A DNA stretch of 64,000 nt, taken from the IMG/VR virus record IMGVR_UViG_3300048597_000634, positions 1 to 64,000 of that record. One strand, given 5' to 3'. This document shows, one piece after another, positions 1 to 64,000 of the stretch (positions are counted from its first letter, which is position 1; each line of letters starts with the position of its first letter). A program made the position numbers and the translations under genes. The notes below the pieces were generated by a model. That model saw nothing but the letters and a program-made list of their open reading frames with translations, was not told where the DNA came from and made no database searches.

Positions 1-819
1 GTGTCGGTCTAACTCAGGCAAATAACTTAATAACTCCGCTACCATCTTTGTACAATCATCCCGTTGTGCTTTTATCTCACCTTCATTAGGCATAGGGTCC
101 GCAATATAATCCAACAGGTTAATATCTGCTTCTATCTTCGAGTCTAACGACACAGGCTGTCGCAAATAAGGCGTAAGCCGGGCTATAGTTTCCCTCGTTA
201 ATCCGGTTAACTCTATTAGCTTATTAACCCCTGGCATCCGTCCATGTACTAAATAATAGTCCTTTCTTGCTTGCCTCATTAGCCGGATCTTATCTGTTAC
301 GTGTACTGGTAGTCGGATAGCACGTCCTCCATTTGTTATCCCTTTGTTAATTGACTCCTTAATCCAGAAGCTAACATAGGTACTAAACTTGACGCCATAC
401 TTAGGGTCATATCGTTCGGTGCCGCGTATTAGACCTGCATTACCTTCTTGGACCATATCGTAAAAAGAAAGGTTAATCGTTGAGTATCTCTTAGCAACGT
501 TAACTACCAGTCTAAGATTATGGTTGATTAGCTTTTGGCGGGCGGCTTCTCCTACCTTATATATCTGTCTCAACTCCTTAACAGGCATCTTCCGTAGTCT
601 GGCTAGTTGTTCAACGGTTATATCTAACTGCCGGCGTACTTTCTCAAAGCGCATCATTGCTTGCACTTCATTCCCTAGCTTTATCTCTTCGTCCCTACTA
701 AGCAAAGGATAACGACCTATCTCCCCGAGGTAGTGGGCAAATAGGTCGTTATGCTTGGGACCATCTTGTTTATGTTTTGCTGGGCTTGTTAAGTCGGCGG
801 TTATAGTTGCTGATTGCAT
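1..819 (-). CDS. Phage-encoded sigma-70 family RNA polymerase sigma factor (group 1/2-like); C-terminus runs off the window start
   Basis: Absent from the ORF track; translated by hand from ATG at 819. Region 1.2-like YLGEIGRYPLLSRDEEIKLGNEVQAMM, region 2 LINHNLRLVVNVAKRY...DMVQEGNAGLIRGTERYDPKYGVKFSTYVSFWIKESI, region 3 RAIRLPVHV...PVSLD. Frame open to position 1. Confidence 0.92.
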   Translation of the reverse strand, partial: MQSATITADLTSPAKHKQDGPKHNDLFAHYLGEIGRYPLLSRDEEIKLGNEVQAMMRFEKVRRQLDITVEQLARLRKMPVKELRQIYKVGEAARQKLINHNLRLVVNVAKRYSTINLSFYDMVQEGNAGLIRGTERYDPKYGVKFSTYVSFWIKESINKGITNGGRAIRLPVHVTDKIRLMRQARKDYYLVHGRMPGVNKLIELTGLTRETIARLTPYLRQPVSLDSKIEADINLLDYIADPMPNEGEIKAQRDDCTKMVAELLSYLPELDRH

Positions 820-869
820 GGCGATTATCCTCCCTAGGATTAAGGTACTCGCCATTACCATAACAAACC

Positions 870-1334
870 TTAGCCCACCGAGATAAGGCTTCCTACCTCC
901 ATTTTCTCCATAGAATCCTTAAGAAATTCTTTAATTAAGGGGAAGTGATGTTCTTTGGACACTACATGGTGTAAAAGCGTCGGTCGATAATCCGTAAAAG
1001 CAGATGATAAAGACTTCACTATATGTAGAAACCCGGCTTCTAAACCTGTCTCTACATGGTCTAATCCATCTAAAGCCTCAGTGGCTCCCGGTTCGGCTAC
1101 AGTCTTCTTCTCAGGCTTATCCATCGTCTGTAAATCAGCCAACAACTTCCTTGGTGGAGTGTAAGGCGGTTTATAGCATAACGCCATAAACACAGAGGCG
1201 GAATTGATGTTTAAACCTGGAATAGTACGAGTCTGACCAGGCTGCCTTCTCAAGCACAGCAGATGCAAAGCCTTTAAGTCCCCTTTAGTATTCGGACCAG
1301 CCCACATACTGGCTTTATGCCCTAGGGTTATCAA
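870..1334 (-). CDS. Probable C-terminal half of a degenerate DNA-methyltransferase-like protein, in the -1 frame relative to 1331-2278
   Basis: Starts only with TTG and overlaps the upstream stop. The -1 frame joins as ...NVLSPGG-FALITLGHK..., which resembles the VLKPGG-hydrophobic-strand segment of N4/N6 methyltransferases. Confidence 0.4.
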   Translation of the reverse strand: MITLGHKASMWAGPNTKGDLKALHLLCLRRQPGQTRTIPGLNINSASVFMALCYKPPYTPPRKLLADLQTMDKPEKKTVAEPGATEALDGLDHVETGLEAGFLHIVKSLSSAFTDYRPTLLHHVVSKEHHFPLIKEFLKDSMEKMEVGSLISVG

Positions 1335-2278
1335 AGCAAACCCCCAGGGGATAACACATTGCCTAATTCTTCAGTAAGACGACCATAACCTCCTCCATCT
1401 ACAAAGTCGTAAGATAAGGGCGCTTCTACTAATGCTATGTTGACATCTGTGCCAGCGGGAATATCCTTCAAATTACGGTAAATAGTGGTCGTCGGAGTGA
1501 CATTCACGGAGACGGCACTAGAACGGGCTGTAGCGGCTTCTTCCTCTGACTTGGCGTGTGCTTCATTTATGACCTTTAAGGCGGCTTTAGGGTCCGTTAT
1601 TTCGCCCTTAGAGATGACTTGAGCCACTTCTACTTGCTTTTTCTTCGACAACCGCTGGAATGTTCTTAGATATGAGGGATTTTCGGCCATAGCAACTTTG
1701 GTCAAAGTGCTTGCTACTTTTGGATCTACACCAGCAGTCGCTAATTGGATTTTTCGATAAGTCTGAACTACCTTCTCAGTGTCTTCAGGCTCAATAGCTT
1801 CATTTTCGATCAGTTCTAGAGCAATGTCCTTTGCAGCGGGCTCCACACTACTATTAGATAGTCGATATAACTTCGTGAGTGGTATTCGCGTCAACGCCTC
1901 TGGGTACATGTGCTTATATTGGTCATAAAGCTTGTAGGCGTTCATCCAATTATAAACCGTTGACACACCAATGACACCGCCAAAGGCGGATTTTACCCAC
2001 GCTTGCCAATGGTTTTCTTTCACTAGGTTCTCCTTCACATAGGTGAAGATTTCTCCTAGTCGCACCACGTTCTCTAGACTGCGGTGCATGATAGACCGGA
2101 TTTCATTTTCACAGTCCGCTAGTGTATGCCCCATCGACAAGTCTTTTAACGCCTGTCCTGAGTCATACTCTTCCATGGGTAGCAGGAAGTCTTGCACCAC
2201 TTGAGTCATGTCCGATGACATAGGCTCAAGGGTGGGCAACGGCTTTACTTCCTTCTTCTTTGCGGTTCTGCTGGGCAT
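1331..2278 (-). CDS. DUF3102-like phage protein with a methyltransferase-like C-terminal start
   Basis: VVRLGEIFTYVKENLVKENHWQAWVKSAFGGVIGVSTVYNWMNAY resembles the DUF3102 helical motif. C-terminal ALVEAPLSY...ELGNVLSPGG resembles a degenerate DPPY...RVLKPGG segment. Confidence 0.5.
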   Translation of the reverse strand: MPSRTAKKKEVKPLPTLEPMSSDMTQVVQDFLLPMEEYDSGQALKDLSMGHTLADCENEIRSIMHRSLENVVRLGEIFTYVKENLVKENHWQAWVKSAFGGVIGVSTVYNWMNAYKLYDQYKHMYPEALTRIPLTKLYRLSNSSVEPAAKDIALELIENEAIEPEDTEKVVQTYRKIQLATAGVDPKVASTLTKVAMAENPSYLRTFQRLSKKKQVEVAQVISKGEITDPKAALKVINEAHAKSEEEAATARSSAVSVNVTPTTTIYRNLKDIPAGTDVNIALVEAPLSYDFVDGGGYGRLTEELGNVLSPGGLL

Positions 2279-2411
2279 GATTAATTTCAGCGGGTATTAG
2301 TAAATGGGCTTTAACATCAACCCGCCTACCCGATACTACCCAAAAAGTAGATACAAGCTAGGCGGGTCAGTAATCTATTAATAACACAGCTTCCTGCTGA
2401 TTTCACACCCA

Positions 2412-2657
2412 TCAGGCAGACAATTTAAAAACTGCTACGTAAGCTAGGTATTTATCTAATGCATACTTATAATCTGCCGTTAGCTTATAGTTCTTAAGCG
2501 GTACAACTACTAAATCTAACCAGTCTATTAACTCTTGCGTCTCAAATAACTCTGCTACTGTATCCTGCGCCTCCAATAATAGTCGCGTAAGACGTCTAAC
2601 TCCTTCGGCGGCTTCTGTTCTGGTCAGCTTTGCGGACTGGGGCTCGGTAGGCTTCAT
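2412..2657 (-). CDS. Hypothetical protein (81 aa)
   Basis: ORF track; co-oriented with neighbours. Confidence 0.55.
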   Translation of the reverse strand: MKPTEPQSAKLTRTEAAEGVRRLTRLLLEAQDTVAELFETQELIDWLDLVVVPLKNYKLTADYKYALDKYLAYVAVFKLSA

Positions 2658-2712
2658 GACAGGTACTACTTGGATAGTTATTATGGGAAACTATTAAGTG
2701 TAGAACAAAAAG

Positions 2713-2946
2713 TCATTGCTGGACGACATCACTAGTAGGAAGTTCCCTATCTAACTCATAGATTACTCCGGTGTTTATACCGCCTAGCCAGAATAAGGAA
2801 GTCACTAAAAGCCCGCCAATAACCATGCTGGCGATTACAATGCGCTCACCACGGTTGGTGGCTTTGGTCTTGGTTTGATTGTTGTCAAGGTTCATAATAA
2901 TTAATACTCGGGGGTATGGGTAAGGGTTGGTGGGTCCGGCCGTCAC
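2713..2946 (-). CDS. Small membrane protein; true start may be MNLDNNQ
   Basis: One hydrophobic segment IVIASMVIGGLLVTSLFWLGGI. Confidence 0.5.
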   Translation of the reverse strand: MTAGPTNPYPYPRVLIIMNLDNNQTKTKATNRGERIVIASMVIGGLLVTSLFWLGGINTGVIYELDRELPTSDVVQQ

Positions 2947-3140
2947 CGCTAAAAATTTGACACTCCCTCCGTTAATTGCTGACGCAATCTTAACGGGGGA
3001 TTCTTAGATTCACACCTAAGAGTTTCTGCTTCACAGATTGGTAACTAGGCAAAGCCCCCGTCCCATCATCTCCACAGACGTTTTTGGATACGCTATGCCC
3101 TAGCGCATATTCAGTACCTCGATTCCTGATTACTTGTGCA
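2937..3140 (-). ncRNA. Putative TnpB omega/re-RNA: scaffold overlapping the tnpB 3' end, guide taken from flanking DNA (ATTTTTAGCGGTGACGGCCG...)
   Basis: Established TnpB biology places the RNA across the element's right end, and that end is visible at 2957. The RNA 5' boundary is approximate. Confidence 0.55.
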
Positions 3141-4400
3141 GCTGCCACGTCTCTATGCGTCTTGTAGCTGCACTCAGGGCAGCTATGTTCTCTTTCTTTT
3201 AGAGACTTCTTACCTGTGTGAGCACCGCAGTTAGGACACGTCTGGGAGGTGTAGTCTTTATTTACCTCCGCTACATAAACATCCCGCTTCCACGCTACCC
3301 AATTAAGAATGGTAACGAACTGCCCAAAGCTGGCATCTAATGTATGTTTGCCTAACATCCCTTTAGCCCAAGTAACAAAGTTAATATCTTCTAGGAAGAT
3401 AGCTCCAGCTTGGTCGCAGAGGTGATGAGCCAACTTAAAGTGCCAGTCTTTGCGAGTATCAGAAATACGTTGGTGTAACCTAGCAATCTTCTGGTTGAGC
3501 TTGTGACGATTGTTAGACCCTTTTTGCTTGTTCCTTAATCTACGTTGTAGCGACTTCAGCTCACGATGTAGTTGGTTCAAGAATTGAGGTCTGGTAACAA
3601 GTTCTCCATCTGATGTTGCTAAAAACTTATCCAATCCTAAATCAATACCCAAGGAATGTCCGTGGAATGGAACATCAGGAACACTGACGTCTAGTTGCAG
3701 AGAGAGCATCACGAAATAACCTGATGCCCGTCGTACAATCCTCGCCTGTTTAACCTCGAAGCCTTCTGGTATATCTCTGGACTTCCTAAACTTAACCCAC
3801 CCTAATTGAGGTAGCTTTATTTGGTTTCCTTGGAGACAGTCCTTAAGCATCTGGGGATAAACAAAAGAGCGTAGCCGATACCTATTCTTGAAGCGGGGGA
3901 ACCCTTTCTTCTTTGACTGCATATCGACAAAAGCTCTGTCCAAAGCTTTCAACACTTGCTGTAGAACTTGGGCGTTAACGCTAGATAACCTTTCATCCAT
4001 TTTCTTGGCTTCTGTCAGAGCTCTTGCTTGACTGTGATAACCAGGATAAGGAGTATCGGCTGGAATAATATATTCCCGTTCCAATGAGCAAACGTTGACT
4101 GGGGACCTCCGAGAATTAATCCAATCCTTCCTTTCCCTTAAAGCAAAATTCCAGACCGAACGACAAACATCCAAGGTATTTTCGATTACCTCGATTTGGC
4201 GTTGGTCTAGGACCAGCTTAAATCCGTAAGTTAAGGACAGCATTGTTTTTCTTGGCGAAGCCCATCCCAATATTAATTTGTTCTACACAGATACGTCAAG
4301 CTGTGTAGGATTCGCTTCGCTCAGTTTGAGTTGCTGGTCAAAATTCATCTCACCGCTAAGCCTATCGGCTCTAACGGGAGTCCTCTTTTGACATTTAAGA
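2957..4400 (-). mobile_element. IS200/IS605-family element carrying tnpB only (IS1341-like, no tnpA)
   Basis: Right end on the - strand reads GAATCCCCCGTTAA...TTAACGGAGGGAGTGTCAA (hairpin ending in TCAA at 2957). Left-end palindromic segment GTCAAAA...TTTTGAC lies at about 4335-4393. The exact left boundary is not resolved. Confidence 0.8.
2990..4270 (-). CDS. tnpB: TnpB RNA-guided endonuclease
   Basis: N-terminal HTH (YGFKLVLDQRQ), RuvC I GIDLG, RuvC II FLEDI, Zn ribbon CPNC...CPEC, RuvC III HRDVAAAQVI. All three acidic catalytic residues are present. Confidence 0.95.
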   Translation of the reverse strand: MGWASPRKTMLSLTYGFKLVLDQRQIEVIENTLDVCRSVWNFALRERKDWINSRRSPVNVCSLEREYIIPADTPYPGYHSQARALTEAKKMDERLSSVNAQVLQQVLKALDRAFVDMQSKKKGFPRFKNRYRLRSFVYPQMLKDCLQGNQIKLPQLGWVKFRKSRDIPEGFEVKQARIVRRASGYFVMLSLQLDVSVPDVPFHGHSLGIDLGLDKFLATSDGELVTRPQFLNQLHRELKSLQRRLRNKQKGSNNRHKLNQKIARLHQRISDTRKDWHFKLAHHLCDQAGAIFLEDINFVTWAKGMLGKHTLDASFGQFVTILNWVAWKRDVYVAEVNKDYTSQTCPNCGAHTGKKSLKEREHSCPECSYKTHRDVAAAQVIRNRGTEYALGHSVSKNVCGDDGTGALPSYQSVKQKLLGVNLRIPR

Positions 4401-4449
4401 TAGAAATACGGTAGTGGTCATACGGGGGATAGTGTTGGCTTTTTTATAG

Positions 4450-4463
4450 CGGCTGTCGCATTT
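4450..4463 (-). promoter_or_regulatory. Variant copy of the ACAGCCG promoter-like motif, upstream of the IS insertion
   Basis: - strand TTTAAATGCGACAGCCGC immediately after the 4466-4508 terminator. Confidence 0.4.
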
Positions 4464-4465
4464 AA

Positions 4466-4508
4466 AGAAAGAGATTAATCAAGGAAAATCCCTGATTAAT
4501 CTCTTTCT
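4466..4508 (-). terminator. Intrinsic terminator after the 370-aa membrane protein gene
   Basis: Perfect 16-bp inverted repeat AGAAAGAGATTAATCA / TGATTAATCTCTTTCT. Confidence 0.75.
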
Positions 4509-4511
4509 GGA

Positions 4512-5624
4512 TTAAGTGGTCACGAAACATACGGCAAGGGCACGCATGCCTGCTACTGGTGCAGATACAGCTAATAATACGGCTGCTACTAAGCAAATTA
4601 ATATACCTAACGGAGCCTCCGCTTGTATCAGAACCAACTGGAATACCAGCGGCGCTATTAGGAGATATTCGTAATGCTTCAACGAAGATATAGAAGGTAA
4701 GTTAACCCTAGACAACGCTAAGGTAACCAAAGCAGCCATTAAGGTGGCTACAAAGCCAATGAAGACGATAAGGATAGGGTTAAACGGTGGTAATTGTGGC
4801 AGCCAGAGCTGCAAAGCATCGCCTAACATGGTCTTTCCAGATAGGTGACCATGCCAGAACCAGGCTCCCATAACCCATCCTTCGATGATGATATCGGCGC
4901 CGCCAAGGGCTAACGTAAAGTTTGGATTGGCAGACCATGTACGGGCAGATGCAGACATGGTATAACCAGGCACGCACCATACAGTGAATGCCATCCATAA
5001 CTGCTCCAGGAAGCTTGTTATAGGCGTCCAATGACCAGTTATGGGTCTGGGGTCTTCATCGGTCGGCGCAAAGCGATTTCTAAGCAGATTAGACAATGCA
5101 ACCGTTGTTAACAGGGCGATGGCGGGCGATTTGACTAGGTTTACTAGGACTATACAGGTAACAACGGTTATAAGGATTAACAGTGGATTAATCTGTTTTT
5201 GTTCTTCATCGTTGCAACGCAATAGGATAATCCAACCAAAGACTAATGCTGCAAACCAGTAGGGTAGTTGCAGGGGTATGGCTGGTATTAGTTTGGCGAT
5301 CATTACAGCTCCTAAGGCAAAACAGCCTATGCGCTGGGCAATGACTACTAAGGTTAGCTTAAAGGGATGGGGCGCCGCCGCCGCTGGATTGGACGGCATA
5401 ATAGGTAATACAGCAAGGTTAGAAACCGCTGGACTTATACCGTCTAACTCGTTAAGACAGTTAGCTATATTCACCGTTAGATAGGCTGCTATGGCTAACG
5501 GTAAGTTATGCCCGGTAAAGGTATATGTGATTAGGAGCGCGGCATAGTTTTGTAACACGCCTAGACGGGTTAACACAGCACACGCTAAGACTATCAAAAA
5601 CATTGATAAGAGGAAGGAGAACAT
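4512..5624 (-). CDS. Polytopic membrane protein, weakly TctA/DUF112-like
   Basis: About 10 hydrophobic segments. LAVLP, VPG..S and GHLSG motifs are loosely reminiscent of the TctA family. Confidence 0.45.
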   Translation of the reverse strand: MFSFLLSMFLIVLACAVLTRLGVLQNYAALLITYTFTGHNLPLAIAAYLTVNIANCLNELDGISPAVSNLAVLPIMPSNPAAAAPHPFKLTLVVIAQRIGCFALGAVMIAKLIPAIPLQLPYWFAALVFGWIILLRCNDEEQKQINPLLILITVVTCIVLVNLVKSPAIALLTTVALSNLLRNRFAPTDEDPRPITGHWTPITSFLEQLWMAFTVWCVPGYTMSASARTWSANPNFTLALGGADIIIEGWVMGAWFWHGHLSGKTMLGDALQLWLPQLPPFNPILIVFIGFVATLMAALVTLALSRVNLPSISSLKHYEYLLIAPLVFQLVLIQAEAPLGILICLVAAVLLAVSAPVAGMRALAVCFVTT

Positions 5625-6385
5625 GGGGGACTACCGTGAATTGTTCTTTCATGTAAATACGGGTCGGGGGCTGGATATATACCGCGATGGCGGCGTTTAT
5701 AATCCTGCGGGAACGGGTCAAATGCTTCTATGGACGTTACTTCCCCATTACGAGGGTTAAACGTCAGCACCCAATGACTATTAACTGGAAAGTCACTGCG
5801 GATATAACCATCAGGAAGTTTGTTGATATACATGCCGTTGGTGAATTCTATGCTGCCGCCATTATTGCGGGTTACTACATAGACCGGCGGTTTTAACGCA
5901 TGGTAATCCTCAGGCAAAGGTAAGATTTGCTCTGGTTTCGGTGTAGTTACTAGCTCGGCAGATAGGTCAGCCTCATAGGTGATGGGACCGCCAATGGCAC
6001 TACTGGTCTCTATAACCTTTAATGGCGTACCTTTGGGGATTACAGATACACCATTAGCCGGCGCCATTTTTATCTTTAACTTATCTGAGCCTATATACAC
6101 ACAGCTACGACCACAGATGGATAGGTTCTTAACTTGTAGGTCGAAGGGCAGGGTTTTAATGGCTGATTTGGAAGACTGATCAATGCCGCGCCCTTGCTCT
6201 AATAAGATGGCTACTAGCCCAAAAATAAAGATGCCTAGTATCCCTACAAAGCAGGAATACACGAGCATCTTATGTGTACGTACAGACAAATCCCCAGTGG
6301 GCGTTGGTATTACCGGCTTTGCATTTGGCATTACCGGCTTTGGTTCACCAGTGGGGTCATGGTACGGGTTAATAATGGGTCGCAT
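5594..6385 (-). CDS. Hypothetical membrane-anchored protein (263 aa)
   Basis: Single TM LVYSCFVGILGIFIFGLVAILL; overlaps the downstream gene start. Confidence 0.6.
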   Translation of the reverse strand: MRPIINPYHDPTGEPKPVMPNAKPVIPTPTGDLSVRTHKMLVYSCFVGILGIFIFGLVAILLEQGRGIDQSSKSAIKTLPFDLQVKNLSICGRSCVYIGSDKLKIKMAPANGVSVIPKGTPLKVIETSSAIGGPITYEADLSAELVTTPKPEQILPLPEDYHALKPPVYVVTRNNGGSIEFTNGMYINKLPDGYIRSDFPVNSHWVLTFNPRNGEVTSIEAFDPFPQDYKRRHRGIYPAPDPYLHERTIHGSPPCSPSSYQCF

Positions 6386-6389
6386 AGGG

Positions 6390-6932
6390 CTATTGGGCGG
6401 CGGCTAAAGGTGACAACACTGATGGTGCCACACCAATAGGACGACCAATAGGATTGTCTACTGGTTCCCCGTCTAGTAAGTACCAAAGCATCCTTGAAGG
6501 ACGCTCTCCTTCTTCATTGGGGTCTAGGAATACCCGGCGCACATCATAGGGCGGTTTACGCCGGTTCTGTGTCTGGATATCTGTACAAGCCCAATACGAA
6601 TAGTCCCGAGTTAAGGTCAGTAACGGCTTGGGCGCTGCACCACCTATCAACAACGGCGTATAGGTATGCAGTTCCCGGTTAAAGGCGTTAATGGTTACCT
6701 CGGTACCGACACCGCCGACAGTGACCTCTAAGACAATAGACTCAGGGTCGTCTAAGTCACCGCAGGGTAGCCATTCTGTCTCATTAGGCGGTAGGAATTG
6801 CTTTGATTCAAAGACTAACCGCGCTGCCCATTCTGCTTGATTAGCAGAAGCACGAATGGATTTCATAATGCGCGGGTCAGCACCGAGGAACTTGGCATGG
6901 ATTAGACGACACTCATAGATGAATTTGTTCAT
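6390..6932 (-). CDS. Hypothetical protein (180 aa)
   Basis: ORF track; tightly packed with 5594-6385. Confidence 0.65.
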   Translation of the reverse strand: MNKFIYECRLIHAKFLGADPRIMKSIRASANQAEWAARLVFESKQFLPPNETEWLPCGDLDDPESIVLEVTVGGVGTEVTINAFNRELHTYTPLLIGGAAPKPLLTLTRDYSYWACTDIQTQNRRKPPYDVRRVFLDPNEEGERPSRMLWYLLDGEPVDNPIGRPIGVAPSVLSPLAAAQ

Positions 6933-7038
6933 TGTTTTGTTTAGGTCTTAGGTTGAACGGGAGGAAAAAGAAAAGAGAACACCAAGCGGCGTTCTCTTAG
7001 CTAATTAGAGGTAATCAGGTAGCAACGGTTAGTCAGTC

Positions 7039-7773
7039 TTACAGCGCACGACCACCAGTAGCGGCGGCAGCAGTAGGATTAACAGTTGGTGCAGCACTAA
7101 CACCGGGTACGAATACAGCGGCGGCGGCGGTGGCAGGTTGACCAGGAGCTTTAATGCCCTGTCCGATGAAATGGAAATCACCAGGGGTCCAGGCAAAGCT
7201 ATCTAACGCGGGCACCTGCCCCTCAATCCCACGCTCAGTGAGGGTAAAGGTCACATAACCGGTGTTAGGGGACTTGGGAGTCAACCACATACGTTGTTTG
7301 GCAGCTGCACTGCCAGTTTTGTAGTTGTTGTCGCCGTTGAGCGCCCATTGTTTGGCGTAGTTGATTAGGTTACTGAGGTCGTCTTCGGTGATTAAACCGG
7401 CGGCGACTTGGTCGGGACCTAAACGAATACGTTGGGTATAATGCCCGGAGTTGTGGGTGCCTTCGGTTTGACCTTTGGCTTTGGGTACTACGCTCAGTTT
7501 GAAGTCCTGGGCGGTGGCACCGCTAGGCACAACAATATGGCTGAGTTGGAATTTGCCTTCAACAGCTTGCTTACCATCGGGTAATTCGATGATGGTGGGC
7601 TCGGTGAAGGGAATTTCAAACATGCGCGCCGCTAAATCTTTAGCCAATACATAGAATGCTGGATTACCTTGGGTCTTCTCGTTTCGGAGTTGATCCATGA
7701 AGTATTCACACAGCATGAACTGAGAGGTTTCGGAAATGGCGCGGTACTGTTCGACGATGTTTGTAGTTTGCAT
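7039..7773 (-). CDS. Hypothetical protein (244 aa) with Ala/Pro-rich tail
   Basis: Long ORF with biased codon usage; followed by the hairpin AAGAGAACaccaagcggcGTTCTCTT. Confidence 0.7.
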   Translation of the reverse strand: MQTTNIVEQYRAISETSQFMLCEYFMDQLRNEKTQGNPAFYVLAKDLAARMFEIPFTEPTIIELPDGKQAVEGKFQLSHIVVPSGATAQDFKLSVVPKAKGQTEGTHNSGHYTQRIRLGPDQVAAGLITEDDLSNLINYAKQWALNGDNNYKTGSAAAKQRMWLTPKSPNTGYVTFTLTERGIEGQVPALDSFAWTPGDFHFIGQGIKAPGQPATAAAAVFVPGVSAAPTVNPTAAAATGGRAL

Positions 7774-7927
7774 TTTTTTGGTTAATGGTTAGGGTTTTGT
7801 TTACTTGGGGCGGAGCCTTATGACTCCATTTAATTCTCTTTTTCCCGCTCGGTGGGGCTAAAGGTGGGTTCTTTGGAGGGGCGCGGCGGCGCGGTTAATA
7901 TTCTTTTTACATTTCGGCGGGCATAGC

Positions 7928-7957
7928 TTGACAAATTAAAAGTTCGTAAATCATAAT
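7928..7957 (+). promoter_or_regulatory. Sigma70-consensus-like promoter facing a region with no + strand ORF
   Basis: TTGACA (7928-7933), 18 nt spacer, CATAAT (7952-7957). Confidence 0.5.
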
Positions 7958-7981
7958 GGGACTCAGCTAAGGTTAAGCCGG

Positions 7982-7997
7982 CGGCTATGACTCACAT
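7982..7997 (-). promoter_or_regulatory. Near-consensus copy of the ATGA-N5-AYAGCCG motif upstream of 7039-7773
   Basis: - strand ATGT-gagtc-ATAGCCG (one mismatch). Confidence 0.45.
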
Positions 7998-8272
7998 ACA
8001 TGTAGATAAGATGGTCCATACTCACGTCAGTCACTGGGGCGCTTAAGCTACATAGAGTCACTAGAACCCCGGTTTAATCAGCAAAGGTTCCATCAGCCCC
8101 CGTTTAGGGAAGCGGCAAAATGAGTTCCTAACGCTATAGCTACCTCAGGACAAGACTACATACAATATGACTTTTAAAACAGACTCATCATGAGCCTGGT
8201 TTTGTCGTATCTAGGCGTAGAAATAAAAAAGAAGGGCTAGCCTTGGGGACTAGCCGGGTAATGCTTTATTAG

Positions 8273-8422
8273 TTAGGAGACGATAGCTAACCTACGGGTC
8301 GGCGCTAAATGGTTAATGTCATCAGCGTCAGCGCGCCCTAGACGGGTCACTACTGAGAGCTTAGGGGTTAGGCGAAGGACGATAACGGCGGTGGGCTTGG
8401 CGGAGTGGGTGTTAATAGCCAT
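8273..8422 (-). CDS. Small hypothetical protein (49 aa, MAINTHSAKP...)
   Basis: Hand-translated ORF followed by a hairpin and U-tract at about 8221-8255. Confidence 0.4.
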   Translation of the reverse strand: MAINTHSAKPTAVIVLRLTPKLSVVTRLGRADADDINHLAPTRRLAIVS

Positions 8423-8737
8423 ACGGGATACCGATATTAATTAATCTACTAATTAACTTTTTCCCGTTAGGCGGCGCTCCACTTACTAAAAATGAAGAGC
8501 CCTACTTAGGACTCTTCTTTAATAATAGTTAGTGACATATAACCCATTATCTACCTTTAACGGTAGTTAAAAGCTACCTTCTGAGATGAACGCCATAAAT
8601 AAAAAGGTTTACGATACGATGGATAGTGGTACGGATTTTAGGTCATTAATTAGTGTGGAATGGTACTAATTAATGACCTGATTGGTAGGGAAAGCGTTAT
8701 GGGACGGGGGTTTATGGATTAGGAATGGTACGAGTCG

Positions 8738-9043
8738 TTAACTAAGAACGGGTAAGGCGCGGGCAAGCATTTGACGTAAATGGTCTACGGCTTCGGCTAA
8801 GTCGATGCCATAGAACGCGTGGCGCCCACCCCCGGTTAACACCGAACCTGTAAACTTGGCGATGCCCGAACCTACTACGAAGCGCTCATACTCGCAGGCT
8901 GAAACGCTGATGGTTTGGTAGTTTGAGGTGATTAGCGTTGGGTATTGCTTCACGGAATACGGTACGGTAGGATTGCCGTCAACGGTACGGGTTAAGATGT
9001 GTACGCCGATGATGCGGTGGTTTTGGTAGGTGATGGTCTTCAT
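8738..9043 (-). CDS. Hypothetical protein (101 aa)
   Basis: ORF track. Confidence 0.6.
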   Translation of the reverse strand: MKTITYQNHRIIGVHILTRTVDGNPTVPYSVKQYPTLITSNYQTISVSACEYERFVVGSGIAKFTGSVLTGGGRHAFYGIDLAEAVDHLRQMLARALPVLS

Positions 9044-9119
9044 CGTTTTATTGGTTGGGGTTTGTAATTAAACTGCTTAGGGACGGTACGAATCAACGGG
9101 TTACGAACGGTACGAATTG

Positions 9120-9275
9120 TTAGTGGGTAAGGCAGCGCTCAAGGTAGTTAACTACGTTGAGTATCTGGGCGCGGTGGTGATGTATATCAAGACGTTCACC
9201 GTAAGAGAAGGCTTGGTCGGCGTCTTGTTTGAGTTGGGTTAGGTATTCAGCGACGGTCAAGTTGGGGTTGTTCAT
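9120..9275 (-). CDS. Small hypothetical protein (51 aa, MNNPNLTVAEYL...)
   Basis: Hand-translated ORF; GAGG SD-like sequence about 10 nt upstream. Confidence 0.5.
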   Translation of the reverse strand: MNNPNLTVAEYLTQLKQDADQAFSYGERLDIHHHRAQILNVVNYLERCLTH

Positions 9276-9376
9276 AATGGTTATACCTCGGTTAATAGTT
9301 AACGAAAACGAACAGGGCGCCCGCCTTTACTGGGGTTGTAGTAGCGGACTAACAGGTCATCAACAGCATTATTAAG

Positions 9377-9742
9377 TTATCTAAAGAGCTTAGGTATCTC
9401 TTCTACAGACATTGTCTCAGTGATGTCATCCCAATAATCTGCCTCCGGGTTGTTTTCAATGTTGGCGGCGGCTCGTCGTTCTAAGACTATCTCAAAGATG
9501 TCACGCCATTCACTATAGGTATAACCTTGGTATTTGTAGTTCTCGATGAGTGTTTTAGGCACGCCACTTTCAGCCATGGTCTCCAGCTTTTTAGTGACAT
9601 ACGTGAAACAGTTGATAAGGTGTCCTGTCTCCATATCTTTCAGTTTAACGCGGGTGCCGTCCCCAGTTACCCAGCAGATTTCTCCGATTAGGTTTCTTAG
9701 GAGCCTACCAGCTAGGCTTTTAAGATTTGGTTGAATAGTCAT
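9377..9742 (-). CDS. Hypothetical phage protein (121 aa)
   Basis: ORF track. W...DG..V.L.DMETGHL.N segment of a type common in small phage proteins; AAGG SD-like sequence upstream. Confidence 0.65.
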   Translation of the reverse strand: MTIQPNLKSLAGRLLRNLIGEICWVTGDGTRVKLKDMETGHLINCFTYVTKKLETMAESGVPKTLIENYKYQGYTYSEWRDIFEIVLERRAAANIENNPEADYWDDITETMSVEEIPKLFR

Positions 9743-9947
9743 CGTAATACCTTTAATAATTAATCCACTTAGTCATCTTTTTCTCGGTAGGCAGGCTAAA
9801 TAAAAGCCCATTATCTCACTATTCGGTAGATACACGTTTACCCCGCCTGTCAGTAGCCTTTTTAGATAGGGGCCGATGGTATGGGAATGGGGTTAGACCG
9901 GGTGAAGGGTGTACTGGCTTGGCAAAAAGAAAGCCTCCCTCAGGGGG

Positions 9948-10070
9948 TTAGGAAGCTTTCAGTTGTTTAACTAGTCTTTTAGTAGCCGCTTTAGCAGCCT
10001 TGACTTTGGCGGGGGCTAGGCGCTCCCTTTTGGTTTTCTTACCTGTCAGTTGCCAGTGCTTGATTTGCAT
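9948..10070 (-). CDS. Small, very basic peptide (40 aa, MQIKHWQLTGKKTKRERLAPAKVKAAKAATKRLVKQLKAS)
   Basis: Hand-translated ORF; GAGG upstream; stop codon overlaps a terminator hairpin at about 9925-9960. Confidence 0.5.
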   Translation of the reverse strand: MQIKHWQLTGKKTKRERLAPAKVKAAKAATKRLVKQLKAS

Positions 10071-10192
10071 TATCTAGTTCCTCACCATTAAATTGTTAAG
10101 TTGTTCGTACAATTATATCCTGTAAAAAATAAAGCCCCGCGGGGGGCTATTCGACGGAGAACCAGTGCTTTCTTAACCGCTTGGGCACTGTT

Positions 10193-10351
10193 CTAAGACA
10201 AATTACTCCATCGGTGCCGCGCTCGCAGAGGCGGTCGAAGAATGCATTGGACCCGTTTTGGGTTAGATGATACTTCCAGAAGAAGAACATCATTAGACAG
10301 CGTAACCAGGATTTGTAGATGGTCATAGGTTTTACTAGTTGGGGTTTGCAT
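10193..10351 (-). CDS. Possible small hypothetical protein (52 aa from MQTPTSK)
   Basis: Internal ATG of the ORF-track ORF; may be non-coding. Confidence 0.3.
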   Translation of the reverse strand: MQTPTSKTYDHLQILVTLSNDVLLLEVSSNPKRVQCILRPPLRARHRWSNLS

Positions 10352-10434
10352 AGTTAATGCACCGTGCTGGTACTGCCCCAGCCTGAAACACCTTATGAGG
10401 GTGCTGCCTACCTTCTCGGCCAACGGTGCGGGGG

Positions 10435-10492
10435 TCGGACTGGGTGGACTCGAACCACATATTGCAGGGAATGCCTTGTACTCACCAGCCCG
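10435..10492 (-). ncRNA. 58-nt tRNA-like element (acceptor stem plus T arm, no canonical D or anticodon arms)
   Basis: CGGGCTG/CAGTCCG 7-bp stem with one G-U, discriminator A, T arm TGTGG-TTCGAGT-CCACC, and only 26 nt between the acceptor 5' strand and the T arm. Confidence 0.5.
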
Positions 10493-10611
10493 CTTTTCGA
10501 CTTCCTCACGGGTCTAAGCCCTTTACGGTTGTCTATCTTTACATTCGGGTAAATCAACCTAGCCGCGGCTCCCCGGGCGGTTTGCACTTAACGTTTGCCT
10601 TAATAGGACGT

Positions 10612-10682
10612 ATCCTACTGCGGGTATCGGACCCGCGCCGTTAAGTGGAATGTAACCCAGTTTAACCCACTGGATAGAGCGA
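10612..10682 (-). pseudogene. Degenerate tRNA-Gly(TCC)-like sequence
   Basis: D-like arm CAGT-GGGTTAA-ACTG, anticodon-like arm GTTAC-ATTCCAC-TTAAC, T arm GCGGG-TCCGATA-CCCGC. The acceptor stem pairs poorly. Confidence 0.35.
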
Positions 10683-10885
10683 CCCCAAACAGGCCAACGT
10701 ACAGGGAACTATACTTTTCAATCCATCAGCTTGGCTATAGTTAACCTTCTGACTTGAGGACTAATTCGTCCATTTAATTTTCTTTTTACCGAACGGTGGA
10801 CCATTTAACTTAATACATGATATGATGCGCTTAAAAAAACCTTTTATACTCCCAGTTAAAGACTAAAAAAGAGCATAATTTGCTC

Positions 10886-10915
10886 TTGACATTTATGGTT
10901 GATGTAGGCTAAGCT
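10886..10915 (+). promoter_or_regulatory. Sigma70-consensus-like promoter facing a pyrimidine-rich non-coding stretch
   Basis: TTGACA (10886-10891), 18 nt spacer, TAAGCT (10910-10915). Confidence 0.4.
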
Positions 10916-11367
10916 AGTAACGCGACGGACTTCTCGACAGACCTCTCTCCTCTTAATTTCCCGGTCAATTTTGCTTTTTAAGAGGTTGGATGCTGGACTC
11001 CCTCACTCCCTCAACACTGCTCCAATCTAAGACATGGTCGCTACACTGCGTTCCGCTCTTTGCTCCACTTCCCTCGTTTCCCTTCGTTTCAGTCCCCCTG
11101 CCTGGGGTTTCCTTTTCTCTTAATAAATACGAGTTATTAAGAGTGGTATTCTCGCATCCAGGCTTAGCGGTTCACTTCACTACGGTTACTTCGGTCGGTC
11201 GCTTTGTCTTGAGTTGTCGACTGGCGTCGGTCGTTCGGTCGGTCTGTTAGATAGGAGCTTTTTAATAAGCTATATCTTCCCAGACGTAACAAGTATAAAT
11301 CCAACTTTATATAGTCGTCAAGGGTAAATAAAAAGAAAGCCCCCCCCCCGAAGGGCAGGCAGTCTTC

Positions 11368-11592
11368 TTAGACCTCAACTAGGTCGAATTCCTCATATCC
11401 GCCGTCATACGCCAGCGGGCTTCTAGTATCCCAGTCGGGATGATTTACATCCCAGATAGGTAGTGACGCTCTGGTATAGCGGTGGCGACCGCCATTGAGC
11501 AATACCCAGAAGTAATCTGAGCGAAAACCATGATGTCCCCGGAGGTGTTGGAAGAATGCTTTAATTACGTTCTTAGTTCTTTGGATAGCCAT
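11368..11592 (-). CDS. Hypothetical protein (74 aa)
   Basis: ORF track; followed by a terminator hairpin and U-tract at about 11326-11365. Confidence 0.6.
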   Translation of the reverse strand: MAIQRTKNVIKAFFQHLRGHHGFRSDYFWVLLNGGRHRYTRASLPIWDVNHPDWDTRSPLAYDGGYEEFDLVEV

Positions 11593-11620
11593 ACTGACCC
11601 TTAGCTAATAGTTAATCCAA

Positions 11621-12043
11621 TCAGTTGTCTTTTTCCCGCAAGGCGGCGCCCAAGGTGGTGCTGAGCAAGGACAAAAACTCCCTCAAGTCATCCTCTTCTG
11701 TGAAGGATACCCTCTTGGTGGCGTGAAACCTAGTATCCTTTGTTATCATCCTGTCCAGGGGTAATAACGGGTCAATTAGTGAGTCATGGATAGACATATG
11801 TAAGATACTATCCCTCACCAGATAGTAATAAAAGAGGCATTTGCCCCTGCAACCCTGGCGCCATACAGATGTATATCGGCTAGTGATTCTAGGTAACAGC
11901 CCGTTGACCTTGATGTAGTCGTCCATTATGGTTGCTAAGGTGGGGATTGGCGCCGGCTTTGGTAATAGCTCCAGCAGCTTTTCCACAGGGAATACTAAGT
12001 GGACTTCTCCGTCGATAAGCCGGATATCAGTTAATACCTTCAT
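11621..12043 (-). CDS. Hypothetical protein (140 aa)
   Basis: ORF track. Confidence 0.6.
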   Translation of the reverse strand: MKVLTDIRLIDGEVHLVFPVEKLLELLPKPAPIPTLATIMDDYIKVNGLLPRITSRYTSVWRQGCRGKCLFYYYLVRDSILHMSIHDSLIDPLLPLDRMITKDTRFHATKRVSFTEEDDLREFLSLLSTTLGAALREKDN

Positions 12044-12178
12044 GTTTGGTCAAAGTAATGTGGTGGAAAAATAAAAGACTATAAGTCGTGCTACTAGTAG
12101 TCTTTTTACCTTTGGGATAGTCAGGCAAATAAAAAGAAAGACTAAACTCCCAGGTGGGAGTCTAATCTTCCTATAGTT

Positions 12179-12835
12179 TTATTTGGTTAGGGCGGCAAAA
12201 CGAGCCAATGCAGCATCTATATCAGCCAAAGATAAACCCTTGGAGCCGGTGCCGTTACCAGCAAGGGTTCCTTTGGTATATCCTGCGCTGAAGCAGATAG
12301 CTTGGTAAGACTCTAATTGATAGGCAGGAGTGCCATCAGTTTTTACGCCAACCTGCACTTTGTTCCCGGCAGTATCCAATACATACTTCTGCTGCTCTTC
12401 AAGAGTCAACATAAGGATGATAGGGTTACCAGAGAAGTCAATGAATAGGTTGGGTTTTTCACCCTTGGGCGCAGCTAACCAGGCTTCGAGGGCTTCTACT
12501 TGTTTGTCGTTGATTACCATGGTGGCTTGACCTTCCTCAGCGGACTGAGATAGATTCAACCAACCCTTGAGGCTGAAATTATAATTCTTCTCCTGAGAGG
12601 GAACTATAACGCCGTCAACACAGGTGCCAGACAAACTAACGTAGATGCCATAACTCCCCTCCGAGTGGCGGGTTACAGCAAATACCTTGGAGCCAACGTT
12701 TGCTGTAGGTAGCACTACTAACCCACCCAGTTGCTCTACCATTACGGCAGGCAAGGATTGGTTAGTAATAGCTACCCGTAAGTTTTCGATGTTAGCAGCT
12801 ACGGACTCAGAAGAATTCAAGAATACTTTGGACAT
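12179..12835 (-). CDS. Hypothetical protein (218 aa)
   Basis: ORF track; GAGG upstream; terminator hairpin GACTAAACTCCCaggtGGGAGTCTAATC downstream. Confidence 0.7.
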   Translation of the reverse strand: MSKVFLNSSESVAANIENLRVAITNQSLPAVMVEQLGGLVVLPTANVGSKVFAVTRHSEGSYGIYVSLSGTCVDGVIVPSQEKNYNFSLKGWLNLSQSAEEGQATMVINDKQVEALEAWLAAPKGEKPNLFIDFSGNPIILMLTLEEQQKYVLDTAGNKVQVGVKTDGTPAYQLESYQAICFSAGYTKGTLAGNGTGSKGLSLADIDAALARFAALTK

Positions 12836-13168
12836 GGAGATTACCTCTAATTTTTACCAACTGGTAGTCTTTTTCATACACCTCTCGGTATAAGCAAAAC
12901 ACTACCGGCGACGGGTTCCATAACTCTCGCTACAAAACACCATTCGCCTGCTACTCCTCTTTTTCGCACACTCCTCGTTCTCACTATTAATCCCCTGGCT
13001 TTGCCCCGTAACTAGACTTTGGGACTGTATCACCCCCACGGTGTCGTCTCAATACTCAATTCTTATTCAGTTGTCTTAGCGGGCAGTATTCAGTTTTTGG
13101 TTTTATTTAGTTGGGATAAACGACTATTTGTATAGAGCCCCGTCGTTAAGGGGCCCGCTCGTCAACTA

Positions 13169-16100
13169 TTATTCAGCTTTAGACTCAAGCCACTTGCGGT
13201 AGCTCAGGTCTTTGTTGCCTTGGGCTTGGTAGAACCAATGCAAGTCTTCAGGTCCTTCAAAGTTGAAGTAGATGTCAGACGCTTTGGTAAACCGAGAACA
13301 GGCAACTAGTAGCCACTGGGCATCGTTCAGGGCTACTTTGTATGTCTTATGCTCACCGTCTTCTTCAAAGATGAATTGACGGTTCTTGTCTTTAGCTTTC
13401 CACTCTTGGCTAACGGAGATAACACCTTCATTAGTGATGGTCATCCCTTGTACGCTGTGCCCGGTGGTGGCGAAGTCGGGGTGGATGGGTAGTTGATAGA
13501 AAGCGCCGGGGGATTGTCCATCCTTACCAGCACCTTCGAAGCGTTCTACACCGATGTTTAGCTCTTTACCGTCTTCGAATAACACCCATACGGACTTCTT
13601 ACAGAGTTTAGTGATAAACCCACGGGAGCCGTTAGATGCTTCTAGAACGCCGTCTTTCTTACGGTTCTTGCGGAGCTTAACAGGCATACCTACAGCAAAT
13701 TCCATTACCGGTGCGATGGGGCTGAAGGCATATACCCAACCAGGATAGCGGTCGCCATTGATAGATACAGGACCGTTATTACCATGTATTTCAGCACGAT
13801 ATACCTTTGTTTCGGTACCCATAGCGCGGGTCATACGGCGATTAATGCGCTCAACCGTGACGTTATTGAAGCGTATATGGGTGGTATTAAGATTATCGCT
13901 GGGCTTTAAGCCTTCTTCAGCACAAAGACGGAAGCGCTCTAATAACACGCCGGTAATCTCATTAGTCTCAGACAAATGGCGGAGGGCGGCGGCGAGTTCA
14001 GGGTCTTCAGCTTGACGCACGTTGGTCTTGAGGTTGACACAACGGAAGTTCTCAATGATGTTTTCGAGGGTGCCGTTACAACCTTCAATGACAGCGCGCT
14101 GCCAGAAGTCCCGGGCACCTTTACCAATTACTTTGAGTTGGTCACCGTCGCCGGCGAGGATTACCTGGATGCAAGGATTGTGGTAGTAAAGGATATTCCA
14201 GATAACCCACAGCATGCGGGAATCTAACATGGATACTTCATCTAAGACGAAGTGTACCCGTTGACCTTCTTTTTCACCGTGGAGCATCACGCTTAGTTCG
14301 TCATTAGCTTGACCACGGGCAATCATGCGTTGACTCCAGGCGTAGGGAGTCATGGCGGCGGCGTCTTTCTCATCAAAGCCGATGCCTAGACCTAGAACGG
14401 AATTGAAGGTACCGTAACCGTCTAGGTTTTCTATATCAAAGCGGACGCCCATGTTCATTGCAGCACGACCGGTGGTGGCCGTAACGATTACTTTGTCGCC
14501 TAAGCCTAACCAATGGTTAATCATGGTTTCTAGGGCGTAGGTCTTACCGGTACCAGCTTCCCCGGATAGGAATATGTTGTCACCGGTGCATGCTGCGTTG
14601 AAGAACCGTTTTTGGCAGTCAGTGGCGCCGGTGTCATCTACTGGGGGGCAGGGGATGGACCGGGCTTTCTTTTTAGCATCGATTAGGTTCTTGGGCTCGG
14701 ACTTTTTTGCGTAGCCTTTGATTAGGTTGGCTACTACATCATCAGCGGATTGGGTTTGGGTGGGGGCGGGGGCGGGGGCGGGGGCGGGGGCGGGGGTATT
14801 CACGGCGGCTACTTCATCAACTTTATTGCTGATGGTAGCCTTTTTATTTGTCGTAGGGTCGGCTGCCACTTTAGTGGCGAACATAGCCATATTTGCCTGA
14901 TAGTCACCCTCTTCAGGAATGAACATATCCTCATCGGCACTAGGTGCAACTTGAGGAGTCACTGGGGCGGCGGCGGGTTGGCTAGCCGTTTCAGCCAATG
15001 ACTGACGAAGTGCATTCTCCGCGGGAGTGAAGGTGATGGTGTGGGCAGCGGCAGGTGCCGGGTCAGGCTTCTTAGGAGAATCATCTTTGGTTACTGGTAC
15101 ATTACCTTCACCGTCGTCAGATTCATCCTCATTAGGTTCATTACCGGTTACGTCTCCTAACATAGCGGCGAACTCAGGGGTGAGTTTAGCAACAACGTCA
15201 GCTAGTTTAGCCGATAACTTGGCCTTTTTGTCTTCCAACTTCTGCAGCGCCTTAGCCTGTTCTTGTTGTTTAGCTAACAAGGCTTGCGCTTTAGCCAAAC
15301 GGGTCTCAAGGGAGACAATCTCAGCCTCAACAGTGGCTTGCTTAGCCAAGAAGATTTTGTCTTCCGTGGGGGCTACTACAGGCGTAATAACTGCCGGGGT
15401 GGGCGCCGCCATGACTTGCGTCGGGGCCTCAGCAACCACTACTGGAGGAGGACTCATCAAAACAGCAAATGCTTGTTGAGCTTCCACCATATCATCGGTA
15501 GATTGCTCATCTTCGTCGATTACAACAGTGGGGGCGGGGGCTTCACTAACCATCATTTGAGCCATCATTGCCTGACTCATGGCAATTTCCTCCGCAGAGG
15601 GAGGGGTTATATCCATATATTCCTCGGGTTGATAATCATCGTAGATATTCTCGAAGGGGTCTACTAAATCAAAGTCATCAGAATCGATAACCATATAGTT
15701 AGTAGGGCTAACTTCTACATCCACGACGGTTTGCTTTAATTCAACTAGGTCAACATCACCCACACGAGCAGTTAATTGAGACTCATAGTGAGCCACCAAG
15801 TCTGCGCCGATGGTGTAAGTCAACGCAGTGTTAGGCGCGGGACCTACAACTAAGTCACCCAATACTTCAGGGTCAGCCATATCCATAAGCAACTGCAAGC
15901 AATGACTTTCAGATACAGCGTTAGCCCATACTTCATGGGTGGATACGCCTTTGACTAGGTAGTCAAGGGTGACGCGGGTCATGGCTTTGTGGTTACGGAC
16001 TTTCTCTTCACTGGCAACATTGGTGCTGTTGAGAGGTCCATGGTTAAAGCCGTGCCATTTAGCACGACCTGCTTCGGTTACCAACATGGCAGCGGCAACG

Positions 16101-19100
16101 ATGAACTGTACAACCCGGCGGTCATCCCGTTGCAGGTCGAATAGGAACATAGATTGTTGCTTAACCGTTCCGTTAGCATAGGATGCCAACCAGAATGCGG
16201 TAGCCATGGCGCCGGCTTGGTCAGGGTTAACACCAGCTTCAGATAGAATGTCAACCAGGTGGGCGGTCTTCTGCTCACGGAAGTAGCGGGCTTTAGACTC
16301 CGCCTCTAGGTTATGGTCGGTACCATTACCATCTACTTTATCGATGTGGATTAACGGAGCATGCCATACTGGGGCGAACTTCGCTTCCATTACAGCGCTT
16401 AGCAAACCCCAAAGTTCCCAACCTAAGTCGTTAACGGCACCTAATACATACTCATAGATATCTGCACAGGCAGTGACTGCGTAGTATGACTGAGGACCGA
16501 CGAAGGGTTTGAACATCTCAGGGATTTCCAACCCAGCTGCCTCGAATACACCGCCTTTAACCATACCGTTGAGGATATCAACGATGGCCTCGGTCAAGCG
16601 ATATACCTTGTAGCTGACACCAACCTGCTGGCTTTGTAGAATTAGAGAGCGCCAGTTGGTGGTGTTATAGGTAGTAGCAAGGACTAGGTGTTTACCTACA
16701 ACTACGCCGCTATCATATTTAACTGTTAGAAGACCAGCTCGGAAGAAGATATTAGCCTTCTTAGACAGGCTGGGGGCGCGCAAATGGTCACCCAAGTAAA
16801 CTTCTTTGATGGCCTGGGCACCAGGACCACCGGCACACATATCACAGCTATCCCATGCCTTGTCTTCGGTAGACACTAGACCACGCAAGCCAGCTACTTC
16901 AGTAACCAGGAACGTAGCACTAACGCCGTCACCGTCAGAGTCACCTTTGGTGATGTCAGTCATAGCAATGACCGAGACCCCGATGGTATAAGGATAGGGG
17001 TTAGCCATCACATCCTTCTTGGTCAATGGGTTATACACCCAAGGACGGTCGAAACAGTAGAAGGTATTGGCGTAGGCTTCTTGAGACTTAGGCATACGAA
17101 GTACCCGAAGCACAGGACCGTCTTTGATTGGACTACGGGTCAAGTGGTTAAACGCTTCACAACGTTCGGGTAGATCCCATACTGATTCACCATGGGCTTT
17201 ATAGTCAGCCCAGGTAGGTACGGCACGGAGGTCTAGTCCGTAGTGCTTAGCCACGCGGCGGGCATTAGCCCATTGGTCATCACCTTCATGGAGCAACATC
17301 ACTCCAGTGGGTAGGTTAGGCATGGCGATTACTTTACCGCCGAAGACCTCACCACCGGAAATAAACTTACGGACACCCTCAGAGGATGCCCAAGACTCCA
17401 TACGACCACACAACTGGTTGGCAATGATTCCGATGCTGCGACCGTCTAAGGAACCCGACAGGACTTCAGCTAAATACGCCTGGAACAAACCGCTAGCAGT
17501 GCTATGACTATTGTCTTCAGCACTACGACCATTGAGGTAATACAGGAACGGAGTCCAGACCTCGATGGATTTACTGACGGTGTAGACTTCACCGCTATCG
17601 GGGTCTACTTTGTATTCTTTGCGGGAAGCATCGATTTGAAAGATGTAGTCTTTGAGGGCATCACATAGCCCACCGAAGTTGGATACATTGCTGACATCAG
17701 CATTACCCAAGACGGCTTTAAGCGTATCGATAATCTCAGCATTGGGTATCCAGGTTGCGGCGCCGGCGCCCTTCTTACCTTCTTCCCATTTGCCTAATTT
17801 GACAACAGTACGGTCATCAATAGCTTTACTGAGCCCAGAGTAAGCACTCAGATGCAGCATTTTAGCCCGCCACATAGAGTTAGTTTTACCGGATAGACGT
17901 TGGTGACTAATTAGGTCTTTAGCCAACTCATCATTACCAATACCCCACGCATCGGTCATAGCCCGGAGGGAACGCATACAGACGTCCATCTGCCCGGAGC
18001 TGTTATTGTTGATGCCCTGACGAGTAGTAGCCGCTTCATAGAGGACTACATCGTAGATGGGGCAGTTCTTACGACCAACCAACATGGTGGACTGCTGAGC
18101 TACTTTAGCGACGCGCCCGGCTTTATTGATGAACAACACGAATGCATTGTCCTTGTCATTGGTGAAGCACTTGTAAGTGTAGTCTTCAGTAACACCGGCA
18201 GCCAGGGACATTACCAAGGCACGAGCTTCCTTAGCGTCGTCAATTAGACGCCATGAGTCGATACCACGGTCAGACATGTCAGTATAGAGACGGTCAATGG
18301 CGTAGCCGAAGTCACCGTGCTCTAGCTCTTCCCACATCGTCCAAACGTTTTCACGCTTGAAGTAGTTGAAGAAGGCAGTTTGAAGCTGCGTGTACAAGGG
18401 TTGAGCAACCATAGATACATGGTCTTCCACCAAATACTCCAGGTGGCGACGACCTTCTACTAATTCGTTGATGTCTTTAGCCATCTCAACCATGGCTAGG
18501 AACCCTGGCTCTTTACAGTCAGGGTTTAGTACCAAGGTGGCGCCGATGACGCTGATTAGACAGCCATCAACGTCAATCTTCATGGCGTCTTGCAAATACA
18601 CCGCGTCAACTGTTTTGCCTGCAGCATTAGGGAGCTTCAGGAATGTAGATTTGACGGGCATTAGGTTAGCCTTAGCCACAGAAGAACGAATCTTGGCTTG
18701 ACGTTCCATGGGTGTGACTTTGAATTCCACCTCCAAGTTCTTGCCAGTAATCTCAGGTGCTACGTGGACACGAACCCATTCCAAGATACCGTCGCCGTTA
18801 TTACCTTCATAGGCGAAGGGTTTACTGGGGGCTAGCTCATCATCGGTATGGACGTTACATACCACAGAACCACCATTGCCGTGGACATACACAGCGGTTT
18901 GAGGGTAGAAGTAGTAGTATTCGATACCACGTACCCGGTGAACCTCGGTCACTAACTCAACATCAGCCAATACACACTCAGGCTGACGGAAGTCCACTGC
19001 CAACTCAGGGCGAACTAAGTGGATATCATCAGCACCGAAACCGACGCCGGGTTGTACTTCGATAGCCCGTTGGGGAATCTCGAAGTTAGCCTGCTCGATG

Positions 19101-22100
19101 TTGGACCCAAAGCCATGGGGCATTTGGTTAGGACCACCAACCCAGGCTACGACACCAGCAGGACCAACGGCGGTCATACCGAGGGCAACACGGATGGCGG
19201 TACCGACGATGGGCTCGGGCTGGGTACTGAACTTATGGCCGGCTTTCACGGCGTAGAAGTTCTCGGGAAGCATCCCAGACCACATTGTATCGATGGGCTT
19301 AACACCACGACCGCTGGTTAAAGCTTTAGCCAACTCAGGTTTGTCTTGACAATTGATATAGCTACCTGATTGGACAGAGTTAGGGGCGCGTAGTAATTGA
19401 CGCTTGGTACCCTTGGCAACCTTACCGTTACTGTTTACGACACAGCTAGTTAGAAAAGCGTCCAAGGATTTGAACTTCGAGTCTGTTAGGAACGCATTAA
19501 CCTTGTCTTGACCGCCCATATCTAGGACGAATTGAGCTTTGACCAACTTATAGACAGCGGGGGCTACTTCTGCCAAGACTTTACAGTTGATAGCAAAGTT
19601 AGGCATTGAATACCCAACGTTCTTGTTGAACGACCAGGTAATACCCAGACGAGACATAGCCTCAGGCAAGAACGTGTCAGCAAACTCAGCGGTGGTCAGT
19701 TTAGCCTGCTTATAATTGGCAGCGTAGGACTTAATTAACTTGTCAGCGTATATACCCCAACAGTTAATCAACGCGTATTTGCCGGTATCACCAACCTTAA
19801 CCACCGGGCTGGGCATGGGGTTGCTGGTATCTAAACCCATAGGAGCCCAGCTATTGGACTCAGCCAAGCGGAAGTTAGCATTCTCTGCCAAGATATTGTC
19901 CGAAGACATGGGGAACATCACCCCAGCATCCTTGTTGAGATACTGGTTGAGGTTGGCTCCCACGGTGGACCAGTCATCTGACGCAGGTAGATGAGCCATT
20001 ACAGGCAATACCACCATGTATAGGTACCGCATGAAGCTACCCATAGAGGACATAGCTTCGGCACTACGGTAAATCTTAGCGGTGTTACCCCGTTCATCGG
20101 TCACCTCATCGTACATAGCTAGCACGACGTTCTTGAACATACGACCCCGGGGCAGGTCAATCATCGTATTGAGTTCAGGAACCCAGGCGAATTCTTTACC
20201 CAGGAAACTGAACACATAACCGTTACCATCCGCCTTGAAGTAGCAGAGGTCATCCTGATGGTTAGTAGCTTCATAGCTACGGAGAATGGCAATCACGTTC
20301 ATAACGTGTTCGGGTTGCCAATCAAAGCCGTGGAAACTGAGGTTAGGATTACAATCAACCTCTGACTTGTTCCCTGTTACGTCTTTGAGGTAGCGGATAA
20401 CGGAGAAGGCGCCTGATACACCATTGGTGCGGGCTTGGACACCCTCAGCATTGAAGCCTGTGGTGAGGTCAAGATTAGCCCAGCTACGAATGTGCTCCTG
20501 ACAGTAGCCAGAGATATCTTTGATGTCAGCCAACTCACGGTTAATCCACATGTTAGACATATGGGTGAGATAGTTAGCCAACTGACCGGCATAACCTTCC
20601 ATATTAGGGGCTGGGGTGGTCACCAAGGGGCGCTCAGGTAGGGCGGTGGTAGTGGGGGCTACTTTTACTTGAGGCGCGGGGGCAGGCTCAGCAGTTACTA
20701 CAACAGGTTCAGTAACGACTACTTGAGGGGCCGCTGAGACTTCGGTAACCGTTTCAGTCGCCACATTAACCACAGGGGCTGCTGCCGCAGATACTTTAGC
20801 CACGGACTGGATAGCATCCAACAGGGTAGCAATCACAGGAGATTGTGTTACTACAGCGGGGGCAGGAGCTACTTCCTTAACTTTCAACCGCGGTCCTTCA
20901 ATCACAGGCTTAGCCGGGGGCAATACCATCTGGCGACCGCCCTGCATCATCACATAAGCCTCATCCGCCCAGTCCATCAGACTACAGATGCGTACCCGTT
21001 GAGGGTCGTCTAAGCCATTACCGGCACGACCCAATTTAAACCGACGGGTAGGTTCATGAACTTCTAAATCAGCAATGTCACCGTAGAAACCACGGGCTAA
21101 CCCTTCGCTGATGCTGGGGTGCCAGGGGCCCAAGACCTTCTCAGTGTAGATATCACTGAGTTGAGGTAAATGGAATACCTCGATAGTTTGGGCAGTCATG
21201 CGTTCATAAGCGAACTCACGACCACGTTCGTACAAGTCAACTTTGGCAGTAGAGCCTTCGACGATAGCTTGACCATCAACTGCCTTAACGGTGAACATCT
21301 GGTCAAACCCTTTGCCCTCCTTGGAGGAGCCAGTGATAGAGGTCACATCAGCTACCACTACAATCCAGTTGCGACCGGGTTGTAGTTTGGCACCCAGACC
21401 CCCTTTGACGGCACAACCACCGGCTTTAACTTCACCGTCAGCCATGATGGCATTCCAGACATCAAGTCGGGCATCGATGATAGCCCGTTGTAGGGTGATG
21501 TTGTCCTCACCTTCGGCGGCTTTGGCTAGGTTAGCCACAGTCATCTGACCGTCTAGCATCACCGACACCTCAGGGGAGATTTCTGGGTATTTCTTCCGTA
21601 GGGTGTTGGGGCGGTTATACACATGGCTTAGCCACATACCACAAGGAGTGGGCAGTCCTTTGTTAAGCGCCGCGCTGGTGCGGAACTTAAGGACAGGTTG
21701 GTCTTTGCTGACCTTCAACAACGAGCTCTCATTGAGGGTTGTGTCTTCACAGACCATAGGCTCACCAAGACGAGGCCATTGCTTCTTACCAAAGTGGCTC
21801 TGGATGGGCAAATTGATATTGCCTTTGAATACTTGACGACCAGAGTCGTCTACATATACACAGCAAAGGCTCACGTAATACCCTAGTGAACGGTCACTAG
21901 ACGCGTGATCAGCCTTGATGGTTGCGGTATGGACAGCGGTCGGCATCAGGGTACCGACCTGTTTTGTTAGTTGGGATAGAGTGTCCATTGTTTCTCCTTG
22001 GTGTGTAGCTTCTAATAGTCCGCTTTTTAGATTGCGGTCGGTAGAAGCGCCATAGTTTAACGACATTTGGAGGTCGCCGGCGCCGTATTGTGCTTTAGCA

Positions 22101-22729
22101 TTAGCTACGATAGCTTTAGCGGCAGCCACAAACGGTTGACCTTTTGCGATCTGAACGATACCACGAACCACGCGTCGCACTATCAAATCCAAAACAGCAC
22201 TTAAGGTAAATGCAGCTCGGTTGGCTACTCGGCGGGCAGCTTTGGCTGCTTTACGGGCTACAGCGTAAACAACAGAACTGTGGCGAGCCTCCATTGAAAT
22301 AATGGTGTGGGCAACAGGAGTGTTGTTAAAGCTGATACGCATACCAGCACGGACAGGGGCGGCAGTCTTAAACAAACGGGCTTGGTCAATCAACTTCTGA
22401 CTGTCCCCGTTAGGGTTGCCTTTCTGATTAAGGCTGATAGTGTAGTTAAGGACAGAGGAGTTTAGGTTTAGTCCAGACAGATTAATGGTGAGTTTGTTAG
22501 TGTTCATAGTTTTTACCTGACTAATGTTTACGGAAGCCGGCTGTTGACTGGAGCCCGTCGAGAGCTGAGCCATAGGCGCTCCACCCTCAACGGACTCATC
22601 TAGACCGGGGTTTTGATGGGACCCCGCCTGGAACCCGTCGGGACTAATTTGAGTCCTCCCGACCGGACTGCCCGCGACTATTTGTAAGGCGCCATCGCTG
22701 GGCGCCATACCGGCAATTGATTTAGTCAT
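13169..22729 (-). CDS. Giant protein (3186 aa): putative single-chain two-barrel DNA-dependent RNA polymerase fused to a C-terminal Pif1/RecD-like SF1B helicase
   Basis: RNAP-like motifs in order: AKIRSSVAKANLMP...LPNAAGKTVDAVY (18671-18694 and following; beta-like), FGGKVIAMPNLP, HLTRSP (TRSP at 17129-17140), TKGDSDGDG (GDSDGD at 16928-16945). Helicase motifs: GEAGTGKT (14540-14563), TATTGRAA, LDEVSML, GDGDQL, NVRQAED, ATTGHSVQGMT, VACSR. Confidence 0.75.
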   Translation of the reverse strand: MTKSIAGMAPSDGALQIVAGSPVGRTQISPDGFQAGSHQNPGLDESVEGGAPMAQLSTGSSQQPASVNISQVKTMNTNKLTINLSGLNLNSSVLNYTISLNQKGNPNGDSQKLIDQARLFKTAAPVRAGMRISFNNTPVAHTIISMEARHSSVVYAVARKAAKAARRVANRAAFTLSAVLDLIVRRVVRGIVQIAKGQPFVAAAKAIVANAKAQYGAGDLQMSLNYGASTDRNLKSGLLEATHQGETMDTLSQLTKQVGTLMPTAVHTATIKADHASSDRSLGYYVSLCCVYVDDSGRQVFKGNINLPIQSHFGKKQWPRLGEPMVCEDTTLNESSLLKVSKDQPVLKFRTSAALNKGLPTPCGMWLSHVYNRPNTLRKKYPEISPEVSVMLDGQMTVANLAKAAEGEDNITLQRAIIDARLDVWNAIMADGEVKAGGCAVKGGLGAKLQPGRNWIVVVADVTSITGSSKEGKGFDQMFTVKAVDGQAIVEGSTAKVDLYERGREFAYERMTAQTIEVFHLPQLSDIYTEKVLGPWHPSISEGLARGFYGDIADLEVHEPTRRFKLGRAGNGLDDPQRVRICSLMDWADEAYVMMQGGRQMVLPPAKPVIEGPRLKVKEVAPAPAVVTQSPVIATLLDAIQSVAKVSAAAAPVVNVATETVTEVSAAPQVVVTEPVVVTAEPAPAPQVKVAPTTTALPERPLVTTPAPNMEGYAGQLANYLTHMSNMWINRELADIKDISGYCQEHIRSWANLDLTTGFNAEGVQARTNGVSGAFSVIRYLKDVTGNKSEVDCNPNLSFHGFDWQPEHVMNVIAILRSYEATNHQDDLCYFKADGNGYVFSFLGKEFAWVPELNTMIDLPRGRMFKNVVLAMYDEVTDERGNTAKIYRSAEAMSSMGSFMRYLYMVVLPVMAHLPASDDWSTVGANLNQYLNKDAGVMFPMSSDNILAENANFRLAESNSWAPMGLDTSNPMPSPVVKVGDTGKYALINCWGIYADKLIKSYAANYKQAKLTTAEFADTFLPEAMSRLGITWSFNKNVGYSMPNFAINCKVLAEVAPAVYKLVKAQFVLDMGGQDKVNAFLTDSKFKSLDAFLTSCVVNSNGKVAKGTKRQLLRAPNSVQSGSYINCQDKPELAKALTSGRGVKPIDTMWSGMLPENFYAVKAGHKFSTQPEPIVGTAIRVALGMTAVGPAGVVAWVGGPNQMPHGFGSNIEQANFEIPQRAIEVQPGVGFGADDIHLVRPELAVDFRQPECVLADVELVTEVHRVRGIEYYYFYPQTAVYVHGNGGSVVCNVHTDDELAPSKPFAYEGNNGDGILEWVRVHVAPEITGKNLEVEFKVTPMERQAKIRSSVAKANLMPVKSTFLKLPNAAGKTVDAVYLQDAMKIDVDGCLISVIGATLVLNPDCKEPGFLAMVEMAKDINELVEGRRHLEYLVEDHVSMVAQPLYTQLQTAFFNYFKRENVWTMWEELEHGDFGYAIDRLYTDMSDRGIDSWRLIDDAKEARALVMSLAAGVTEDYTYKCFTNDKDNAFVLFINKAGRVAKVAQQSTMLVGRKNCPIYDVVLYEAATTRQGINNNSSGQMDVCMRSLRAMTDAWGIGNDELAKDLISHQRLSGKTNSMWRAKMLHLSAYSGLSKAIDDRTVVKLGKWEEGKKGAGAATWIPNAEIIDTLKAVLGNADVSNVSNFGGLCDALKDYIFQIDASRKEYKVDPDSGEVYTVSKSIEVWTPFLYYLNGRSAEDNSHSTASGLFQAYLAEVLSGSLDGRSIGIIANQLCGRMESWASSEGVRKFISGGEVFGGKVIAMPNLPTGVMLLHEGDDQWANARRVAKHYGLDLRAVPTWADYKAHGESVWDLPERCEAFNHLTRSPIKDGPVLRVLRMPKSQEAYANTFYCFDRPWVYNPLTKKDVMANPYPYTIGVSVIAMTDITKGDSDGDGVSATFLVTEVAGLRGLVSTEDKAWDSCDMCAGGPGAQAIKEVYLGDHLRAPSLSKKANIFFRAGLLTVKYDSGVVVGKHLVLATTYNTTNWRSLILQSQQVGVSYKVYRLTEAIVDILNGMVKGGVFEAAGLEIPEMFKPFVGPQSYYAVTACADIYEYVLGAVNDLGWELWGLLSAVMEAKFAPVWHAPLIHIDKVDGNGTDHNLEAESKARYFREQKTAHLVDILSEAGVNPDQAGAMATAFWLASYANGTVKQQSMFLFDLQRDDRRVVQFIVAAAMLVTEAGRAKWHGFNHGPLNSTNVASEEKVRNHKAMTRVTLDYLVKGVSTHEVWANAVSESHCLQLLMDMADPEVLGDLVVGPAPNTALTYTIGADLVAHYESQLTARVGDVDLVELKQTVVDVEVSPTNYMVIDSDDFDLVDPFENIYDDYQPEEYMDITPPSAEEIAMSQAMMAQMMVSEAPAPTVVIDEDEQSTDDMVEAQQAFAVLMSPPPVVVAEAPTQVMAAPTPAVITPVVAPTEDKIFLAKQATVEAEIVSLETRLAKAQALLAKQQEQAKALQKLEDKKAKLSAKLADVVAKLTPEFAAMLGDVTGNEPNEDESDDGEGNVPVTKDDSPKKPDPAPAAAHTITFTPAENALRQSLAETASQPAAAPVTPQVAPSADEDMFIPEEGDYQANMAMFATKVAADPTTNKKATISNKVDEVAAVNTPAPAPAPAPAPTQTQSADDVVANLIKGYAKKSEPKNLIDAKKKARSIPCPPVDDTGATDCQKRFFNAACTGDNIFLSGEAGTGKTYALETMINHWLGLGDKVIVTATTGRAAMNMGVRFDIENLDGYGTFNSVLGLGIGFDEKDAAAMTPYAWSQRMIARGQANDELSVMLHGEKEGQRVHFVLDEVSMLDSRMLWVIWNILYYHNPCIQVILAGDGDQLKVIGKGARDFWQRAVIEGCNGTLENIIENFRCVNLKTNVRQAEDPELAAALRHLSETNEITGVLLERFRLCAEEGLKPSDNLNTTHIRFNNVTVERINRRMTRAMGTETKVYRAEIHGNNGPVSINGDRYPGWVYAFSPIAPVMEFAVGMPVKLRKNRKKDGVLEASNGSRGFITKLCKKSVWVLFEDGKELNIGVERFEGAGKDGQSPGAFYQLPIHPDFATTGHSVQGMTITNEGVISVSQEWKAKDKNRQFIFEEDGEHKTYKVALNDAQWLLVACSRFTKASDIYFNFEGPEDLHWFYQAQGNKDLSYRKWLESKAE
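14762..14796 (+). repeat. (GGGGGC)n hexamer repeat, six G5 tracts; encodes the PAPAPA linker on the - strand
   Basis: Read directly: GGGGG at 14762, 14768, 14774, 14780, 14786, 14792. Confidence 0.9.
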
Positions 22730-22958
22730 TAGAGATACCTCCGAAGTAGTTAACGCTAGCCTGCGTTTTTACCGGCGCAACCCGGTCTAGAATCGAATAC
22801 AACCACAGGGGGTTTTGAATCCCCCAAACTAGTAGGTCATTGGGCGTTACACCGTAGACCTGGTAAATGGCTTTGGCGGTGGCCGATACCACCGCGTTGA
22901 CTAGGTACAGTCCAAAGAGGGCATATACCCAAATAGTCAGCAGACAGAAAATGTCCAT
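22722..22958 (-). CDS. Small membrane protein (78 aa), translationally coupled to the 3186-aa gene
   Basis: Hydrophobic N-terminus; stop overlaps the giant gene's start (ATGACTAA). Confidence 0.55.
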   Translation of the reverse strand: MDIFCLLTIWVYALFGLYLVNAVVSATAKAIYQVYGVTPNDLLVWGIQNPLWLYSILDRVAPVKTQASVNYFGGISND

Positions 22959-23022
22959 ACGAAATTAGACGCCCTATAGACGCCGTTAAGGTTAATGACT
23001 ACCGGTGAACATAGTCAGTAAA

Positions 23023-23051
23023 AACCCCCTTCTAACGATTAGAAGGGGGTT
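23023..23051 (-). terminator. Intrinsic terminator
   Basis: Perfect 13-bp stem AACCCCCTTCTAA-CGA-TTAGAAGGGGGTT with a T-run on the - strand. Confidence 0.75.
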
Positions 23052-23059
23052 AAGGTGAT

Positions 23060-23295
23060 CGGTTGCGTAATTTTCAATAATGACAAAACCTATACTGAGA
23101 GGGCGTTTTAGGTCTTAAGCGCAACTATTACGTCCGAACACCTAAGAAAAGCGGCTTCCTCGGAGGCTTAAAAGTGTACGCTTGCGTAGACGCCAATATC
23201 TCTAAAGTATATAGCTGGCTTCGGTTACAGCTCCAAGCTTAGTTGGTTAGAAGCGTACACTAGAGGCTCGTCGATGATATATAGTCGGCTGTCTC
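23060..23295. ncRNA. Candidate structured non-coding RNA between two terminators
   Basis: No ORF. 11-bp inverted repeat AGTGTACGCTT (23173-23183)/AAGCGTACACT (23251-23261), C(UUCG)G-capped hairpin, further hairpins, and a promoter-like motif at 23286-23301. Confidence 0.4.
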
Positions 23296-23304
23296 TCTCA
23301 TAAA

Positions 23305-23340
23305 AGTGACCCCAGTTTCCTTTTGGATTCTGGGGTCACT
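23305..23340 (-). terminator. Intrinsic terminator after the HExxH gene
   Basis: AGTGACCCCAG / CTGGGGTCACT 11-bp inverted repeat. Confidence 0.75.
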
Positions 23341-23347
23341 AGCTTAT

Positions 23348-23806
23348 TTAGAACGGGGGTGGGTTCCCGCAAAGGCTCGCCAAGAAGTCTTTAAACCCCT
23401 TGTTAACTTCATAGTTATCCCCCCAGTCGACCGCCCACTGGGCTAGACAATCAACTATCATTTCCTCTTCCAGTGCCCACTTATCGTAGGCGTGGAAGCG
23501 GACTTTGAAATCCACCTCCCGGAAATACCGACGCACAAAGGCGTTACCCTTGTAAGTCAGCTTACCCGTATGGCACAGGTGGTGACCCAGTTCATGGATC
23601 ATTGTCCGAAAGCCCCGCCCGGTGCCATACCGAGCGTGGTTGATGAAGATTAAGTGCTCGCCCGGGAAATACATCCCGTTCCACTCCTCAAGGGAGCAGT
23701 GGAACCGGGCTCTCGCCCAGTCGCCTGAGTCTGGCGTTATCCACCGGATACTGAGGTTGAAATTGTTTTGTAGATACTGAGACCACTCGTAACAACGATT
23801 AGCCAT
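23348..23806 (-). CDS. Zincin-like metallopeptidase (ImmA/IrrE/SprT-like)
   Basis: TMIHELGHHLCH (HExxH) and a downstream EEMIVDCLA third-ligand-like motif. Confidence 0.7.
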   Translation of the reverse strand: MANRCYEWSQYLQNNFNLSIRWITPDSGDWARARFHCSLEEWNGMYFPGEHLIFINHARYGTGRGFRTMIHELGHHLCHTGKLTYKGNAFVRRYFREVDFKVRFHAYDKWALEEEMIVDCLAQWAVDWGDNYEVNKGFKDFLASLCGNPPPF

Positions 23807-24050
23807 ATTTAACTCCTGCCGAGTGTATCGGTTGTTTGGACGTTAAAAATATGGCCGGGTAGGGCTATCGAGGTGCGGTTGTCTGGGTGCGGCTGTGGTG
23901 GTCTGACAGTGTTGAATACTGTCCTGAGGAAACCGAATTACACGCGAGACACGCCTACACTGGTAGGATCTGGCACTTAAGCACTATGTCTGCGGATAAT
24001 CGGCTGTTATCCTCATAAAAGAGGGGGTAACCTCTATAAGTTACCCTCTT

Positions 24051-24341
24051 TTAGTGCCAGATTTTCTTACTGGCTTTTATGGCAGTACGGGCACATTTCT
24101 CCCATTTCTCTACCATATTGATCCATTCTTTAGAAGGGTTATCCTTCATGGTCATGCGGACCAGCTGCTCAGTCACTTCTAAGGCGTGGATAGCCTCGTC
24201 GAGTACCGCAGCGCGTACTTCGACGTCTTCACAGTCCAGGTCTACCCTGGGCAAAGACGCAGGTGTTACCCCAAAGTCTTTGGCAAAGGCTAGAGCCCTT
24301 ACTGTTTTGATAACGAAGTCTTTATAGTGAGACTTGTTCAC
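24051..24341 (-). CDS. Hypothetical protein (96 aa)
   Basis: ORF track; AGGAG SD before a GTG start. Confidence 0.65.
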   Translation of the reverse strand: MNKSHYKDFVIKTVRALAFAKDFGVTPASLPRVDLDCEDVEVRAAVLDEAIHALEVTEQLVRMTMKDNPSKEWINMVEKWEKCARTAIKASKKIWH

Positions 24342-24422
24342 TGTTTATCTCCTACCGGATTTACCGGCTGTAGGGTCGATAAAAGAGAGGGGGAGAACTC
24401 TTTCGAGAACTCCCCCAAGTCT

Positions 24423-24947
24423 TTACACTACAGCTTGACCGAAGAGATTTTTGATTTCTTCTTCAGTAGCATTAGCAAGCATATCAACGTCAAGCAACTG
24501 GTTTGTTAGCCCAGCTACTAGTTGAGAGCCTAGCTCCTTGTTTTGTTGAGTTACTGCATCGAGGGCTTCGATTTTTGCTTTCGCTTCATCTACTGCCACT
24601 TGTGCCCGTTCTTTGCTAGCTTTAACTTCTACCGCCAATGTCCTCATACGTAGACCAACCGCTTTCGCTGCGTTGACTACATTTTTGGCATCTTGAGCTT
24701 CTTTTTCAGCTTTCTCAACAGACTCTTCTACGCTTTTTATTTTTGCTTCAGACTCCACTTTCGCTTCATCATTGGCTAATTCAAAGGTCGTTAATTTCTC
24801 CACTAAGGGTTGATTAACAGAGTCATCCAAGTTGTAGCTCTTAAGTAGGTTATTAGCCCGCTCCTCTGCAGTAGGTTCCTTATCTTCGACCTTACGACCA
24901 AAAATGTTACCAAACAAAGCAGCTACGTTATTGTTAGTGTTAGACAT
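24423..24947 (-). CDS. Coiled-coil protein, paralogue A (174 aa)
   Basis: Shares MSN.NNNVAALFGN.F.RK and AKNVVNAAKAVGLRMRTLA with 25106-25669. Confidence 0.8.
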   Translation of the reverse strand: MSNTNNNVAALFGNIFGRKVEDKEPTAEERANNLLKSYNLDDSVNQPLVEKLTTFELANDEAKVESEAKIKSVEESVEKAEKEAQDAKNVVNAAKAVGLRMRTLAVEVKASKERAQVAVDEAKAKIEALDAVTQQNKELGSQLVAGLTNQLLDVDMLANATEEEIKNLFGQAVV

Positions 24948-25105
24948 ACTTTTGCCTAGGTTTTACCTAGGGCGAATTTTATGACCATCAACAGCACGAC
25001 ATAGGCGAGGGGAGTCGCACCCCTGCTTATTACCGTCATGCACCCAGCGGCTGTCTCAGTCATAAAAAGACGGGACCTTTTTAGGGGTCCCGAGTCTTTC
25101 AATTG

Positions 25106-25669
25106 TTAGACGATTTTCACGTCAGCTGCCTTTTCAGGCACCTTTACACCAGAAGAAGAACCAAAGAGGGCATTTATCTCCTCTTCAGTGGCGTTAGCCA
25201 GCATATCTAAACTCAATAGAGGGTTGGTTAGACCATCTAAGAGTTGATTACCTAGCTCTTTATTCTGCTTAGTGTTTACTTCCAAAGTTTCGATTTTCGC
25301 TTTCGCTTCTTCTACCGCTTTTTCAGCTTTTTCCTTTGCAGCTTTTGCTTCTATGGCAAGAGTACGCATACGTAGACCAACCGCTTTCGCTGCGTTGACT
25401 ACGTTTTTGGCCTCTAATTCTTTGTCTTCTGCATCTTTGATTGCTTTTTGGGCTTTCTCAATGGTCTGCTTAGAATCAGCTTTCGCGTCATCGACAGACT
25501 GTTCAAAAGTTGCAAGTTTTTGAACAACAGGAGCACTCACAACAGGGTCAAGTTTATAGGACTCAACCAACTTTGCTGCCCGCTCTTCAGGTGTTTCCAC
25601 TTTCTCAACAGTTTTGCGACTGAAGAGATTACCAAATAGAGCAGCTACGTTGTTGTTAATATTAGACAC
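25106..25669 (-). CDS. Coiled-coil protein, paralogue B (187 aa)
   Basis: Tandem paralogue of 24423-24947; GTG start. Confidence 0.8.
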   Translation of the reverse strand: MSNINNNVAALFGNLFSRKTVEKVETPEERAAKLVESYKLDPVVSAPVVQKLATFEQSVDDAKADSKQTIEKAQKAIKDAEDKELEAKNVVNAAKAVGLRMRTLAIEAKAAKEKAEKAVEEAKAKIETLEVNTKQNKELGNQLLDGLTNPLLSLDMLANATEEEINALFGSSSGVKVPEKAADVKIV

Positions 25670-25843
25670 GATGTTAGCCCAAGTTTTACTTGGGACGAAG
25701 TTAATGACCGCAACAACAACTAATAGGCAGGCGTAGGGAGTCGCACCCCATCCTTACCAGCCGTCTTGCACTCTGCTACCAGCGGCTGTTTTGGTCATTA
25801 AATAACCCCCATAGTTTCCTACAGGGGTTGGGTACGTAGAGAT

Positions 25844-26137
25844 TTAGAGCTTATACAGCTCCTTCTCTACGTGATAGGGGAGCGGTCCCCCAAGGAGATT
25901 ATCAAAGGCTTCCCCAGCATTACGCCAAGAATCCGCCACCCGTTCCTCCTCGTCCGACATGCACTCGAAAGCGCATTTGAGGTTCTGTACGGACTCTCCA
26001 GTCAGAAGGCTCAGTACCTCCCAATCAGAGAGCTCACCCGAGCTCCAACGGTGGCCTATATCTAACGGCATATCGCCGTTTTTAACAGCGAATGCGTTAA
26101 CTAGACCAACGTTCATTTGCAAGTTAATGTCATTCAT
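25844..26137 (-). CDS. Hypothetical protein (97 aa from MNDINLQ)
   Basis: Start reassigned to ATG 26137, which has AGGGG upstream. The ORF-track start lies inside a terminator. Confidence 0.6.
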   Translation of the reverse strand: MNDINLQMNVGLVNAFAVKNGDMPLDIGHRWSSGELSDWEVLSLLTGESVQNLKCAFECMSDEEERVADSWRNAGEAFDNLLGGPLPYHVEKELYKL

Positions 26138-26218
26138 GTTTTCCCCTGGCGGATGTACCGCCGGTAAATTACATGAAGAAAAAACCCCCATAGGGGGGGC
26201 TATGGGGGAGTATTTGCT

Positions 26219-26737
26219 CTATATAGATAAAGAGAAGTTGAATACCTTCCCTTTTGAATCGTGCATCTGACCAACCATGTTATAAGCACGGTCTATTAGG
26301 TCTTCTTGTACGTCAGGGTCTAACGTGGAGAAGGATTTAGGTCCATCTACCCAAGTTATTAGGATTACAGCACTTTTTGTAATACCTAGTTGTTTATAAC
26401 AATTACCCAAGCGAGCTAATTTCTCTTCTTTTTGGGATACTTTAGGTGCGTTTAAAGTAACATCAAAAGAATAGAGCTCTCCTTGACCTTGAGGGTCTGT
26501 AAGAGAATCAACAGCGAAGCACTCATCTAACAAGAATGAAGGTTGCACCACATTCCAGTTAATACTCCGCCCTTTTTCCTCAAACCGCCAAGCTATATGC
26601 TTTAGCGTACCTGGACGTTCTGCTTTAGCCAAATCCAACAAAGTGTCACGGCTAAAGATACTGCGTTTGTCGCTAAAGCCTGCAGCGGCTAATATTTCGT
26701 TCCACATGTTTTCTGCTTGTTTTGAAGCTCTAGACAT
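26219..26737 (-). CDS. Hypothetical protein (172 aa)
   Basis: ORF track; AAGGAG SD. Confidence 0.7.
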   Translation of the reverse strand: MSRASKQAENMWNEILAAAGFSDKRSIFSRDTLLDLAKAERPGTLKHIAWRFEEKGRSINWNVVQPSFLLDECFAVDSLTDPQGQGELYSFDVTLNAPKVSQKEEKLARLGNCYKQLGITKSAVILITWVDGPKSFSTLDPDVQEDLIDRAYNMVGQMHDSKGKVFNFSLSI

Positions 26738-26928
26738 TTGGGGTACTCCTTTGACCGCCGAAGTACAGATATCGGCTGTTTGGTCGTTAAAAAGAGGCCC
26801 AAATGGGTTTTGTTATTATTACTCTTTTTATATACCGGTAGTTAGCCCACCCCTCCTATAAACGCGATAATCCCATCCAGGTTTGATAATCTCGTTTATA
26901 AAGAGGTAGGCTAGGGTCAGTTATTTAC

Positions 26929-27150
26929 TTACCAACGACGGCCCTTTCCTACTGAAGGAAAGGCGTCCTGGGCGTCTTTGCCCGTGGGGAGGTTGTCAGC
27001 CTCACGCACAAACTCGTTGTATAGCCATTGGGTGGCCACTTCAGGGGTGGCGCTAATGGTGATGGCTAGGCGAGAGATGCGAACGCTAATAATCTGCATA
27101 ATCAAGACCGCCCATGTAGAGCGGTTAGATAGGTCACTAAAAACCCCCAC
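26929..27150 (-). CDS. Small hypothetical protein (start uncertain, perhaps MQIISV)
   Basis: ORF track. Confidence 0.4.
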   Translation of the reverse strand: MGVFSDLSNRSTWAVLIMQIISVRISRLAITISATPEVATQWLYNEFVREADNLPTGKDAQDAFPSVGKGRRW

Positions 27151-27177
27151 GGCGCAGCCATGGGGGCGTTTTACTAA

Positions 27178-27669
27178 TTAGGGGAAGAAGTGCTTAGTAA
27201 GCACATCACGTAGCTTACTAGCTGCTTCTTCATCACCTTCAGGGTGCACAAGCACCTGTAGGGATTTAAAGGATATCCCTACTTTGTGCCCGCACACCCC
27301 GAAGGTGTACCTATGGGAGCCGTGGTCAACCACATCCACAGCCCCCATAGGTAGACTGTCTATTGCCTCCCTAGGTGAGGCTTTGACTTGCCCCATCTTC
27401 CCTAGGTACCGCCACCGGATGATGGCAGTGGGTGCTACGGACACCCAGGTCTTGTCCCCACAGGTGGTTAGCCCATAGGTGTACCCACTAGGTACTGTCT
27501 CCCCTGTAACGAGGAACCCAGCGGGGTGTGGAGGTGCTTTAACGTCCACCTCAAGGACGAACATATGAGGTCCGTAGTCCTCATATGCGAACCCTTCCAC
27601 CTGTGCCCACACCATAGGGCGTGTGGCTGGGTTGAAGGATTCATCCCATTGGCGTGTAAACACCAACAT
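27178..27669 (-). CDS. Hypothetical protein (163 aa)
   Basis: ORF track; AGGAGG SD 8 nt upstream. Confidence 0.7.
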   Translation of the reverse strand: MLVFTRQWDESFNPATRPMVWAQVEGFAYEDYGPHMFVLEVDVKAPPHPAGFLVTGETVPSGYTYGLTTCGDKTWVSVAPTAIIRWRYLGKMGQVKASPREAIDSLPMGAVDVVDHGSHRYTFGVCGHKVGISFKSLQVLVHPEGDEEAASKLRDVLTKHFFP

Positions 27670-27717
27670 ACTTCATGCCTCCTACCGCACGTAGCGGCTA
27701 TATAGGTCATGAAATAA

Positions 27718-27752
27718 CCCCCTCTATACACCAGGGGAGGCATATAGAGGGG
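27718..27752 (-). terminator. Terminator hairpin with 14-nt loop
   Basis: CCCCTCTATA-caccaggggaggca-TATAGAGGGG; loop identical to that at 28241-28284. Confidence 0.7.
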
Positions 27753-27760
27753 ATTATGTT

Positions 27761-28195
27761 TTATTTGGTGATAAGTACCTCAAAGGCACGACCGTAGCCG
27801 TGCCCTACCACACACCGCCCGAGGTTGGCAGGTGTGTCTTTTACGGCTCGACCCAGCCGTTGGTGCCCCCAGGCCCTGAGGTAGTAGGTGGGAGTGAGTC
27901 TACTACATAGGTGCCTATTTCCCTCATACGAGAAGTCGTAAAGGTCATAGGCCCCCTCCTCCCTACAAGTCAGCCTGCCAAAGGCCCACTCATAAGGAGT
28001 ACCGTATGTGGACACCAGCCCTGGCTGGGCACAGTGGGTGTCTAGGAACTTAGGTAGTTCCAAGGTCATAGACTCCCCACTACCTGCCAAGTAGTGGGTG
28101 AACAGTCTAAGGGTTAGTCTATTTCCTTCACTGCTGAGGACGGCACCACTAGCAAGGATAATAAGACTAACTAAGGCAATGATTACTTTCTTCAT
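27761..28195 (-). CDS. Hypothetical protein with N-terminal signal/TM segment (from MKKVIIALVSL)
   Basis: Start reassigned; ATG 28234 is an alternative. The ORF-track MPPLVYRGG start is terminator sequence. Confidence 0.6.
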   Translation of the reverse strand: MKKVIIALVSLIILASGAVLSSEGNRLTLRLFTHYLAGSGESMTLELPKFLDTHCAQPGLVSTYGTPYEWAFGRLTCREEGAYDLYDFSYEGNRHLCSRLTPTYYLRAWGHQRLGRAVKDTPANLGRCVVGHGYGRAFEVLITK

Positions 28196-28240
28196 AACGT
28201 TAGCCCCTAGGTGTCTAAGGGCGGTATAGTTCATGAAGAA

Positions 28241-28284
28241 AAAACCTCCCCTATACACCAGGGGAGGCATATAGGGGAGGTTTT
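28241..28284 (-). terminator. Terminator hairpin with 14-nt loop
   Basis: AAAACCTCCCCTATA-caccaggggaggca-TATAGGGGAGGTTTT. Confidence 0.75.
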
Positions 28285-28293
28285 TATTAAGGG

Positions 28294-28449
28294 TTAGTCA
28301 CGGGGCATGATTGCCCCCGCTGCCACGATGGCAGTGGCGGCACCGGCGCCGACACCTACCATCTGTGCTGCCACGAGGGCGGACTTAGCCCCTCCGGTCA
28401 GACCGGAGAGGAGGATAAAACCGATAGCAATCTGTGTAATAACTTTCAT
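28294..28449 (-). CDS. Small hydrophobic Gly/Ala-rich peptide (51 aa)
   Basis: Hand-translated MKVITQIAIGFILLSGLTGGAKSALVAAQMVGVGAGAATAIVAAGAIMPRD; lies between a motif copy and a terminator. Confidence 0.6.
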   Translation of the reverse strand: MKVITQIAIGFILLSGLTGGAKSALVAAQMVGVGAGAATAIVAAGAIMPRD

Positions 28450-28651
28450 GATTCATACCGCTCGTAGCGGCTATATAGATCATGAAATAACCTCCCAAGT
28501 TATTCACAAGGGAGGTCTTAAGTAACTGGCTTTAGCCGCCCTAGGCACCAGGAATTTCTCATGTGTGCGTAGGGGGCTATAGGCACTTATACATATACCA
28601 GTCCATTTTCTGCCGCGCATATTTTTGGCTGAGCTTTAGTTATCAACTTTC

Positions 28652-28731
28652 TAATTCCCCGTCCATCCGCTGTTAATTCCCCGTCCATCCGCTGTTAATT
28701 CCCCGTCCATCCGCTGTTAATTCCCCGTCCA
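28652..28731. repeat. 22-bp tandem direct repeat, 3.6 copies (iteron-like)
   Basis: TAATTCCCCGTCCATCCGCTGT at 28652, 28674 and 28696, partial at 28718; degenerate ATTCCCCGTC near 28786 and 28841. Confidence 0.95.
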
Positions 28732-28838
28732 GCTCCGTTTATCAGCTTTTTACTAGACCGCCTATACGCCGTTTATCCCCCGCCCATTCCCCGTCTATTT
28801 CCCACTTCTTCCCTATTTATTCCCCACCTACAGCCAAC

Positions 28839-29132
28839 CTATTCCCCGTCTTTCCGCTTAGCCTCATTCCTATACTCCTCAGCTTTATCCAGCAAGTACC
28901 TACTCAAACTAGAAGCTTGTTCTGTGCTTAGTATTAAGACTAGTGGAGCCGCTAAAGTAAGGACGATAGCCGCCAGACAATACAGCATTAGGTCAGGCTC
29001 TGTATCACTTGACGCGGCAGTCTTCTCTACGGCCAATTCAACTACACCAATACCGTGGATGATTTTGTGTTGGTAGTCTAGGTAAAGTAGAGAGCAGATG
29101 CCGACGGTGAGATACCCAATTATGAACATCAT
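28839..29132 (-). CDS. Small two-TM membrane protein (97 aa)
   Basis: Two hydrophobic segments and a charged C-terminus; holin-like topology is possible. Confidence 0.55.
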   Translation of the reverse strand: MMFIIGYLTVGICSLLYLDYQHKIIHGIGVVELAVEKTAASSDTEPDLMLYCLAAIVLTLAAPLVLILSTEQASSLSRYLLDKAEEYRNEAKRKDGE

Positions 29133-29163
29133 GTGTTGTTCTCCTCATATTGGTGGTTATAAA

Positions 29164-29574
29164 TCATATTAAGCTAACCTCCAACAAAAGCCGTCCCTCG
29201 AACTCATGGTCTTCGTTGACCGCCACGCCATACCGCCGCTCTAACAGTTTCTTATACACCCTTAACCGTTTATGGTCAGACACCTCAATTAACAAATACG
29301 CAAACCCGTGGCGTCTTAACTTAGGTATGTTCTTCATTATGGTTCGCCCAGCCCACAGCAAAACCTCCGCATCAGACCCTGTATAACGGTTATTTATCGA
29401 CCTGCCCCGACGCGATTTGTTACTTTTCCGCAGCCAATCATTAACCGTCCTCCGGTGGTGATGCGCCACCAACTCCACCGAGGCAAAATAATGGACGTTG
29501 CTGTAATAACTCTTCAAGCGTAATCTAGCGTGGCGCCCATCTTTGAGCTTATGTGTGAATACCAATGCCGCCAT
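29164..29574 (-). CDS. Hypothetical basic protein (136 aa)
   Basis: ORF track. Confidence 0.6.
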   Translation of the reverse strand: MAALVFTHKLKDGRHARLRLKSYYSNVHYFASVELVAHHHRRTVNDWLRKSNKSRRGRSINNRYTGSDAEVLLWAGRTIMKNIPKLRRHGFAYLLIEVSDHKRLRVYKKLLERRYGVAVNEDHEFEGRLLLEVSLI

Positions 29575-29578
29575 CTGC

Positions 29579-29839
29579 TTAATTCTCCTTTTCCACCACT
29601 TCCCAATTAGTCCAGGTAGCCCGCGCCTTATCCGGTACTTTTTTAGTGACTATCAAATATAGCTTTAACAGAAATTCAGTAAAGGAGAGCTTATACCAGG
29701 GCCACTTAAACACCTCACGATGGTCATAGGCGTTATGGACTAAATGTTGGTCGTGTATGTAGAAGGGGTTACATTGGCAGCGCGGCGTGTGGTAATGGTT
29801 GGCGATGTCATTGTCTGGCACGGTGTGGATGACTTTCAT
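29579..29839 (-). CDS. Small His/Cys-rich phage protein (86 aa)
   Basis: HTVPDND...H...CQCNP...VHNAYD motif, putative metal binding. Confidence 0.65.
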   Translation of the reverse strand: MKVIHTVPDNDIANHYHTPRCQCNPFYIHDQHLVHNAYDHREVFKWPWYKLSFTEFLLKLYLIVTKKVPDKARATWTNWEVVEKEN

Positions 29840-29896
29840 CGTATAGCAGTTGGTATAGTAGGTAGGCGTTGTTGTTTCAATACTAGTCGAAGGGTT

Positions 29897-30322
29897 ATGG
29901 GCGCCGCCGAGTCATTAATCGAGTCAGTGTGTTTTACGGTCTTAATGGAATTAAGGGAGGGCGCCGGCGGCGGTTATACCTGTTCTATTCGGGGCTTAGC
30001 CCGTATATTAGACATCACCACCTCAAGGTTCACTGACAAGCGGTATGAGGGCGGGCACCCCCGAGGATTATTCTGGCGGGTATATCTATGCACCCCAGAC
30101 CAGTTACCTGAATCGTTGCGGGCCATATCTGGGTTTAACTATAAGACTGATACTGAGCAGAATAAGCGGGGCGGTGTGATGTTACCGGCTAAGGTTATTG
30201 ACGCGGTGGTTAGTTATTGTGCGTTTGATGCGTTGAAGCCATTGGAGAGGGCGGCGGTGGCGTATGAGGTGTTGAAGGCAGTTAAGGCGGGTGCAATAAC
30301 CTTAGAATCAATAGAGGAGTAG
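29897..30322 (+). CDS. Putative DNA-binding protein (KilA-N/antirepressor-like), start at MGAAES
   Basis: CSIRGLARILDIT HTH-like segment and IDAVVSYCAF, similar in pattern to cyanobacterial KilA-like proteins. Confidence 0.45.
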   Translation: MGAAESLIESVCFTVLMELREGAGGGYTCSIRGLARILDITTSRFTDKRYEGGHPRGLFWRVYLCTPDQLPESLRAISGFNYKTDTEQNKRGGVMLPAKVIDAVVSYCAFDALKPLERAAVAYEVLKAVKAGAITLESIEE

Positions 30323-30343
30323 TTATTAGTAAGGTACCAAGTC

Positions 30344-31066
30344 ATGGAATTTCACTCTGTTAGTCTGACCAACGAGAACTTAGCTAACTTACCAAACATT
30401 CCCGCTGTATACTTTGTCCGAGACAATGACGGTGAAGTTTTATATGTAGGGCAGTCTCAAGAGTTACACAACCGATGGAAGTACCATAACCTAATAGAAC
30501 GACAACTATCATGTGTAGATTATTGGCGGATGGACCTGTGCTGGTATTCTGGCGCAGAGGATATCTATAAGCTAGAAAAGGAGAAGATAGCTGAGTGGCA
30601 CCCGGCTTGGAACTGCAAAGAAAACAAAGATTATTATCGACCTACCCATAAGCTAGACTTCGTAGCTTTTTCAGTTAAACATGTCAGCTACTACGGAGTC
30701 ATATCTAAGAAGAGAAAGAAAAACGTAACATATAAAGACATCACCAGAGAAAGGGTACTTCTCAGGAAGAAGACTTTTGCCTATGGTGATATACCACGCA
30801 GCATGATTAAATACGAGTCATTCTTAGAGGAATTACGTCTTGAATGCCCTGTAACTTATAAAGACCTTGAGATTATCATGGAGCGCAGAAAGAAAGAAGG
30901 CGAAGATATGTCTCGCTATAAGGTCTTTAAGAACATTCTTTGGCGTAGAGAGAACTGTGGGCGGATATATCGAGAGCGTTATGCAGGCAAAGGCCGCCGC
31001 AAATATCCCGAGAACTTTACCTCTATTAAAGACAAGCTCATACAGCGCCACAAATCAGTAAGTTGA
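30344..31066 (+). CDS. GIY-YIG nuclease-domain protein
   Basis: PAVYFVRDNDGEVLYVGQSQELHNRWKYH motif. Confidence 0.8.
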   Translation: MEFHSVSLTNENLANLPNIPAVYFVRDNDGEVLYVGQSQELHNRWKYHNLIERQLSCVDYWRMDLCWYSGAEDIYKLEKEKIAEWHPAWNCKENKDYYRPTHKLDFVAFSVKHVSYYGVISKKRKKNVTYKDITRERVLLRKKTFAYGDIPRSMIKYESFLEELRLECPVTYKDLEIIMERRKKEGEDMSRYKVFKNILWRRENCGRIYRERYAGKGRRKYPENFTSIKDKLIQRHKSVS

Positions 31067-31078
31067 CCTCCAAAACCG

Positions 31079-31087
31079 TGATATAAT
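31079..31087 (+). promoter_or_regulatory. Extended -10 promoter element
   Basis: TGnTATAAT (TGATATAAT) upstream of two + strand ORFs. Confidence 0.45.
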
Positions 31088-31123
31088 TAGCTTAGTAACC
31101 TCTAAGTCTCCTACTAATCTTTT

Positions 31124-31360
31124 TTGGAAATTCGCATCCACGCTCGTTTAGCCATCAAAGTTCTACAAGTACCAGCGCTAAAGCTATGGTATCTTGTTAG
31201 GGCTTTGGACTGTTGCTGTAGTTTCAGCACCTCTATATGGGCAGCCTGCTCAGCTAAGTTATCTACTGAATCAGACCACCTAGACCTATTCATTAAGCTT
31301 CCTAAATCTAAAGCAACAGACGCTAAGCATTTAGTAGAACTGTCCAGAGGATATAGATAA
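31124..31360 (+). CDS. Hypothetical protein (78 aa; TTG start uncertain)
   Basis: ORF track; stop overlaps the next start (TAATG). Confidence 0.4.
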   Translation: MEIRIHARLAIKVLQVPALKLWYLVRALDCCCSFSTSIWAACSAKLSTESDHLDLFIKLPKSKATDAKHLVELSRGYR

Positions 31361-31680
31361 TGCCGCCCACTAGAAGACGACCAAAAATAAAGGCACAACC
31401 CCCAGTACCCCACAAGCGCCGCCAGACCCACCACCAACGTCGACTAGAAGAAATAGCCACAGAACTAAACTTAGAAAGCACTCAAGACGTCATACCTTAC
31501 CTCATAGACTTCTATGATATGAAGTACCTAGATGACCTTGGGCAGCAACTCCGCCGACTAGAAATAAAAGGACCCACCCTCGTTCAGATGGCACAGCTAT
31601 CTATCCTCTATACCATCCTGGGTAAGATAGCTGAATCATTACCTGTCATTGGGTATGGTTGGCGCCAGGTTGATTTCTAA
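31360..31680 (+). CDS. Hypothetical protein (106 aa)
   Basis: ORF track; basic N-terminus. Confidence 0.6.
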   Translation: MPPTRRRPKIKAQPPVPHKRRQTHHQRRLEEIATELNLESTQDVIPYLIDFYDMKYLDDLGQQLRRLEIKGPTLVQMAQLSILYTILGKIAESLPVIGYGWRQVDF

Positions 31681-32558
31681 GCAGGCGCCAGGTAGACCTT
31701 CAAGCGTTCACCTTTACGAACACGGCGGTCACCACCCAAATGAACACCACCCCAACTACTTACCCTTGTCCAGTGGTTTACCGAGAGAGGATTGGGCCCC
31801 GCCCCAGGGACTTCTGGCATAACACTCAAAGGGATTACCTCGCCAGTACCAGCGTCTACCATAACAACCCAAGCATCTTGCCCTAATGGTACCCGTACAT
31901 AGCTAGGACTACCCGACTTATATTTATTAACGAAGCGTTGTTGCCCTTTAGACTTGAAGAACTCTTCAGCAGACGTAATAGTCCCAGCACCAACGTCCAT
32001 TAAGACATAAGTCCAGTAATCGCCCCCCGAATATCCTTCTAAGAATGCTTCATGGGCTAATACTCTAGAGCCACCTAGTCTTACCCGTAGACCTTGGATA
32101 TATTGGGCGCGGGCCTTAGCCATCTCTGGACCCATGCTCTTGTCTACAAAGAACTGACTAAGAACATCGTTACAAGTAAGGAACCAGCGGCTACCATGGG
32201 TAGCATTCTCTACCAGTTGGCGCTCTGCTTGGCTAAAGCCCCACCAATACCCTTCTACATTGTCTATAGAGCGGTTAGCTATGGGTTCGATGGTTAAGAC
32301 GTGGCGCCACCTAGAGTCAAATACTTTACATTTATTGCCTGGTGTATAGCCGCCTAAGTTAGGGTCACCGAGGTCTACTAAATAGTAAGGCACACCACCT
32401 TGTAGGTATGTAGAAGACGCGAACCAAGTGGGACCATACCAACCTATAGTGGCGTCGGCTAGAGTTTCTGGGTCGGCTAATGCTTCTCCGAAGTTATTAC
32501 GGATAGGCCATTCCGCCGTCATTAACCGTATAGTGTCTGCAATGGTGTTACGAGCCAT
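31677..32558 (-). CDS. Putative tail/baseplate-associated protein (293 aa)
   Basis: Last gene of the operon that follows the giant tape-measure-position gene. Confidence 0.5.
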   Translation of the reverse strand: MARNTIADTIRLMTAEWPIRNNFGEALADPETLADATIGWYGPTWFASSTYLQGGVPYYLVDLGDPNLGGYTPGNKCKVFDSRWRHVLTIEPIANRSIDNVEGYWWGFSQAERQLVENATHGSRWFLTCNDVLSQFFVDKSMGPEMAKARAQYIQGLRVRLGGSRVLAHEAFLEGYSGGDYWTYVLMDVGAGTITSAEEFFKSKGQQRFVNKYKSGSPSYVRVPLGQDAWVVMVDAGTGEVIPLSVMPEVPGAGPNPLSVNHWTRVSSWGGVHLGGDRRVRKGERLKVYLAPA

Positions 32559-32564
32559 CGTTTA

Positions 32565-34634
32565 TCAGCCTCCAGAGCCTTGAATGGGGTAGCGGGTCAG
32601 TAGTAGGTCAATAACGTAGTAGACCCGGTTTTCCCTAGCGTAGTAGTCCTTAAAGCGGATAATAACGCCCCAATAGGTCAGCTTCGTCACCCCTTCATTC
32701 CCATTAGACGCCTGAACCACCACTTTTACTTCAGTCATAGGTGACACCACTTCGCGGTAGAAGGCGTCGGCGACTCCTGGGGCTTTAGTTACTGGCTCCG
32801 GTTTATATGCACCATCGGGTCCAGACTCTGCCAGGAATACGTCGTTGGTTTGTGACCTGGCTGGGATAGCAGGCGTTACACCTTGGGCTATGGTTTCCAT
32901 ACCGCTAAACATACCGACCAAGTTAATGAGAGTCGACTTAAGTCCAATGGATTGTTGAACAGGGGCGGCGCCAGGCACAATTATATTTTTATGTCTTGTT
33001 TCTACTACCCGTAGTAACCCTGGTTTCACTTCAGGTACATCCGAGCCGCCAGGGATACCAGACCCACGGGCTTCTACTGCGGGCAACAGGTCGAAGGTGA
33101 AGGTTTTCTGTATATTCTTATGGTCTCGGTAAGTGACTGTGAATAGGTCTTTTTTGTTATAGCGGAAGTCTTCGTTAGTGGGTTGAGTGCCTATACGACG
33201 GTCATCATCAGTTATTTCTACCGTTAGTGCTTCTCTAATGTCTTCCCACTTAAAGTCTTCATTTACTTCTGGGGGGCGGCTGGGCGCCGGCGTAACCATA
33301 ATGGCCTGGACTTGTTCTAAGGAATTAACACCGCTAAGTTCCCTAGAGCTAACCAAGGCGGTGATGATAGCTGCTACCATACCTTGTTCTTGTTGTGCTT
33401 CGTCTATTTCTCCTGAGTCCATCATTTGCCCCAAGATTTCAGCTACTACTTGCGGTTGTTCTGATGTAGTGATAGACCCCTTTTTAGTCAAACTAAGGAC
33501 TACTGCAGATATAGCTGCACCTATAGAGCCAGCGATTAATAGCGAGCCTATAGTTTGGTTACCTCCACCTTGACCGGGACCTAAGTCAGGTATATCTTTT
33601 AAGGAATCTTTGACTATTTCTTTAATTGCTGCCTCTCGACTTGGAGTAAGTTGAATTTCTTCCTCCTCTAGGGGTCCTAAAACCCTTTCTATAACCCTTT
33701 CTGCGACTAACTCAGCAGTACCATCATTTAGCTCTCTTTGTTCATCTATTAAGTCTATAAATGTTTCAGAGATTGATCCAGCTTCTCTATCTTGTAGTTG
33801 ATGCCGGGCTAAATTAGCGCCAATGGCTATATTAGCTTGGACAACATCAAGTTCAGCAGGATAGTCGAAATAAGAACCAAAATCTTCAGCTATCAGATGC
33901 TTTACTTCATCATTAACGCCAGGAAAGCGTGTAGCCAGAACATTTAATATAATAGTCTCGCGGTCTTCATCATTTATGACCCATTGCTCAAGACTAGTTT
34001 CTAATGTTTCTAAGGCATCAGATCGTTGTTGAGGGCCGGTACCCAGAAAATCTATACCGTAAAGTAAATCTTCTGTCAGCTGAGCTAATTGTGTAGGAGT
34101 GTATCTATCTGAGTGCTCGTAAGACTCTATTACTGCATAAACTGAGTCATATAGTTCCTGTGGGTCTCTTAGAGTAATATCTCCCTCGCTTGTTTCGGCT
34201 AGAACTAAATCTACAAGTTCTCCACGTTGGTCTAGGGTTATGATGTCCCAAGTACCCTTAAGGTCCTCCATTATGACTTCAGAAGCTTCTGTTATCTCTT
34301 CTGTAGTTGGGTACCAAGATTCAAATAAGTTGTTTAAGACTTCTCTGGCTTGTGCCTTTTGATCTTCACTGTCTTGTACCCATATGTCTACATAACTAGC
34401 TAAGTTCTGAGCTATGAAGTATCGCTGGACATCACTTACCAGCATTGAATCTTCCACTACATTATAATTAATGCTAGTTGCTATTGAGTCACGTATTTTT
34501 CCTTCAGTAAGGCTTAATTCATCTAGAAGTTCTGAGACAGTATTTGCCGCCTCCGCCTCTAAGACTTTACGGTCTAACGTGCCGTTACTGACCATAGTAT
34601 TAATTATAGATGCAGCTAAATCTTCAGGGCTCAT
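32565..34634 (-). CDS. Putative virion protein; C-terminus resembles tail-tube-initiator/gpU-like domains
   Basis: C-terminal IIVPGAAPVQQSIG...LINLVGMFSG...YWGVIIRFK...VYYVIDLLL beta-rich domain; acidic N-terminus; position downstream of the tape-measure-position gene. Confidence 0.4.
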   Translation of the reverse strand: MSPEDLAASIINTMVSNGTLDRKVLEAEAANTVSELLDELSLTEGKIRDSIATSINYNVVEDSMLVSDVQRYFIAQNLASYVDIWVQDSEDQKAQAREVLNNLFESWYPTTEEITEASEVIMEDLKGTWDIITLDQRGELVDLVLAETSEGDITLRDPQELYDSVYAVIESYEHSDRYTPTQLAQLTEDLLYGIDFLGTGPQQRSDALETLETSLEQWVINDEDRETIILNVLATRFPGVNDEVKHLIAEDFGSYFDYPAELDVVQANIAIGANLARHQLQDREAGSISETFIDLIDEQRELNDGTAELVAERVIERVLGPLEEEEIQLTPSREAAIKEIVKDSLKDIPDLGPGQGGGNQTIGSLLIAGSIGAAISAVVLSLTKKGSITTSEQPQVVAEILGQMMDSGEIDEAQQEQGMVAAIITALVSSRELSGVNSLEQVQAIMVTPAPSRPPEVNEDFKWEDIREALTVEITDDDRRIGTQPTNEDFRYNKKDLFTVTYRDHKNIQKTFTFDLLPAVEARGSGIPGGSDVPEVKPGLLRVVETRHKNIIVPGAAPVQQSIGLKSTLINLVGMFSGMETIAQGVTPAIPARSQTNDVFLAESGPDGAYKPEPVTKAPGVADAFYREVVSPMTEVKVVVQASNGNEGVTKLTYWGVIIRFKDYYARENRVYYVIDLLLTRYPIQGSGG

Positions 34635-35299
34635 GCTTTCTTAAACCGTAATAGCACGTTAATGTCTACCTCCATCCTAGGGGTGATATAACGAGGTGGG
34701 TCTAAGTGCTGTAACCACATTAAATTACCATCCAACTCGTGGGTCATAAACCAAGGATTAGTCCTAGTGTCGTACCCCGCTGCCAACTTAACAGAGTCAG
34801 TAACCTTATACATTACGTCTGTATATAACCCAATAGACCTGTAAGCAACGGGGGCTAGCGCTGCCCTAATATCATCATGCTTGAGTTGACCAGTTACTAA
34901 GACCAACCAATGGTCGCCGGGCTCATCGTAATCTTCGTCTACTAACTCAGTGGTGCCAGGCACCAATGGTACCCGCTCATACCTATCGTCTTCTGTTTTA
35001 GTTACCACATAGCCGCGAGCTTTAATATACCCAAAGCACTCTTGCTGTCGCTTAGTCCAAGGCAGCACAGGTTCTGACCAGATGTCTAACGGCCATGGAC
35101 TGGTATGTCCAATACCCCAAGCAAGGCTATTGGGTTTAGCCATAAGATCTAATACTTCCTGTAATTCCCAAGTCTGGTCTAACCAGTCATTGAGAAAAGA
35201 AGAGCGGCTGGGCCGACCAGCGCGGGGCAGCCATGGCTCTTCTAACAAATCTTGGTTATGTAACAGCTGGGCATTGGGGATAGGAATGATGTTAGTCAT
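34631..35299 (-). CDS. Hypothetical protein (222 aa) in the tail operon
   Basis: ORF track; ATGA overlap with the next gene. Confidence 0.65.
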   Translation of the reverse strand: MTNIIPIPNAQLLHNQDLLEEPWLPRAGRPSRSSFLNDWLDQTWELQEVLDLMAKPNSLAWGIGHTSPWPLDIWSEPVLPWTKRQQECFGYIKARGYVVTKTEDDRYERVPLVPGTTELVDEDYDEPGDHWLVLVTGQLKHDDIRAALAPVAYRSIGLYTDVMYKVTDSVKLAAGYDTRTNPWFMTHELDGNLMWLQHLDPPRYITPRMEVDINVLLRFKKA

Positions 35300-35304
35300 T
35301 AGAG

Positions 35305-38300
35305 TTAAGCAGATAGTTCATCGTAGGTAGATATAGCATTTTGGTCGCCTTCTACAATCTGTAGGTATTCGTCTGTGTCTAAGGCAGTACCTACCAGTAA
35401 CTTATCGGGGCGAGCCACTTCATAAGTTAAAGAGGCACCAGTATCTGTATCTACCATACTGATTAAATTACCGTCATCAAGTTTTATCTCACCCGGGTCA
35501 CCTTCCCACATTTCATCAGTGACATCTGCTATGAAGTTAACTACCTGTGATGCTGCAGAAGCCGCCGCTGCTACCAACTCATTAGCAAAGTCATCTTCAG
35601 TGGCGCTATAGAAGCCGTGGTTAACCGGTCTGCCGCTAAGAACACCACCGACGACACGACCTAATAAGCCGGCGCCAATCTCAGTGACCATCCGACCTAA
35701 ACCAGAGTCACCTACAGTTAGTTCTTCTCCCAAGATAGGATTACCTTTGCGGTCTAAACCATGACCGCGGGCCATGTCTATGGCAGTACCGGCGCCGGCC
35801 GCTAAGCGACCCATACCTTGGTAAATAGTTTCATTAAGAACGCCGCGGGCTAATGCTTCGGTAGGTGAATCATAGTATCGGAAGTAATCCTTCATACGAG
35901 CCATTTGAAGGTTATCCGAAGCCCGGCGGACCTGAGCTAATCTAGCAGCACGGTCTTCCTCTGACTTACCATCCATCAACATCAAAGAGGACGCAGATTG
36001 CTCAAAGGTTCCAGAAGTAATGGCTGAAGAAAACACGTCTTGGACTAGTCCGCCTACTTGTTCAGTAATAGGTATATCACCCTGCATGGCAGCGAATAAG
36101 GTGGGTATAGCTAAGATACTGAGTGCCTCAGTAAAGCCATAGTTACGGCGCAGGGCCTGCTCTGTTTCATTTTGCTGACGGGCTATTTCCCTGTTTTGTC
36201 TATTCTCCCCAGCGTGGGTAATAGCTGTTTTAAGAGCTTGATGTTGTGCTGGTATTGATAAAGTTTCAGGATTAACCCGTCTTTGACCGAAGTCGTTATC
36301 AGTGCCTCCCGAGGTAGGTGTAGTTGGGGTAGGCATTGTCGTTACAACGGTTGGAGCCGGTCCAACTTCTTGTGTACGGAACTGCTCTAGTTGTTTACCT
36401 AGTATTTTACGTTCACCTGCGCTATCTACTCCCATATCCTGTAAGACCGATGTGGTGCCTTCTTTGTTAACCAAAGTAGTTAGCTGTTCTGCCGTTAACT
36501 CTTGGGTCATTCCTTTATCAGACAGACCTTTATTAAAGTCATCAGCCATATCTTGAGTGGCAACAAACCGGGGCTCTTTGTTGCTCGTAGCCCACTCATA
36601 GGCAGGGAGAGCGGCGTTAGCAGCAGCATCTAAGGCATGGCGCCCACTTTGGGATAAATCCTCTGGGTTTATACTGCCAAGTTCAATAGCATCTTGCATC
36701 ATGTCATTCCACTGAGCAACGTGACCTGTGAAGCCAGAACCAGAGGCTATAGCGTCTATTACCCCTGCTTGCATGAGGGCTTTAAGGACACCGGTTTGTA
36801 AGGTATTAGTCTCGCCATCGACCAGTAAATTGGCGGCGCTAAGACGACCTTCACCAGTCGTTAAGTCGACATCATCTCCACCATACCGAGCTAATTTGCT
36901 TGCTAGTTGCTGTCTACCGTCCTCTGTTTCTAATGCACTAGCATAGCCCTCAACAGTACCTACTTGACCTGCTATGTTCTGGTCAATGACGTCTTGTATT
37001 TGGTCTGGTAGGACGCCACCCATGGACAGGAATGACATAACGGCGCCGCCCAGTTTCGTATCAAACTCCTGGCCATCTCCTAACGAAGATGCGTAGGTTC
37101 TTACGGATTCTAAGACGTTAGTTAACCCAGTGGACATTGCCTGGGCTAGAGAAGCCTGGTTTAGTTTAGCGGAGTCAATACCTTGGGCCTGGGCGACCGT
37201 TTCACTGCCCATAGCTTCCATAGACTCAAATACTGTGAGGCTGGCTAGTTTTTGGGCGTCTATTAGAGCGTCTTTAACAGCGCCGAACTCTTCTGACTGA
37301 CCATCGGTTACTACACCTTGCACAGCTTGGTTTAGCTGTTTAGTTTTCATCATGACGTCCATAAGGTCGTCTGCCTGGTTACGGACAGTGACTTCCTGTA
37401 GGGTTCGGAAGGTAGTGGCAGCTACTTCGTTGACGCTGAGGTCTTGACCGGCAGCTTCGGCTTCAATAGCACTACGATTAGATGATAATTCGTTATAACG
37501 GTCGTTTAGTTCACCTGTCATGGTTGAGGTGAAGGCATCTGCTTCAGCGTCGGCGCCGTGGGTAGCTGTGTTCCAAGTCGAGAACGCGCCATCCGCCGCT
37601 GCTAGACGCCGGTTGACTTCCGTGGCTTTCTTACGTCGAGATTCTATTTCTCTAATTTGTCGTTCATGGTCAGACTTAGCATCTTCTACAGTCTCGAACG
37701 CCACTGACCTGCCCCTGTTTACATCGCGTAGTCTACTATCAGGGTCATTACTATTTAATAGTGCCAAGTCAGACCGTAATTTGGTCTCATTTTGCATTAT
37801 GCCTTCTGACCAAGTGCGGGCCTCTTCTATTGACCCAAAGGACTCGTCCGCGTTCCGACCCTTGTTTATAGCTGAGAGAGTATCTGCTTCTGTGCCGGAT
37901 TTAGACTTCTCTATGATGTCTAAGTAAGAAGTAGCGAGGTTTTCGTTAGCTGTAATAGTTAAGTCTTTGTCAGACACGCCGCTCATTCGAGTCAGTCTTC
38001 TGCGTAGTTCTGCTTGTATATTTTCAGGCCCAGAGCCCAGCAACGTAGAGGCGTCTACATCAGTTAGTCGTAAGTCAGGGTTTCTTTCTAGACCTAGTTT
38101 TCTGTTTAGGTCAGATAATGCCTTTTCCTTGGTACCGGCTTTAATCTTCGCGGCGGCGGCCTCTAACTGCCAATCTACATCTCCTGCCTCAATATCATTT
38201 ACTGTTAAAGCATCGTCACCACTGAGGTTAAACTTACGGTTATAAGCGTCTAACTTATCCTGCATTTGATAAGCAGCGTTTTTCCGTAGGATGGCGTCAG

Positions 38301-41300
38301 AATCTGCTGTACGAACAATCTTATAGGTTGGGTCTTGTGTTGGGTCAGTCTGTTCGTTAACTTGGACCTCCAAACCATGGGTGTATAAAGTCCGCTCAGT
38401 AGCCATTGGGTCAGTAGATTTAAAGTCATCTGCCACCGAGCTACCGCCGAGGAACTGAGACTGGAACTTACCGATTAAGTCGGCAATAGTGTTCTGAACA
38501 AAGGCGTCGTTGTCTATGTACCAACTACCATCTTGCTCAGATCTAAGGACTCGGTCAACCATCTCTGGTTTAATCCCTGCGCTCCGTAATGCCTGTTTCG
38601 CTGCATCAATGCGGTCAGTATCGCCACTGCTCTTACTAGCTAAATATTCTTTAACTTGGGCGTCATGGGTAGTTAAGCGCTCTGATAAGTCGTCTCTGGT
38701 TGCCTTTAGAGCGTCACTGTAGTGACCGGACTCCAGCATCTCTTCAGCTGTCATTGCGCGGCTACCAGTGTAGTCAGTTAGTAACTTCAACATACCGAAG
38801 GCGGTCATATCACCGTCTAGCTGAACACTATTGTTAGTACCTGCTTTGTCCCGTGAGTAGTTAAGCAGCTCACCGGCCCTAGCTCCTAAAAAGTCCTGGC
38901 TGATTATTTCCAGGTATTGTCTAGATACATCTTCCTCTGCCGCCGCTGGTTGCATCTGTAGCAATTTGTCATAGCCTTCTATGTTGGACCAGTCCTGTTC
39001 TTCCATACCGGCAATGCCTAGGCTTTTTATCTGCTGTACGGCACTATTGCTGAGCCTAAACTTGCTAGCCATCTCTACCAGACCGACCTTACCTTTAGGT
39101 TTAAGGGCTGCGTCCCGCAGGTATTGTTGGGTGGTTAACATAAAGCGGTAGGCTGTGGACGCTTTGGCCTCTTTACGGTCCATGCTTAGTTCCCAAGGCA
39201 CTCCGCTAGTATCCGTCATAGACCCTAAACTATCAGCTATAGCGCTAATGGTTTTAGCCAGGTCCACCTGAGGTATATTAGCATTAGTCTGCTGTAATTT
39301 CTCAATAGAATTGAGGAAGTCAGCGCGCACGGAGTCATTACTCATCATGCGATTCATGAGAGAGTCAGTCATCTGAGTAACTGCGCTGGGCACTACGGTG
39401 TTATAGACTTTACCGAGTAGTCCACCCCCAGTGGTACCCATGATGGACTGTATGGAACCTAAGTCAGCGGGGCTAATCTGACTACCAGCAACGTTACTAA
39501 ATATCTTGCTAGACGTAGTGATAGACATGAAGATGGCTTCGGATTGGTTTTGGAATTCCGCCACTTTTTTCATATAGTCATCTATAGACATCTTTTGCAT
39601 GTCTTCTATGACTTTCTGACGTACTGCTGCCTCATCTAGCGTGCTGCCACCTTTTATTCTTTGATGTATTTCTTCTTTTATTAAGGCTTGGTTCCACTGT
39701 TCAGCGGCGGCTACCATTTGATTGACGGTCATCGTGGTACCACCGCCGGCGCCGCCCCTACTGGCTTTCATACCTTCAACATCAAAACTAAGGCGCCCCT
39801 TGTCATCAATAGACACCTTATTATCTACCTCTTTAAGCCAGGCAAATGCCCCGACAGAGTTAGTGGTATCATCGGCGCGGTCACTGTAACCACTGATAGT
39901 GTCTCGATATTGCTTAACAGTTCCAGCTAACTCGTTATCATGTAGCCCGTATTGGTAGACGTCTTCACCTTGGGCATTAGTGACGTTATCTCCAAATAGG
40001 TAGGTAGGTAGGGCAAGGTAAGAAGACACATAGGACCGTAGACCTTTATAAGCTTTATCCCCTTTGACTTGTTGAGTCTCGCGGGCTTCACGGTTAATAT
40101 CCCGCAGGTCTTTGGTAGCTCGTTGGTTTAGCTCCTTAGCTTGCTTAGCCCTGCTATTAACTATATTTAGTTCTCTCTCTACCGTCCTTATTTTTTTGTC
40201 TATAGCATCTATTTCATTAAGGTCTTTAGGTTGTTTTGCTTGAGCTAGTTCTTTGCGAGCTACTAACTCCTTTAAAGCATTCTTCAACCGATTGGTACTG
40301 TCTTCAATAGTTTTAAGTTGTTCGTTAGTTTGAGCAATAGTGCTCTGGGCTTTAGTGATGCTACTAAGCGCTGCTTGGTATGAGTCGCCGTCGTAGTCCC
40401 CTAACCCCATGAATTGGAACCCGAAGGCACTAATCATCATCAGGGTATTATCAGCTGATTCATCGGGGGTGAAGAGGCTATTAACGAGTTGACCCCGTTT
40501 ACGCATCTCTTCCATGGTTACACCTTGTAAGGCACTTAGTGCAGAAGCAACGCCGCGGGGGCCTGCTGCTGAACCATATGGAGAACCTTGTCGACCTGCT
40601 ATGAGGTCAGACCGTAAGAAGTGGGCGTCTACCTTAGCAAGGATTTCATTACGGTTTTCTTTGGTTACTTCTTGACCAGTTATGAGTTGAAGTTCAACTA
40701 GGGTTCTAGACTTACCGCTGGACTCGTAGGCTTGTAAGAGTTCGACCTCAGTGAAGGTGCGGGCTTTACTGGAATCACCTTCACCTTCGGCGTAGGCCAG
40801 GGCGTAGTCAGACACCAACTTGTGCCACTTTTGTAGTTTCTCATATGCTTTATCTGCTGCTAGGGCATTAGATTTAGCTTTGGACAGCAAATCAGTTAAA
40901 AAGCTGTTGAAGGAGGTGCGCTGCTCCTTTAATGTCATACTTGTTTGCTCTTCAGTGCCTAACTCCAACAGCTGAATAACATGTGAGTCTAGTGTTTTAC
41001 CCTTACTTAGACTGTCAAAGGCTGAGATGATAGTAGACTTAGTGTCATCTGTAACAGTTAGTTCACCTTTTGTTATCTGGTCCCCACTGTATTTTAATAC
41101 CTTCAAAATGTCGTGTACTGTATCCCTATCTATGTCTTTGCCAGTCTTAGAAAAGGATAGTAGCTTGTCATACATAGCACCCATTTGACTTGCCTGGGCT
41201 ACTTTGTCTACCTGACTTACTCTTTGAGTACGCAGTGTTTTAGTCTGCTGTTTGACGCCCTTATCTAATTCTTTAAATCTACCAGAGATGTCATCGGCCA

Positions 41301-44300
41301 TTAATTTTCGGGCAACCTTAAACTCTTCTTGCTTACGCTCTGCCTTTTGTTCCGCCGTAACGTCTGCGTAGCTCTTAGCTTCTTCTAAAGGTACCTTGGC
41401 TTCTACTGGCGTCGACCTAGGTTTTTTACCTAGAGCTCTGTTTATAACTTCATAGGTACCGCTGACTAAACTATCAAAACTTACTTGACCTTCTCTGGTC
41501 TTTCTAGTTACGACCTTCTTCCCTTTATTTGACTTTCTGATATCTGAAGCACGCTGCGCTTTAGCCCGAGCTTTGTCTAACCAACTCTCTCCTATATAGT
41601 CATTATCAGTAAAAGATAGAATTTGCTGAACGTTACTAGACAGAAATGATTTCACCCTCTTATATAACTGTAAATCTACAGAGGCTGTATCCCCTTCAGA
41701 TGCTTCTATTTGTTTAATTAGTAGGTCTATATCTAGCGTTGCTTCGTTATATCTATCAGTGCCGAATAAACTAGAGCTGGCGTCACTACTCAACTTAGTT
41801 AGGTAATCCTTAACTTCATATATGACCGACGCCTGACTTTTAGAAATAGAAACATCAGTTACTGGGGCAACATAAGACCCAATACGCTTGCCTACTGCCT
41901 TCTTGGTGTCCGTTATGACAGCTATTTGTTTTTGTAGCTCTTGCGCCGCTTGTAAAGCATCTCTGCTTTTGGCCTCATCTGTTATGGCAAACTGGTTAGC
42001 GACATCGTTTTGAATCTTTAGCTTCTCCTGTAAACTCTCCAGATTCTCAGCCAAAGTACGGTCTTGCCCTTCCGGCGACATACCTAACATGTCATTCCAA
42101 CTTGACAACTCAGACTGCAAATAGGCTATCTTATCGGTGCCCTTTGTCTCAATCGCCTCCGCTAGTTGAGCTTCCAAGTTATGTTTTTCCTTATAGTGCC
42201 CGATTAAGAACTTACGTTGGTCTGGGTCAACCAACAAGTATTTTTCCATATCTCTATTTTTAGGTGCTACGTCCGCCATAAATCGTAGATAGCCGCCAGC
42301 AGTAGTAACCCCAGATGCAGAGTCAAACCGCTTACCCAACGCCACCTCAGTAGCTCCTACTAAGAAACTATTCATAGCGATGAATGAAGTACCCATCATG
42401 TTTAGACGGTTACCAGTCGCCTGACGGATACTGTTCTCGTTTTGGAGAATGCTAATAGCAGTGACCTTAGACATCATCATCGCCTCTTGTAGGTCTAATA
42501 GCTGCTGCCATTCCTCTTGGGTCACACTGGTTGTCTTATTTTGTTTTTCGCCCAAGTAAGAGGAAATCAAGCCGGCTTCAACCTTGTCTATTAAGCCCTT
42601 AGCGGCGGATAGTTTGGACACTAGATTTTGTTGAGCCTCTAACGCGTCATGACTGCTGTTCTGGAACAACAAAGACATCTTCTCTAAGACGTCGAGCCCA
42701 AGGATTAGACCAGTATCGCTAAAGCGTTCACCTTTGACGTTAGTGTGATGCCGCAGTCGTATCTTGCCTACTTCAAAGGAGTCTACGGCGTAGGAGGACA
42801 AGGATATAAACTGGGTCTTTTCTAGGCTACGTTTAAGGCTTAATAGCCGTTCTTGTTGGGCAGTAAGATTACCGCGGGGATTTAGATTACCAGCCCCTAG
42901 ACCTAATACAGTTTTGTACATGCTCTTCATACCTTCTAGGTATGCTGCGCCGCGGTCTTGTGATTGAGCGTGTTGTATCTTTTGGTATATGTTGCCACCA
43001 GGCGCCGCCATCCTAGCTATCTCATCTGCCTTTAAGAATTTATTAGCATCCTCAGAGCCGCCGCGCATAGCTATAGAGAACCAAGTATCAGTCTCTGTGG
43101 GTTGTTGGGCTGACATGTGGTCTAAGTAGCCAATGATGCCCCCCTCTCTTGCAGGTTGTAAATCTATTAGTTCTTTTCTTACCTCTTCTAATTCGCTTCT
43201 GGTTTTTTCACGATAATCTAAGCGTGCTTCTGTAGTTGGGACAGCGCCAGACCTTCTGTTCTTTTTAGTATTCTTAACTCTACCCGGTATACGACCTTCA
43301 TATGACCTATTCTGAGCTCTGTATTTATCGGTCAACACATTTAAAAGCCCATCTTCACCTACAAGTACTGCATCTATAACAGTCATTAGCTTTTCTGCAC
43401 TAAGCACATCGTTGCCTGTAGGGTTAGTTAGGCTACTCTCCATAAAAGCCAAGGACTTCGATATTTCGCCTACTTTAGTTTTATCAGCGCCTTTTATACC
43501 TATTACTTCTCTTGATATGCCTTTTAACTCACTAACAATGCGTAGTAGTGTTTTAGCATGTTTACCAGACGCGTCATATCTTACAGCGGAAGCGCCACGC
43601 AGTAACGCTGCATCTTCGTCACTCACACGCTCATTAAAGATACCGTCCTTTAATATCTCGTCTTTATTCCTGTCACCTTTTATCACCTCAGCTATGAAGT
43701 AATCTATCTGCTTCTTATAGGCGCTCTTCTCTGCTGCCAAAACCGCACTTATACGTTTAGCATCCTCCTCAGTCTGCCCTGACGCCATGGTGTAGCTAAG
43801 GTAATCATTTAACCCCGCCGATAATTCTTTAGTTACTCTCGCAACAGTACGCTGTCTAGTTATTCCAGCACTTAAACTGTCATACGTTAGGGTAGCTAAA
43901 GCCTTAGCTCGGTGCTCTAGTTCTGCCTCTGGGCTATCAAAATTCTTACCAGCGGGACCGTAGGCGATAGTGTTAATGCGCTGCATCATGTCTACTACGT
44001 CTGAGTCTCTCTTGCCGTCCTTAACACCGTCACTAACAAAGTCATATATATTTACACGGGAGAAGCCCACCTCGCTTTCTTCACCAGGTAGAGCGTTACG
44101 GTAAAGGCTATTGTAGTTAGCCAGGTAATCCCAGATGAATTGTTTAGACTGGGCGGCGGCACTCTGACCTTTAGGCTTACCTTTACGCTTAACCAACTTA
44201 TTAGTCTCATCTACTTCAACATCACCCCAGCGCCACTCGTTAATATTCATCAAGTCCATAGCCATCAGAGTCTCGCGCTGCTTGGCGTTAGGGATAGATC

Positions 44301-47300
44301 CGTAATAAGCCTTAGTAAGACTCATTAGGGCGTTTTGTACAGAGGTTAGGTCTGCAAATTCTTCTGGGGAGTAGGTATATTGTTTGAGTTGCCGTTCTGT
44401 CATAGAGCGGCTTAAGTGACCTTCAAGGGCTGTAGAGTCTTTACTACCTGCCGGGGTGCTAATCTTACTAAAATTAGTCTCCATTGGGATAGTTATGGTG
44501 CGGGCTTGCTGAATAGCCGCTGTAATACCTTCAAAGACAAGCTCTACTTCCTTGAGTGCTCTGTATTCGCCGTCAGTCAAAGCATCATCTGACTCACTGG
44601 ACTTAATTTTATTTAAGATGCCTTTTATCAGCTCTTGGCTGGGCAAAGAGTAACCCATACGCTGGGCTTGAACACGCATAGCATCTTGTATAACGGTGCC
44701 GCCCCGGTCTGCTAAACCACCATATGCCTCTACGGCACTATAGAAACCAATTAAGGCAGAGAAGCTGGAGCCCACAGGCTGGCTTTTAGCACGATCAGCG
44801 GTGTTTATGGTCTCTAACATGCCGGGCTGGAATGAGCTTAGTAACTTACCGAACTCAGAGTCAGAGGAAAAGTTGGTAATGCCAATTTCCCGTAGACGGT
44901 CTTCTAACTTCAGTAGTTGTGAGCCCATATCACTGCGTTTGATAACTATCCTACGCAGAGTGCTGTCAAATTTAGTCCTTAATGCCTTCTGTGCATCGCT
45001 AGCGAATTCGCCAGTTGAGGCGATCAAGTCATCTATGACGCTGCGGTGGGTCATATTTCCCTTAGTGATAGACTTAATAGCCTCAAGGTAGGGGTTATAC
45101 TCGCTCTTGTCTAAGTCTTGAATGTATTTATGCTGCTCACTTTGGTACATGGTCTGCATAGGGGACCATAGAGCAGTGGTAGCAAAACGTTTCTCTAAGT
45201 TAGTCTGTTGATTAAGCTCGGGTGACAAATCAAATCTACTCTTAGCTGTTCCAGCTCTAGTTAAGAAGCCATCTATGTCTAAGTCTTGATTAAGTATGCG
45301 GTTTACGGACTCCATATCACCGCCAGATATCTTATGGATTTCCCCAGCTATCAGGTATGCTTCCCTGCGCTTCATTTCTATTTGTCTTTGCCTTCTACCT
45401 TTCTTGTCTTCGTCGGCGCCTAAATTGAATAAGTTATTAAGGACAGTCAAGACAGAATCACGGGCAGCCTCATACTTCTTATCTACTTCTGCCAGACCCT
45501 CGTCGCCACGAATTAGGCTTAATGGAGAAGTAAAGAGACTCTGACCGCTGAGAATAACTTCACCCAAAGCTCGGGTTGTTCTTAATTGTTCTGGGGTCAA
45601 GTCCCGATAAATATCGGCGCTGGCTTTAGTCAAGAAGGATAATAACCCTACTGGCTTAGTATCAAAGTCTTCTATGATTACTCCGCCTCTAGACTTCTCA
45701 CTAAAGGTATAGTCAAGTAGACCTTTAGCTGCTCTTGTTAGGTTATCTCTAGCTTTTTGTACTTCTGTGTCTTTAGCGTCACCCAATGCGACAATAACTT
45801 GGTGTAATAAAGCAGACTCTACGCTTTCTGAGTCACTAGTCCACTTACCAAAACCACCTAAAGCGCTAAACATGGCTAAGGAAGCCGAACCAGGTGCACT
45901 AGAAAAGGTCTTAAACCCTTTACTGACATCTGTTTCTAACCCCATTAGGCTTTTCTTAGCTCTTAAAGAGGCGGCGTACTGCTTACCATCGCCGTTATTT
46001 AAAGTAGAGCTTAACCGGTCATAGAGCATAGCTAGGTTATTATCCCCACCTATGGTCTTAGCGTCGGCGTTAATAAAGAGCATCGACAGGGCTAGAGCTA
46101 CATTCATCCCACCACTAGTCTTATCTGTCAAGCGCTTATAGATACCGCTTTCTTGGCGGTCACTCAGCATCATCAAACCAATCTCAAAGTTGAAGGCTTT
46201 AACCTGAGAAGGGCTAATCATGGAGTAGATGTCTTCTGCGCTTACTTCTCTACTGTCATTACCAGACTTAACAGAGGAAGGCAGTAAGTTTATAGACTCT
46301 TGTCCCATTAGACCTCTAGCCGCCTCGAATAGGGCTAGCTGACCTCCTTTCATGGGACCTTTAGGGATAATCGAGCCGGCCCGCATACCACTCATAAAGT
46401 CTTCTACGTTGTAGAATCTGGTGTCTATGGTGGCAGTATTGCCGGACATGGAAGTGACTGTTACTTCCCCTAGGACACTGATAGAGTTCAGTTCATCGCC
46501 CGTAATAGCTGGTACCCGAAGCTGCATTGGCTGAGCGTGCCCTCCATCGTAGGACATAAAGCCCCACATCTTAAAGGCGGCGTCGCCGGGGTCTAGGTCA
46601 CCTACTTTAGCGCCGGTGGTGTTCACTGTTGACACCTCACCGACTTGGCGCCCGCCTTGATAGGCACCACGGTTTAACACATAGCCTACCTGACCTGTTT
46701 TATGGTCAGTTATAACCCGTATACCTTGGTTCTCTTCCCGGACCTTAGCCACCGCTCCTTTGTAGATAGCGTCTATCTGGGCGGCGTCTATGTCTTGGTC
46801 AATCTTTTTAAATGCGTCTATGATGCCAGCTCTAATTCCTTGTCTAGTTACAGCGCCCTCAGTGTCCACGTTGAAGTTAATAGCTGGCAGATTCTTAGCA
46901 ACGGCTACTTCTTTAATAGTCAGCTGTAGTTTTTCGTTTAGTTGCTTATTAAGGTCAGCGATTACCTTCGTGTGTTGAATAGTGGTATCCCTGGCAATGA
47001 ATACAGTACCGGGCTGTAGGTATTGTTGGACGGAACTTTGCAGTGCTGCTGGACCAATCATGCCGCCGCTGAGAGTGATGTTAGTCTGAACCGGGTGAGG
47101 TTTTAATAGCTTCATGCCGTATTCATACTCGGACCTTCTATACCCTGTGTTCTGGATGCCATAGTCGCTGAGTTGGGTAGCCCCGGCAATAAGAATGCTA
47201 AGGCGCGGGCGCTCACTACCCATATACCCCTTACCTACTGCTCTATCATCAATAGCTATCTCCTTAGCTATTTGGAGCATCATTGCCCGCTCTAAATCAT

Positions 47301-50300
47301 AAATCTTCTTCTTATCTACGCCCTTACGGGGGTCTCCCTCTCTAGCAAAACGCTCCTCCATCATCGCTATTAGAGCGTGATATTGTTGGGCTGGCATGCT
47401 ATCTAGTAACCGACCACCAATGATATCTTCAGGGGCATCAAGAAAGTTCTTCTTGCCACTACCCTTGCCAGCGTCGTAGTCAGAGTATTTACCGTTAAGA
47501 CCTAATGAATAGGAATAATCAATGAACTCCCTGCTTGCGTCATACATAGGCCTGGTGGACAGCAGGTTTTTCATCCGCTGCATGATTTGCTCAGTCTTGG
47601 CGTAGGGGAAGTAATAGAGCAGGTCGTATTCTTTAGCCTCCTCCTCTTCTTTAGTGCCAACTTCAGACCCGTACTTTGGATTAAAAGTTTGAGCTTCTAG
47701 CGCTTTAGTTACTTTATCGACGGCATCACCTTCTACGCCCATCTCTTTTAATAGACGTGCTGACCGTTCTTTATACCCTTTACGGTCTATAGCCTGTAAC
47801 GTAGGCATAGTGTTAGCTAGCCCTAGCATGCTATAGACAACTGGAGCGCCGCCTTGAATCTTAGTAAGACCGCCTATCTTCTCAGTAAAGGATTGGTGTT
47901 GTGCTCTACCTACAGCTTTTCCTACTGTGCGGAGATATTGCCCTCCGTCGGGTGAACCTAACATTTCACCATGGCTAAGAGGGTATGGGTTAAGAATAAG
48001 CCCCCCTATCCTACCGTCTACCAGGGAAGGGTCTATGCCTATACCAGGAGACACTAACCGGAATAAGTCCATAGTTTCCGGCGTAAGACCAACTACAGGT
48101 TTAGAGTGTAGGGATTGCCCATGGCTGTAGTTTTCTGTATGTGGTTGGGAATAGGCGTCTACTTGTCTAGAGTAAGATTCACTATAGCCAGAGGCTACGG
48201 TATCTCTGTAGATTTGCATGCCTACTGGGGTAGCACCGAAGGCTTGCATAATTATGTCGTTATAGCGCCCAGTGAAGCCTGAGGTATAGTCGCGGGCATC
48301 GTCTGGTCTTAACCCCACAGACTTCTCCATCATCATGCTGAAGTTATGGACTAGTCTACTTGCTAAGTCTTGGGCGTTAGCTTGTCTAGAGCCGGGGATG
48401 ATTTGGTTGAATAAAGTACCTATTTCACTGCCCCGCTGACGCATAACATCGGATTCAGGGCCGGAATAACGTGGGATTATGTCTGATTGTCCAGACACGC
48501 CGGCTAAATCACGCTGCAGCAGTGTTAATACACCCTCAAGATTACCTTCCTTCTGTATGAGGTTAAGTAAAGACCCTAGACCTTGTTCTCTAGCAACCAG
48601 TACCTTGTGTATTTCTGAGTCTGGTGTAGAATCACCGTGCTTGTTATATAGGTAAAGACTAGACACTCTATCAGCCAGGGTACCTTCTAAAGCCTTCTTC
48701 ATCACATCTGACCCTAGTGCTTCGTAAGTATAGGCAATACCCCGCACTTTAGTCTCGTAATTCATGCTGGTACGCATAGTACTGAGGAAGCCGCCTAATA
48801 CGTCTAAGGCGTTGGCTTCATAGCTGCCTTGTGGTCCTAACTGAGCGTTCTCTACTGTGCGGTCTATTTCGTTGTAGCGGATGAAGTTGAACGTGCTGTC
48901 AGTAGCGTTTTCAAAGACCGCCCCGGTTAGGAATCGCTGGGTCTTGTTAATGTAGACCATGGGGCTTTCTATTACTGTCATAGCGCCGCCCGGTCCAGAC
49001 TGAACTGACTTCCGCTCAGACCCAATAGTCAAGCCAATAGAGTAGTCTTTAGCGCCCATATTAGGCTGGGCAATGCTTATTTTTAGTCCAGTAAGACGGT
49101 AGCCGGTGGAAGACTTGGTATCTAAGATATATTCTTTTTTGTATCGGAAGGGCGCGGCTGAGGCGTCATCTGCAGTAGCCTCTTTACCACCCATCCTTTC
49201 TATCATCTCTATCGCACTGTTAACAAACTCAGCCTTACCCTTTTGTTGTACTTGGGTGCCCTGATATCGGTGCCTCAAGCTTTGTCCATAGCGCCCTAAT
49301 ACACCACCAGAGTCGGGCTTTTCTTCATCAAACCTACCAATACCGTAGAAGTAATTATTCTTAATACGTTGCTGGTCTGCAGCGGATAGTAGTCCTAAAG
49401 AGTCACCGCGGAAGAAAGCAGATACTTCGATGTTATCTGTGGTGCTTTCCCTATCTCTGGGTTTTAAGGCTTTCTCACTGAAGTTAGCGGAGCCGAGAGT
49501 ATATTCCAGTAGGTCGCCGGCGGCACTGAACATGGCCATAGACTTACTGTGCATATACTGCGTAGGCATCAACGTAAATGCACTTTCACCACGCGCACCT
49601 GGTTTTAATAAAGACTCGACAAGGTCGTATCTCTTCTGTTGTCCTTCGTCTAGGGTACTACGGTTTACTTTAGAGAACTTATCAAGTAGGTCAAATAGCC
49701 CTTGATTAGACCCCATACTGGAGCCAGACACTCCTATCTTGAGGTTGCCCTTTGATGCTAGTTTTTGAAGGTTTTCTATGTCAGCGCCGTCAAATAGCGT
49801 ATCTTCAAACTTACCACCCCGACCTATAAGAGCTTGCTCAAAGTATTGAGCAGTGATGACCAGCTTATTAGAGTCTTCAGCAGCAGTCTTAAACATGCGG
49901 CTAAATTGCCCCTTAATCTCTTGATTGGCGAAAATAGTGCGGTTCTTCTCATTTACGCCTGCTGCCGATGCACTTTGTATGTTTTCCCTAAAGCGCTGAA
50001 AGAAACTAGTCGAAGCTGATATATCAGAGAGACTAGTAATAGCTGTGTTGTTACTTATTTGGTCTCTGGTTACTTTAATGAGAGCATCGGCCGCTGCTTT
50101 AATCTCAGATGACACGCGGTTAAAAGACCCCAACTTGTCCTCATCTACCGGTCTATTAATTAAGACTAAGTCTTCTACTGTATTTGACTTAGCTAGGGTG
50201 TTAGTTAAGTTCTGCGTGCTGATGAAGAAAGACTCGATCTGCTCAGTTTTAGCGACAAGCTTACCCTCTTCATCTATAACTCTTTTATTTTCATACCAGT

Positions 50301-51330
50301 AACCCAACTTGGCGTGGACACTGCCGCCTGGCATTTGTAGCCCGCCGAGCTCTAACTGTCTATTATTCCTCTCAGCCAGCGTTTGAGCTGCATAGATACT
50401 AACATCATTGCCACCATAGATACCCATAGGGTCAGAGCCTTCTTCCTGAGTACCGTAACCAGCAGATAACACTTGTGCCGAAGATATTCGTTGGGTGACT
50501 AACTCAGTTCTACCTGTGCGTTCAGTAATAGCGGTCATGAAGCCAGCTTCTTGAACTTGAAATATAGACCCTCTAAAGCCCAACCCAGACCGCTCTTTGT
50601 CAGCAAACATGTTGTAGTAGTCCTGGGTAGTAGGTCTACTCATGTAGCCTTCTGGTGTGGCGTAACTGTCAGAAGTTAGTTTGAGTTGTCTACTGAACCT
50701 ACCATCGCTGTCTATAGACTCAGCAAGGCGGTTACCTTGGAACCGGGCGTTGTTGTCGTAATAGCTAAAGGTGCGTTCTGACGCTTCGTCTAAATTCAAC
50801 CCTGAGCTACCTATAGCCGAACCGAACCCACGGCGGCTAACATTCTGCTTGAACTCTTTAGAAAAGTCTTTAAGCGCCTTATACGGGTCTTGTGACCTAG
50901 TGTGGACGTCTTCTACAAATTGGGAGGTGATAGAGTGCCCAGCGACGTTGGTTCTTAAGCGATTCCAGTGGGCTTGTTGCTCTGGAAATGCTGTGCGTAC
51001 ATTACTCTCTGTCTCTAAAAATTTATCTACTAACTCTTTGGTTATTACATATTGTGTTGTTTCACCTCTTTCGTCTACAACTTCACGGATAGCTTCTACT
51101 AACCGCCAAGAAAATGCGCTGGCGGTCATAGCCGGGCCTTCGGCAGCTAACTTATCTTTTACTGCTTCAAGTACTTCTTCGCGACCAAGTAGCTCTATTA
51201 AACCTCGTAGAGCGGCGTCTGCTTGTATATCAAAATCTGACACTATGATTACGTCTCCGTGAGAGAGGCTATAGTCCCACTTTACTTGCAAAAAAGAACC
51301 CGGCTCTGGGCGGAGTCGGGCGGCGGGCAA
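35305..51330 (-). CDS. Giant protein (5341 aa) in the tape-measure position: putative ejected virion two-barrel RNA polymerase with an N-terminal tandem PLD/nuclease-like module
   Basis: HAK (50308-50316)...STQNL and HSK (49543-49551)...GSANFS...NIE. Beta-like SGMRAGSIIPKG...DIYSMISPSQVK (about 46200-46390), IAGRQGSP (RQGSP at 40579-40593), FMGLGDYDGDSY (GDYDGD at 40384-40401). Hydrophobic Gly/Ala segments near the C-terminus. Lies directly after a frameshifting chaperone-like gene. Confidence 0.7.
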   Translation of the reverse strand: MPAARLRPEPGSFLQVKWDYSLSHGDVIIVSDFDIQADAALRGLIELLGREEVLEAVKDKLAAEGPAMTASAFSWRLVEAIREVVDERGETTQYVITKELVDKFLETESNVRTAFPEQQAHWNRLRTNVAGHSITSQFVEDVHTRSQDPYKALKDFSKEFKQNVSRRGFGSAIGSSGLNLDEASERTFSYYDNNARFQGNRLAESIDSDGRFSRQLKLTSDSYATPEGYMSRPTTQDYYNMFADKERSGLGFRGSIFQVQEAGFMTAITERTGRTELVTQRISSAQVLSAGYGTQEEGSDPMGIYGGNDVSIYAAQTLAERNNRQLELGGLQMPGGSVHAKLGYWYENKRVIDEEGKLVAKTEQIESFFISTQNLTNTLAKSNTVEDLVLINRPVDEDKLGSFNRVSSEIKAAADALIKVTRDQISNNTAITSLSDISASTSFFQRFRENIQSASAAGVNEKNRTIFANQEIKGQFSRMFKTAAEDSNKLVITAQYFEQALIGRGGKFEDTLFDGADIENLQKLASKGNLKIGVSGSSMGSNQGLFDLLDKFSKVNRSTLDEGQQKRYDLVESLLKPGARGESAFTLMPTQYMHSKSMAMFSAAGDLLEYTLGSANFSEKALKPRDRESTTDNIEVSAFFRGDSLGLLSAADQQRIKNNYFYGIGRFDEEKPDSGGVLGRYGQSLRHRYQGTQVQQKGKAEFVNSAIEMIERMGGKEATADDASAAPFRYKKEYILDTKSSTGYRLTGLKISIAQPNMGAKDYSIGLTIGSERKSVQSGPGGAMTVIESPMVYINKTQRFLTGAVFENATDSTFNFIRYNEIDRTVENAQLGPQGSYEANALDVLGGFLSTMRTSMNYETKVRGIAYTYEALGSDVMKKALEGTLADRVSSLYLYNKHGDSTPDSEIHKVLVAREQGLGSLLNLIQKEGNLEGVLTLLQRDLAGVSGQSDIIPRYSGPESDVMRQRGSEIGTLFNQIIPGSRQANAQDLASRLVHNFSMMMEKSVGLRPDDARDYTSGFTGRYNDIIMQAFGATPVGMQIYRDTVASGYSESYSRQVDAYSQPHTENYSHGQSLHSKPVVGLTPETMDLFRLVSPGIGIDPSLVDGRIGGLILNPYPLSHGEMLGSPDGGQYLRTVGKAVGRAQHQSFTEKIGGLTKIQGGAPVVYSMLGLANTMPTLQAIDRKGYKERSARLLKEMGVEGDAVDKVTKALEAQTFNPKYGSEVGTKEEEEAKEYDLLYYFPYAKTEQIMQRMKNLLSTRPMYDASREFIDYSYSLGLNGKYSDYDAGKGSGKKNFLDAPEDIIGGRLLDSMPAQQYHALIAMMEERFAREGDPRKGVDKKKIYDLERAMMLQIAKEIAIDDRAVGKGYMGSERPRLSILIAGATQLSDYGIQNTGYRRSEYEYGMKLLKPHPVQTNITLSGGMIGPAALQSSVQQYLQPGTVFIARDTTIQHTKVIADLNKQLNEKLQLTIKEVAVAKNLPAINFNVDTEGAVTRQGIRAGIIDAFKKIDQDIDAAQIDAIYKGAVAKVREENQGIRVITDHKTGQVGYVLNRGAYQGGRQVGEVSTVNTTGAKVGDLDPGDAAFKMWGFMSYDGGHAQPMQLRVPAITGDELNSISVLGEVTVTSMSGNTATIDTRFYNVEDFMSGMRAGSIIPKGPMKGGQLALFEAARGLMGQESINLLPSSVKSGNDSREVSAEDIYSMISPSQVKAFNFEIGLMMLSDRQESGIYKRLTDKTSGGMNVALALSMLFINADAKTIGGDNNLAMLYDRLSSTLNNGDGKQYAASLRAKKSLMGLETDVSKGFKTFSSAPGSASLAMFSALGGFGKWTSDSESVESALLHQVIVALGDAKDTEVQKARDNLTRAAKGLLDYTFSEKSRGGVIIEDFDTKPVGLLSFLTKASADIYRDLTPEQLRTTRALGEVILSGQSLFTSPLSLIRGDEGLAEVDKKYEAARDSVLTVLNNLFNLGADEDKKGRRQRQIEMKRREAYLIAGEIHKISGGDMESVNRILNQDLDIDGFLTRAGTAKSRFDLSPELNQQTNLEKRFATTALWSPMQTMYQSEQHKYIQDLDKSEYNPYLEAIKSITKGNMTHRSVIDDLIASTGEFASDAQKALRTKFDSTLRRIVIKRSDMGSQLLKLEDRLREIGITNFSSDSEFGKLLSSFQPGMLETINTADRAKSQPVGSSFSALIGFYSAVEAYGGLADRGGTVIQDAMRVQAQRMGYSLPSQELIKGILNKIKSSESDDALTDGEYRALKEVELVFEGITAAIQQARTITIPMETNFSKISTPAGSKDSTALEGHLSRSMTERQLKQYTYSPEEFADLTSVQNALMSLTKAYYGSIPNAKQRETLMAMDLMNINEWRWGDVEVDETNKLVKRKGKPKGQSAAAQSKQFIWDYLANYNSLYRNALPGEESEVGFSRVNIYDFVSDGVKDGKRDSDVVDMMQRINTIAYGPAGKNFDSPEAELEHRAKALATLTYDSLSAGITRQRTVARVTKELSAGLNDYLSYTMASGQTEEDAKRISAVLAAEKSAYKKQIDYFIAEVIKGDRNKDEILKDGIFNERVSDEDAALLRGASAVRYDASGKHAKTLLRIVSELKGISREVIGIKGADKTKVGEISKSLAFMESSLTNPTGNDVLSAEKLMTVIDAVLVGEDGLLNVLTDKYRAQNRSYEGRIPGRVKNTKKNRRSGAVPTTEARLDYREKTRSELEEVRKELIDLQPAREGGIIGYLDHMSAQQPTETDTWFSIAMRGGSEDANKFLKADEIARMAAPGGNIYQKIQHAQSQDRGAAYLEGMKSMYKTVLGLGAGNLNPRGNLTAQQERLLSLKRSLEKTQFISLSSYAVDSFEVGKIRLRHHTNVKGERFSDTGLILGLDVLEKMSLLFQNSSHDALEAQQNLVSKLSAAKGLIDKVEAGLISSYLGEKQNKTTSVTQEEWQQLLDLQEAMMMSKVTAISILQNENSIRQATGNRLNMMGTSFIAMNSFLVGATEVALGKRFDSASGVTTAGGYLRFMADVAPKNRDMEKYLLVDPDQRKFLIGHYKEKHNLEAQLAEAIETKGTDKIAYLQSELSSWNDMLGMSPEGQDRTLAENLESLQEKLKIQNDVANQFAITDEAKSRDALQAAQELQKQIAVITDTKKAVGKRIGSYVAPVTDVSISKSQASVIYEVKDYLTKLSSDASSSLFGTDRYNEATLDIDLLIKQIEASEGDTASVDLQLYKRVKSFLSSNVQQILSFTDNDYIGESWLDKARAKAQRASDIRKSNKGKKVVTRKTREGQVSFDSLVSGTYEVINRALGKKPRSTPVEAKVPLEEAKSYADVTAEQKAERKQEEFKVARKLMADDISGRFKELDKGVKQQTKTLRTQRVSQVDKVAQASQMGAMYDKLLSFSKTGKDIDRDTVHDILKVLKYSGDQITKGELTVTDDTKSTIISAFDSLSKGKTLDSHVIQLLELGTEEQTSMTLKEQRTSFNSFLTDLLSKAKSNALAADKAYEKLQKWHKLVSDYALAYAEGEGDSSKARTFTEVELLQAYESSGKSRTLVELQLITGQEVTKENRNEILAKVDAHFLRSDLIAGRQGSPYGSAAGPRGVASALSALQGVTMEEMRKRGQLVNSLFTPDESADNTLMMISAFGFQFMGLGDYDGDSYQAALSSITKAQSTIAQTNEQLKTIEDSTNRLKNALKELVARKELAQAKQPKDLNEIDAIDKKIRTVERELNIVNSRAKQAKELNQRATKDLRDINREARETQQVKGDKAYKGLRSYVSSYLALPTYLFGDNVTNAQGEDVYQYGLHDNELAGTVKQYRDTISGYSDRADDTTNSVGAFAWLKEVDNKVSIDDKGRLSFDVEGMKASRGGAGGGTTMTVNQMVAAAEQWNQALIKEEIHQRIKGGSTLDEAAVRQKVIEDMQKMSIDDYMKKVAEFQNQSEAIFMSITTSSKIFSNVAGSQISPADLGSIQSIMGTTGGGLLGKVYNTVVPSAVTQMTDSLMNRMMSNDSVRADFLNSIEKLQQTNANIPQVDLAKTISAIADSLGSMTDTSGVPWELSMDRKEAKASTAYRFMLTTQQYLRDAALKPKGKVGLVEMASKFRLSNSAVQQIKSLGIAGMEEQDWSNIEGYDKLLQMQPAAAEEDVSRQYLEIISQDFLGARAGELLNYSRDKAGTNNSVQLDGDMTAFGMLKLLTDYTGSRAMTAEEMLESGHYSDALKATRDDLSERLTTHDAQVKEYLASKSSGDTDRIDAAKQALRSAGIKPEMVDRVLRSEQDGSWYIDNDAFVQNTIADLIGKFQSQFLGGSSVADDFKSTDPMATERTLYTHGLEVQVNEQTDPTQDPTYKIVRTADSDAILRKNAAYQMQDKLDAYNRKFNLSGDDALTVNDIEAGDVDWQLEAAAAKIKAGTKEKALSDLNRKLGLERNPDLRLTDVDASTLLGSGPENIQAELRRRLTRMSGVSDKDLTITANENLATSYLDIIEKSKSGTEADTLSAINKGRNADESFGSIEEARTWSEGIMQNETKLRSDLALLNSNDPDSRLRDVNRGRSVAFETVEDAKSDHERQIREIESRRKKATEVNRRLAAADGAFSTWNTATHGADAEADAFTSTMTGELNDRYNELSSNRSAIEAEAAGQDLSVNEVAATTFRTLQEVTVRNQADDLMDVMMKTKQLNQAVQGVVTDGQSEEFGAVKDALIDAQKLASLTVFESMEAMGSETVAQAQGIDSAKLNQASLAQAMSTGLTNVLESVRTYASSLGDGQEFDTKLGGAVMSFLSMGGVLPDQIQDVIDQNIAGQVGTVEGYASALETEDGRQQLASKLARYGGDDVDLTTGEGRLSAANLLVDGETNTLQTGVLKALMQAGVIDAIASGSGFTGHVAQWNDMMQDAIELGSINPEDLSQSGRHALDAAANAALPAYEWATSNKEPRFVATQDMADDFNKGLSDKGMTQELTAEQLTTLVNKEGTTSVLQDMGVDSAGERKILGKQLEQFRTQEVGPAPTVVTTMPTPTTPTSGGTDNDFGQRRVNPETLSIPAQHQALKTAITHAGENRQNREIARQQNETEQALRRNYGFTEALSILAIPTLFAAMQGDIPITEQVGGLVQDVFSSAITSGTFEQSASSLMLMDGKSEEDRAARLAQVRRASDNLQMARMKDYFRYYDSPTEALARGVLNETIYQGMGRLAAGAGTAIDMARGHGLDRKGNPILGEELTVGDSGLGRMVTEIGAGLLGRVVGGVLSGRPVNHGFYSATEDDFANELVAAAASAASQVVNFIADVTDEMWEGDPGEIKLDDGNLISMVDTDTGASLTYEVARPDKLLVGTALDTDEYLQIVEGDQNAISTYDELSA

Positions 51331-51332
51331 AC

Positions 51333-51908
51333 CTAACGAAAGACTTTTGATAATGGGTCGCCGTGTTTCCCTCCTAGGGCGGATAAGGTAGGGTTATGTA
51401 CAGCTTCTTTTAGTCTCTGTTCTTGTTCTGCTTGCTTTTGCTTGATCTTGCGGTTTAGGTTCTCTACTTCCATTTTGACCGCTTCTACAATCAACATGGG
51501 ATAACCATACTGTCTTATAAAAGGGTCTTCGTTACCCCCTAGCCACTCTGCTAAAGACACTGGCGCTAATTGACTTACAGCTAACCAATTAGCTATTTGA
51601 TACCGCTCGCTGAGGATTTTAGCTGCGTCTTCATTTACCCTTGACCTAACAATAGAAAGATTCTTTAGTTGATCTTCGGTAATATCCCAGCGTGGGTATG
51701 GGTAGCCAGGGGGTAAAATCCATAGTCTACCGGCGGCAGGTATTTCTGGGTCATACTCAGCTACACCACATTCAAATAATCCAGGGCTAACTAAGCATGC
51801 CGAGTTTACAACTCTTGAACAGTGTTGGCCGGCGGCTTGGATGTTTGCTTGGGTTTGGGTGCGGGCGTTGTACCGGGCTTGCTCAAACCAAGTTTTTCCA
51901 GATAACGC
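51333..51908 (-). CDS. -1 frame extension of the tail assembly chaperone (lambda gpGT-like product, about 425 aa in total)
   Basis: The -1 frame is open for 192 codons from the slippery site to the stop at 51333 (ALSGKTWFEQARY...KVFR). The ORF track shows only its last 75 aa. Confidence 0.7.
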   Translation of the reverse strand, partial: ALSGKTWFEQARYNARTQTQANIQAAGQHCSRVVNSACLVSPGLFECGVAEYDPEIPAAGRLWILPPGYPYPRWDITEDQLKNLSIVRSRVNEDAAKILSERYQIANWLAVSQLAPVSLAEWLGGNEDPFIRQYGYPMLIVEAVKMEVENLNRKIKQKQAEQEQRLKEAVHNPTLSALGGKHGDPLSKVFR

Positions 51909-52609
51909 TTTCCCGCTTCCTTTGCACGGTCTTCCCCGGCTTCATCCAAAGTAAACTGGTTAACAAAGACCAACTTAGCAAACTGCACATCAGCAATAGT
52001 CCACTCATCTAAGAGACTAATACTGTCTTTAGGCTGCTCTACAGGTACCCCTTCTACAGCGCTAACACAGGTAGCAAACAGTAGCTCTTCAAGGGTGCAA
52101 CCTTGCTCTTGCACGCCGATATAACGGCGGTCAGCTGCCATTTGAGTGCCAGTATTAACAGCGTTATAGGTAATGCCAACACCTGACATGGGCATTTTGT
52201 CTGCTTCGATGGTGTAAGTAAGGGCGGCGGTTACCATGAATTCATTAGCGAGGTCGCGGGCCTGTTTAGCTTGGTCAGCACCAACCCAGAACATTTCTAA
52301 GAAGATGGTGAGTAAAGCTTGACGGTCAGGGATAGTGAATAGTTTAAGGCGGTCGATTACATCTTTAGGACGGCGACCCATAACCGACTTGTTATCTTTG
52401 TCCACGACATCAACGATTTGTTGACAGAGTAGGAGTTCTTCGGCGGCATAACCAGGGGATTTGCGACGACCTTGGGAATCCATATCATTGGGGTAAAGTT
52501 TGCGGGCTTTACGCCAGTCTCCAAAGTACGGGCATTTAAGAATCACATCATACTCACCAGAAGGTAAGTCTTCACGGCTGATAGTGATAGTTTCTGGTAA
52601 ACGGTTCAT
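51806..52609 (-). CDS. Tail assembly chaperone-like protein (267 aa)
   Basis: Two internally similar halves (EELLLCQQIVDV / EELLFATCVSAV); in-frame G GGA AAG near the 3' end; precedes the giant gene. Confidence 0.65.
   Translation of the reverse strand: MNRLPETITISREDLPSGEYDVILKCPYFGDWRKARKLYPNDMDSQGRRKSPGYAAEELLLCQQIVDVVDKDNKSVMGRRPKDVIDRLKLFTIPDRQALLTIFLEMFWVGADQAKQARDLANEFMVTAALTYTIEADKMPMSGVGITYNAVNTGTQMAADRRYIGVQEQGCTLEELLFATCVSAVEGVPVEQPKDSISLLDEWTIADVQFAKLVFVNQFTLDEAGEDRAKEAGKRYLEKLGLSKPGTTPAPKPKQTSKPPANTVQEL
51908..51914 (-). promoter_or_regulatory. Programmed -1 ribosomal frameshift heptamer GGGAAAG
   Basis: Read as G GGA AAG (Gly-Lys) in the frame of 51806-52609; same heptamer and phase as lambda G/GT. 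Confidence 0.75.
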
Positions 52610-52773
52610 CGAGGAGAAATCCTAATTATGTTAATTGGTACCGGGGTATCGGGTCGGTCAGCGCTGTACTGCCAATCCGCTAACTCTACGTTAGCTTAGG
52701 TTTTTAGTTGTTGGAGTTGAGAGTTAGACATAGCCTAATATTAACAGTAGAGCTTAGTTAACAATACAATCCT

Positions 52774-54264
52774 GTGCCTACACAACCCTCTAATCCATTT
52801 CCAGCTGGCGATATACGTTATGCAGATAGACGTAGCGCCCGGGCTAAACTGCAGCAGCAGGGTCAGTTCAACCAACTGTTACTTAACCGGCCTTTGCACG
52901 CTAAGCTCCGCACTTATGAAAAAATGGTGCGGCAGGATTTGACTATTAACTCCTCGGTACAAACTCGGGTTAATTCCATCGTTGGTTCTATAGGCTTACC
53001 AGTTCATCCAGATGAGGAGATCCAGGAATTCCACCGCAATAGCCTGTTAGCTCTAGAAGACCATTCTGGTAAAGCATGGGAGCAGGTATTAAGGGAAATT
53101 CAATTCACAAAGGATTGGGCGGGCTTTTCGGTATCTGAGGTCTGCTATAACCTGACTTTCGGGGCGCTAACTCTTAAAAATGTCTTAACATATCATCCGA
53201 CTACTATAACTATCTACCCAGATAAAGACGGGTTATTAACTGAAGGGTCTAAGACGTTAAGTGGGCACAAGTCTGGGATATTCCAACATCATACGTTAGA
53301 CCCCCGTGGGGAACGTCAACTACAGATGTGGAAGCATATCTACTTGGCCGCTAACTCTGAGTATGGTAACTATTATGGTCATTCATTGGTGGCACCTTCT
53401 TATAAATGGTTCCGGCTTAAAGAAGTGCTGATCGAGATGATGGTTAGTGCCATGAATGATGTAGGTAAGCGCGTGACTTGGATTAGGTCTCCGTCTACCC
53501 CGTTAGGGGATGAGATGATACTAGACCCTGCTACCGGTAATGAGCGCCCTAAGACTACCCTTGAGTATATTCAAGAGCAGTTAGAAATTAATCAAGAAGA
53601 CTTGAGACATGTGTTGCTACCACAACTACAAGCTGGTAATGACTATAAGCCAGAAATCGGGTCTATTCCTTCGAGTGATAACTTTGGCGATGTGTTTCTG
53701 AATACCTTGCGGTTTGTAGATGCTGAGTCTATCCGACATATTGTGCCTTACTTCTTGATTATGGACACTAACTCCTTAGAAGCGGCTAGAGAGCGGCGGA
53801 TGGAGGTTTACTTTAAGACTATTTATAATGAGCGCCGGGCTTTAATTAACCATGTTGTACAAAAGTGTTTAATGACTACACAACAATGGAATTTTAACAG
53901 GGAGTCTGCCAAGATACCGCCCACCTTTGCGAACCAATATAGTGACCGCCCTGAAGACCGGGTAGCTACCATGCAGGTGGTAACTGGTCTAACTGATAAG
54001 GCATATTTGAACCCGTTAGATAGTATGGACTGGGCTATGGTGCGGCAGATGGCTGGGCTCAGTGAGCGTGAACAGACCCCGGCGGATATCAAGTTCATTA
54101 AGCAAGTATTGATTGAGCCTTTGCAGAAGCCGGCAGGTGGTGAGGCAGTTAAGAAGCCTACTGCTGGCAGACCTACGGGGAGTGTGAAGCCCCAACAACA
54201 AGACCGGCAGCCCGCTAAGCCGGCCGCCGGCAACCCCAAAAAGAACTTACATGAAGGAGGCTAG
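52774..54264 (+). CDS. Portal protein (Mu gp29/DUF935-like)
   Basis: MVRQDLTINSSVQTR, GFSVSEVCY and NYYGHSLVAPSYKWF motifs; first gene of the head block. Confidence 0.8.
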   Translation: MPTQPSNPFPAGDIRYADRRSARAKLQQQGQFNQLLLNRPLHAKLRTYEKMVRQDLTINSSVQTRVNSIVGSIGLPVHPDEEIQEFHRNSLLALEDHSGKAWEQVLREIQFTKDWAGFSVSEVCYNLTFGALTLKNVLTYHPTTITIYPDKDGLLTEGSKTLSGHKSGIFQHHTLDPRGERQLQMWKHIYLAANSEYGNYYGHSLVAPSYKWFRLKEVLIEMMVSAMNDVGKRVTWIRSPSTPLGDEMILDPATGNERPKTTLEYIQEQLEINQEDLRHVLLPQLQAGNDYKPEIGSIPSSDNFGDVFLNTLRFVDAESIRHIVPYFLIMDTNSLEAARERRMEVYFKTIYNERRALINHVVQKCLMTTQQWNFNRESAKIPPTFANQYSDRPEDRVATMQVVTGLTDKAYLNPLDSMDWAMVRQMAGLSEREQTPADIKFIKQVLIEPLQKPAGGEAVKKPTAGRPTGSVKPQQQDRQPAKPAAGNPKKNLHEGG

Positions 54265-54891
54265 ACCAGCACTAACTAGTAAAGCTCTGTTATTAGCATA
54301 GACCATCCCTAAAGCTGAGTGCTCACAGAATCCATTGGTGGCTGCGGAGTATCTACTACAAGAGCAGTGGTTTGCTCCCCCTCGAATGTAATGTTCTTTT
54401 TTATTGGGAGTTACGACGCTGTAATGAGAACCCATATATTCATTGATAGATAGTCCATATAAGATAGCAGCCGAGCCTACTGCTGTCTTACTATCTAGCA
54501 AATACTCTTTACTTAATCTATAAGGAGTGCCTTGGATGCGATAACTAAGGTTGCCGGAAGTGAAGTTAGCCCAGCCTATAGAGTCAAGGATGAGGCTATG
54601 ACAGTAATAGAAACAAGCTGACTCAGTCAGGTCGGCGGATAATGGGATATCTGTTAGCTTCTGATAGACATTGACCCTGTTTTGTAGTTGTTCCCAATCA
54701 TAGGGGAGCTTTTTAGCTAAGGCGTCCGCTTTGAATTTAATAGGTGCGCCTGGGATTTTACTAGAGCCTGTCCGTCTAGTTAACAGGCATTGAAAGTAAC
54801 CATCTGGGTCGAAGGTAGGCGTAGTTATTGTGATGTACGAGCGTAGTTGGTCTAAAGTAGCTAATAGGTACGCAGGATTGTTGCTTTCCAT
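54247..54891 (-). CDS. SWIM-type zinc-finger protein
   Basis: C-terminal CSC...FCEH (CxC-xn-CxH). Confidence 0.55.
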   Translation of the reverse strand: MESNNPAYLLATLDQLRSYITITTPTFDPDGYFQCLLTRRTGSSKIPGAPIKFKADALAKKLPYDWEQLQNRVNVYQKLTDIPLSADLTESACFYYCHSLILDSIGWANFTSGNLSYRIQGTPYRLSKEYLLDSKTAVGSAAILYGLSINEYMGSHYSVVTPNKKEHYIRGGANHCSCSRYSAATNGFCEHSALGMVYANNRALLVSAGLASFM

Positions 54892-54958
54892 GGTTGATAA
54901 TCGTTAATGGTTGCCTCATCAATTTTCTTTTTATGTACCCTTTCCCGGTTAGGAACAA

Positions 54959-55627
54959 ATGAGTAGTAAAGAACTTAGTGTGCTCCAAGAGCTATCTACG
55001 GCAAAAGTTAAACCTCCTAAAGATGTGATTAGTAAGCTTGGCGTGGCTAATTCTGCTAATTATGCCGTCAACGGTTATACAAGTCCACCGCCGCTAGTCC
55101 AGAAGTTTAGCAACGTAGCAGAGGAATCAACCGAACCTAACGCAGCTATGGTACAACCTGAACCGACCCAAGAAACGACTGTCGTGCCCGCCGCTCCTCA
55201 ACCTAAGACTACTGAGAAGTTTGGCTATAACTTGGTGGGTGCCATCCCTAGTGGATATGGACCGGCTAATGCCTGCGGAAACTGTGTCCATGATGATTAT
55301 GGCTCTTGTAAGCTGCATGCTTTCCCCAATCATTATCATTACACCTGTGGGGATTTTGAGATTAAACCGGTAAAGAATAATTACGAGTTGTTTGAGAAGC
55401 CTAAAGAGGCTAAGCCTTTGGAAGGTGACACATTGTCTAAAGCGGCGGAAGACTATGAGCCTATTTTAGAAAAGTTTAGCGATGGAGACTTAGCGTCGGA
55501 AGTGTTGGATGTGGTAGTCCAGCGGTTCAGTGCGCGGAGTGCCTACGCTGATGAGTTTTTAAAGCTGCGTTATCGCCGGGCTTATCAATCTAAGCACGGT
55601 AACTTAGACAACGCTTTTTTGGAATAG
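54959..55627 (+). CDS. Hypothetical protein with Cys/His cluster (222 aa)
   Basis: CGNCVH...SCKLH...TCGDF. Confidence 0.6.
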   Translation: MSSKELSVLQELSTAKVKPPKDVISKLGVANSANYAVNGYTSPPPLVQKFSNVAEESTEPNAAMVQPEPTQETTVVPAAPQPKTTEKFGYNLVGAIPSGYGPANACGNCVHDDYGSCKLHAFPNHYHYTCGDFEIKPVKNNYELFEKPKEAKPLEGDTLSKAAEDYEPILEKFSDGDLASEVLDVVVQRFSARSAYADEFLKLRYRRAYQSKHGNLDNAFLE

Positions 55628-55640
55628 GTAACTACTAACT

Positions 55641-56807
55641 ATGTCGTATAACGGTTACACAACTCCCATGGAGAATCTAGAAGTATTCAGCCCGGCGCCT
55701 GCTGCAGAAGTAGTGGAGTCTAAGGGTAAAAAACTAATCAAAGTGCCCATCAGTCGGATTGGCTCTTGGGAACATCCTAAGTATGGTCAAGTAGTCGAAG
55801 ACCAAGACGACTTCAATCAAATCATTGATAACTGGAAGTCTGGGGTTTTAGGGTATGAGCCGCCGCTTTATTTAGGGCACCCTAATAACGTCTTTAGTTC
55901 TGGAGGTACGCCCGCAGTAGCCTTTTTAGATAACATTGTCCAAGAAGGCGAGGCCTTATTCGGGTTATATGACCCAGTCGATGAGCAAGCATTAAATGAC
56001 GTGGAGTCTGGCAAGTACCGGTATGCCAGTCCTGAGTTAGCCCGTAATGCGGTTAATAGGGAAAACGGAGAGCGCGTGGGGACTGTATTAGAGCGTCATG
56101 CTCTTACAAATGAACCATTTTTCACCAAATTACCTAGGGTAGAGGTAGTTGAAGTAGAGGCATTTACGCAACCTACGGAAACAGTGCGTTTTGTATTCAC
56201 CCAACAATCCACTATATCTAAAGAAGAAGAAGTATTTTCTCAACCAATTATGACCACGACGTCTACTACGCCTACTACGCCGGCGGCCGAGCAAAGCCTC
56301 ACTACAGCCCCGACCACCAATACTGAAGTCAACGAGCAAGGTCCTGCCCAAGCGTTTAGTGGCGCTGTAGCCGACCCTGCCATTGTCGAAACCCTCAAGG
56401 AAGAGAACCAAGTTCTCCGCCAAGAGTTGGCCGACCGTGACCGTAAGTATTCTGAATTACTGCAGAAGTTCTCTAACTTAGAGACTACTCTTAACGAGCA
56501 CACTGAAACCTTCCGTCGTCAAGAAGTCAACGATAAGCTGCAACGGCTAAACCAACTCAACATTTCTGCTGAGACTAAGGAGCTCTATACCAATAAGCTG
56601 AATGCTGGTATGTCTCCTGAAGCAGAAGAAATGATGTGGTTGTTTTTAGACCAGCTGTCTACCTCTGAAGCCCATAAGTTCACCAACGTAAATGGCGCTC
56701 CCGCTGCTAAAGCTACCACGGTAGAAATGACTCCTTACCTGAGCACCCTTGAGCGTCTTAAGACCCGTGCTTCTGAGTTAGGAAGAGAATTTAATCTCCC
56801 TGTTTAG
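55641..56807 (+). CDS. Prohead protease/scaffold (Mu gpI-like)
   Basis: IGSWEHPKYG, LYLGHP, YRYASPEL and ALTNEPFF motifs, followed by a low-complexity linker and coiled-coil scaffold-like region. Confidence 0.85.
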   Translation: MSYNGYTTPMENLEVFSPAPAAEVVESKGKKLIKVPISRIGSWEHPKYGQVVEDQDDFNQIIDNWKSGVLGYEPPLYLGHPNNVFSSGGTPAVAFLDNIVQEGEALFGLYDPVDEQALNDVESGKYRYASPELARNAVNRENGERVGTVLERHALTNEPFFTKLPRVEVVEVEAFTQPTETVRFVFTQQSTISKEEEVFSQPIMTTTSTTPTTPAAEQSLTTAPTTNTEVNEQGPAQAFSGAVADPAIVETLKEENQVLRQELADRDRKYSELLQKFSNLETTLNEHTETFRRQEVNDKLQRLNQLNISAETKELYTNKLNAGMSPEAEEMMWLFLDQLSTSEAHKFTNVNGAPAAKATTVEMTPYLSTLERLKTRASELGREFNLPV

Positions 56808-56846
56808 TAGCTAATCCCTATCCTTTCTTCCTAATCAGTTAAAGCA

Positions 56847-58142
56847 ATGCCAGTTCAAGAGTTTCATCCCGAAATTACAGATTACAGTTACGTTGGCGAC
56901 TTACACTCCCTTGGCAGTCTCCAGCTAACTATGCTAGCGCGGGGCTTTGACATTGTAGAGCAGGGTCAATTCGATGACCTATTCCCTTCTACGATGATCA
57001 ACGAGCGCACTATCGTTATCGAGCAAATCGTCGAAGGGTTGGGTATTATGCCCATCGTTCGGTTCGGCGTTCCCGGCGGCGGCTTTGTAGAAGACGACCG
57101 GATTCAACGTCGGTTGATTACTCCCGTAGTAGTCCGTGAAGAAGACTTCATTGAGCAGTCCTTCATCAACCAACTGCGCGAGCCCGGCACGATGAACTCC
57201 CAGTGGAGTCCTCAGCAAATCATCGAACGTCGTATTCAGAAGCTTGTTAACCGTCACCGTCGTACCGTTGACTTATTCCGAGCCAAGATTCTCTTAGGCG
57301 GCGTAAGCTACACCGACCCCCGGACTAACTACTCTATTGACGTTAGCACTCAGATTCCCGCTCACAACTTCTTCTCTTATAAGGGCTTCAGCGCAGACAT
57401 TGCCGCTAACGCTTTATTCCATGGTTACTCCGCTAACCAAGCTATGACCAACGATAAAGGTCGCCCTGAGGCGTTCTTATTCCGGTCTACTGATGAGCGC
57501 TTTGGTGTGCCTTGGACTGATGACCGGGCAGACATTGCTTACACCATCCGTCAGTTGAAGCAGTGGTTGCTGAACACCAACAAGAATATGGTGACTGAGA
57601 TCATCATGCACTCCGACTTGTTGACCATTCTCCAAGAGAACAACCTCATCAAGTCTTACATGGGCATTCCTGCCGCTCTGTTTATGCATAATGGTAGTGC
57701 TGACTTTGCTACTGCTAACCAACAGCCTCCTAGCTCCTTTGTGACCCTAGGTCCTGGTGGTGACTTGTATTCTATTGGCGGTCTACGTATTCGGGTAGTA
57801 AACGGTCTATACCGTGACCCCGTAGATAATCAGATTAAGCACTGGTGGCCTGCTCACAAAGTTGCTTTGGTGGCTGCTCAGCACATGAATGATCCTAATG
57901 CGAAGTTGGGCATGACCCAACATTGTGTGGGTGAAGCTGAAGATGGTAGCCCCGGCGTTTATGTACGGATGAGTGGTAGCCAAGAGCCCCCCGCACCTCC
58001 GGGACGGGTAATGCAAATGGGTGACGCGTTCTTACCGTTTGCTATTTACCCTGAGTGGATCAGCATCTTGGATGTTTGCGAGCCTGATGATATCCGCGCT
58101 AATCAGATTCTGCAATCTGACCTCGGCTTCGGCACCTTCTAG
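56847..58142 (+). CDS. Major capsid protein (lambda gpE-like family)
   Basis: Position after the protease; DLFPS...TIVIEQIVEGLGIMPIVRFG...G N-terminal pattern; strongly biased codon usage. Confidence 0.8.
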   Translation: MPVQEFHPEITDYSYVGDLHSLGSLQLTMLARGFDIVEQGQFDDLFPSTMINERTIVIEQIVEGLGIMPIVRFGVPGGGFVEDDRIQRRLITPVVVREEDFIEQSFINQLREPGTMNSQWSPQQIIERRIQKLVNRHRRTVDLFRAKILLGGVSYTDPRTNYSIDVSTQIPAHNFFSYKGFSADIAANALFHGYSANQAMTNDKGRPEAFLFRSTDERFGVPWTDDRADIAYTIRQLKQWLLNTNKNMVTEIIMHSDLLTILQENNLIKSYMGIPAALFMHNGSADFATANQQPPSSFVTLGPGGDLYSIGGLRIRVVNGLYRDPVDNQIKHWWPAHKVALVAAQHMNDPNAKLGMTQHCVGEAEDGSPGVYVRMSGSQEPPAPPGRVMQMGDAFLPFAIYPEWISILDVCEPDDIRANQILQSDLGFGTF

Positions 58143-58187
58143 ACTCGTTCTCTTATTCCTATTCCTTCGACTAATTGATAATTAACC

Positions 58188-59237
58188 ATGCCTACTATTC
58201 CACTCAATGGCACGCCCGGCTACCGCTTCCTATGGCAGTTATGGCCCTCTGGTCGGACCGGCGGTCTCAGCTACTACTCTCAGTACACTGAGGTTCTCTC
58301 TGGTTTAGGTCTTAGCTGGACTAAACCCGCAGCCGCTGGTCCTGTTGAAACTCCCAGCTACAACGTTAGCGTTGCCGCTGGTAAGGCTTACTTAGACGGT
58401 GAGCTTGCAGTATTGCCCGCTGGCGTTACTGTCGCTGTAGCTCCTCTGTCTGTTATGCCTCCTGTTAACGGCATCAACGACTACTACATCTACTTGAATC
58501 CCACTCGGGTGCTCCAACCTGTACCTCGTGGTGATGCAGCTCCTACTACTTACCTGAACGGCGCAGCCGTTGGTAAAGGGGCTCAATACGCTGAGTGCAT
58601 CGACTTTGGTGATTACCTCAGTGCTACCAAGTTCTATGAGTATGACGGTGCCGCTTGGGAAGAGTTTAACCCTATCTTCAGTGCTCCTTCTTTGCCCGCC
58701 CAGAAAGGTCGTAATCGTAGCTTTGGCAACGATATGCTGCCCACTGTGGCCGCTACCAACTTTACTGTTGGTGCTCTAGAAAAACGGGTATATATTGAGC
58801 CCAATTACCCCCCTTATACTAACTCCAGCTCTAAAGCCCTTTTGCGCGGCGGCGCCTCCCTTGAGTTAGGTCGCTTAAGCCTCTACTACTACACCTTGCC
58901 TTTGAGCATTGTAGCTACTGGGGTTGATGAGACTGACACTCTGACTGTTGATGATGATACCGCTGCTGTGTTGGCTGATATGGTCACTGCTGCTGGTAGT
59001 GTCAGCAACTTGGCCGTCAAGTTGACATTCACGTCTGCTGTGTTTGCCGGCAGTCCTAATACCGTGTCTAGTAACGTTACTGCAATCTCCGGCAATACCA
59101 TCACGGTAGCTGCTGATTTGACTGAGAACCTGACTGACGCTGTATTGGTTATCGAACCTCAGAATGCTGGGCGGTTTTACCTGCTAGACCGCAATAAGAG
59201 CGACCTACTTGATGTTAACGGTGTATTAGCTGTCTAA
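58188..59237 (+). CDS. Putative virion structural/decoration protein (349 aa)
   Basis: VSVAAGKAYLDG beta-motif; follows the capsid gene. Confidence 0.5.
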   Translation: MPTIPLNGTPGYRFLWQLWPSGRTGGLSYYSQYTEVLSGLGLSWTKPAAAGPVETPSYNVSVAAGKAYLDGELAVLPAGVTVAVAPLSVMPPVNGINDYYIYLNPTRVLQPVPRGDAAPTTYLNGAAVGKGAQYAECIDFGDYLSATKFYEYDGAAWEEFNPIFSAPSLPAQKGRNRSFGNDMLPTVAATNFTVGALEKRVYIEPNYPPYTNSSSKALLRGGASLELGRLSLYYYTLPLSIVATGVDETDTLTVDDDTAAVLADMVTAAGSVSNLAVKLTFTSAVFAGSPNTVSSNVTAISGNTITVAADLTENLTDAVLVIEPQNAGRFYLLDRNKSDLLDVNGVLAV

Positions 59238-59326
59238 GCTGATACTTTAGAATAACCTTGGGAGTTTGCCCAGCTCTATTTAATAGGGCTGGGCATTCTT
59301 CTTAGCCACCAACTTAGAAAAACATT

Positions 59327-59935
59327 ATGGCGTATCGATTAATCGTGACGGCCCCAACTAAAGTCACTGTAGGGGGCAAGACTTACCAATTCACCAATGA
59401 ACACGTGGGGGAATCTCTATTGTTACCTGATAATGAAGCCCGGGCTATTTTAGGCTCTGAAGCCGGCGGCAATTTCCGCTTAGTATCTTCTGCTGCTCAA
59501 GGCACTCCTTTAACCATCCATAAACGGAATATTAGTCCGGTCGTTAAGCCTAAAGTAAACGTACCTAAACTGACTAAGCATGCTGAATGGGCTACCCCTT
59601 ATGCCCCAGGCACCGTAGCTGACCCTAACTCTCAGTATTCTGCTCCTGTCGTAGAGGAAGTAGAAGCACCTGAGCCTAAGGTAGAAGCAAAGTCTGTTGA
59701 AGAAACTACGGCTACTGCTATTACTGAGCCTGAACCGGTAGAACTCATTGCCGGGCTAGACCCTAAGGCTCATTGGTCTAAGGTCCGTTCTCGGGTGCTT
59801 GAGCTAGAAGATGAGAGTCCTATCGACTATGATGCCATTCGTGCCATCAAAGAAGGGTTTTCTACTATGCAAGCTGTAGTCCGTGAATGTGACCGGGTGC
59901 TTGAATTTGAAGCTACCGAGCCTACCGCCGAATAA
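59327..59935 (+). CDS. Hypothetical head-region protein (202 aa)
   Basis: ORF track. Confidence 0.6.
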   Translation: MAYRLIVTAPTKVTVGGKTYQFTNEHVGESLLLPDNEARAILGSEAGGNFRLVSSAAQGTPLTIHKRNISPVVKPKVNVPKLTKHAEWATPYAPGTVADPNSQYSAPVVEEVEAPEPKVEAKSVEETTATAITEPEPVELIAGLDPKAHWSKVRSRVLELEDESPIDYDAIRAIKEGFSTMQAVVRECDRVLEFEATEPTAE

Positions 59936-59959
59936 TCTATACAATAGCCAGACTCGATT

Positions 59960-61678
59960 ATGAGCACCAACTACTCCTTTGGAAATAGATTCAGTTACCC
60001 TGAGGCAGATGGTGTCGGGTCTGGCATTACTTCTGCTACCGCCCAAGAATTAGAAGATGCAGATTTAGAAGCAGTCTCCCCTGAGTTGGCTACTATGGCT
60101 CAGATGGTTAGAGACTACTCAGTATTGTTGGCTAGAACTCGTACCCTAGAAATATTCAACGTTATCACTAAGCAGTCTGACCCGAAGATTGCTTTGAAGT
60201 TAGCCGGCGCAAAGGATAAGAACACGAATAATAACGTTTTCTCAGGGTTAGATGAAATCCAAACGTTGATGTTTGGCGACCCTAGCCGTGCTGCCGGGGC
60301 TATCAACCAGAACAAGTTGAATATGACTTTGTTCTCTGACGGTATCCGCCGTGCGAGTGCCGCCCTAACCGCCGCCACATTATTAGCTAAGTTGCCCGAA
60401 GTACAACGGGAATATGCCGCTGAATTAAGGGCAGACGCCATTGCCGATATAGACCGCATTGTAGTCACTTATCTACGGTCTGAGGCAGCTACAGGCGGTG
60501 GCTCTACAGCTAAGGATGAAGATAAACCGCCTGTTGCGTTTTACTTTGTGCCAGCAGACTTTGAATTACCCAATGACCAAGAACTGGTATTGGAATGGTA
60601 TTGCCCTTCGTTTACTACTGCTTGGTCCGTTGTTCAAACTTATCGTGGCAGTGTCTCCACATGGCACTTGGTGTCTGACTTAGCTGACTGCATTAACCAA
60701 TACACAATACAGAGTGTGGACGGCGCTCTATTGGCTATTGCTGAGTTAGGTGGTAGGGATGTTGTTAACGAAGGTAAGTGCCACGCCTTATCGTTCTATC
60801 CTCGCCGTCCGATTAATGGTGTTGTAGGGCATTCTATTAACGTAAGGATTCAGACTAAGCCCATAGCCACCCCTGATACTGAACAGTTAGTCATAGGGGC
60901 CGTTAAGACTAACCCTGGGGCTTCGGTATATGGTAAACCACCCTTCCGCTGGGGCACTGTCCCCGAGTCATTACAGGACTACCCGGTTAATGGATCTATA
61001 ATCATCCTTTACTTTAACCGTGCGTCTTCGCTTAACGCTAGACAGTTAAATGAGGCTTACACACCTATTGTCTTGTACTTCCGTAATAAAAAGGTGTACG
61101 AAGAGGGTGATGCTGCCCCACCCCAAATGACTGAGTTTGCCTATAGGTTACAGCCTTGGCAGCCACATTTGTCTGAGGTAGATGAAGAGCCTGTGCTAAT
61201 AGAAGAAACCTTTGACCGGATAATGGACGGCACCGGCGACCCTGCGGAGCAGCTAAACCTAGATAACTCTAGATTTTCTCAGGTGGCACTACAACTATTA
61301 GAAGGGCTAGCCCGCATCAACTTAAAGACTAAAGCGACGGGCGCTATTATTCGCAATGACCCAACAGAAGTAGCCCAACCTATGTCTGCTGTAGAGTTAG
61401 TGGGATGGTCTTTGACTAAGAGCATGTCCCATATCACTATGGACATCATCAAAGTGCCCCCGGATATTGAAATAGCCACTGGGGATTATGTTGGTCCTAG
61501 GACGCCATTTAGCAGCAAACCTAGAAGCCTAGTCATATCTGTTAAGAACCGTAGTTACTTCCAAGAGTTAGGGGCTATGGCAGCTAATGAAACCGTTAAG
61601 TTAGTTAGCCGTAAGCCTAATAACTTATGGCGGGCTATTGTCGATGAGCATGAATCTGTACAGGACTTTAGGCGTTAA
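59960..61678 (+). CDS. Putative neck/head-tail adaptor with long C-terminal extension (572 aa)
   Basis: ASAALTAATLLAKL...EYAAELRADAIADIDRI resembles Mu gp36/DUF1320 helices; position fits. Confidence 0.4.
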   Translation: MSTNYSFGNRFSYPEADGVGSGITSATAQELEDADLEAVSPELATMAQMVRDYSVLLARTRTLEIFNVITKQSDPKIALKLAGAKDKNTNNNVFSGLDEIQTLMFGDPSRAAGAINQNKLNMTLFSDGIRRASAALTAATLLAKLPEVQREYAAELRADAIADIDRIVVTYLRSEAATGGGSTAKDEDKPPVAFYFVPADFELPNDQELVLEWYCPSFTTAWSVVQTYRGSVSTWHLVSDLADCINQYTIQSVDGALLAIAELGGRDVVNEGKCHALSFYPRRPINGVVGHSINVRIQTKPIATPDTEQLVIGAVKTNPGASVYGKPPFRWGTVPESLQDYPVNGSIIILYFNRASSLNARQLNEAYTPIVLYFRNKKVYEEGDAAPPQMTEFAYRLQPWQPHLSEVDEEPVLIEETFDRIMDGTGDPAEQLNLDNSRFSQVALQLLEGLARINLKTKATGAIIRNDPTEVAQPMSAVELVGWSLTKSMSHITMDIIKVPPDIEIATGDYVGPRTPFSSKPRSLVISVKNRSYFQELGAMAANETVKLVSRKPNNLWRAIVDEHESVQDFRR

Positions 61679-61680
61679 CC

Positions 61681-62523
61681 ATGGGCCATCCAAGAATTAA
61701 GGCTTTATACCCTACTGAGGGGCAAATAGTTAGGGCACTTATAAACGCTATAGCTAACCACAGGGACGTAGCTAACGCTGATGTTTATTATCCGTATGTG
61801 ACTGGTGACCGGAACATAGTTCGTAAGGTGCCGCTGGCTTCTTATCGTACCTTTGCCGGCACTGAATATATTGAGGACGGGCTGACCTTATCTGTATACT
61901 TGCCAGGCACTAATCAAGGATTAGGTCGGGCTATAACCTATGAAAATCATCATTTAGGTAATGCTTCGATGCAAGAGTGGTCTGTTAAGGCTACTGTCCG
62001 GTTAGTCGTTCACTTATATTATCGGGAGGCTAGCTATAACGCCCCTACTATTATCTATTCAGAGCAGTCTAGCCCAATTAACGATATAGTTAACGCGCTG
62101 CCCCATGGTCGGATGTTGCAGTATAAAGAAGGTTTTGACCAACCAGTTGATTTACCTGGAGATACTTTACAAGAGCATTTGCCGGAGACTCATTTTGTAG
62201 GGCAGAAGATGTTACAGGTTAATATTCTGCCTGGTGAGGAGATATTAAGGAATTGGATGGCCATATTGCGCGGCGTCATTAGGGATATTAACGTGCTGAA
62301 GCCATTTACGGTTAGGAATCCTACTATCCAGTCTGTTAATTATGAGACGCCTAACTGGGAAGGAAAGGACAAGATGAACTTAGTCTTTCATTCCGCGTTT
62401 ATGGTTGTTACTTACGACTTATATGAACCGCCCCGTGCCCAGGACTATATTTTGCCCAAGCCCAACTTTGTGCTGCAGTCTGGTAACCCAGAAATAGACG
62501 ATGTGAGATCCTTTGTCTCATAA
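61681..62523 (+). CDS. Putative neck/tail-completion protein (280 aa)
   Basis: Position immediately before the sheath gene. Confidence 0.4.
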   Translation: MGHPRIKALYPTEGQIVRALINAIANHRDVANADVYYPYVTGDRNIVRKVPLASYRTFAGTEYIEDGLTLSVYLPGTNQGLGRAITYENHHLGNASMQEWSVKATVRLVVHLYYREASYNAPTIIYSEQSSPINDIVNALPHGRMLQYKEGFDQPVDLPGDTLQEHLPETHFVGQKMLQVNILPGEEILRNWMAILRGVIRDINVLKPFTVRNPTIQSVNYETPNWEGKDKMNLVFHSAFMVVTYDLYEPPRAQDYILPKPNFVLQSGNPEIDDVRSFVS

Positions 62524-62628
62524 GGGTTTTCGGCTAGCTACCACATAATTAGTCAAAATCAACTAATTGTATGAGTAGGGGCTGACGCCCTATGTAGTGT
62601 AATAAAAACATCACGCTAGTAGCACCTC

Positions 62629-64000
62629 ATGGCTGACTATACCTTTCCACATATTTCGTTTGATTCTCGAATCTTAGGGCCCGTTCCTTCTACTGCTCCC
62701 TGGCGTGATGGTTACGCAATCATCGGGGAGTTTAACCGCGGGCCCCTACGCCCCATTTCTTCCAAACAGCGTTCTGTATTAGCCTCTTTGTTCGGCGAAG
62801 ATAGCAGCTCTGGCTCCATTGCTCTTCAACAAGCGTTACAACAGGGCGCAGCTAATGCCACCGCTATTCGTGTCGTTCCTAGTACCCAGCCTGGATATCT
62901 ACGGTTCTACTTAGCCGGTGAAGATCCTAACGTGGTGCCCAAGACTGGTTTTGAGTCTGGTGTTAGCACCACTAACGTATTAGACGTATTCAACCGGACT
63001 ACTGGTTTCCGCCTGACCTTTGATTATATTGGCAGCCCTGTTAGTGCCGTTACTCATTATGGAGAGCTGCGTACTGAGACTGGACCTGTAACCCACCCTG
63101 ACTTTTTCGGTCGCGGTCAGTTCAACTTTAATGCTAAGTATATCCAGAAGGGTAACTTTGCTGAGCCAGTGGTTTACGAAGATGACGAGCAGACTTTAGA
63201 CTTGAGTGTTCGTAACTCAGCGCCTGGTGAATACCAAGTTGTTACTTACATCGAAGGGAATAACAGTTACGTCGAGCAGTTCTTAAACCCTGGTTTTTCT
63301 TTACTGTCCGAAGAAAACGGGCAGCAAGAAGGTTTGACTATCGCATCTGAGCCCTTCACTATTAATGAAGATACAGGGCTTAAAGGTATTGTAGTTACAG
63401 GTCATTTTAGCCCTACTACGACTATTAACGGTGTTGTAACCGGCACTTCTGGGCTGCGGGAAATCACCTTCGACGCTACTCTTGGTGCGTTGGGTGCCGG
63501 TTGGGAGCCTACTGCTGAACAACTGACTATTTTAGAAGATGCCGCGCTATTAGTTAACGAAACTGTTTATCTAATTGACAGCGCCGATGCTACTGATGAT
63601 ACGGTAACTCTGCAAATAGGCAGTAATCTAAGCTCTACTGTAGAGGCTGGTTCTCGGGTGACCTTGGCCCCCCGTGTAGGTAGTATTACCCCCGGCAGCA
63701 CCACTTCTACTTTGACTATTAAAGGTCTGCCTGATGCTGCCATTGCGGTGGGTACTAAATTGACCTTTGGTCACTCTAAAGAGACTTTTGTTGTTGATGC
63801 AATCACCACCCCCTATGCACCCTTAACTGGACTAGTTACGGTAACCGTGACTGGTAATATCGCTAATAAGACCAAGGTCGGCGATTATATCGTTCTCACT
63901 GCCCCTAATACCGCTGCTGTAGAGAAAGCCTTCCGGGTTCACTTCCCTGCTAAAAGTAAGATTCTGGTATCTTACGCTTACGTACAGACTGATACCTTCG
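62629..64000 (+). CDS. Contractile tail sheath protein, N-terminal part (runs off the window end)
   Basis: Absent from the ORF track; translated by hand from ATG 62629: MADYTFPHISF...AIIGEFNRGP...SLFGE...ALQQGAANATAIRV, matching the sheath N-terminal pattern G.F..GP...FG...a.vRV. Confidence 0.8.
   Translation, partial: MADYTFPHISFDSRILGPVPSTAPWRDGYAIIGEFNRGPLRPISSKQRSVLASLFGEDSSSGSIALQQALQQGAANATAIRVVPSTQPGYLRFYLAGEDPNVVPKTGFESGVSTTNVLDVFNRTTGFRLTFDYIGSPVSAVTHYGELRTETGPVTHPDFFGRGQFNFNAKYIQKGNFAEPVVYEDDEQTLDLSVRNSAPGEYQVVTYIEGNNSYVEQFLNPGFSLLSEENGQQEGLTIASEPFTINEDTGLKGIVVTGHFSPTTTINGVVTGTSGLREITFDATLGALGAGWEPTAEQLTILEDAALLVNETVYLIDSADATDDTVTLQIGSNLSSTVEAGSRVTLAPRVGSITPGSTTSTLTIKGLPDAAIAVGTKLTFGHSKETFVVDAITTPYAPLTGLVTVTVTGNIANKTKVGDYIVLTAPNTAAVEKAFRVHFPAKSKILVSYAYVQTDTF

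What the first reader, a model, noticed from the sequence alone, without database searches (positions are those of the whole stretch)
23807..28483. The motif copies fold into related hairpins that reach the SD/start codon
Seen (- strand): the CCG of the motif is the 5' arm of a short stem with a TA-led loop: CCGA-TACAC-TCGG (23806 gene), CCGG-TAAAT-CCGG (24341), GGCGG-TACAT-CCGCC (26137), CCGC-TACGT-GCGG (27669), CCGC-TACGA-GCGG (28449), GCCGA-N10-TCGGC (26737). An outer inverted repeat encloses it: TTTAAC/GTTAAA, TTTATC/GATAAA, TTCATGT/ACATGAA, TTCATG/CATGAA, TTCATGA/TCATGAA, GACC/GGTC. The 3' arm carries the SD or start codon. Established: N4 virion RNAP recognises extruded DNA hairpin promoters. 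Inference: either hairpin-type promoters for a sigma-independent virion RNAP, or an RNA switch that silences read-through transcripts while promoter-initiated ones, lacking the 5' arm, are translated.
Basis: partly seen in the sequence, partly recalled or inferred. Interest (0 to 1): 0.6.

Follow-up and report, generated by a model that had tools for sequence, protein, structure and literature searches.

The report
Phage terminator-promoter cassettes with start-site masking
An uncultured 205-kb cyanophage-like virus carries 13 repeated terminator-plus-promoter-like cassettes in front of small early-type genes; many begin with a short hairpin and can fold back over the next gene's start site, probably so that only transcripts started at each gene's own promoter are translated, a design already known from phage T4.

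Summary
Confirmed and extended. The minus strand carries 13 copies, not 6, of a ~20-nt box (T-run/TTTNAT, 7±1 nt, ACAR-CCG) between 28,487 and 23,003. Each follows an intrinsic-terminator hairpin. Each precedes a small ORFan gene, an ORF-less unit, or the 78-aa + 3,186-aa operon. PWM and covariance-model scans find no copy elsewhere in the 205-kb genome. Related uncultured phages have the same arrays.

- **Inner hairpin:** 25 of 50 copies have a ≥4-bp hairpin whose 5' arm is CCGN (null 1.8±1.3), and the fourth pair changes compensatorily.
- **Outer repeat:** it is copy-specific in this genome (0 of 100,000 permutations) and weaker in relatives. It shows G·U and compensatory changes.
- **Start-site masking:** a gene's own upstream sequence raises the cost of opening its start site by ~1.5 kcal/mol on average, and up to 6.

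Best reading: these are PeSL-like terminator-promoter cassettes of a non-σ70 promoter class. Transcripts start just 5' of CCG, often with a terminal hairpin. Read-through RNAs keep the 5' arm and mask the start site, as in T4 e/soc/49/I-TevI.

The N4-type DNA-hairpin promoter reading is not supported. No start-site data exist and the polymerase is unknown.

The parts
28468..28487 (-). c1 box TTTCATGATCTATATAGCCG, gene start 28449 (51-aa membrane peptide)
   Evidence: Terminator about 28515-28491. Inner hairpin 28471-28457 (GCCGCT-acg-AGCGGT). Outer arms 28487-28479 and 28452-28444 (9 bp). Own upstream sequence raises TIR opening by +6.0 kcal/mol.
28222..28241 (-). c2 box (TTCTTCATG subclass), gene start 28195
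   Evidence: Terminator 28268-28244. Inner hairpin 28222-28203, 8 bp with one G·U. Outer arms 28241-28233 and 28195-28187 (9 bp, covering the ATG and codons 2-3). +5.7 kcal/mol.
27695..27714 (-). c3 box, gene start 27669
   Evidence: Inner hairpin 27698-27684 (CCGC-TACGT-GCGG). Outer arms 27713-27708 and 27677-27672. +2.4 kcal/mol.
27122..27141 (-). c4 box, gene start 27099 (56 aa)
   Evidence: Terminator 27167-27143. Inner hairpin 27125-27107, 7 bp with one G·U. Outer pairing not above chance.
26773..26792 (-). c5 box, gene start 26737
   Evidence: Inner hairpin 26776-26757 (GCCGA-N10-TCGGC). Outer GACC/GGTC not above chance.
26162..26181 (-). c6 box (TTCTTCATG subclass), gene start 26137
   Evidence: Terminator 26208-26185. 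Inner hairpin 26162-26148 (GGCGG-TACAT-CCGCC). Outer arms 26177-26171 and 26139-26133 (7 bp). +3.9 kcal/mol.
25783..25802 (-). c7 box, 116-nt leader, gene start 25669 (GTG)
   Evidence: Outer arms 25801-25793 and 25709-25701 (TTAATGACC/GGTCATTAA). These arms change compensatorily against c8 and the G1 orthologous leader. A metagenome contig breaks off exactly at 25802.
25048..25067 (-). c8 box, 103-nt leader, gene start 24947 (paralogue of the c7 gene)
   Evidence: Terminator 25092-25071. Outer arms 25067-25059 and 24985-24977 (TTTTATGAC/GTCATAAAA).
24365..24384 (-). c9 box, gene start 24341 (GTG)
   Evidence: Terminator 24416-24391. Inner hairpin 24368-24354 (CCGG-TAAAT-CCGG). Outer arms 24383-24378 and 24349-24344.
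24001..24020 (-). c10 box, followed by an ORF-less unit of about 150 nt (24004-23855)
   Evidence: Homologues occur in 7 relatives. The 3' part holds ACAGCCG/ACAACCG/ATAGCCC at 23896, 23882 and 23868, period 14.
23829..23848 (-). c11 box, gene start 23806 (152-aa HExxH-like protein)
   Evidence: Inner hairpin 23831-23819 (CCGA-TACAC-TCGG; orthologues have CCGG..CCGG). Outer arms 23855-23847 and 23810-23802. +6.4 kcal/mol. The L002 orthologue shows a compensatory change.
23286..23305 (-). c12 box, followed by an ORF-less unit of about 250 nt that ends at the terminator near 23040
   Evidence: The RNA fold is not unusual (z = -0.43).
23003..23023 (-). c13 box before the 78-aa gene (start 22958) and the overlapping 3,186-aa helicase-domain gene (22729-13169)
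   Evidence: Box TGACTA pairs with TAGTCA just after CCGG. In G1 and L002 this is TGACTG/TAGTCA, a G·U pair.
28491..28620 (-). Head of the array: a second-class promoter-like motif at about 28610, then the terminator that precedes c1
   Evidence: The region is conserved in G001. It is a candidate source of read-through transcripts (inference).

Best explanation
The 13 elements are composite regulatory cassettes. Each has an intrinsic terminator (GC hairpin plus U-run) followed at once by a phage-specific promoter that is not of the sigma-70 type.

The promoter is bipartite: a T-rich hexamer (TTTNAT), 7±1 nt, then ACAR-CCG. Transcription most likely starts within ACAR, and the base before CCG is always a purine. 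The mRNA therefore begins with CCGN. In about half of the copies CCGN is the 5' arm of a short terminal hairpin, which would shield the 5' end and may also be a protein-binding site. The SD and start codon follow directly.

The box and the end of the T-run lie upstream of that start. They are complementary to the same gene's start region. In the c7/c8 leaders they are complementary instead to a site 30-40 nt before the start codon. RNA that reads through the upstream terminator therefore carries a 5' arm that masks the start site, whereas RNA begun at the gene's own promoter lacks that arm and is translatable. This is the logic of T4 genes e, soc, 49 and I-TevI, here repeated along an array.

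The cassettes also behave as exchange points for gene shuffling, like T4-type PeSLs.

Shown: the motif, its distribution, the hairpin statistics, the copy-specific complementarity, the compensatory changes and the mosaic breakpoints. Inferred: promoter function, the start site, read-through, translational silencing and the identity of the polymerase.
For: Motif and distribution:
- There are 13 copies on one strand within 5.5 kb. All are the top PWM scores in the 205-kb genome and nothing comparable lies elsewhere.
- Covariance model R1 hits only the arrays in G000 and G001. It finds nothing in Ma-LMM01 or My-WqHQDG.
- The same arrays lie upstream of the giant helicase gene in G001, L024 and L025.
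- Conservation begins at the T-run. The terminator stems upstream of it vary, so no promoter element lies further upstream.
- Sigma-70-like sites are depleted: 2 found against 8.3±2.5 expected. Terminators are enriched on this strand.
- Position -1 is a purine in 50 of 50 copies. The hexamer-to-CCG spacing is 11±1 nt in 42 of 50.

Inner hairpin:
- 25 of 50 copies have it, against 1.8±1.3 in shuffles. The fourth pair is CCGG in 16, CCGC in 5 and CCGA in 4, each with its matching 3' arm.
- Orthologues switch C·G to G·C (c1 vs G1_672) and A·T to G·C (the c11 family).
- In c10-type ORF-less units the long stem also begins at CCG.

Outer pairing:
- In the window the observed sum is 86-88, against about 64±4 under permutation, and 0 of 100,000 permutations reach it. 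Over all 50 copies it is 279 against 242±6.4.
- A gene's own upstream sequence raises TIR opening energy by 1.54 kcal/mol over a foreign upstream sequence (Wilcoxon 1.5e-4; permutation p<5e-5; window alone p=0.00085).
- Evidence that the pairing is in RNA: c7 TTAATGACC/GGTCATTAA, c8 TTTTATGAC/GTCATAAAA and G1 TTTATGACC/GGTTATAAA with a G·U pair. In c11, W has GCCATATTT/AAATATGGC and L002 has TGGGCATATTT/AAATATGTCCA. L025 has UUCG and UACG tetraloops.
- All strong 5' arms end at or upstream of -7, which is upstream of the proposed start.

Precedents: T4 e/soc/49/I-TevI (PMC3014915) and PeSLs (PMC4122927).

Mosaic breakpoints: 25802, 26145 and the joint 25834|27722. The order of c4 and c6 is swapped in G001.
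Against: - No transcription start, RNA-seq or metatranscriptome data could be found. Promoter function and the start site are inferred from sequence alone.
- No polymerase or sigma factor can be assigned to the motif.
- The outer pairing is strong in only about 5-8 of the 13 window copies. It is at or near chance for c4, c5, c12 and c13. It is barely significant within relatives (G1 p=0.04 by run length and p=0.22 by energy).
- In c7, c8 and c13 the 3' arm does not cover the SD or start codon, so TIR masking cannot be the whole story.
- The excess of G·U over A·C is small (5 vs 1).
- All copies share one promoter class, so it is unclear which read-through needs silencing. A different class upstream (motif at 28610) is only a suggestion.
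- Predicted energies come from a nearest-neighbour model, not from measurement.
Confidence: 0.5

Rival explanations
1. There is no promoter here. The array is one polycistronic transcript made by a terminator-resistant or antiterminated polymerase. Box + ACAGCCG + hairpin is then an RNA element: a processing site, such as RNase E cutting in the U/A-rich linker between two hairpins, or the operator of a phage RNA-binding translational regulator. The ACAGCCG repeats in the c10 RNA would act as a decoy for that protein.
For: - G·U and compensatory changes show that the box is under selection as RNA.
- The hairpin abuts the SD.
- The loop start U-A-C is conserved, and T follows CCGN in 46 of 50 copies.
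- The c10 unit carries 3 tandem ACAGCCG-like units, and 2-4 in relatives.
- A different promoter-like motif sits at the head of the array, at 28610.
Against: - Thirteen strong intrinsic terminators inside one operon would need a dedicated read-through mechanism.
- The linear motif has fixed spacing, an invariant purine before CCG and a T-rich hexamer, which is the shape of a promoter/start signal.
- Structures begin at CCG rather than including ACAG.
- Cassettes with the same layout are known to be terminator plus promoter (PeSLs).
Confidence: 0.2
2. These are N4-type promoters. A virion-delivered, sigma-independent RNAP recognises the inner hairpin, with or without the outer stem, extruded from supercoiled DNA.
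For: - In c1 and many relatives the inner hairpin can be drawn as a 5-6 bp stem with a 3-nt loop (CCGGT-ACG-ACCGG). From my own knowledge, this resembles N4 early promoters.
- The phage encodes two giant proteins. One has a GDxDGD motif that is invariant in 24 homologues.
Against: - No T7/N4-like RNAP domain is found by Pfam or PHROGs.
- The hairpin is missing in about half of the copies.
- The SD starts 0-2 nt after the stem, so an N4-like start downstream of the stem would delete it.
- The outer arms have large internal loops or lie about 75 nt apart, which is unfavourable for cruciform extrusion.
- UNCG loops and G·U pairs are RNA features.
Confidence: 0.06
3. The repeats matter mainly as recombination substrates, as PeSL-like or integron-like cassette junctions. 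The inverted repeats would then be by-products of repeated exchange rather than functional folds.
For: - Metagenome contigs diverge exactly at box or hairpin borders, and one joins the end of the c6 gene to the c3 promoter.
- Gene order and content differ between the window and G001, while the cassettes persist.
Against: - Exchange does not explain the copy-specific complementarity to each gene's own start codon region.
- It does not explain the compensatory or G·U changes.
- This reading is compatible with the best explanation rather than exclusive of it.
Confidence: 0.12
4. The inverted repeats are chance or compositional artefacts: the T-run pairs with A-rich start regions, and CATG is a palindrome.
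For: - Four boxes contain TTCATG. This pairs with any ATG followed by AA.
- The effect is weak in relatives.
Against: Permuting partners among copies keeps composition and motif unchanged, yet the observed value is never reached. c7, c8, c9 and c11 use other sequences.
Confidence: 0.03

Closest known systems
PeSLs (promoter-early stem-loops) of T4-type phages (Arbiol et al. 2010, PMC2839356; Comeau et al. 2014, PMC4122927)
   Same: Small composite terminator stem-loop plus promoter cassettes. They are repeated between small non-essential ORFan genes in a plastic region, and indels and gene shuffling occur at the cassettes.
   Different: - The promoter part is not sigma-70-like (T-rich hexamer + 7 nt + ACARCCG).
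- The host is apparently a cyanobacterium, and the phage is unrelated to T4.
- The cassettes additionally carry a 5'-terminal hairpin and complementarity to the next gene's start region.
- Mini-circle formation was not examined.
TIR sequestration in T4 genes e, soc, 49 and I-TevI (review PMC3014915)
   Same: The SD or start codon is paired with an upstream strand that overlaps the gene's own promoter. Longer transcripts from upstream are silent, and transcripts from the proximal promoter lack the 5' strand.
   Different: - In T4 it is a few isolated genes and a known early-versus-late switch. Here it recurs in up to about 8 of 13 adjacent cassettes of a single promoter class.
- The source of read-through and its timing are unknown.
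- Nothing has been tested experimentally.
N4 virion RNAP hairpin promoters (own knowledge; N4 vRNAP context in PMC13434306)
   Same: A short GC stem with a small loop next to the start of early-type genes, in a phage with giant proteins.
   Different: - No N4/T7-like RNAP is detected.
- The hairpin is optional.
- The hairpin probably lies in the transcript rather than upstream of it.
- The signatures point to RNA, not DNA.
5'-terminal stem-loops of phage and bacterial mRNAs (T7 class III transcripts, ompA; own knowledge)
   Same: A hairpin beginning within the first few nucleotides of the transcript, which protects against 5'-end-dependent decay.
   Different: Here the first loop bases (U-A-C) are conserved and the stem abuts the SD, so a protein-binding role is also possible. 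Stability was not measured.

Membership tests
N4-type hairpin promoter | Phage encodes a virion RNAP with a T7-like single-subunit polymerase domain | tested here: not met
   PF00940 is not found in the genome (the control genomes cannot ring for this family). Neither giant ORF hits a vRNAP PHROG or Pfam family. Divergent domains could escape detection.
N4-type hairpin promoter | Every promoter has a 5-7 bp stem and 3-nt loop hairpin as the recognition element | tested here: not met
   Only 25 of 50 copies have a stem of 4 bp or more from CCGN (6 of 13 in the window). Loop lengths are 3-14 nt.
N4-type hairpin promoter | Transcription starts a few nt downstream of the hairpin, which forms in the template DNA strand | not testable with these tools
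   No RNA data are available. Indirect evidence against: the SD begins 0-2 nt after the stem in c3, c9, c11 and many relatives. UNCG loops and G·U pairs favour RNA.
PeSL-type terminator-promoter cassette | A stem-loop terminator directly adjoining a promoter, repeated many times | tested here: met
   11 of 13 boxes follow a hairpin of -12 to -28 kcal/mol plus a T-run. Promoter function itself is inferred.
PeSL-type terminator-promoter cassette | The promoter is a sigma-70-like early promoter (-35/-10) | tested here: not met
   The motif is about 20 nt with no -35/-10 pair, and position -11 of the T-rich hexamer is never A. Sigma-70-like sites are depleted in the region (2 vs 8.3).
PeSL-type terminator-promoter cassette | Located among small, variable ORFan genes, with indels and shuffling at the cassettes | tested here: met
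   The genes have no Pfam hit and only weak PHROG hits. c3 and c5 have no G001 homologue, and c4 and c6 are swapped in order. Contig breakpoints fall at 25802, 26145 and 25834|27722.
T4 e/soc/49/I-TevI-type TIR sequestration | The SD and/or start codon base-pairs with an upstream strand | tested here: met
   Met for c1, c2, c3, c6, c9 and c11. Not met for c4, c5 and c13. In c7 and c8 the 3' arm lies 30-40 nt before the start.
T4 e/soc/49/I-TevI-type TIR sequestration | The proximal promoter lies in or after the 5' strand, so its transcripts lack that strand | tested here: inconclusive
   All strong 5' arms lie at -24 to -7 relative to CCG, which is inside the box. The start site is inferred, not mapped.
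T4 e/soc/49/I-TevI-type TIR sequestration | Longer upstream transcripts exist and are poorly translated | not testable with these tools
   No RNA runs hold this sequence.

The most novel reading that the evidence does not exclude
The box-ACARCCG signal would be the promoter of a previously unrecognised phage-encoded RNA polymerase. That polymerase would lie in the 5,341-aa protein, possibly delivered with the virion. Its GDxDGD motif is invariant across 24 giant homologues and resembles the catalytic DxDGD of two-barrel RNAPs (crAss gp66, QDE-1). The ORF-less c10 unit, with its tandem ACAGCCG repeats, would act as a decoy or sponge for the factor that reads this signal. Together this would be a self-contained early-expression module with built-in translational insulation.
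Probability: 0.15. Interest if true: 0.8.

Novelty: new variant of a known kind. Interest (0 to 1): 0.5.

Why it matters
It would define a new promoter class and regulatory cassette for a clade of uncultured jumbo cyanophage-like viruses that encode 3,000-5,000-aa proteins. Nothing is known about transcription in this clade.

It would show that the T4 device of hiding a start site from read-through transcripts can be used systematically along a gene array. It would also extend the PeSL idea, in which regulatory cassettes double as recombination linkers, beyond T4-type phages and sigma-70 promoters.

In practice, the 20-nt motif and covariance model R1 give a handle for annotating early regions in metagenomic relatives. 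They also supply a defined template for testing which protein transcribes these genes.

Tried and rejected
**Searches for relatives that found nothing**
- Megablast of the region against phage records: no match.
- The search for related loci with three proteins in viral contigs, and with a protein alignment in metagenome contigs.
- Relatives came instead from protein look-ups plus encoding contigs and from a DNA pattern scan (16 of its 17 loci were chance hits).

**RNA evidence**
- No RNA run holds the stretch.
- The two DNA metagenome runs gave only mosaic contigs.

**Other RNA classes**
- Rfam: nothing above threshold.
- tRNA scan: none.

**Polymerase identity**
- Pfam, PHROGs, PDB sequence search and the ESM Atlas all gave nothing for the 5,341-aa protein.
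- The AlphaFold model of residues 3480-4100, built with 24 homologues, was poor: pLDDT 62, and below 50 around the motif.
- Foldseek on that model gave only coiled-coil noise. The RNAP idea is therefore untested, not refuted.
- Rpb1, Rpb2 and T7 RNAP Pfam families are absent from the genome.

**Readings considered and dropped**
- Integron attC-like sites (TTTAAC/GTTAAA resembles the core sites): dropped because the arms differ from copy to copy.
- Lambda nut/boxB-like antitermination sites: not pursued, because 13 sites each placed after a terminator do not fit that layout.

**Weak or inconclusive tests**
- G·U versus A·C counting as an RNA/DNA discriminator: too few cases (5 vs 1).
- Pairing of CCG in 60-nt folds: only a modest excess (0.68 vs 0.54, p=0.013).
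- A single consensus structure for the outer stem could not be written, because its register differs between copies.
- The c12 RNA shows no unusual fold.

Full report
**Context**

The window is the first 64 kb of a single 205,544-bp contig with 46% GC. IMG/VR lists it as a virus record, classed 'provirus' and 91% complete.
- It is a tailed phage, with a Mu-type portal and an HK97-type capsid protein.
- Its nearest named relatives are distant. The capsid protein is 30% identical to those of Microcoleus phage My-WqHQDG and the Microcystis Ma-LMM01 group.
- Two giant genes lie on the minus strand:
  - 13169-22729 encodes 3,186 aa with a C-terminal Dda/RecD-like helicase.
  - 35305-51330 encodes 5,341 aa with no family hit.
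- The 3,186-aa protein is therefore not an N4-like virion RNAP by any test I could run.

**The observation**

The repeated unit is larger and more numerous than reported.
- There are 13 copies (c1-c13) on the minus strand, with boxes from 28487 to 23003.
- Each copy has four parts in order:
  - a GC-rich terminator hairpin and T-run, strong in 11 of 13;
  - a box of about 20 nt;
  - CCG;
  - a downstream unit.
- The downstream unit is a leader and small gene in ten copies and an ORF-less unit in two (c10 about 150 nt, c12 about 250 nt). In c13 it is the 78-aa gene that overlaps the start of the 3,186-aa gene.
- The box is bipartite: a T-rich hexamer (TT[TC]NAN), 7±1 nt, then A-[C/T]-A-R-CCG. 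The hexamer-to-CCG distance is 11 nt in 24 copies, 10 in 9 and 12 in 9. Eight copies belong to a TTCTTG/TTCTTCATG subclass without the hexamer.
- The base before CCG is a purine in 50 of 50 copies. T follows CCGN in 46 of 50.

**Distribution**

- A PWM built from the copies ranks twelve of the 13 as the top twelve scores in the whole genome. The weakest copy, c2, comes just below three weaker outside hits.
- Covariance model R1 (box plus hairpin, 19 seed sequences) hits only these arrays in G000 and in a 101-kb relative, G001. It finds nothing in Ma-LMM01 or My-WqHQDG.
- Sigma-70-type promoter matches are depleted in the region: 2 found against 8.3±2.5 expected.

**Relatives**

Direct DNA and word-based searches failed. 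Three other routes gave eight related sequences:
- homologues of the c11 gene;
- homologues of the giant helicase protein;
- a pattern scan.

All eight have the same layout on the gene strand, directly upstream of the giant helicase gene where that gene is present. I curated 50 copies in total.

**Inner hairpin**

- 25 of 50 copies have a perfect stem of 4 bp or more whose 5' arm is CCGN, with a loop of 3-14 nt (18 have 5-nt loops).
- Shuffling the downstream 26 nt gives 1.8±1.3, with a maximum of 8 in 2000.
- The fourth pair covaries: CCGG/CCGG in 16, CCGC/GCGG in 5 and CCGA/TCGG in 4.
- On the seed alignment this pair reads GC 14, AU 3, CG 2. The covariation score is 0.308 against 0.159 shuffled. 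Those seeds were chosen for pairing, so only the covariation counts as evidence.
- Orthologues switch pairs. c1 has CCGC..GCGG and G1_672 has CCGG..CCGG. The c11 family goes from CCGA..TCGG to CCGG..CCGG.
- Other copies have different hairpins that also start at the G of CCG (c2, G1_909), or long stems that begin at CCG in the c10-type units.
- The hairpin is thus a frequent feature but not an obligatory one, whereas the linear motif is always present.
- In the more distant L025 the loops are UUCG and UACG tetraloops.

**Outer repeat**

- I took the longest Watson-Crick run between each box region and its own leader. Summed over the 13 window copies it is 88, against 64.2±4.1 when boxes and leaders are re-paired. 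None of 100,000 permutations reaches it.
- With all 50 copies the sum is 279, against 242±6.4, and 0 of 20,000 permutations reach it. Inside single relatives the signal is weak (G1 p=0.04, L025 p=0.05).
- The best cases in the window are c1, c2, c7, c8 and c11 (9 bp each), c6 (7 bp), and c3 and c9 (6 bp).
- c4, c5, c12 and c13 are at chance by this measure.
- The 3' arm covers the start codon in c1, c2, c6 and c11. In c3 and c9 it lies between the SD and the start. In c7 and c8 it lies 30-40 nt upstream of the start.

**RNA or DNA**

Three orthologous or paralogous leaders keep the pairing through change:
- c7: TTAATGACC/GGTCATTAA.
- c8: TTTTATGAC/GTCATAAAA.
- G1: TTTATGACC/GGTTATAAA, with one G·U pair.

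Further points:
- In the c11 family the stem runs into the second codon. The window has GCCATATTT/AAATATGGC and L002 has TGGGCATATTT/AAATATGTCCA, again with one G·U.
- c13 has TGACTA/TAGTCA where G001 and L002 have TGACTG/TAGTCA.
- These changes, the UNCG loops and the 75-nt arm spacing in c7/c8 favour pairing in sense-strand RNA over a DNA cruciform.
- The overall G·U versus A·C count is too small to carry weight (5 vs 1).

**Effect on the start site (computed)**

- Opening the window from -12 to +6 around the start costs on average 1.77 kcal/mol more in an RNA that starts 62 nt upstream of CCG than in one that starts at -1.
- As a control, I built chimeras carrying the upstream 61 nt of other copies. 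A gene's own upstream sequence costs 1.54 kcal/mol more than a foreign one (Wilcoxon 1.5e-4; permutation p<5e-5; window alone p=0.00085; G1 alone p=0.22).
- The largest effects are c11 +6.4, c1 +6.0, c2 +5.7 and c6 +3.9. The c11 orthologues give +4.4 and +4.5.

**Interpretation**

- Conservation starts at the T-run and the upstream terminator stems vary. Nothing further upstream can therefore serve as a promoter for these units.
- Either the box is the promoter, or there is none and the array is read through from the head.
- The promoter reading fits these features:
  - placement after terminators;
  - one box per gene;
  - strand and cluster specificity;
  - the invariant purine before CCG;
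  - structures that begin at CCG.
- It also matches known terminator-promoter cassettes (PeSLs).
- With a start in ACAR, the 5' arm lies upstream of the start in every strong case (positions -24 to -7). Only read-through RNA would then carry the arm.
- A possible source of read-through from another class exists. A second, different promoter-like motif recurs before genes downstream of the giant gene. It also sits at 28610, ahead of the terminator that precedes c1.

**Why not N4**

- No N4/T7-like polymerase is detectable.
- The hairpin is optional.
- The conserved CCG sits in varying structural contexts.
- The SD follows the stem at once, so a start downstream of the stem would lose it.

Early transcripts of the crAss-like virion RNAP show no common motif, and the P23-45 virion RNAP uses an AT-rich linear motif. 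Hairpin promoters are therefore not a general property of virion polymerases.

**Polymerase**

The polymerase is unknown.
- The 5,341-aa protein has a GDYDGD motif at residue 3645. The motif is invariant in 24 giant homologues of 18-72% identity. It resembles the two-barrel catalytic motif, which I say from my own knowledge.
- The structure model is poor and matches nothing.
- A sigma-70-family gene with regions 1.2 and 2 is cut by the contig start. It might serve either promoter class.

**Cassette exchange**

- Contigs from two aquatic metagenome runs match pieces of the array and diverge at cassette borders:
  - at 25802, the first base of the c7 box;
  - at 26145, just after the c6 hairpin;
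  - at a joint that links the end of the c6 gene to the c3 promoter.
- Between the window and G001, six genes are orthologous. c3 and c5 have no G001 counterpart, and c4 and c6 are in swapped order.
- The c7/c8 leader is conserved in G001 in front of a protein with no detectable similarity.

**Verdict**

Its most likely meaning is a PeSL-like array of non-sigma-70 promoter cassettes with 5'-terminal hairpins and T4-like masking of start sites in read-through RNA. The promoter role, the start site and the silencing are inferences that one 5'-end mapping experiment and a few reporter constructs would settle.

Noticed in passing
window 23855-24004 (-), units at 23896, 23882, 23868: The ORF-less unit after box c10 is conserved in 7 relatives. 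Its 3' part carries 2-4 tandem ACAGCCG/ACAACCG/ACAGTCG units about 14 nt apart. This is the same heptamer as the promoter core, but without the T-rich box. It could be a decoy or binding array.
   Followed up: partly
window (-) 12965, 12875, 12108, 11635, 10788, 9783, 8463, 7844, 28610: A second recurrent promoter-like motif, [G/T]AAAAAG-A-NN-A-N-T-A-R-[T/A]-GG, lies about 25-40 nt before start codons downstream of the giant helicase gene and once at the head of the c1-c13 array. L024 has the analogous GCAAAAAAGTGGAGTAA. L025 has yet another class, TTTTGCTCG...GGACAAAGAAGAGAGAATG.
   Followed up: partly
window 35305-51330 (-): A 5,341-aa ORF with no family, PDB or Atlas hit. GDYDGD at residue 3645 is invariant in 24 giant homologues (3,000-5,300 aa). 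An R-x-G-x-P block about 60 aa upstream and GLLGKTYNTVVP / QQFLRDAALKPK blocks downstream are also conserved. The AlphaFold model was too poor to judge.
   Followed up: partly
window 13169-22729 (-); relatives P0009-P0011: A 3,186-aa protein with only a C-terminal Dda/RecD-like helicase recognisable. Homologues of 3,400-4,500 aa in relatives add NADAR, DUF4326, DUF7831 or amidoligase domains.
   Followed up: no
window 28652-28731: A perfect 22-nt tandem repeat (3.6 copies) inside a non-coding stretch of about 340 nt just upstream of c1. Parts of that stretch are conserved in G001.
   Followed up: no
window 23035-23287 (-): Box c12 is followed by about 250 nt with no ORF of 40 aa or more, ending at a strong terminator near 23040. 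The unit is absent from G001 and L002. Its predicted fold is not unusual (z = -0.43).
   Followed up: partly
window 1-861 (-): A sigma-70-family gene (regions 1.2 and 2) runs off the contig start. The frame does not continue sensibly across the contig ends, and there are no terminal repeats.
   Followed up: partly
window 2990-4270 (-) and 30344-31066 (+): An IS605-type OrfB/TnpB gene and a GIY-YIG endonuclease gene. These are mobile-element passengers in the phage genome.
   Followed up: no
window 25669-25802 and 24947-25067 (-); L023 11035-11170: The roughly 100-nt leaders of c7 and c8 share conserved internal hairpins (GGGGTGCGACTCCC; GTCCCAAGTAAAACTTGGGC). The same leader occurs in G001 in front of a protein with no detectable similarity to the c7/c8 proteins.
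   Followed up: partly
window 27676-27669 and 28455-28449 (-): Out-of-frame ATGs lie 6-7 nt upstream of the real starts of the c3 and c1 genes. The c3 one opens an 11-codon upstream ORF. Both lie inside the 3' arm region.
   Followed up: no

Follow-up and report, generated by a model that had tools for sequence, protein, structure and literature searches.

Could a phage protein that sits where a tail tape measure might be expected instead be an RNA polymerase delivered by the tail? The question is raised by a 5341-residue ORF in a 64,000-nucleotide stretch of IMG/VR record IMGVR_UViG_3300048597_000634 (here, the window). An earlier note proposed that the protein is a virion RNA polymerase fused to, or replacing, the tape measure, with two catalytic barrels split by a very large insertion, or else that it is a processed polyprotein. 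The observation behind this proposal held: the ORF is intact, every motif is at the residue the note gave, and the protein follows a frameshifted tail-chaperone-like gene. The interpretation was only partly supported, and the RNA-polymerase fold is not shown. We think the protein may represent a second lineage of the tail-delivered RNA polymerase known from one Thermus phage, P23-45 (PMC10770324).

We first asked whether the gene anatomy is real (Table 1). The -1 frame of the upstream gene remains open for 191 codons after the slip, which has a chance probability of roughly 1e-4. The slippery site and an extension of 168-191 codons recur in five other loci that encode the giant (L001-L004 and L006), and the extension peptides align, such that the arrangement is more than chance. 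The note's description of the next gene downstream as gpU-like was not confirmed, as this gene and its homologues are baseplate-wedge-like. The C-terminal segments, which the note described as hydrophobic, are only moderately so in this protein (Kyte-Doolittle 19-residue mean below 1.5), although eight of the eleven homologues checked, including gp080 of Microcystis phage Ma-LMM01, have a stronger hydrophobic segment in the C-terminal 100-270 residues.

Table 1. Features of the giant gene and its surroundings (window coordinates; aa, residues of the 5341-aa protein).
Feature	Coordinates	Strand	Residues	Observations
G-like tail-assembly-chaperone candidate, 267 aa	51806..52609	-		Tandem duplication of a unit of about 115 aa; homologues beside the giant in L001-L004 and L006; Ma-LMM01 gp081 matches both halves; no Pfam hit
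Slippery heptamer G GGA AAG	51908..51914	-		X_XXY_YYZ phase; same heptamer in L003, L004 and L006; G GGG AAG at the same codons in L001 and L002
-1 frame extension (T-like part)	51333..51913	-		Gives a 425-aa GT-like fusion; ends at a TAG (51333-51335) 2 nt before the giant's TTG; peptides of six loci align, for example around W(L/I)G..DPF and EVE
Giant ORF	35305..51330	-	1-5341	Counted from a TTG; a gene caller starts it 29 codons later at a GTG, giving 5312 aa (P0001); full-length homologues P0002 (65% identity) and P0003 (32%); nineteen further family members from a remote search
Candidate beta-like (DPBB-B-like) block	46141..46563	-	1590-1730	PA..DE strands, GxRx6KGP and SQxKxFNFExG; R1650, K1657, G1658, P1659, K1711, F1713 and G1718 in at least 90% of members; found by a profile HMM in most members
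GMRAGSIIPKG			1648-1658	
DIYSMISPSQVK			1700-1711	
Candidate first half of the DPBB-A-like barrel	42307..42468	-	2955-3008	R..G.S.I...S.L....EV..G.R; R2969, G2980, G2999 and R3001 in at least 90% of members; resemblance to beta' GKRVDYSGRSVI by eye, not supported by blind scans
Candidate catalytic block	40345..40629	-	3568-3662	RQGxP, about 60 aa, then T.M..SA.G..F..LGDYDGDSYQ; L, G, D, D, G, D invariant in the alignments; R3580, G3582 and P3584 invariant or nearly so
IAGRQGSP			3577-3584	
DYDGD	40384-40398		3645-3649	
Predicted long helical hairpin or coiled coil	40021..40353	-	about 3660-3770	Directly after the motif; AlphaFold2 DSSP helices at model residues 800-850 and 856-924; only PDB profile hits are Rad50 and keratin coiled coils
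Candidate bridge-helix-like element	39064..39159	-	4058-4089	QQ.LRDAALKPK; Q, Q, R, D, K, K invariant; best ungapped match in E. coli RpoC is the bridge helix at 775-794, shuffle P 0.17
C-terminal moderately hydrophobic Gly/Ala-rich segments	35632..36129	-	5068-5082 and 5219-5233	EALSILAIPTLFAAM and GAGLLGRVVGGVLSG; conserved islands at aa 5067-5102 and 5218-5236; stronger segment near the C-terminus in most homologues checked and in P23-45 gp96
First gene after the giant, 222 aa	34631..35299	-		Homologous to L001_175, which links to L003_177 and L004_175; those two hit PF25691 (Baseplate wedge 3 tail fiber network component) at 42.4 and 31.3 bits against a cut-off of 27
Second and third genes of the trio (689 aa and 293 aa)	31677..34634	-		Homologues follow the giant in L001, L003, L004 and L024; PAAR-motif genes nearby in L004, L005 and L024
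3186-aa ORF	13169..22729			Possible second two-barrel-like enzyme fused to an SF1 helicase

We next asked whether the putative catalytic motif is conserved, a point that had been set beforehand as one that could refute the proposal. The giant belongs to a family of about 30 distinct proteins of 3055-5341 aa, at 15-70% identity, in uncultured contractile-tailed phages, and the family includes Ma-LMM01 gp080, annotated only as hypothetical. LGD[YFN]DGD[STP] is present in every member found. All 21 remote hits of aa 3451-3760 are giant proteins or fragments of them and carry GD[YFN]DGD, as do Ma-LMM01 gp080 and a Microcoleus phage CDS. The block around the motif is among the best-conserved stretches of the protein, and the proposal was therefore not refuted on this point. 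The block that the note called beta-like is also conserved family-wide, lying about 2000 aa upstream of DYDGD here and about 830-1400 aa upstream in relatives. Blastn and tblastn searches of the phage collection with segments of the window and with P0020 found no match, and gp080 was found by synteny instead.

Does the core then have the fold of a two-barrel polymerase? Neither of two AlphaFold2 models shows a confident barrel. The model of aa 2849-3856 (mean pLDDT 63.3) is mostly long helices at low confidence, and the model of the compact two-barrel segment from locus L017 has a mean pLDDT of 54.5; pLDDT is below 50 at RQGxP, DYDGD and GxRx6KGP, and shorter domain-sized segments would have been a better choice. 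Foldseek searches with the models gave no polymerase match, only coiled-coil noise. Pfam and PHROG scans of the giant, whole and in six pieces, gave nothing meaningful, and a precomputed PF25869 tag on P0001 could not be reproduced. Phmmer and hmmsearch against PDB sequences, with single segments and with alignments A1, A5 and A6, again gave only coiled-coil noise, and a profile search of 5.8 billion proteins with A6, for proteins of 407-1295 aa, found no smaller relative. Known two-barrel families also often lack profile-level homology to each other.

Direct comparisons with known polymerases gave at most weak signals. A restricted hhalign aligns R3580 with beta' R425 and DYDGD with DFDGD, but with a pairwise E of 0.003 and a probability of 11%. 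Blind HMM and ungapped PSSM scans of six family islands against RpoB, RpoC and the N-terminus of P23-45 gp96 recovered only the DFDGD hits, plus the non-significant best hit at the bridge helix. Thus, our by-eye pairings of GNRLNMMGTSF with GKRVDYSGRSV and of GMRAGSIIPKG with GRHGNKG are unconfirmed, as is the equivalence of GxR1650x6K1657GP to beta K-x7-K-G. The residues R3580 and P3584 lie 61-65 aa upstream of the motif, but as R-x3-P rather than the [RK]xP, 20-100 aa upstream of DxDxD, used as a filter in Supplementary Data 4 of PMC10770324. GDxDGD-like strings also occur in calcium-binding repeats. We found nothing to support a T7/N4-type single-subunit polymerase, and rejected this reading.

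The evidence on a tape-measure role is mixed, and does not show that the protein is the length-determining tape measure. The giant directly follows the frameshifted gene in the window and in L001-L003, and heads a conserved baseplate-like trio. However, in L004, L006, Ma-LMM01 and the Microcoleus phage the chaperone-like gene is adjacent in another orientation or order, and can be divergent from, or downstream of, the giant. The phage is a myovirus, and its sheath, tube, VgrG-like and baseplate-J genes form a separate module on the other strand beyond the head genes. Tape measure length is proportional to tail length, at about 0.15 nm per residue for lambda gpH. In the relative MaMV-DH01, a 3562-aa giant, which would give about 530 nm, is paired with a 260-nm tail, which does not fit a whole-protein ruler; only part of the protein could serve this purpose.

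Four known systems provide points of comparison. The closest precedent is Thermus phage P23-45 gp96, a tape measure fused to a two-barrel virion RNA polymerase (Chaban et al. 2024, PMC10770324). Like the giant, gp96 is a very large protein (5002 aa) in a tail gene module, with a DxDGD motif (DFDGD at 779-783) conserved in its homologues, no sequence similarity to other polymerases outside the motif, and hydrophobic segments near the C-terminus. We detected no homology between the two: hhalign of the family against gp96 alone and against its four homologues showed no similarity (probability below 1%). In gp96 the polymerase is the N-terminal 1200 aa, whereas here the candidate core is central (aa about 1450-4320), the motif is at 68% of the protein's length, and the beta'-like barrel would be split by about 570 aa. 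The M23 peptidase domain (PF01551) of gp96 and all its homologues is absent here, and P23-45 is a siphovirus with an 800-nm tail that matches the protein's length.

Ma-LMM01 gp080 and MaMV-DH01 ORF102, from Microcystis myoviruses (Fukuivirus), belong to the same family as the giant: the T1 and T3 profiles match, LGDFDGDTF is kept, the gene lies next to the portal and head genes, and a homologue of the chaperone-like gene is adjacent. These proteins are 3562 aa, annotated as hypothetical, and far diverged, with 15-17% identity to the window protein in the aligned core regions and 30% for the capsid protein; their chaperone-like gene has a single repeat and lies on the opposite strand. The single-chain two-barrel polymerases compared were crAss-like phage phi14:2 gp66 and Neurospora QDE-1; gp66 is a large virion-packaged protein with a DxDxD-type motif, and a DYDGD-type motif is typical of the RdRP and phage clade. 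No sequence or profile similarity to these proteins was detected, and gp66 is a capsid cargo protein of a podovirus-like phage. Lambda gpG/gpGT with gpH has the same slippery heptamer in the same phase, a -1 extension, and a chaperone gene immediately before a very long gene. Here the products are larger, G is duplicated, no Pfam chaperone family is hit, the gene order relative to the giant is not conserved in relatives, and the tube gene is not adjacent.

We suggest, tentatively, that the giant is a virion protein of the tail and baseplate module, built and held by the G/GT-like chaperone encoded beside it and ejected into the host through the contractile tail. In this model, the conserved central core, about 2900 aa here and about 1440 aa in the most compact relatives, would be a highly diverged single-chain two-barrel RNA polymerase. 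A beta-like barrel would supply R1650 and K1657, and a beta'-like barrel, split by a helical insertion, would supply the DYDGD metal site, followed by a helical hairpin and a bridge-helix-like block near aa 4070. The N- and C-terminal thirds, including the hydrophobic C-terminal segments, would serve tail assembly and membrane insertion, and the enzyme would transcribe the first phage genes on entry, as shown for gp96. The gene anatomy, the frameshift, the synteny and the motif conservation are established by our data, while the barrel fold, polymerase activity, presence in the virion, a tail location and ejection are inferred. We consider a polymerase more likely than not, but the full tail-delivery reading falls somewhat short of an even chance. 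In favor, the candidate blocks run in the order described for single-chain two-barrel polymerases (DPBB-B-like, DPBB-A-like, helical element, bridge-helix-like; PMC10770324), and gp96 was itself found only through its DFDGD motif. On the other hand, Ma-LMM01 early, middle and late genes all have host sigma-70-like promoters (PMC5780444).

The best-surviving alternative, although less likely, is a giant tail, tape-measure or ejection protein without polymerase activity, in which the invariant block would be a structural Ca2+/Mg2+ site or would serve a different hydrolytic or transferase activity during cell-envelope penetration. The negative profile and structure searches, the resemblance of GD[ST]DGDG strings in unrelated phage proteins to calcium-binding repeats, the R-x3-P spacing, and the lack of any hint of phage-specific promoters in the Ma-LMM01 transcriptome are consistent with this view. 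However, the motif has the exact form and hydrophobic-strand context of beta' and RdRP catalytic loops, and co-occurs with an upstream conserved Arg, a distal conserved basic pair and a downstream LxDxALK block in the order expected for two-barrel polymerases. Moreover, gp96 was equally undetectable by sequence and proved to be active.

Less likely still, the giant could be a virion RNA polymerase but not a tape measure, packaged in the capsid or at the portal like N4 vRNAP, crAss-like gp66 and the phiKZ vRNAP, and ejected with the DNA. Tail length would then be set by another protein, for example one of the unannotated 572-, 537- or 611-aa ORFs in the canonical slot between the tube and baseplate genes. 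The giant gene always lies next to the portal gene, giant length does not match tail length in MaMV-DH01, and the composition is less helix-rich than that of gp96 (helix-forming residues 0.43-0.49 against 0.56). Against this, the only G/GT-type frameshift gene seen in the 82 kb examined is adjacent to the giant, baseplate-like genes follow it, most homologues checked have tape-measure-like hydrophobic segments near the C-terminus, and none of the three ORFs has tape-measure features or a chaperone gene in front of it. An artefactual fusion of several genes through assembly or sequencing error, or a decaying pseudogene, has no evidence in its favor and is effectively refuted, since uninterrupted ORFs of 3055-5341 aa with the same block order occur on about 20 independent contigs from different samples and in cultured phages.

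A broader reading is possible, though we hold it only tentatively: a whole lineage of contractile-tailed cyanophage-like viruses, including Ma-LMM01, may deliver through the tail a giant single-chain two-barrel RNA polymerase that evolved independently of, or diverged beyond recognition from, gp96, with barrels separated by roughly 830-2000 residues and a duplicated G/GT chaperone as partner. The same genome may also carry a second enzyme of this type in the 3186-aa ORF, for which a search for relatives through its KGDSDGDG motif returned only unrelated repeat proteins.

If the core is an active polymerase, tail-associated delivery of a transcriptase would no longer be a peculiarity of one Thermus siphovirus, but would also occur in contractile-tailed phages of bloom-forming cyanobacteria. 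Because Ma-LMM01 and the MaMV phages are in culture, the hypothesis can be tested directly. An active polymerase would prompt a second look at the published conclusion that Ma-LMM01 relies only on host sigma-70 transcription (PMC5780444), and would assign a function to the largest unannotated gene of Ma-LMM01-type phages. It would also add a very divergent branch, with widely split barrels, to the two-barrel RNA polymerase superfamily.

The earlier note described a giant protein with RNA-polymerase-type motifs behind a frameshifted chaperone-like gene, and this observation is confirmed. The minus strand of the window carries an uninterrupted ORF of 5341 codons counted from a TTG, and a public gene call for the same protein (P0001) starts 29 codons later, giving 5312 aa. 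Every motif listed in the note, including two Gly/Ala-rich hydrophobic stretches near the C-terminus, is present, at the residues given in the table.

Coordinates of the features described in the text. Positions are those of the window unless a locus number (L) is given; residues are those of the protein named in the row.
Feature	Position	Strand	Residues (aa)
Giant ORF	35305..51330	-	
GMRAGSIIPKG, giant protein			1648-1658
DIYSMISPSQVK, giant protein			1700-1711
IAGRQGSP, giant protein			3577-3584
DYDGD, giant protein			3645-3649
GLLGK.YNT..P, giant protein			around 3971-3981
QQ.LRDAALKPK, giant protein			around 4068-4079
Gly/Ala-rich hydrophobic stretches, giant protein			5068-5082 and 5219-5233
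Conserved core, giant protein			about 1450 to 4320
Chaperone-like gene	51806..52609	-	
Slippery heptamer GGGAAAG	51908-51914		
Ma-LMM01 gp081, single-repeat chaperone-like gene (locus L008)	L008:15895-16257		
Tail sheath gene (locus L025, just beyond the window's end)	L025:10949-14545 (contig 62.6-66.2 kb)		
Second giant ORF	13169-22729	-	
SF1 helicase, second giant protein			about 2700-3100
[RK]xP...DxDxD-type motif pair, second giant protein			1866-1934
12-nt repeats inside the second giant ORF	14758-14799	-	
Cluster of small paralogous genes	24400-28500	-	
Intergenic tandem array	28652-28797		
GIY-YIG endonuclease gene	30344-31063	+	
nblA gene (locus L006, a relative)	L006:14228-14434		

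The gene just upstream of the giant encodes 267 aa and contains GGGAAAG in the X_XXY_YYZ phase. After a -1 slip the frame stays open for 191 further codons and ends at a TAG 2 nt before the start of the giant, for a predicted fusion product of 425 aa. Homologues of this gene lie beside the giant in five other loci, three with the identical heptamer at the same codons and two with GGGGAAG, and all have a -1 extension of 168-191 codons that opens within a few codons of the site. The extension peptides align with each other. This is a genuine, conserved, lambda-G/GT-type programmed frameshift. The 267-aa product is an internal tandem duplication of a unit of about 115 aa, and the single-repeat gp081 of Microcystis phage Ma-LMM01, at 120 aa, aligns to both halves.

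Diverging from this operon are genes for a Mu-like portal, a protease or scaffold protein, and an HK97-type capsid protein about 30% identical to that of Ma-LMM01. The window is the first 64 kb of IMG/VR contig UViG_3300048597_000634, which also exists as a 214-kb JGI record, and beyond the window's end the same plus-strand module continues with a 1198-aa sheath, a tube homologue of Ma-LMM01 gp092, three unannotated ORFs of 572, 537 and 611 aa, a weakly VgrG-like 739-aa protein, a gp25/W-like protein, and a baseplate-J protein. The phage is therefore a myovirus with a genome of at least 214 kb. The sheath is about 1.5 times the size of the Ma-LMM01 sheath, and only its C-terminal 460 aa match sheath profiles.

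Three genes of 222, 689 and 293 aa follow the giant, and are conserved after the giant in other loci. Homologues of the first hit Pfam PF25691, 'Baseplate wedge 3 tail fiber network component', above its cut-off, and PAAR-motif genes lie nearby in three loci. Thus, the gpU-like label that the note gave to the gene after the giant is wrong, but the neighborhood is tail and baseplate. The chaperone-like gene always lies between the giant and the portal gene, although its orientation varies: it is upstream and co-directional in the window and in the related loci L001-L003, divergent in L004, L006 and Ma-LMM01, and downstream in the Microcoleus phage.

A full scan of 1.84 billion representative proteins with aa 3451-3760 of the giant found 21 proteins. 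Sixteen of these are 3314-5310 aa, and the other five, of 333-2054 aa, are probably fragments, at least one of which lies at a contig end. A word-indexed search found full-length relatives at 65% and 32% identity, and scans of IMG/VR, JGI metagenomes and GTDB added about 15 loci. By synteny, we also found gp080 of Ma-LMM01 (3562 aa, annotated 'hypothetical protein'), its MaMV-DH01 counterpart, and a partial CDS in Microcoleus phage My-WqHQDG. In L006 an nblA gene lies directly after the giant, and among the loci L030 and L029 one family member sits on a 253-kb contig binned as Synechococcus; both point to cyanobacterial hosts. Another member sits on a 7.8-kb contig binned as a Halobacteria MAG, which is probably a binning artefact.

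All of about 30 distinct sequences keep LGD[YFN]DGD[STP]. The note had set lack of DxDGD conservation in homologues as grounds for refutation, and the comparison does not refute its reading. The block T.M..SA.G..F..LGDYDGDSFQ is among the best-conserved islands of the protein, and its LGD.DGD core is invariant. Other columns present in at least 90% of members are R3580, G3582 and P3584; R2969, G2980, G2999 and R3001; R1650, K1657, G1658 and P1659, which form the block that the note called beta-like; and the GLLGK.YNT..P and QQ.LRDAALKPK islands. In the most compact member, at locus L017, the conserved core is only about 1440 aa, which is the size of a minimal two-barrel polymerase.

The pattern of conserved blocks fits an RNA polymerase: a distal block with two conserved basic residues, an Arg...Pro block about 60 aa before a hydrophobic strand and DxDGD, a helical hairpin, and an LxDxALK block. 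These run in the order DPBB-B, DPBB-A, helical clamp element, bridge helix that is described for single-chain two-barrel polymerases (PMC10770324). A restricted hhalign against E. coli beta' residues 395-495 aligns R3580 with R425 and DYDGD with DFDGD, with a pairwise E-value of 0.003 but a probability of only 11%. The best ungapped RpoC match of the LRDAALK island is at the bridge helix, but the shuffle P is 0.17. No positive result came from Pfam, PHROG and PDB sequence searches, from hhalign against the family of Thermus phage P23-45 gp96, from a profile search for smaller relatives, or from blind scans for the other motif pairings that we had made by eye. Two AlphaFold2 models, each built from a 20-sequence alignment, had mean pLDDT values of 63.3 and 54.5, and both fell below 50 exactly at the conserved blocks. 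In the model of the window protein, DYDGD sits in a coil between a short strand and a long helix, and so is not inside a coiled coil, but confidence there is too low to count. Foldseek returned only coiled-coil matches.

A second giant ORF in the window, of 3186 aa, has a C-terminal Dda/RecD-like SF1 helicase, and the sequence LTRSPIKDGPVLRVLRMP, then about 45 aa, then IGVSVIAMTDITKGDSDGDG, passes the [RK]xP...DxDxD filter used for two-barrel polymerases. This could be a second, non-virion polymerase, or a chance or calcium-binding motif; only one close relative (72% identity) was found, so conservation says little. A run of 12-nt GGGCGGGGGCGG repeats inside this ORF encodes, on the coding strand, a proline-rich linker. 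Elsewhere in the window, an intergenic tandem array of the 22-nt unit TAATTCCCCGTCCATCCGCTGT, with three perfect copies plus two degenerate ones, looks like an iteron array. A cluster of small paralogous genes includes a 211-nt duplicated segment at 73% identity, and shared 5´ ends preceded by a conserved hairpin of the form CCCCTCTATA...TATAGAGGGG. A GIY-YIG endonuclease gene, probably a homing endonuclease, lies on the opposite strand between this cluster and the baseplate-like trio.

Evidence on whether the giant is a tape measure points both ways. The adjacent G/GT-like gene, the baseplate genes downstream, the C-terminal hydrophobic segments (also present in gp96 and in most homologues checked), and the absence of a recognizable conventional tape measure in the 82 kb examined all favor this role. 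However, the sheath and tube module lies elsewhere and contains the three ORFs of 537-611 aa without an assigned function, the orientation of the chaperone gene is variable, and the composition is less helix-rich than that of gp96. In addition, MaMV-DH01 has a 260-nm tail and a 3562-aa giant, such that at most about half of the protein could lie extended in the tube.

The idea of a polymerase carried by a tail protein is already established for one phage. P23-45 gp96, a 5002-aa tape measure for an 800-nm tail, was shown to carry an active two-barrel virion RNA polymerase in its N-terminal 1200 residues, with DFDGD at 779-783 (Chaban et al., 2024, PMC10770324). This polymerase, which transcribes pre-early genes, was discovered through the motif alone, because the rest showed no similarity to polymerases. 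The present family differs in having no detectable homology to gp96, a candidate core that is central rather than N-terminal, a candidate beta'-like barrel that is split, no M23 peptidase domain, and a contractile tail. In the literature searched, no paper links Ma-LMM01-type phages to a phage polymerase, and a transcriptome study of Ma-LMM01 found only host sigma-70-like promoters, which is mild evidence against an essential virion polymerase there.

Of the alternatives, the one that survives best, though we consider it unlikely, is a giant tail or ejection protein whose DYDGD site is not that of a polymerase; GDxDGD-like strings also occur in calcium-binding repeats, so a non-polymerase metal site remains possible. 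Less likely still is a capsid-packaged virion polymerase that is not the ruler. An artefact is very improbable.

The interpretation offered in the earlier note, a virion polymerase fused to or replacing the tape measure, is thus partly supported. The intact ORF, the frameshift, the gene neighborhood and the conservation of the motifs are direct observations, while the barrel fold, polymerase activity, presence in the virion, a tail location and ejection are inferred from sequence pattern, gene context and the gp96 precedent. We think it more likely than not that the protein contains a polymerase. The fuller reading, which we favor over each alternative but hold only tentatively, is that the giant is a tail-module virion protein, of a family with a member in the cultured phage Ma-LMM01, carrying a very divergent two-barrel RNA polymerase core that is ejected on infection.

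What the first reader, a model, noticed from the sequence alone, without database searches (positions are those of the whole stretch)
49440..50400. Tandem HxK phospholipase-D/nuclease-like module at the N-terminus of the 5341-aa protein
Seen: VHAKLGYW...FFISTQNLT...NTVEDLVLI (H339) and MHSKSMAM...TLGSANFSEKAL...DNIEVSAFF (H594), with LVITAQYF between them. Both repeats lack the usual D at +6. Established: PLD-family enzymes build one active site from two HxK motifs with GSxN and downstream N-x-E elements, and include nucleases (Nuc, BfiI) and lipid-modifying enzymes. Inference: an ejected domain that could breach or remodel membrane during entry, cut host DNA/RNA, or process the RNAP's own transcripts.
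Basis: partly seen in the sequence, partly recalled or inferred. Interest (0 to 1): 0.6.

Follow-up and report, generated by a model that had tools for sequence, protein, structure and literature searches.

The report
PLD-type phosphodiesterase module in giant cyanophage protein
Near the start of a 5341-residue phage protein encoded beside the head genes lies a genuine two-lobed phospholipase-D-superfamily enzyme module whose catalytic residues are the only invariant positions across about 60 related giant proteins; it most resembles DNA-cutting members of that superfamily, but its substrate and its delivery into the host are untested.

Summary
Residues 230-720 of the 5341-aa ORF (window 49171-50643, minus strand) fold as a two-lobed PLD-superfamily domain. 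The AF2 model has pTM 0.78. VIA-align gives Z 18-20 to vaccinia F13, PssA and PLD3/4. All 41 Foldseek PDB hits at E<=0.001 belong to the PLD superfamily.

An exhaustive profile search found 59 clusters, nearly all giant proteins of 3000-5400 aa with the module near the N-terminus, and no ordinary PLD protein. In 53 long members (17-67% identity) the only invariant columns are H339, K341, Q373, N374, T376, E386, H594 and K596.

Relatives pass Pfam thresholds (PLDc_2, RE_NgoFVII). The best curated matches are DNA-targeting PLD nucleases: Azaca ZacB, DISARM DrmC and NucT. No lipid-enzyme family matched.

The family includes the 3562-aa gp080 of the cultured Microcystis phage Ma-LMM01, which has the same gene order. 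The host here is probably a cyanobacterium.

Best reading: a catalytically intact PLD phosphodiesterase, more likely acting on nucleic acid than on lipid. Ejection with the genome is possible but rests only on gene position. The RNA polymerase identity of the rest of the protein could not be verified. This is a new variant of a known kind, of moderate interest.

The parts
35305..51330 (-). Giant ORF, 5341 aa from TTG (the database call starts at GTG V30, window 51241-51243, giving 5312 aa)
   Evidence: Full-length homologues of 3000-5400 aa are found.
49171..50643 (-). PLD-superfamily module, residues 230-720
   Evidence: AF2 model with pLDDT 73 and pTM 0.78. Foldseek PDB: 41 hits at E<=0.001, all PLD superfamily. 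VIA-align Z 18-20 over about 300-340 aligned residues. BFVD and ESM Atlas matches agree.
49867..50643 (-). Lobe 1 (residues 230-488), the diverged repeat
   Evidence: Secondary structure of the model. No Pfam hit on this lobe. Its motif residues are invariant.
50308..50316 (-). HxK motif 1 (H339-A-K341)
   Evidence: H and K are present in 60 of 60 family sequences and invariant in A3.
50209..50220 (-). S371-T-Q-N374, the GSxN equivalent of lobe 1. The family consensus is G-T-Q-N-I-T.
   Evidence: Q373, N374 and T376 are 60 of 60. Position 371 is G in 41 and S in 18.
50173..50181 (-). T384-V-E386, the N-x-E equivalent of lobe 1
   Evidence: E386 is 60 of 60.
49336..49866 (-). Lobe 2 (residues 489-665), the repeat that sequence models recognise
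   Evidence: In this protein RE_NgoFVII matches at E 0.005, below threshold. In relatives PLDc_2 and RE_NgoFVII hits reach or pass the curated thresholds.
49543..49551 (-). HxK motif 2 (H594-S-K596)
   Evidence: 55 of 55 sequences that reach this far. The other 5 are short fragments. Invariant in A3.
49483..49494 (-). G613-S-A-N616 (GSxN)
   Evidence: S614 is 54 of 56 and N616 is 53 of 56. It aligns with GSAN of nuclease NucT, PDB 6ehi.
49426..49434 (-). N633-I-E635 (N-x-E)
   Evidence: N is 48 of 50 and E is 47 of 50. It aligns with N-Y-E of NucT.
49171..49335 (-). C-terminal helices and low-confidence linker of the module (residues 666-720)
   Evidence: pLDDT is below 50 for model residues 437-470. 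A helix at 471-483 follows.
40384..40398 (-). DYDGD (residues 3645-3649) within an invariant GDxDGD block. This is context only and is not part of the PLD module.
   Evidence: The block is shared with Ma-LMM01 gp080 and Microcoleus phage My-WqHQDG.

Best explanation
Residues 230-720 form a catalytically intact, single-chain, two-lobed PLD-superfamily phosphodiesterase.

Inferred mechanism, from the established chemistry of the superfamily: each lobe contributes one His-x-Lys, a [GS][ST]xN turn and a downstream Glu. One His attacks a phosphodiester to give a phosphohistidine intermediate. The other His protonates the leaving group. No metal is needed.

The module defines a separate PLD subfamily. 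It is found only near the N-terminus of giant proteins (3000-5400 aa) of a lineage of large cyanophages that includes Ma-LMM01 gp080.

The most likely substrate is a nucleic-acid phosphodiester, as in the PLD nucleases ZacB, DrmC, Nuc/NucT and NgoFVII. It is more likely a specific target than the bulk host chromosome, for example foreign or defence-related DNA, or DNA ends.

The gene always sits next to the portal, protease and capsid genes. The protein may therefore be packaged and delivered with the genome, so that the enzyme acts at the very start of infection.

Shown: the fold, the conservation of motif residues, the restriction to giant proteins, and the gene order. Inferred: catalysis, substrate, packaging and ejection.
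For: Fold:
- AF2 model with pTM 0.78.
- All Foldseek PDB hits at E<=0.001 are PLD superfamily: Tdp1, PPK1, PLD3, PssA.
- VIA-align Z 19.8 to F13, 19.1 to PssA and 18.6 to PLD3, with rmsd about 3.9 A over 300-340 residues.

Selection:
- The only invariant columns among 53 long members (17-67% identity) are H339, K341, Q373, N374, T376, E386, H594 and K596.

Subfamily:
- 59 clusters at E<=1e-10, and none between 1e-10 and 1e-3, among 1.84 billion representatives.
- No stand-alone relative of 270-860 aa by word search.
- All 9 loci recovered through the central core also carry the module in the same ORF.

Nuclease lean:
- RE_NgoFVII passes its threshold in P0005.
- NCBIfam DrmC matches 12 of 53 members (best E 6.5e-8) and NucT matches 1. 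No cardiolipin or phosphatidylserine synthase model matched.
- PADLOC ZacB matches 18 of 53 (best E 1.1e-11) and spans both lobes in P0064.
- The Azaca ZacABC complex, whose predicted PLD-like nuclease subunit matches the PADLOC ZacB model, cleaves phage DNA in vitro. Cleavage is lost in nuclease active-site mutants (bioRxiv 10.1101/2025.07.10.664194).
- The nearest language-model clusters are NgoFVII/PLDc_2, as leads only.

Context:
- Gene order with portal, protease and capsid genes is conserved in 10 loci and in Ma-LMM01.
- gp080 is in the same expression class as the portal gene.
Against: - The window's own domain does not reach any curated family threshold. Its best match is RE_NgoFVII at 16.5 bits against a cut-off of 23.8. 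Membership rests on fold and on homologues.
- Structural neighbours mix lipid enzymes (PssA, PLD, F13) with nucleases (PLD3/4, Tdp1) at Z values about 1 apart. Fold does not decide the substrate.
- PADLOC holds only defence proteins, so its matches are biased towards nucleases.
- In Ma-LMM01 infection only 0.17% of host genes changed and host transcripts still made up 67% at 6 h (PMC5780444). This argues against a broadly destructive ejected nuclease.
- I found no virion proteomics that list gp080 in the paper library searched. Packaging is inferred from gene position alone.
Confidence: 0.55

Rival explanations
1. The module is a lipid-directed PLD. Delivered at entry, it hydrolyses or remodels envelope phospholipid, for example phosphatidylglycerol, to help the tail or the giant protein cross the membrane. 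This is analogous to the PLD effectors of type VI secretion.
For: The structural matches to PssA (Z 19.1), bacterial and Streptomyces PLD (Z 14-18) and F13 (Z 19.8) are as good as those to the nucleases. JGI named one homologue 'phosphatidylserine/phosphatidylglycerophosphate/cardiolipin synthase-like enzyme'. Weakly hydrophobic, Gly-rich segments are conserved near the C-terminus of the giant proteins. Host transcription is barely disturbed in Ma-LMM01 infection.
Against: No member matched any lipid-enzyme model in NCBIfam or the classical PLDc Pfam model. DrmC, ZacB, NucT and NgoFVII did match. The strict HxK(x)4D(x)6GSxN spacing of lipid PLDs is not kept: there is no Asp at H+7, and the distance from His to the G/S of the turn is 32 and 19 residues rather than 14.
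Confidence: 0.2
2. The module performs another phosphoryl transfer. It could process DNA ends as Tdp1 does, or attach covalently to a DNA end through phosphohistidine as a pilot protein. It could also act on polyphosphate, as the PLD-like domains of polyphosphate kinase do.
For: Tdp1 tops the Foldseek list (E 1e-9) and, as I recall, also lacks the motif Asp. One homologue gives a weak Tyr-DNA_phospho hit (E 0.029). The ESM Atlas shape search returns only PPK1-type clusters (TM 0.52-0.53), and one NCBIfam PPK hit appears.
Against: TM-scores to Tdp1 are only 0.35-0.42. The sequence matches to Tdp1 and PPK models are marginal and occur in single members. The PPK-specific N-terminal and head domains are absent.
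Confidence: 0.12
3. The module is a catalytically dead structural or binding domain, or the motifs are a chance resemblance.
For: The canonical Asp is missing. Lobe 1 is not recognised by any sequence model. The two lobes do not match each other significantly by profile comparison (E 0.78).
Against: The catalytic His, Lys, Asn and Glu are the only invariant columns across 53 members that share as little as 17% identity. The insignificant lobe-to-lobe alignment still places HxK, the S/GxN turn and x-E in register. The composite motif is far above shuffle expectation. The fold match is strong.
Confidence: 0.03

Closest known systems
Microcystis phage Ma-LMM01 gp080 (3562 aa; UniProt A0A7J4, auto-named 'PLD phosphodiesterase domain-containing protein'; 'hypothetical protein' in GenBank)
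   Same: It is a giant gene divergent from the portal, protease and capsid genes. Its first part is the best BFVD structural match of the window's module (E 1.9e-10). It carries HPK...GTMN...NVE and HVK...GSSN...NQE motifs. Its central GDFDGD...LGKTYNT core is homologous to the family (blastp E 8e-15 to P0041 and 3e-6 to P0006).
   Different: Direct similarity to the window's protein is at noise level: short collinear matches only, and the A1 profile does not find it. It is about 1800 aa shorter. It keeps the canonical Asp in repeat 1 (HPKFFVSD). The papers searched assign it no function.
PLD-like nucleases of anti-phage systems: Azaca ZacB, DISARM DrmC, PbeA
   Same: These are the best curated-profile matches of the family. 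ZacB matches 18 of 53 members (best E 1.1e-11), across both lobes in P0064. DrmC matches 12 of 53 in NCBIfam (best E 6.5e-8). The ZacABC complex cleaves DNA.
   Different: Those are host defence proteins of ordinary size that work with NTPase partners. This module is phage-encoded and fused to a giant protein. The window's own sequence does not reach E 0.01 against these models.
Nuc / NucT / BfiI / NgoFVII PLD nucleases
   Same: The GSAN...N-x-E block aligns with NucT. RE_NgoFVII is the window protein's only Pfam match.
   Different: As I recall, those are single-lobe proteins that dimerise to form the site. Here two diverged lobes lie in one chain. The matches are weak (E 0.005 to 0.2).
Two-lobed PLD enzymes with solved structures: PLD3/PLD4 5' exonucleases, Tdp1, PssA, vaccinia F13, PPK1 C-terminal domains
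   Same: They share the same bilobed architecture over the whole module (Z 17-20).
   Different: Sequence identity is 9-14%. Their substrates range from ssDNA to lipids, so the fold gives no substrate call.
Enzymes carried in virions and ejected with the genome: N4 virion RNA polymerase, T7 gp16 transglycosylase domain, P1 DarB, the RNA polymerase fused to the P23-45 tape measure
   Same: These are very large proteins encoded with or near structural genes that bring an enzyme into the cell (PMC13434306 and PMC10770324, listed; P1 and T7 from my own knowledge).
   Different: As far as I know, none carries a PLD module. Virion residence of the present protein is not shown.

Membership tests
PLD superfamily (HKD; Pfam PLDc_2 clan) | Two HxK motifs that form one active site | tested here: met
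   H339/K341 and H594/K596 are invariant in 60 of 60 and 55 of 55 sequences.
PLD superfamily (HKD; Pfam PLDc_2 clan) | GSxN turn after the beta-hairpin in each repeat | tested here: met
   STQN (family consensus GTQN) and GSAN are present. N374 is 60 of 60 and N616 is 53 of 56. In the model, each HxK precedes a hairpin whose second strand ends at the turn.
PLD superfamily (HKD; Pfam PLDc_2 clan) | Asp of HxK(x)4D | tested here: not met
   Y346 and F601 occupy H+7. Asp appears at H+8 in only 20 of 60 and 26 of 55 relatives. Tdp1, an accepted member of the superfamily, also lacks this Asp (my own knowledge).
PLD superfamily (HKD; Pfam PLDc_2 clan) | Bilobed alpha/beta PLD fold | tested here: met
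   pTM 0.78. Z 18-20 to F13, PssA and PLD3/4. All 41 significant Foldseek hits are PLD superfamily.
PLD superfamily (HKD; Pfam PLDc_2 clan) | Score at or above the curated Pfam threshold | tested here: inconclusive
   Window protein: RE_NgoFVII 16.5 bits against a cut-off of 23.8. Homologues pass: PLDc_2 32.8 (P0023) and 27.2 (P0060) against 27; RE_NgoFVII 24.8 (P0005) against 23.8.
PLD superfamily (HKD; Pfam PLDc_2 clan) | Metal-independent catalysis through a phosphohistidine intermediate | not testable with these tools
   This needs enzyme assays with H339A and H594A mutants, EDTA, and tungstate or vanadate.
PLD nucleases (Nuc/NucT, BfiI, NgoFVII, ZacB, DrmC) | Significant match to a nuclease-type PLD model | tested here: inconclusive
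   Not met by the window protein at E 0.01. Met by relatives: ZacB in 18 of 53, DrmC in 12 of 53, RE_NgoFVII above threshold in one.
PLD nucleases (Nuc/NucT, BfiI, NgoFVII, ZacB, DrmC) | Cleavage of DNA or RNA | not testable with these tools
   A biochemical assay is needed.
Lipid PLDs, cardiolipin and phosphatidylserine synthases | Strict HxK(x)4D(x)6G(S/G)xN motif and a match to lipid-enzyme models | tested here: not met
   There is no Asp. The spacings are 32 and 19 residues. No NCBIfam lipid-enzyme model and no Pfam PLDc model matched any of the 53 members at E 0.01.
Tdp1 (HKN subclass) | Match to Tyr-DNA_phospho (PF06087) | tested here: not met
   Only one homologue matches, at E 0.029. 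Foldseek E is 1e-9 but TM is only 0.35-0.42.
Virion-packaged, ejected enzymes | Presence in purified particles and release on infection | not testable with these tools
   Only the gene order with the head module and the shared expression class with the portal gene in Ma-LMM01 bear on this.
Two-barrel (DPBB) RNA polymerases, for the rest of the giant protein | Recognisable double-psi beta-barrel around the DxDGD motif | tested here: inconclusive
   An invariant GDxDGD is present. The AF2 model is poor (pLDDT 49). There is no Pfam, PHROG, PDB or Atlas match.

The most novel reading that the evidence does not exclude
The giant protein is a capsid-packaged, ejected multi-enzyme. Its N-terminal PLD module acts on DNA at the moment of entry. 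It either cuts defence-related or competing DNA, or forms a phosphohistidine link to a genome end as a pilot. Its central GDxDGD core is a previously unrecognised nucleic-acid polymerase. This would be the first PLD-type enzyme shown to be delivered by a tailed phage. It would also give a function to the largest gene of the Ma-LMM01 group of bloom-controlling cyanophages.
Probability: 0.2. Interest if true: 0.75.

Novelty: new variant of a known kind. Interest (0 to 1): 0.5.

Why it matters
PLD-superfamily enzymes are well known, and databases already auto-label two relatives as PLD-like. This subfamily is nevertheless sharply separated from all other PLDs. It occurs only fused to giant proteins of a cyanophage lineage, and no paper in the searched library discusses it.

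The lineage includes Ma-LMM01, the model phage of toxic Microcystis blooms. Its largest gene is still annotated 'hypothetical', and its infection strategy, with host transcription left almost untouched, is unexplained.

A conserved, apparently active phosphodiesterase at the front of that protein gives a concrete, testable handle: two His-to-Ala mutants, one nuclease or lipase assay, and one virion proteome.

Tried and rejected
Searches that found nothing:
- Direct DNA and protein searches of the module against 50,697 deposited phage genomes found nothing. The central core found nothing either.
- Single-sequence PDB search gave only noise.
- Profile PDB searches gave only a weak NucT match (E 0.17-0.19).
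- PHROGs found no family for any part of the giant protein.
- No relative was found in GTDB species genomes. I therefore found no prophage copy in reference genomes by pattern scan.
- The Ma-LMM01 and My-WqHQDG records gave no hit to the A1 profile. Homology to gp080 was shown instead through intermediate family members and by structure.

Tests that were inconclusive:
- Profile comparison of lobe 1 with lobe 2 was not significant (E 0.78), though the motifs fell in register.
- The RNA polymerase idea: the AF2 model of the GDxDGD region was poor (pLDDT 49, pTM 0.24), so I did not fold-search it. The Atlas feature search was empty. The PDB profile search returned only coiled-coil proteins.
- Net charge and pI of the module vary from 5.1 to 10.2 across the family and say nothing about the substrate.

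Other dead ends:
- A literature hit for 'PLD' in a phage Goslar preprint was only the word 'pLDDT'.
- The precomputed label PF25869.1 on the window's own protein is absent from the Pfam copy at hand and could not be resolved.

Not used: read-mapping tools, complex prediction, alternative genetic codes.
Full report
**What is there**

The window is the first 64 kb of a 205.5-kb viral record that IMG/VR classes as a provirus, estimated 91% complete. On the minus strand, 35305-51330 is one open frame of 5341 codons. The database gene call begins 29 codons further in, at GTG, giving 5312 aa.

- HAK at 339-341
- STQN at 371-374
- TVE at 384-386
- LVITA at 489-493
- HSK at 594-596
- GSAN at 613-616
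- NIE at 633-635

The folded module is wider, at residues 230-720 (window 49171-50643).

**More than chance**

A composite pattern of HxK, a [GS][ST]xN turn, then x-E is expected 0.025 times per shuffle of this protein. Two or more matches occurred in 0.15% of shuffles. A third match, at H3045, lies in a variable coiled-coil region and is not conserved, so I take it as chance.

**Fold**

An alignment of ten full-length homologues (26-67% identity) gave an AlphaFold2 model with mean pLDDT 73 and pTM 0.78. The model has two alpha/beta lobes. In each lobe the HxK precedes a beta-hairpin whose second strand ends at the S/GxN turn, and the x-E precedes the next strand.

Structure comparisons all point to the PLD superfamily:
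- Foldseek against the PDB returned 41 hits at E<=0.001, all PLD superfamily: Tdp1, polyphosphate kinase, PLD3 and phosphatidylserine synthase.
- VIA-align gave Z 19.8 to vaccinia F13, 19.1 to PssA and 18.6 to PLD3, and 14-18 to bacterial and human PLDs. About 300-340 residues aligned at about 3.9 A.
- BFVD and the ESM Atlas agree.

**Conservation**

An exhaustive profile search of 1.84 billion representatives found 59 clusters. All score E<=1e-10, and none falls between 1e-10 and 1e-3. Almost all are proteins of 3000-5400 aa with the module starting 70-290 residues from the N-terminus. The few short hits look like contig fragments.

A word search for stand-alone relatives of 270-860 aa found none.

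In an alignment of 53 long members sharing 17-67% identity with the window's module, exactly eight columns are invariant: H339, K341, Q373, N374, T376, E386, H594 and K596. S614 and N616 exceed 90% (counts). The second refutation condition is also not met.

The canonical Asp is absent here. In relatives it appears one position late, in only a third to a half of the sequences.

**Family assignment**

The window's own sequence reaches no curated threshold. Its best match is the NgoFVII PLD domain at E 0.005. Homologues do reach them:
- PLDc_2 at 32.8 bits (P0023) and 27.2 bits (P0060), against a cut-off of 27
- RE_NgoFVII at 24.8 bits (P0005), against a cut-off of 23.8

These sequence matches always fall on lobe 2. 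Lobe 1 is recognised only by structure and motifs. The two lobes align in register but not significantly.

**Which kind of PLD**

Fold neighbours mix nucleases and lipid enzymes at Z values about 1 apart, so the fold does not decide. Curated profiles lean one way:
- NCBIfam matched DISARM DrmC in 12 of 53 members (best E 6.5e-8), NucT in one and PPK in one. It matched no cardiolipin or phosphatidylserine synthase model.
- PADLOC matched Azaca ZacB in 18 of 53 (best E 1.1e-11), over both lobes in P0064, together with many DrmC models and PbeA.
- Azaca is a PLD-like nuclease-NTPase system. Its ZacABC complex cleaves phage DNA in vitro, and cleavage is lost in nuclease active-site mutants (bioRxiv 10.1101/2025.07.10.664194).
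- The GSAN...N-x-E block aligns with nuclease NucT.

PADLOC contains only defence proteins, so this lean is moderate rather than decisive.

**Context**

Upstream, on the other strand, lie a portal gene (52774-54264), a head protease (55641-56807) and the major capsid protein (56847-58142). This order, with a conserved 267-aa ORF between the giant gene and the portal gene, is kept in all ten related viral contigs and in further contigs.

Loci recovered independently through the central core of the giant protein all carry the PLD module in the same ORF, nine of nine.

The capsid protein is about 30% identical to those of Microcystis phage Ma-LMM01, its MaMV relatives and Microcoleus phage My-WqHQDG.

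Ma-LMM01 has a 3562-aa gene, gp080, in the same position and orientation.
- Its first part is the best viral structural match of the window's module (E 1.9e-10). UniProt auto-names it a PLD phosphodiesterase domain protein.
- It carries both motif sets.
- Its central region is homologous to the family (E 8e-15 to P0041 and 3e-6 to P0006).
- The truncated first gene of My-WqHQDG shares that core.

GenBank calls these genes hypothetical. I found no paper that discusses the domain.

An IS-type transposase in the window (2990-4270) has relatives at 63-88% identity in the 80 best loci, 79 of which are titled as cyanobacterial. The host is therefore very probably a cyanobacterium.

**How it most likely works**

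By the established chemistry of the superfamily, one His forms a phosphohistidine intermediate and the other acts as the general acid. The Lys and Asn residues bind the phosphate, and the downstream Glu residues orient the His residues. All of these are under strict selection here, so the module is almost certainly active.

I put about 0.6 on a nucleic-acid substrate, 0.2 on lipid, and the remainder on other phosphoryl transfers.

A broadly destructive nuclease is unlikely. In Ma-LMM01 infection only 0.17% of host genes changed and host RNA still made up 67% of transcripts at 6 h (PMC5780444).

Delivery with the virion is plausible but unproven. The supporting points are the conserved head-module position, the shared expression class with the portal gene, and weakly hydrophobic Gly-rich segments near the C-terminus.

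**The rest of the protein**

An invariant GDxDGD block (DYDGD at 3645-3649) and an LLGKxYNT block are conserved across the family. The motif recalls two-barrel polymerases, from my own knowledge. No library recognised the region and the model was poor. Published work on the Ma-LMM01 group reports no phage RNA polymerase and sigma-70-like promoters for all gene classes.

**Verdict**

The module is a divergent, apparently active PLD subfamily tied to giant proteins of a cyanophage lineage. It is a new variant of a known kind, of moderate interest.

Noticed in passing
window 13169-22729 (-): A second giant ORF of 3186 aa. Its C-terminal residues 2703-3100 match a Dda-like helicase (phrog_325, E 2e-40). 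The first 2700 residues have no match.
   Followed up: partly
G000:C1:88772-107116 (+), outside the window: A third giant ORF of 6114 aa lies at the end of the plus-strand structural block that begins with the portal gene. One 205-kb phage thus carries three genes of 3186, 5341 and 6114 codons. aragorn found no tRNA gene in the record.
   Followed up: no
window 40384-40398 (-) and 39397-39420 (-): DYDGD lies within an invariant GDxDGD block, and an LLGKVYNT block follows about 330 residues later. Both are conserved from this phage to Ma-LMM01 gp080 and Microcoleus phage My-WqHQDG. They could mark a polymerase-like or other metal-binding core. No fold or family could be assigned.
   Followed up: partly
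window 2990-4270 (-): An IS-type transposase (phrog_506, E 6e-100) has relatives at 63-88% identity in the 80 best loci, 79 of which are titled as cyanobacterial (Crocosphaera, Cyanothece, Spirulina, Microcoleus, Scytonema and others). This is a host clue and a sign of recent gene flow.
   Followed up: yes
window 51806-52609 (-): A 267-aa ORF lies between the giant gene and the portal gene and is conserved in all ten related loci (33-95% identity). In the six more distant loci it lies on the opposite strand relative to the giant gene. Its function is unknown; the only match is a weak phrog_32670 hit.
   Followed up: no
window 36079-36135 (-) and 35632-35697 (-): Two weakly hydrophobic, Gly/Ala-rich segments lie near the C-terminus of the giant protein (residues 5066-5084 and 5212-5233). 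Counterparts occur in most relatives examined, including Ma-LMM01 gp080. They are possible membrane-inserting helices.
   Followed up: partly
window 51241-51330 (-): The start is uncertain. The longest frame begins at TTG 51330, while the database call begins at GTG 51243 (V30). The first roughly 100 residues are poorly conserved among homologues.
   Followed up: partly
window 30344-31066 (+): A 240-aa ORF has a weak endonuclease match (phrog_16880, E 1e-4). It lies on the opposite strand, in a short plus-strand island.
   Followed up: no
P0002, the window's own protein in the protein collection: It carries a precomputed Pfam label, PF25869.1, which is not in the Pfam copy available here. What it names could not be determined.
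   Followed up: partly
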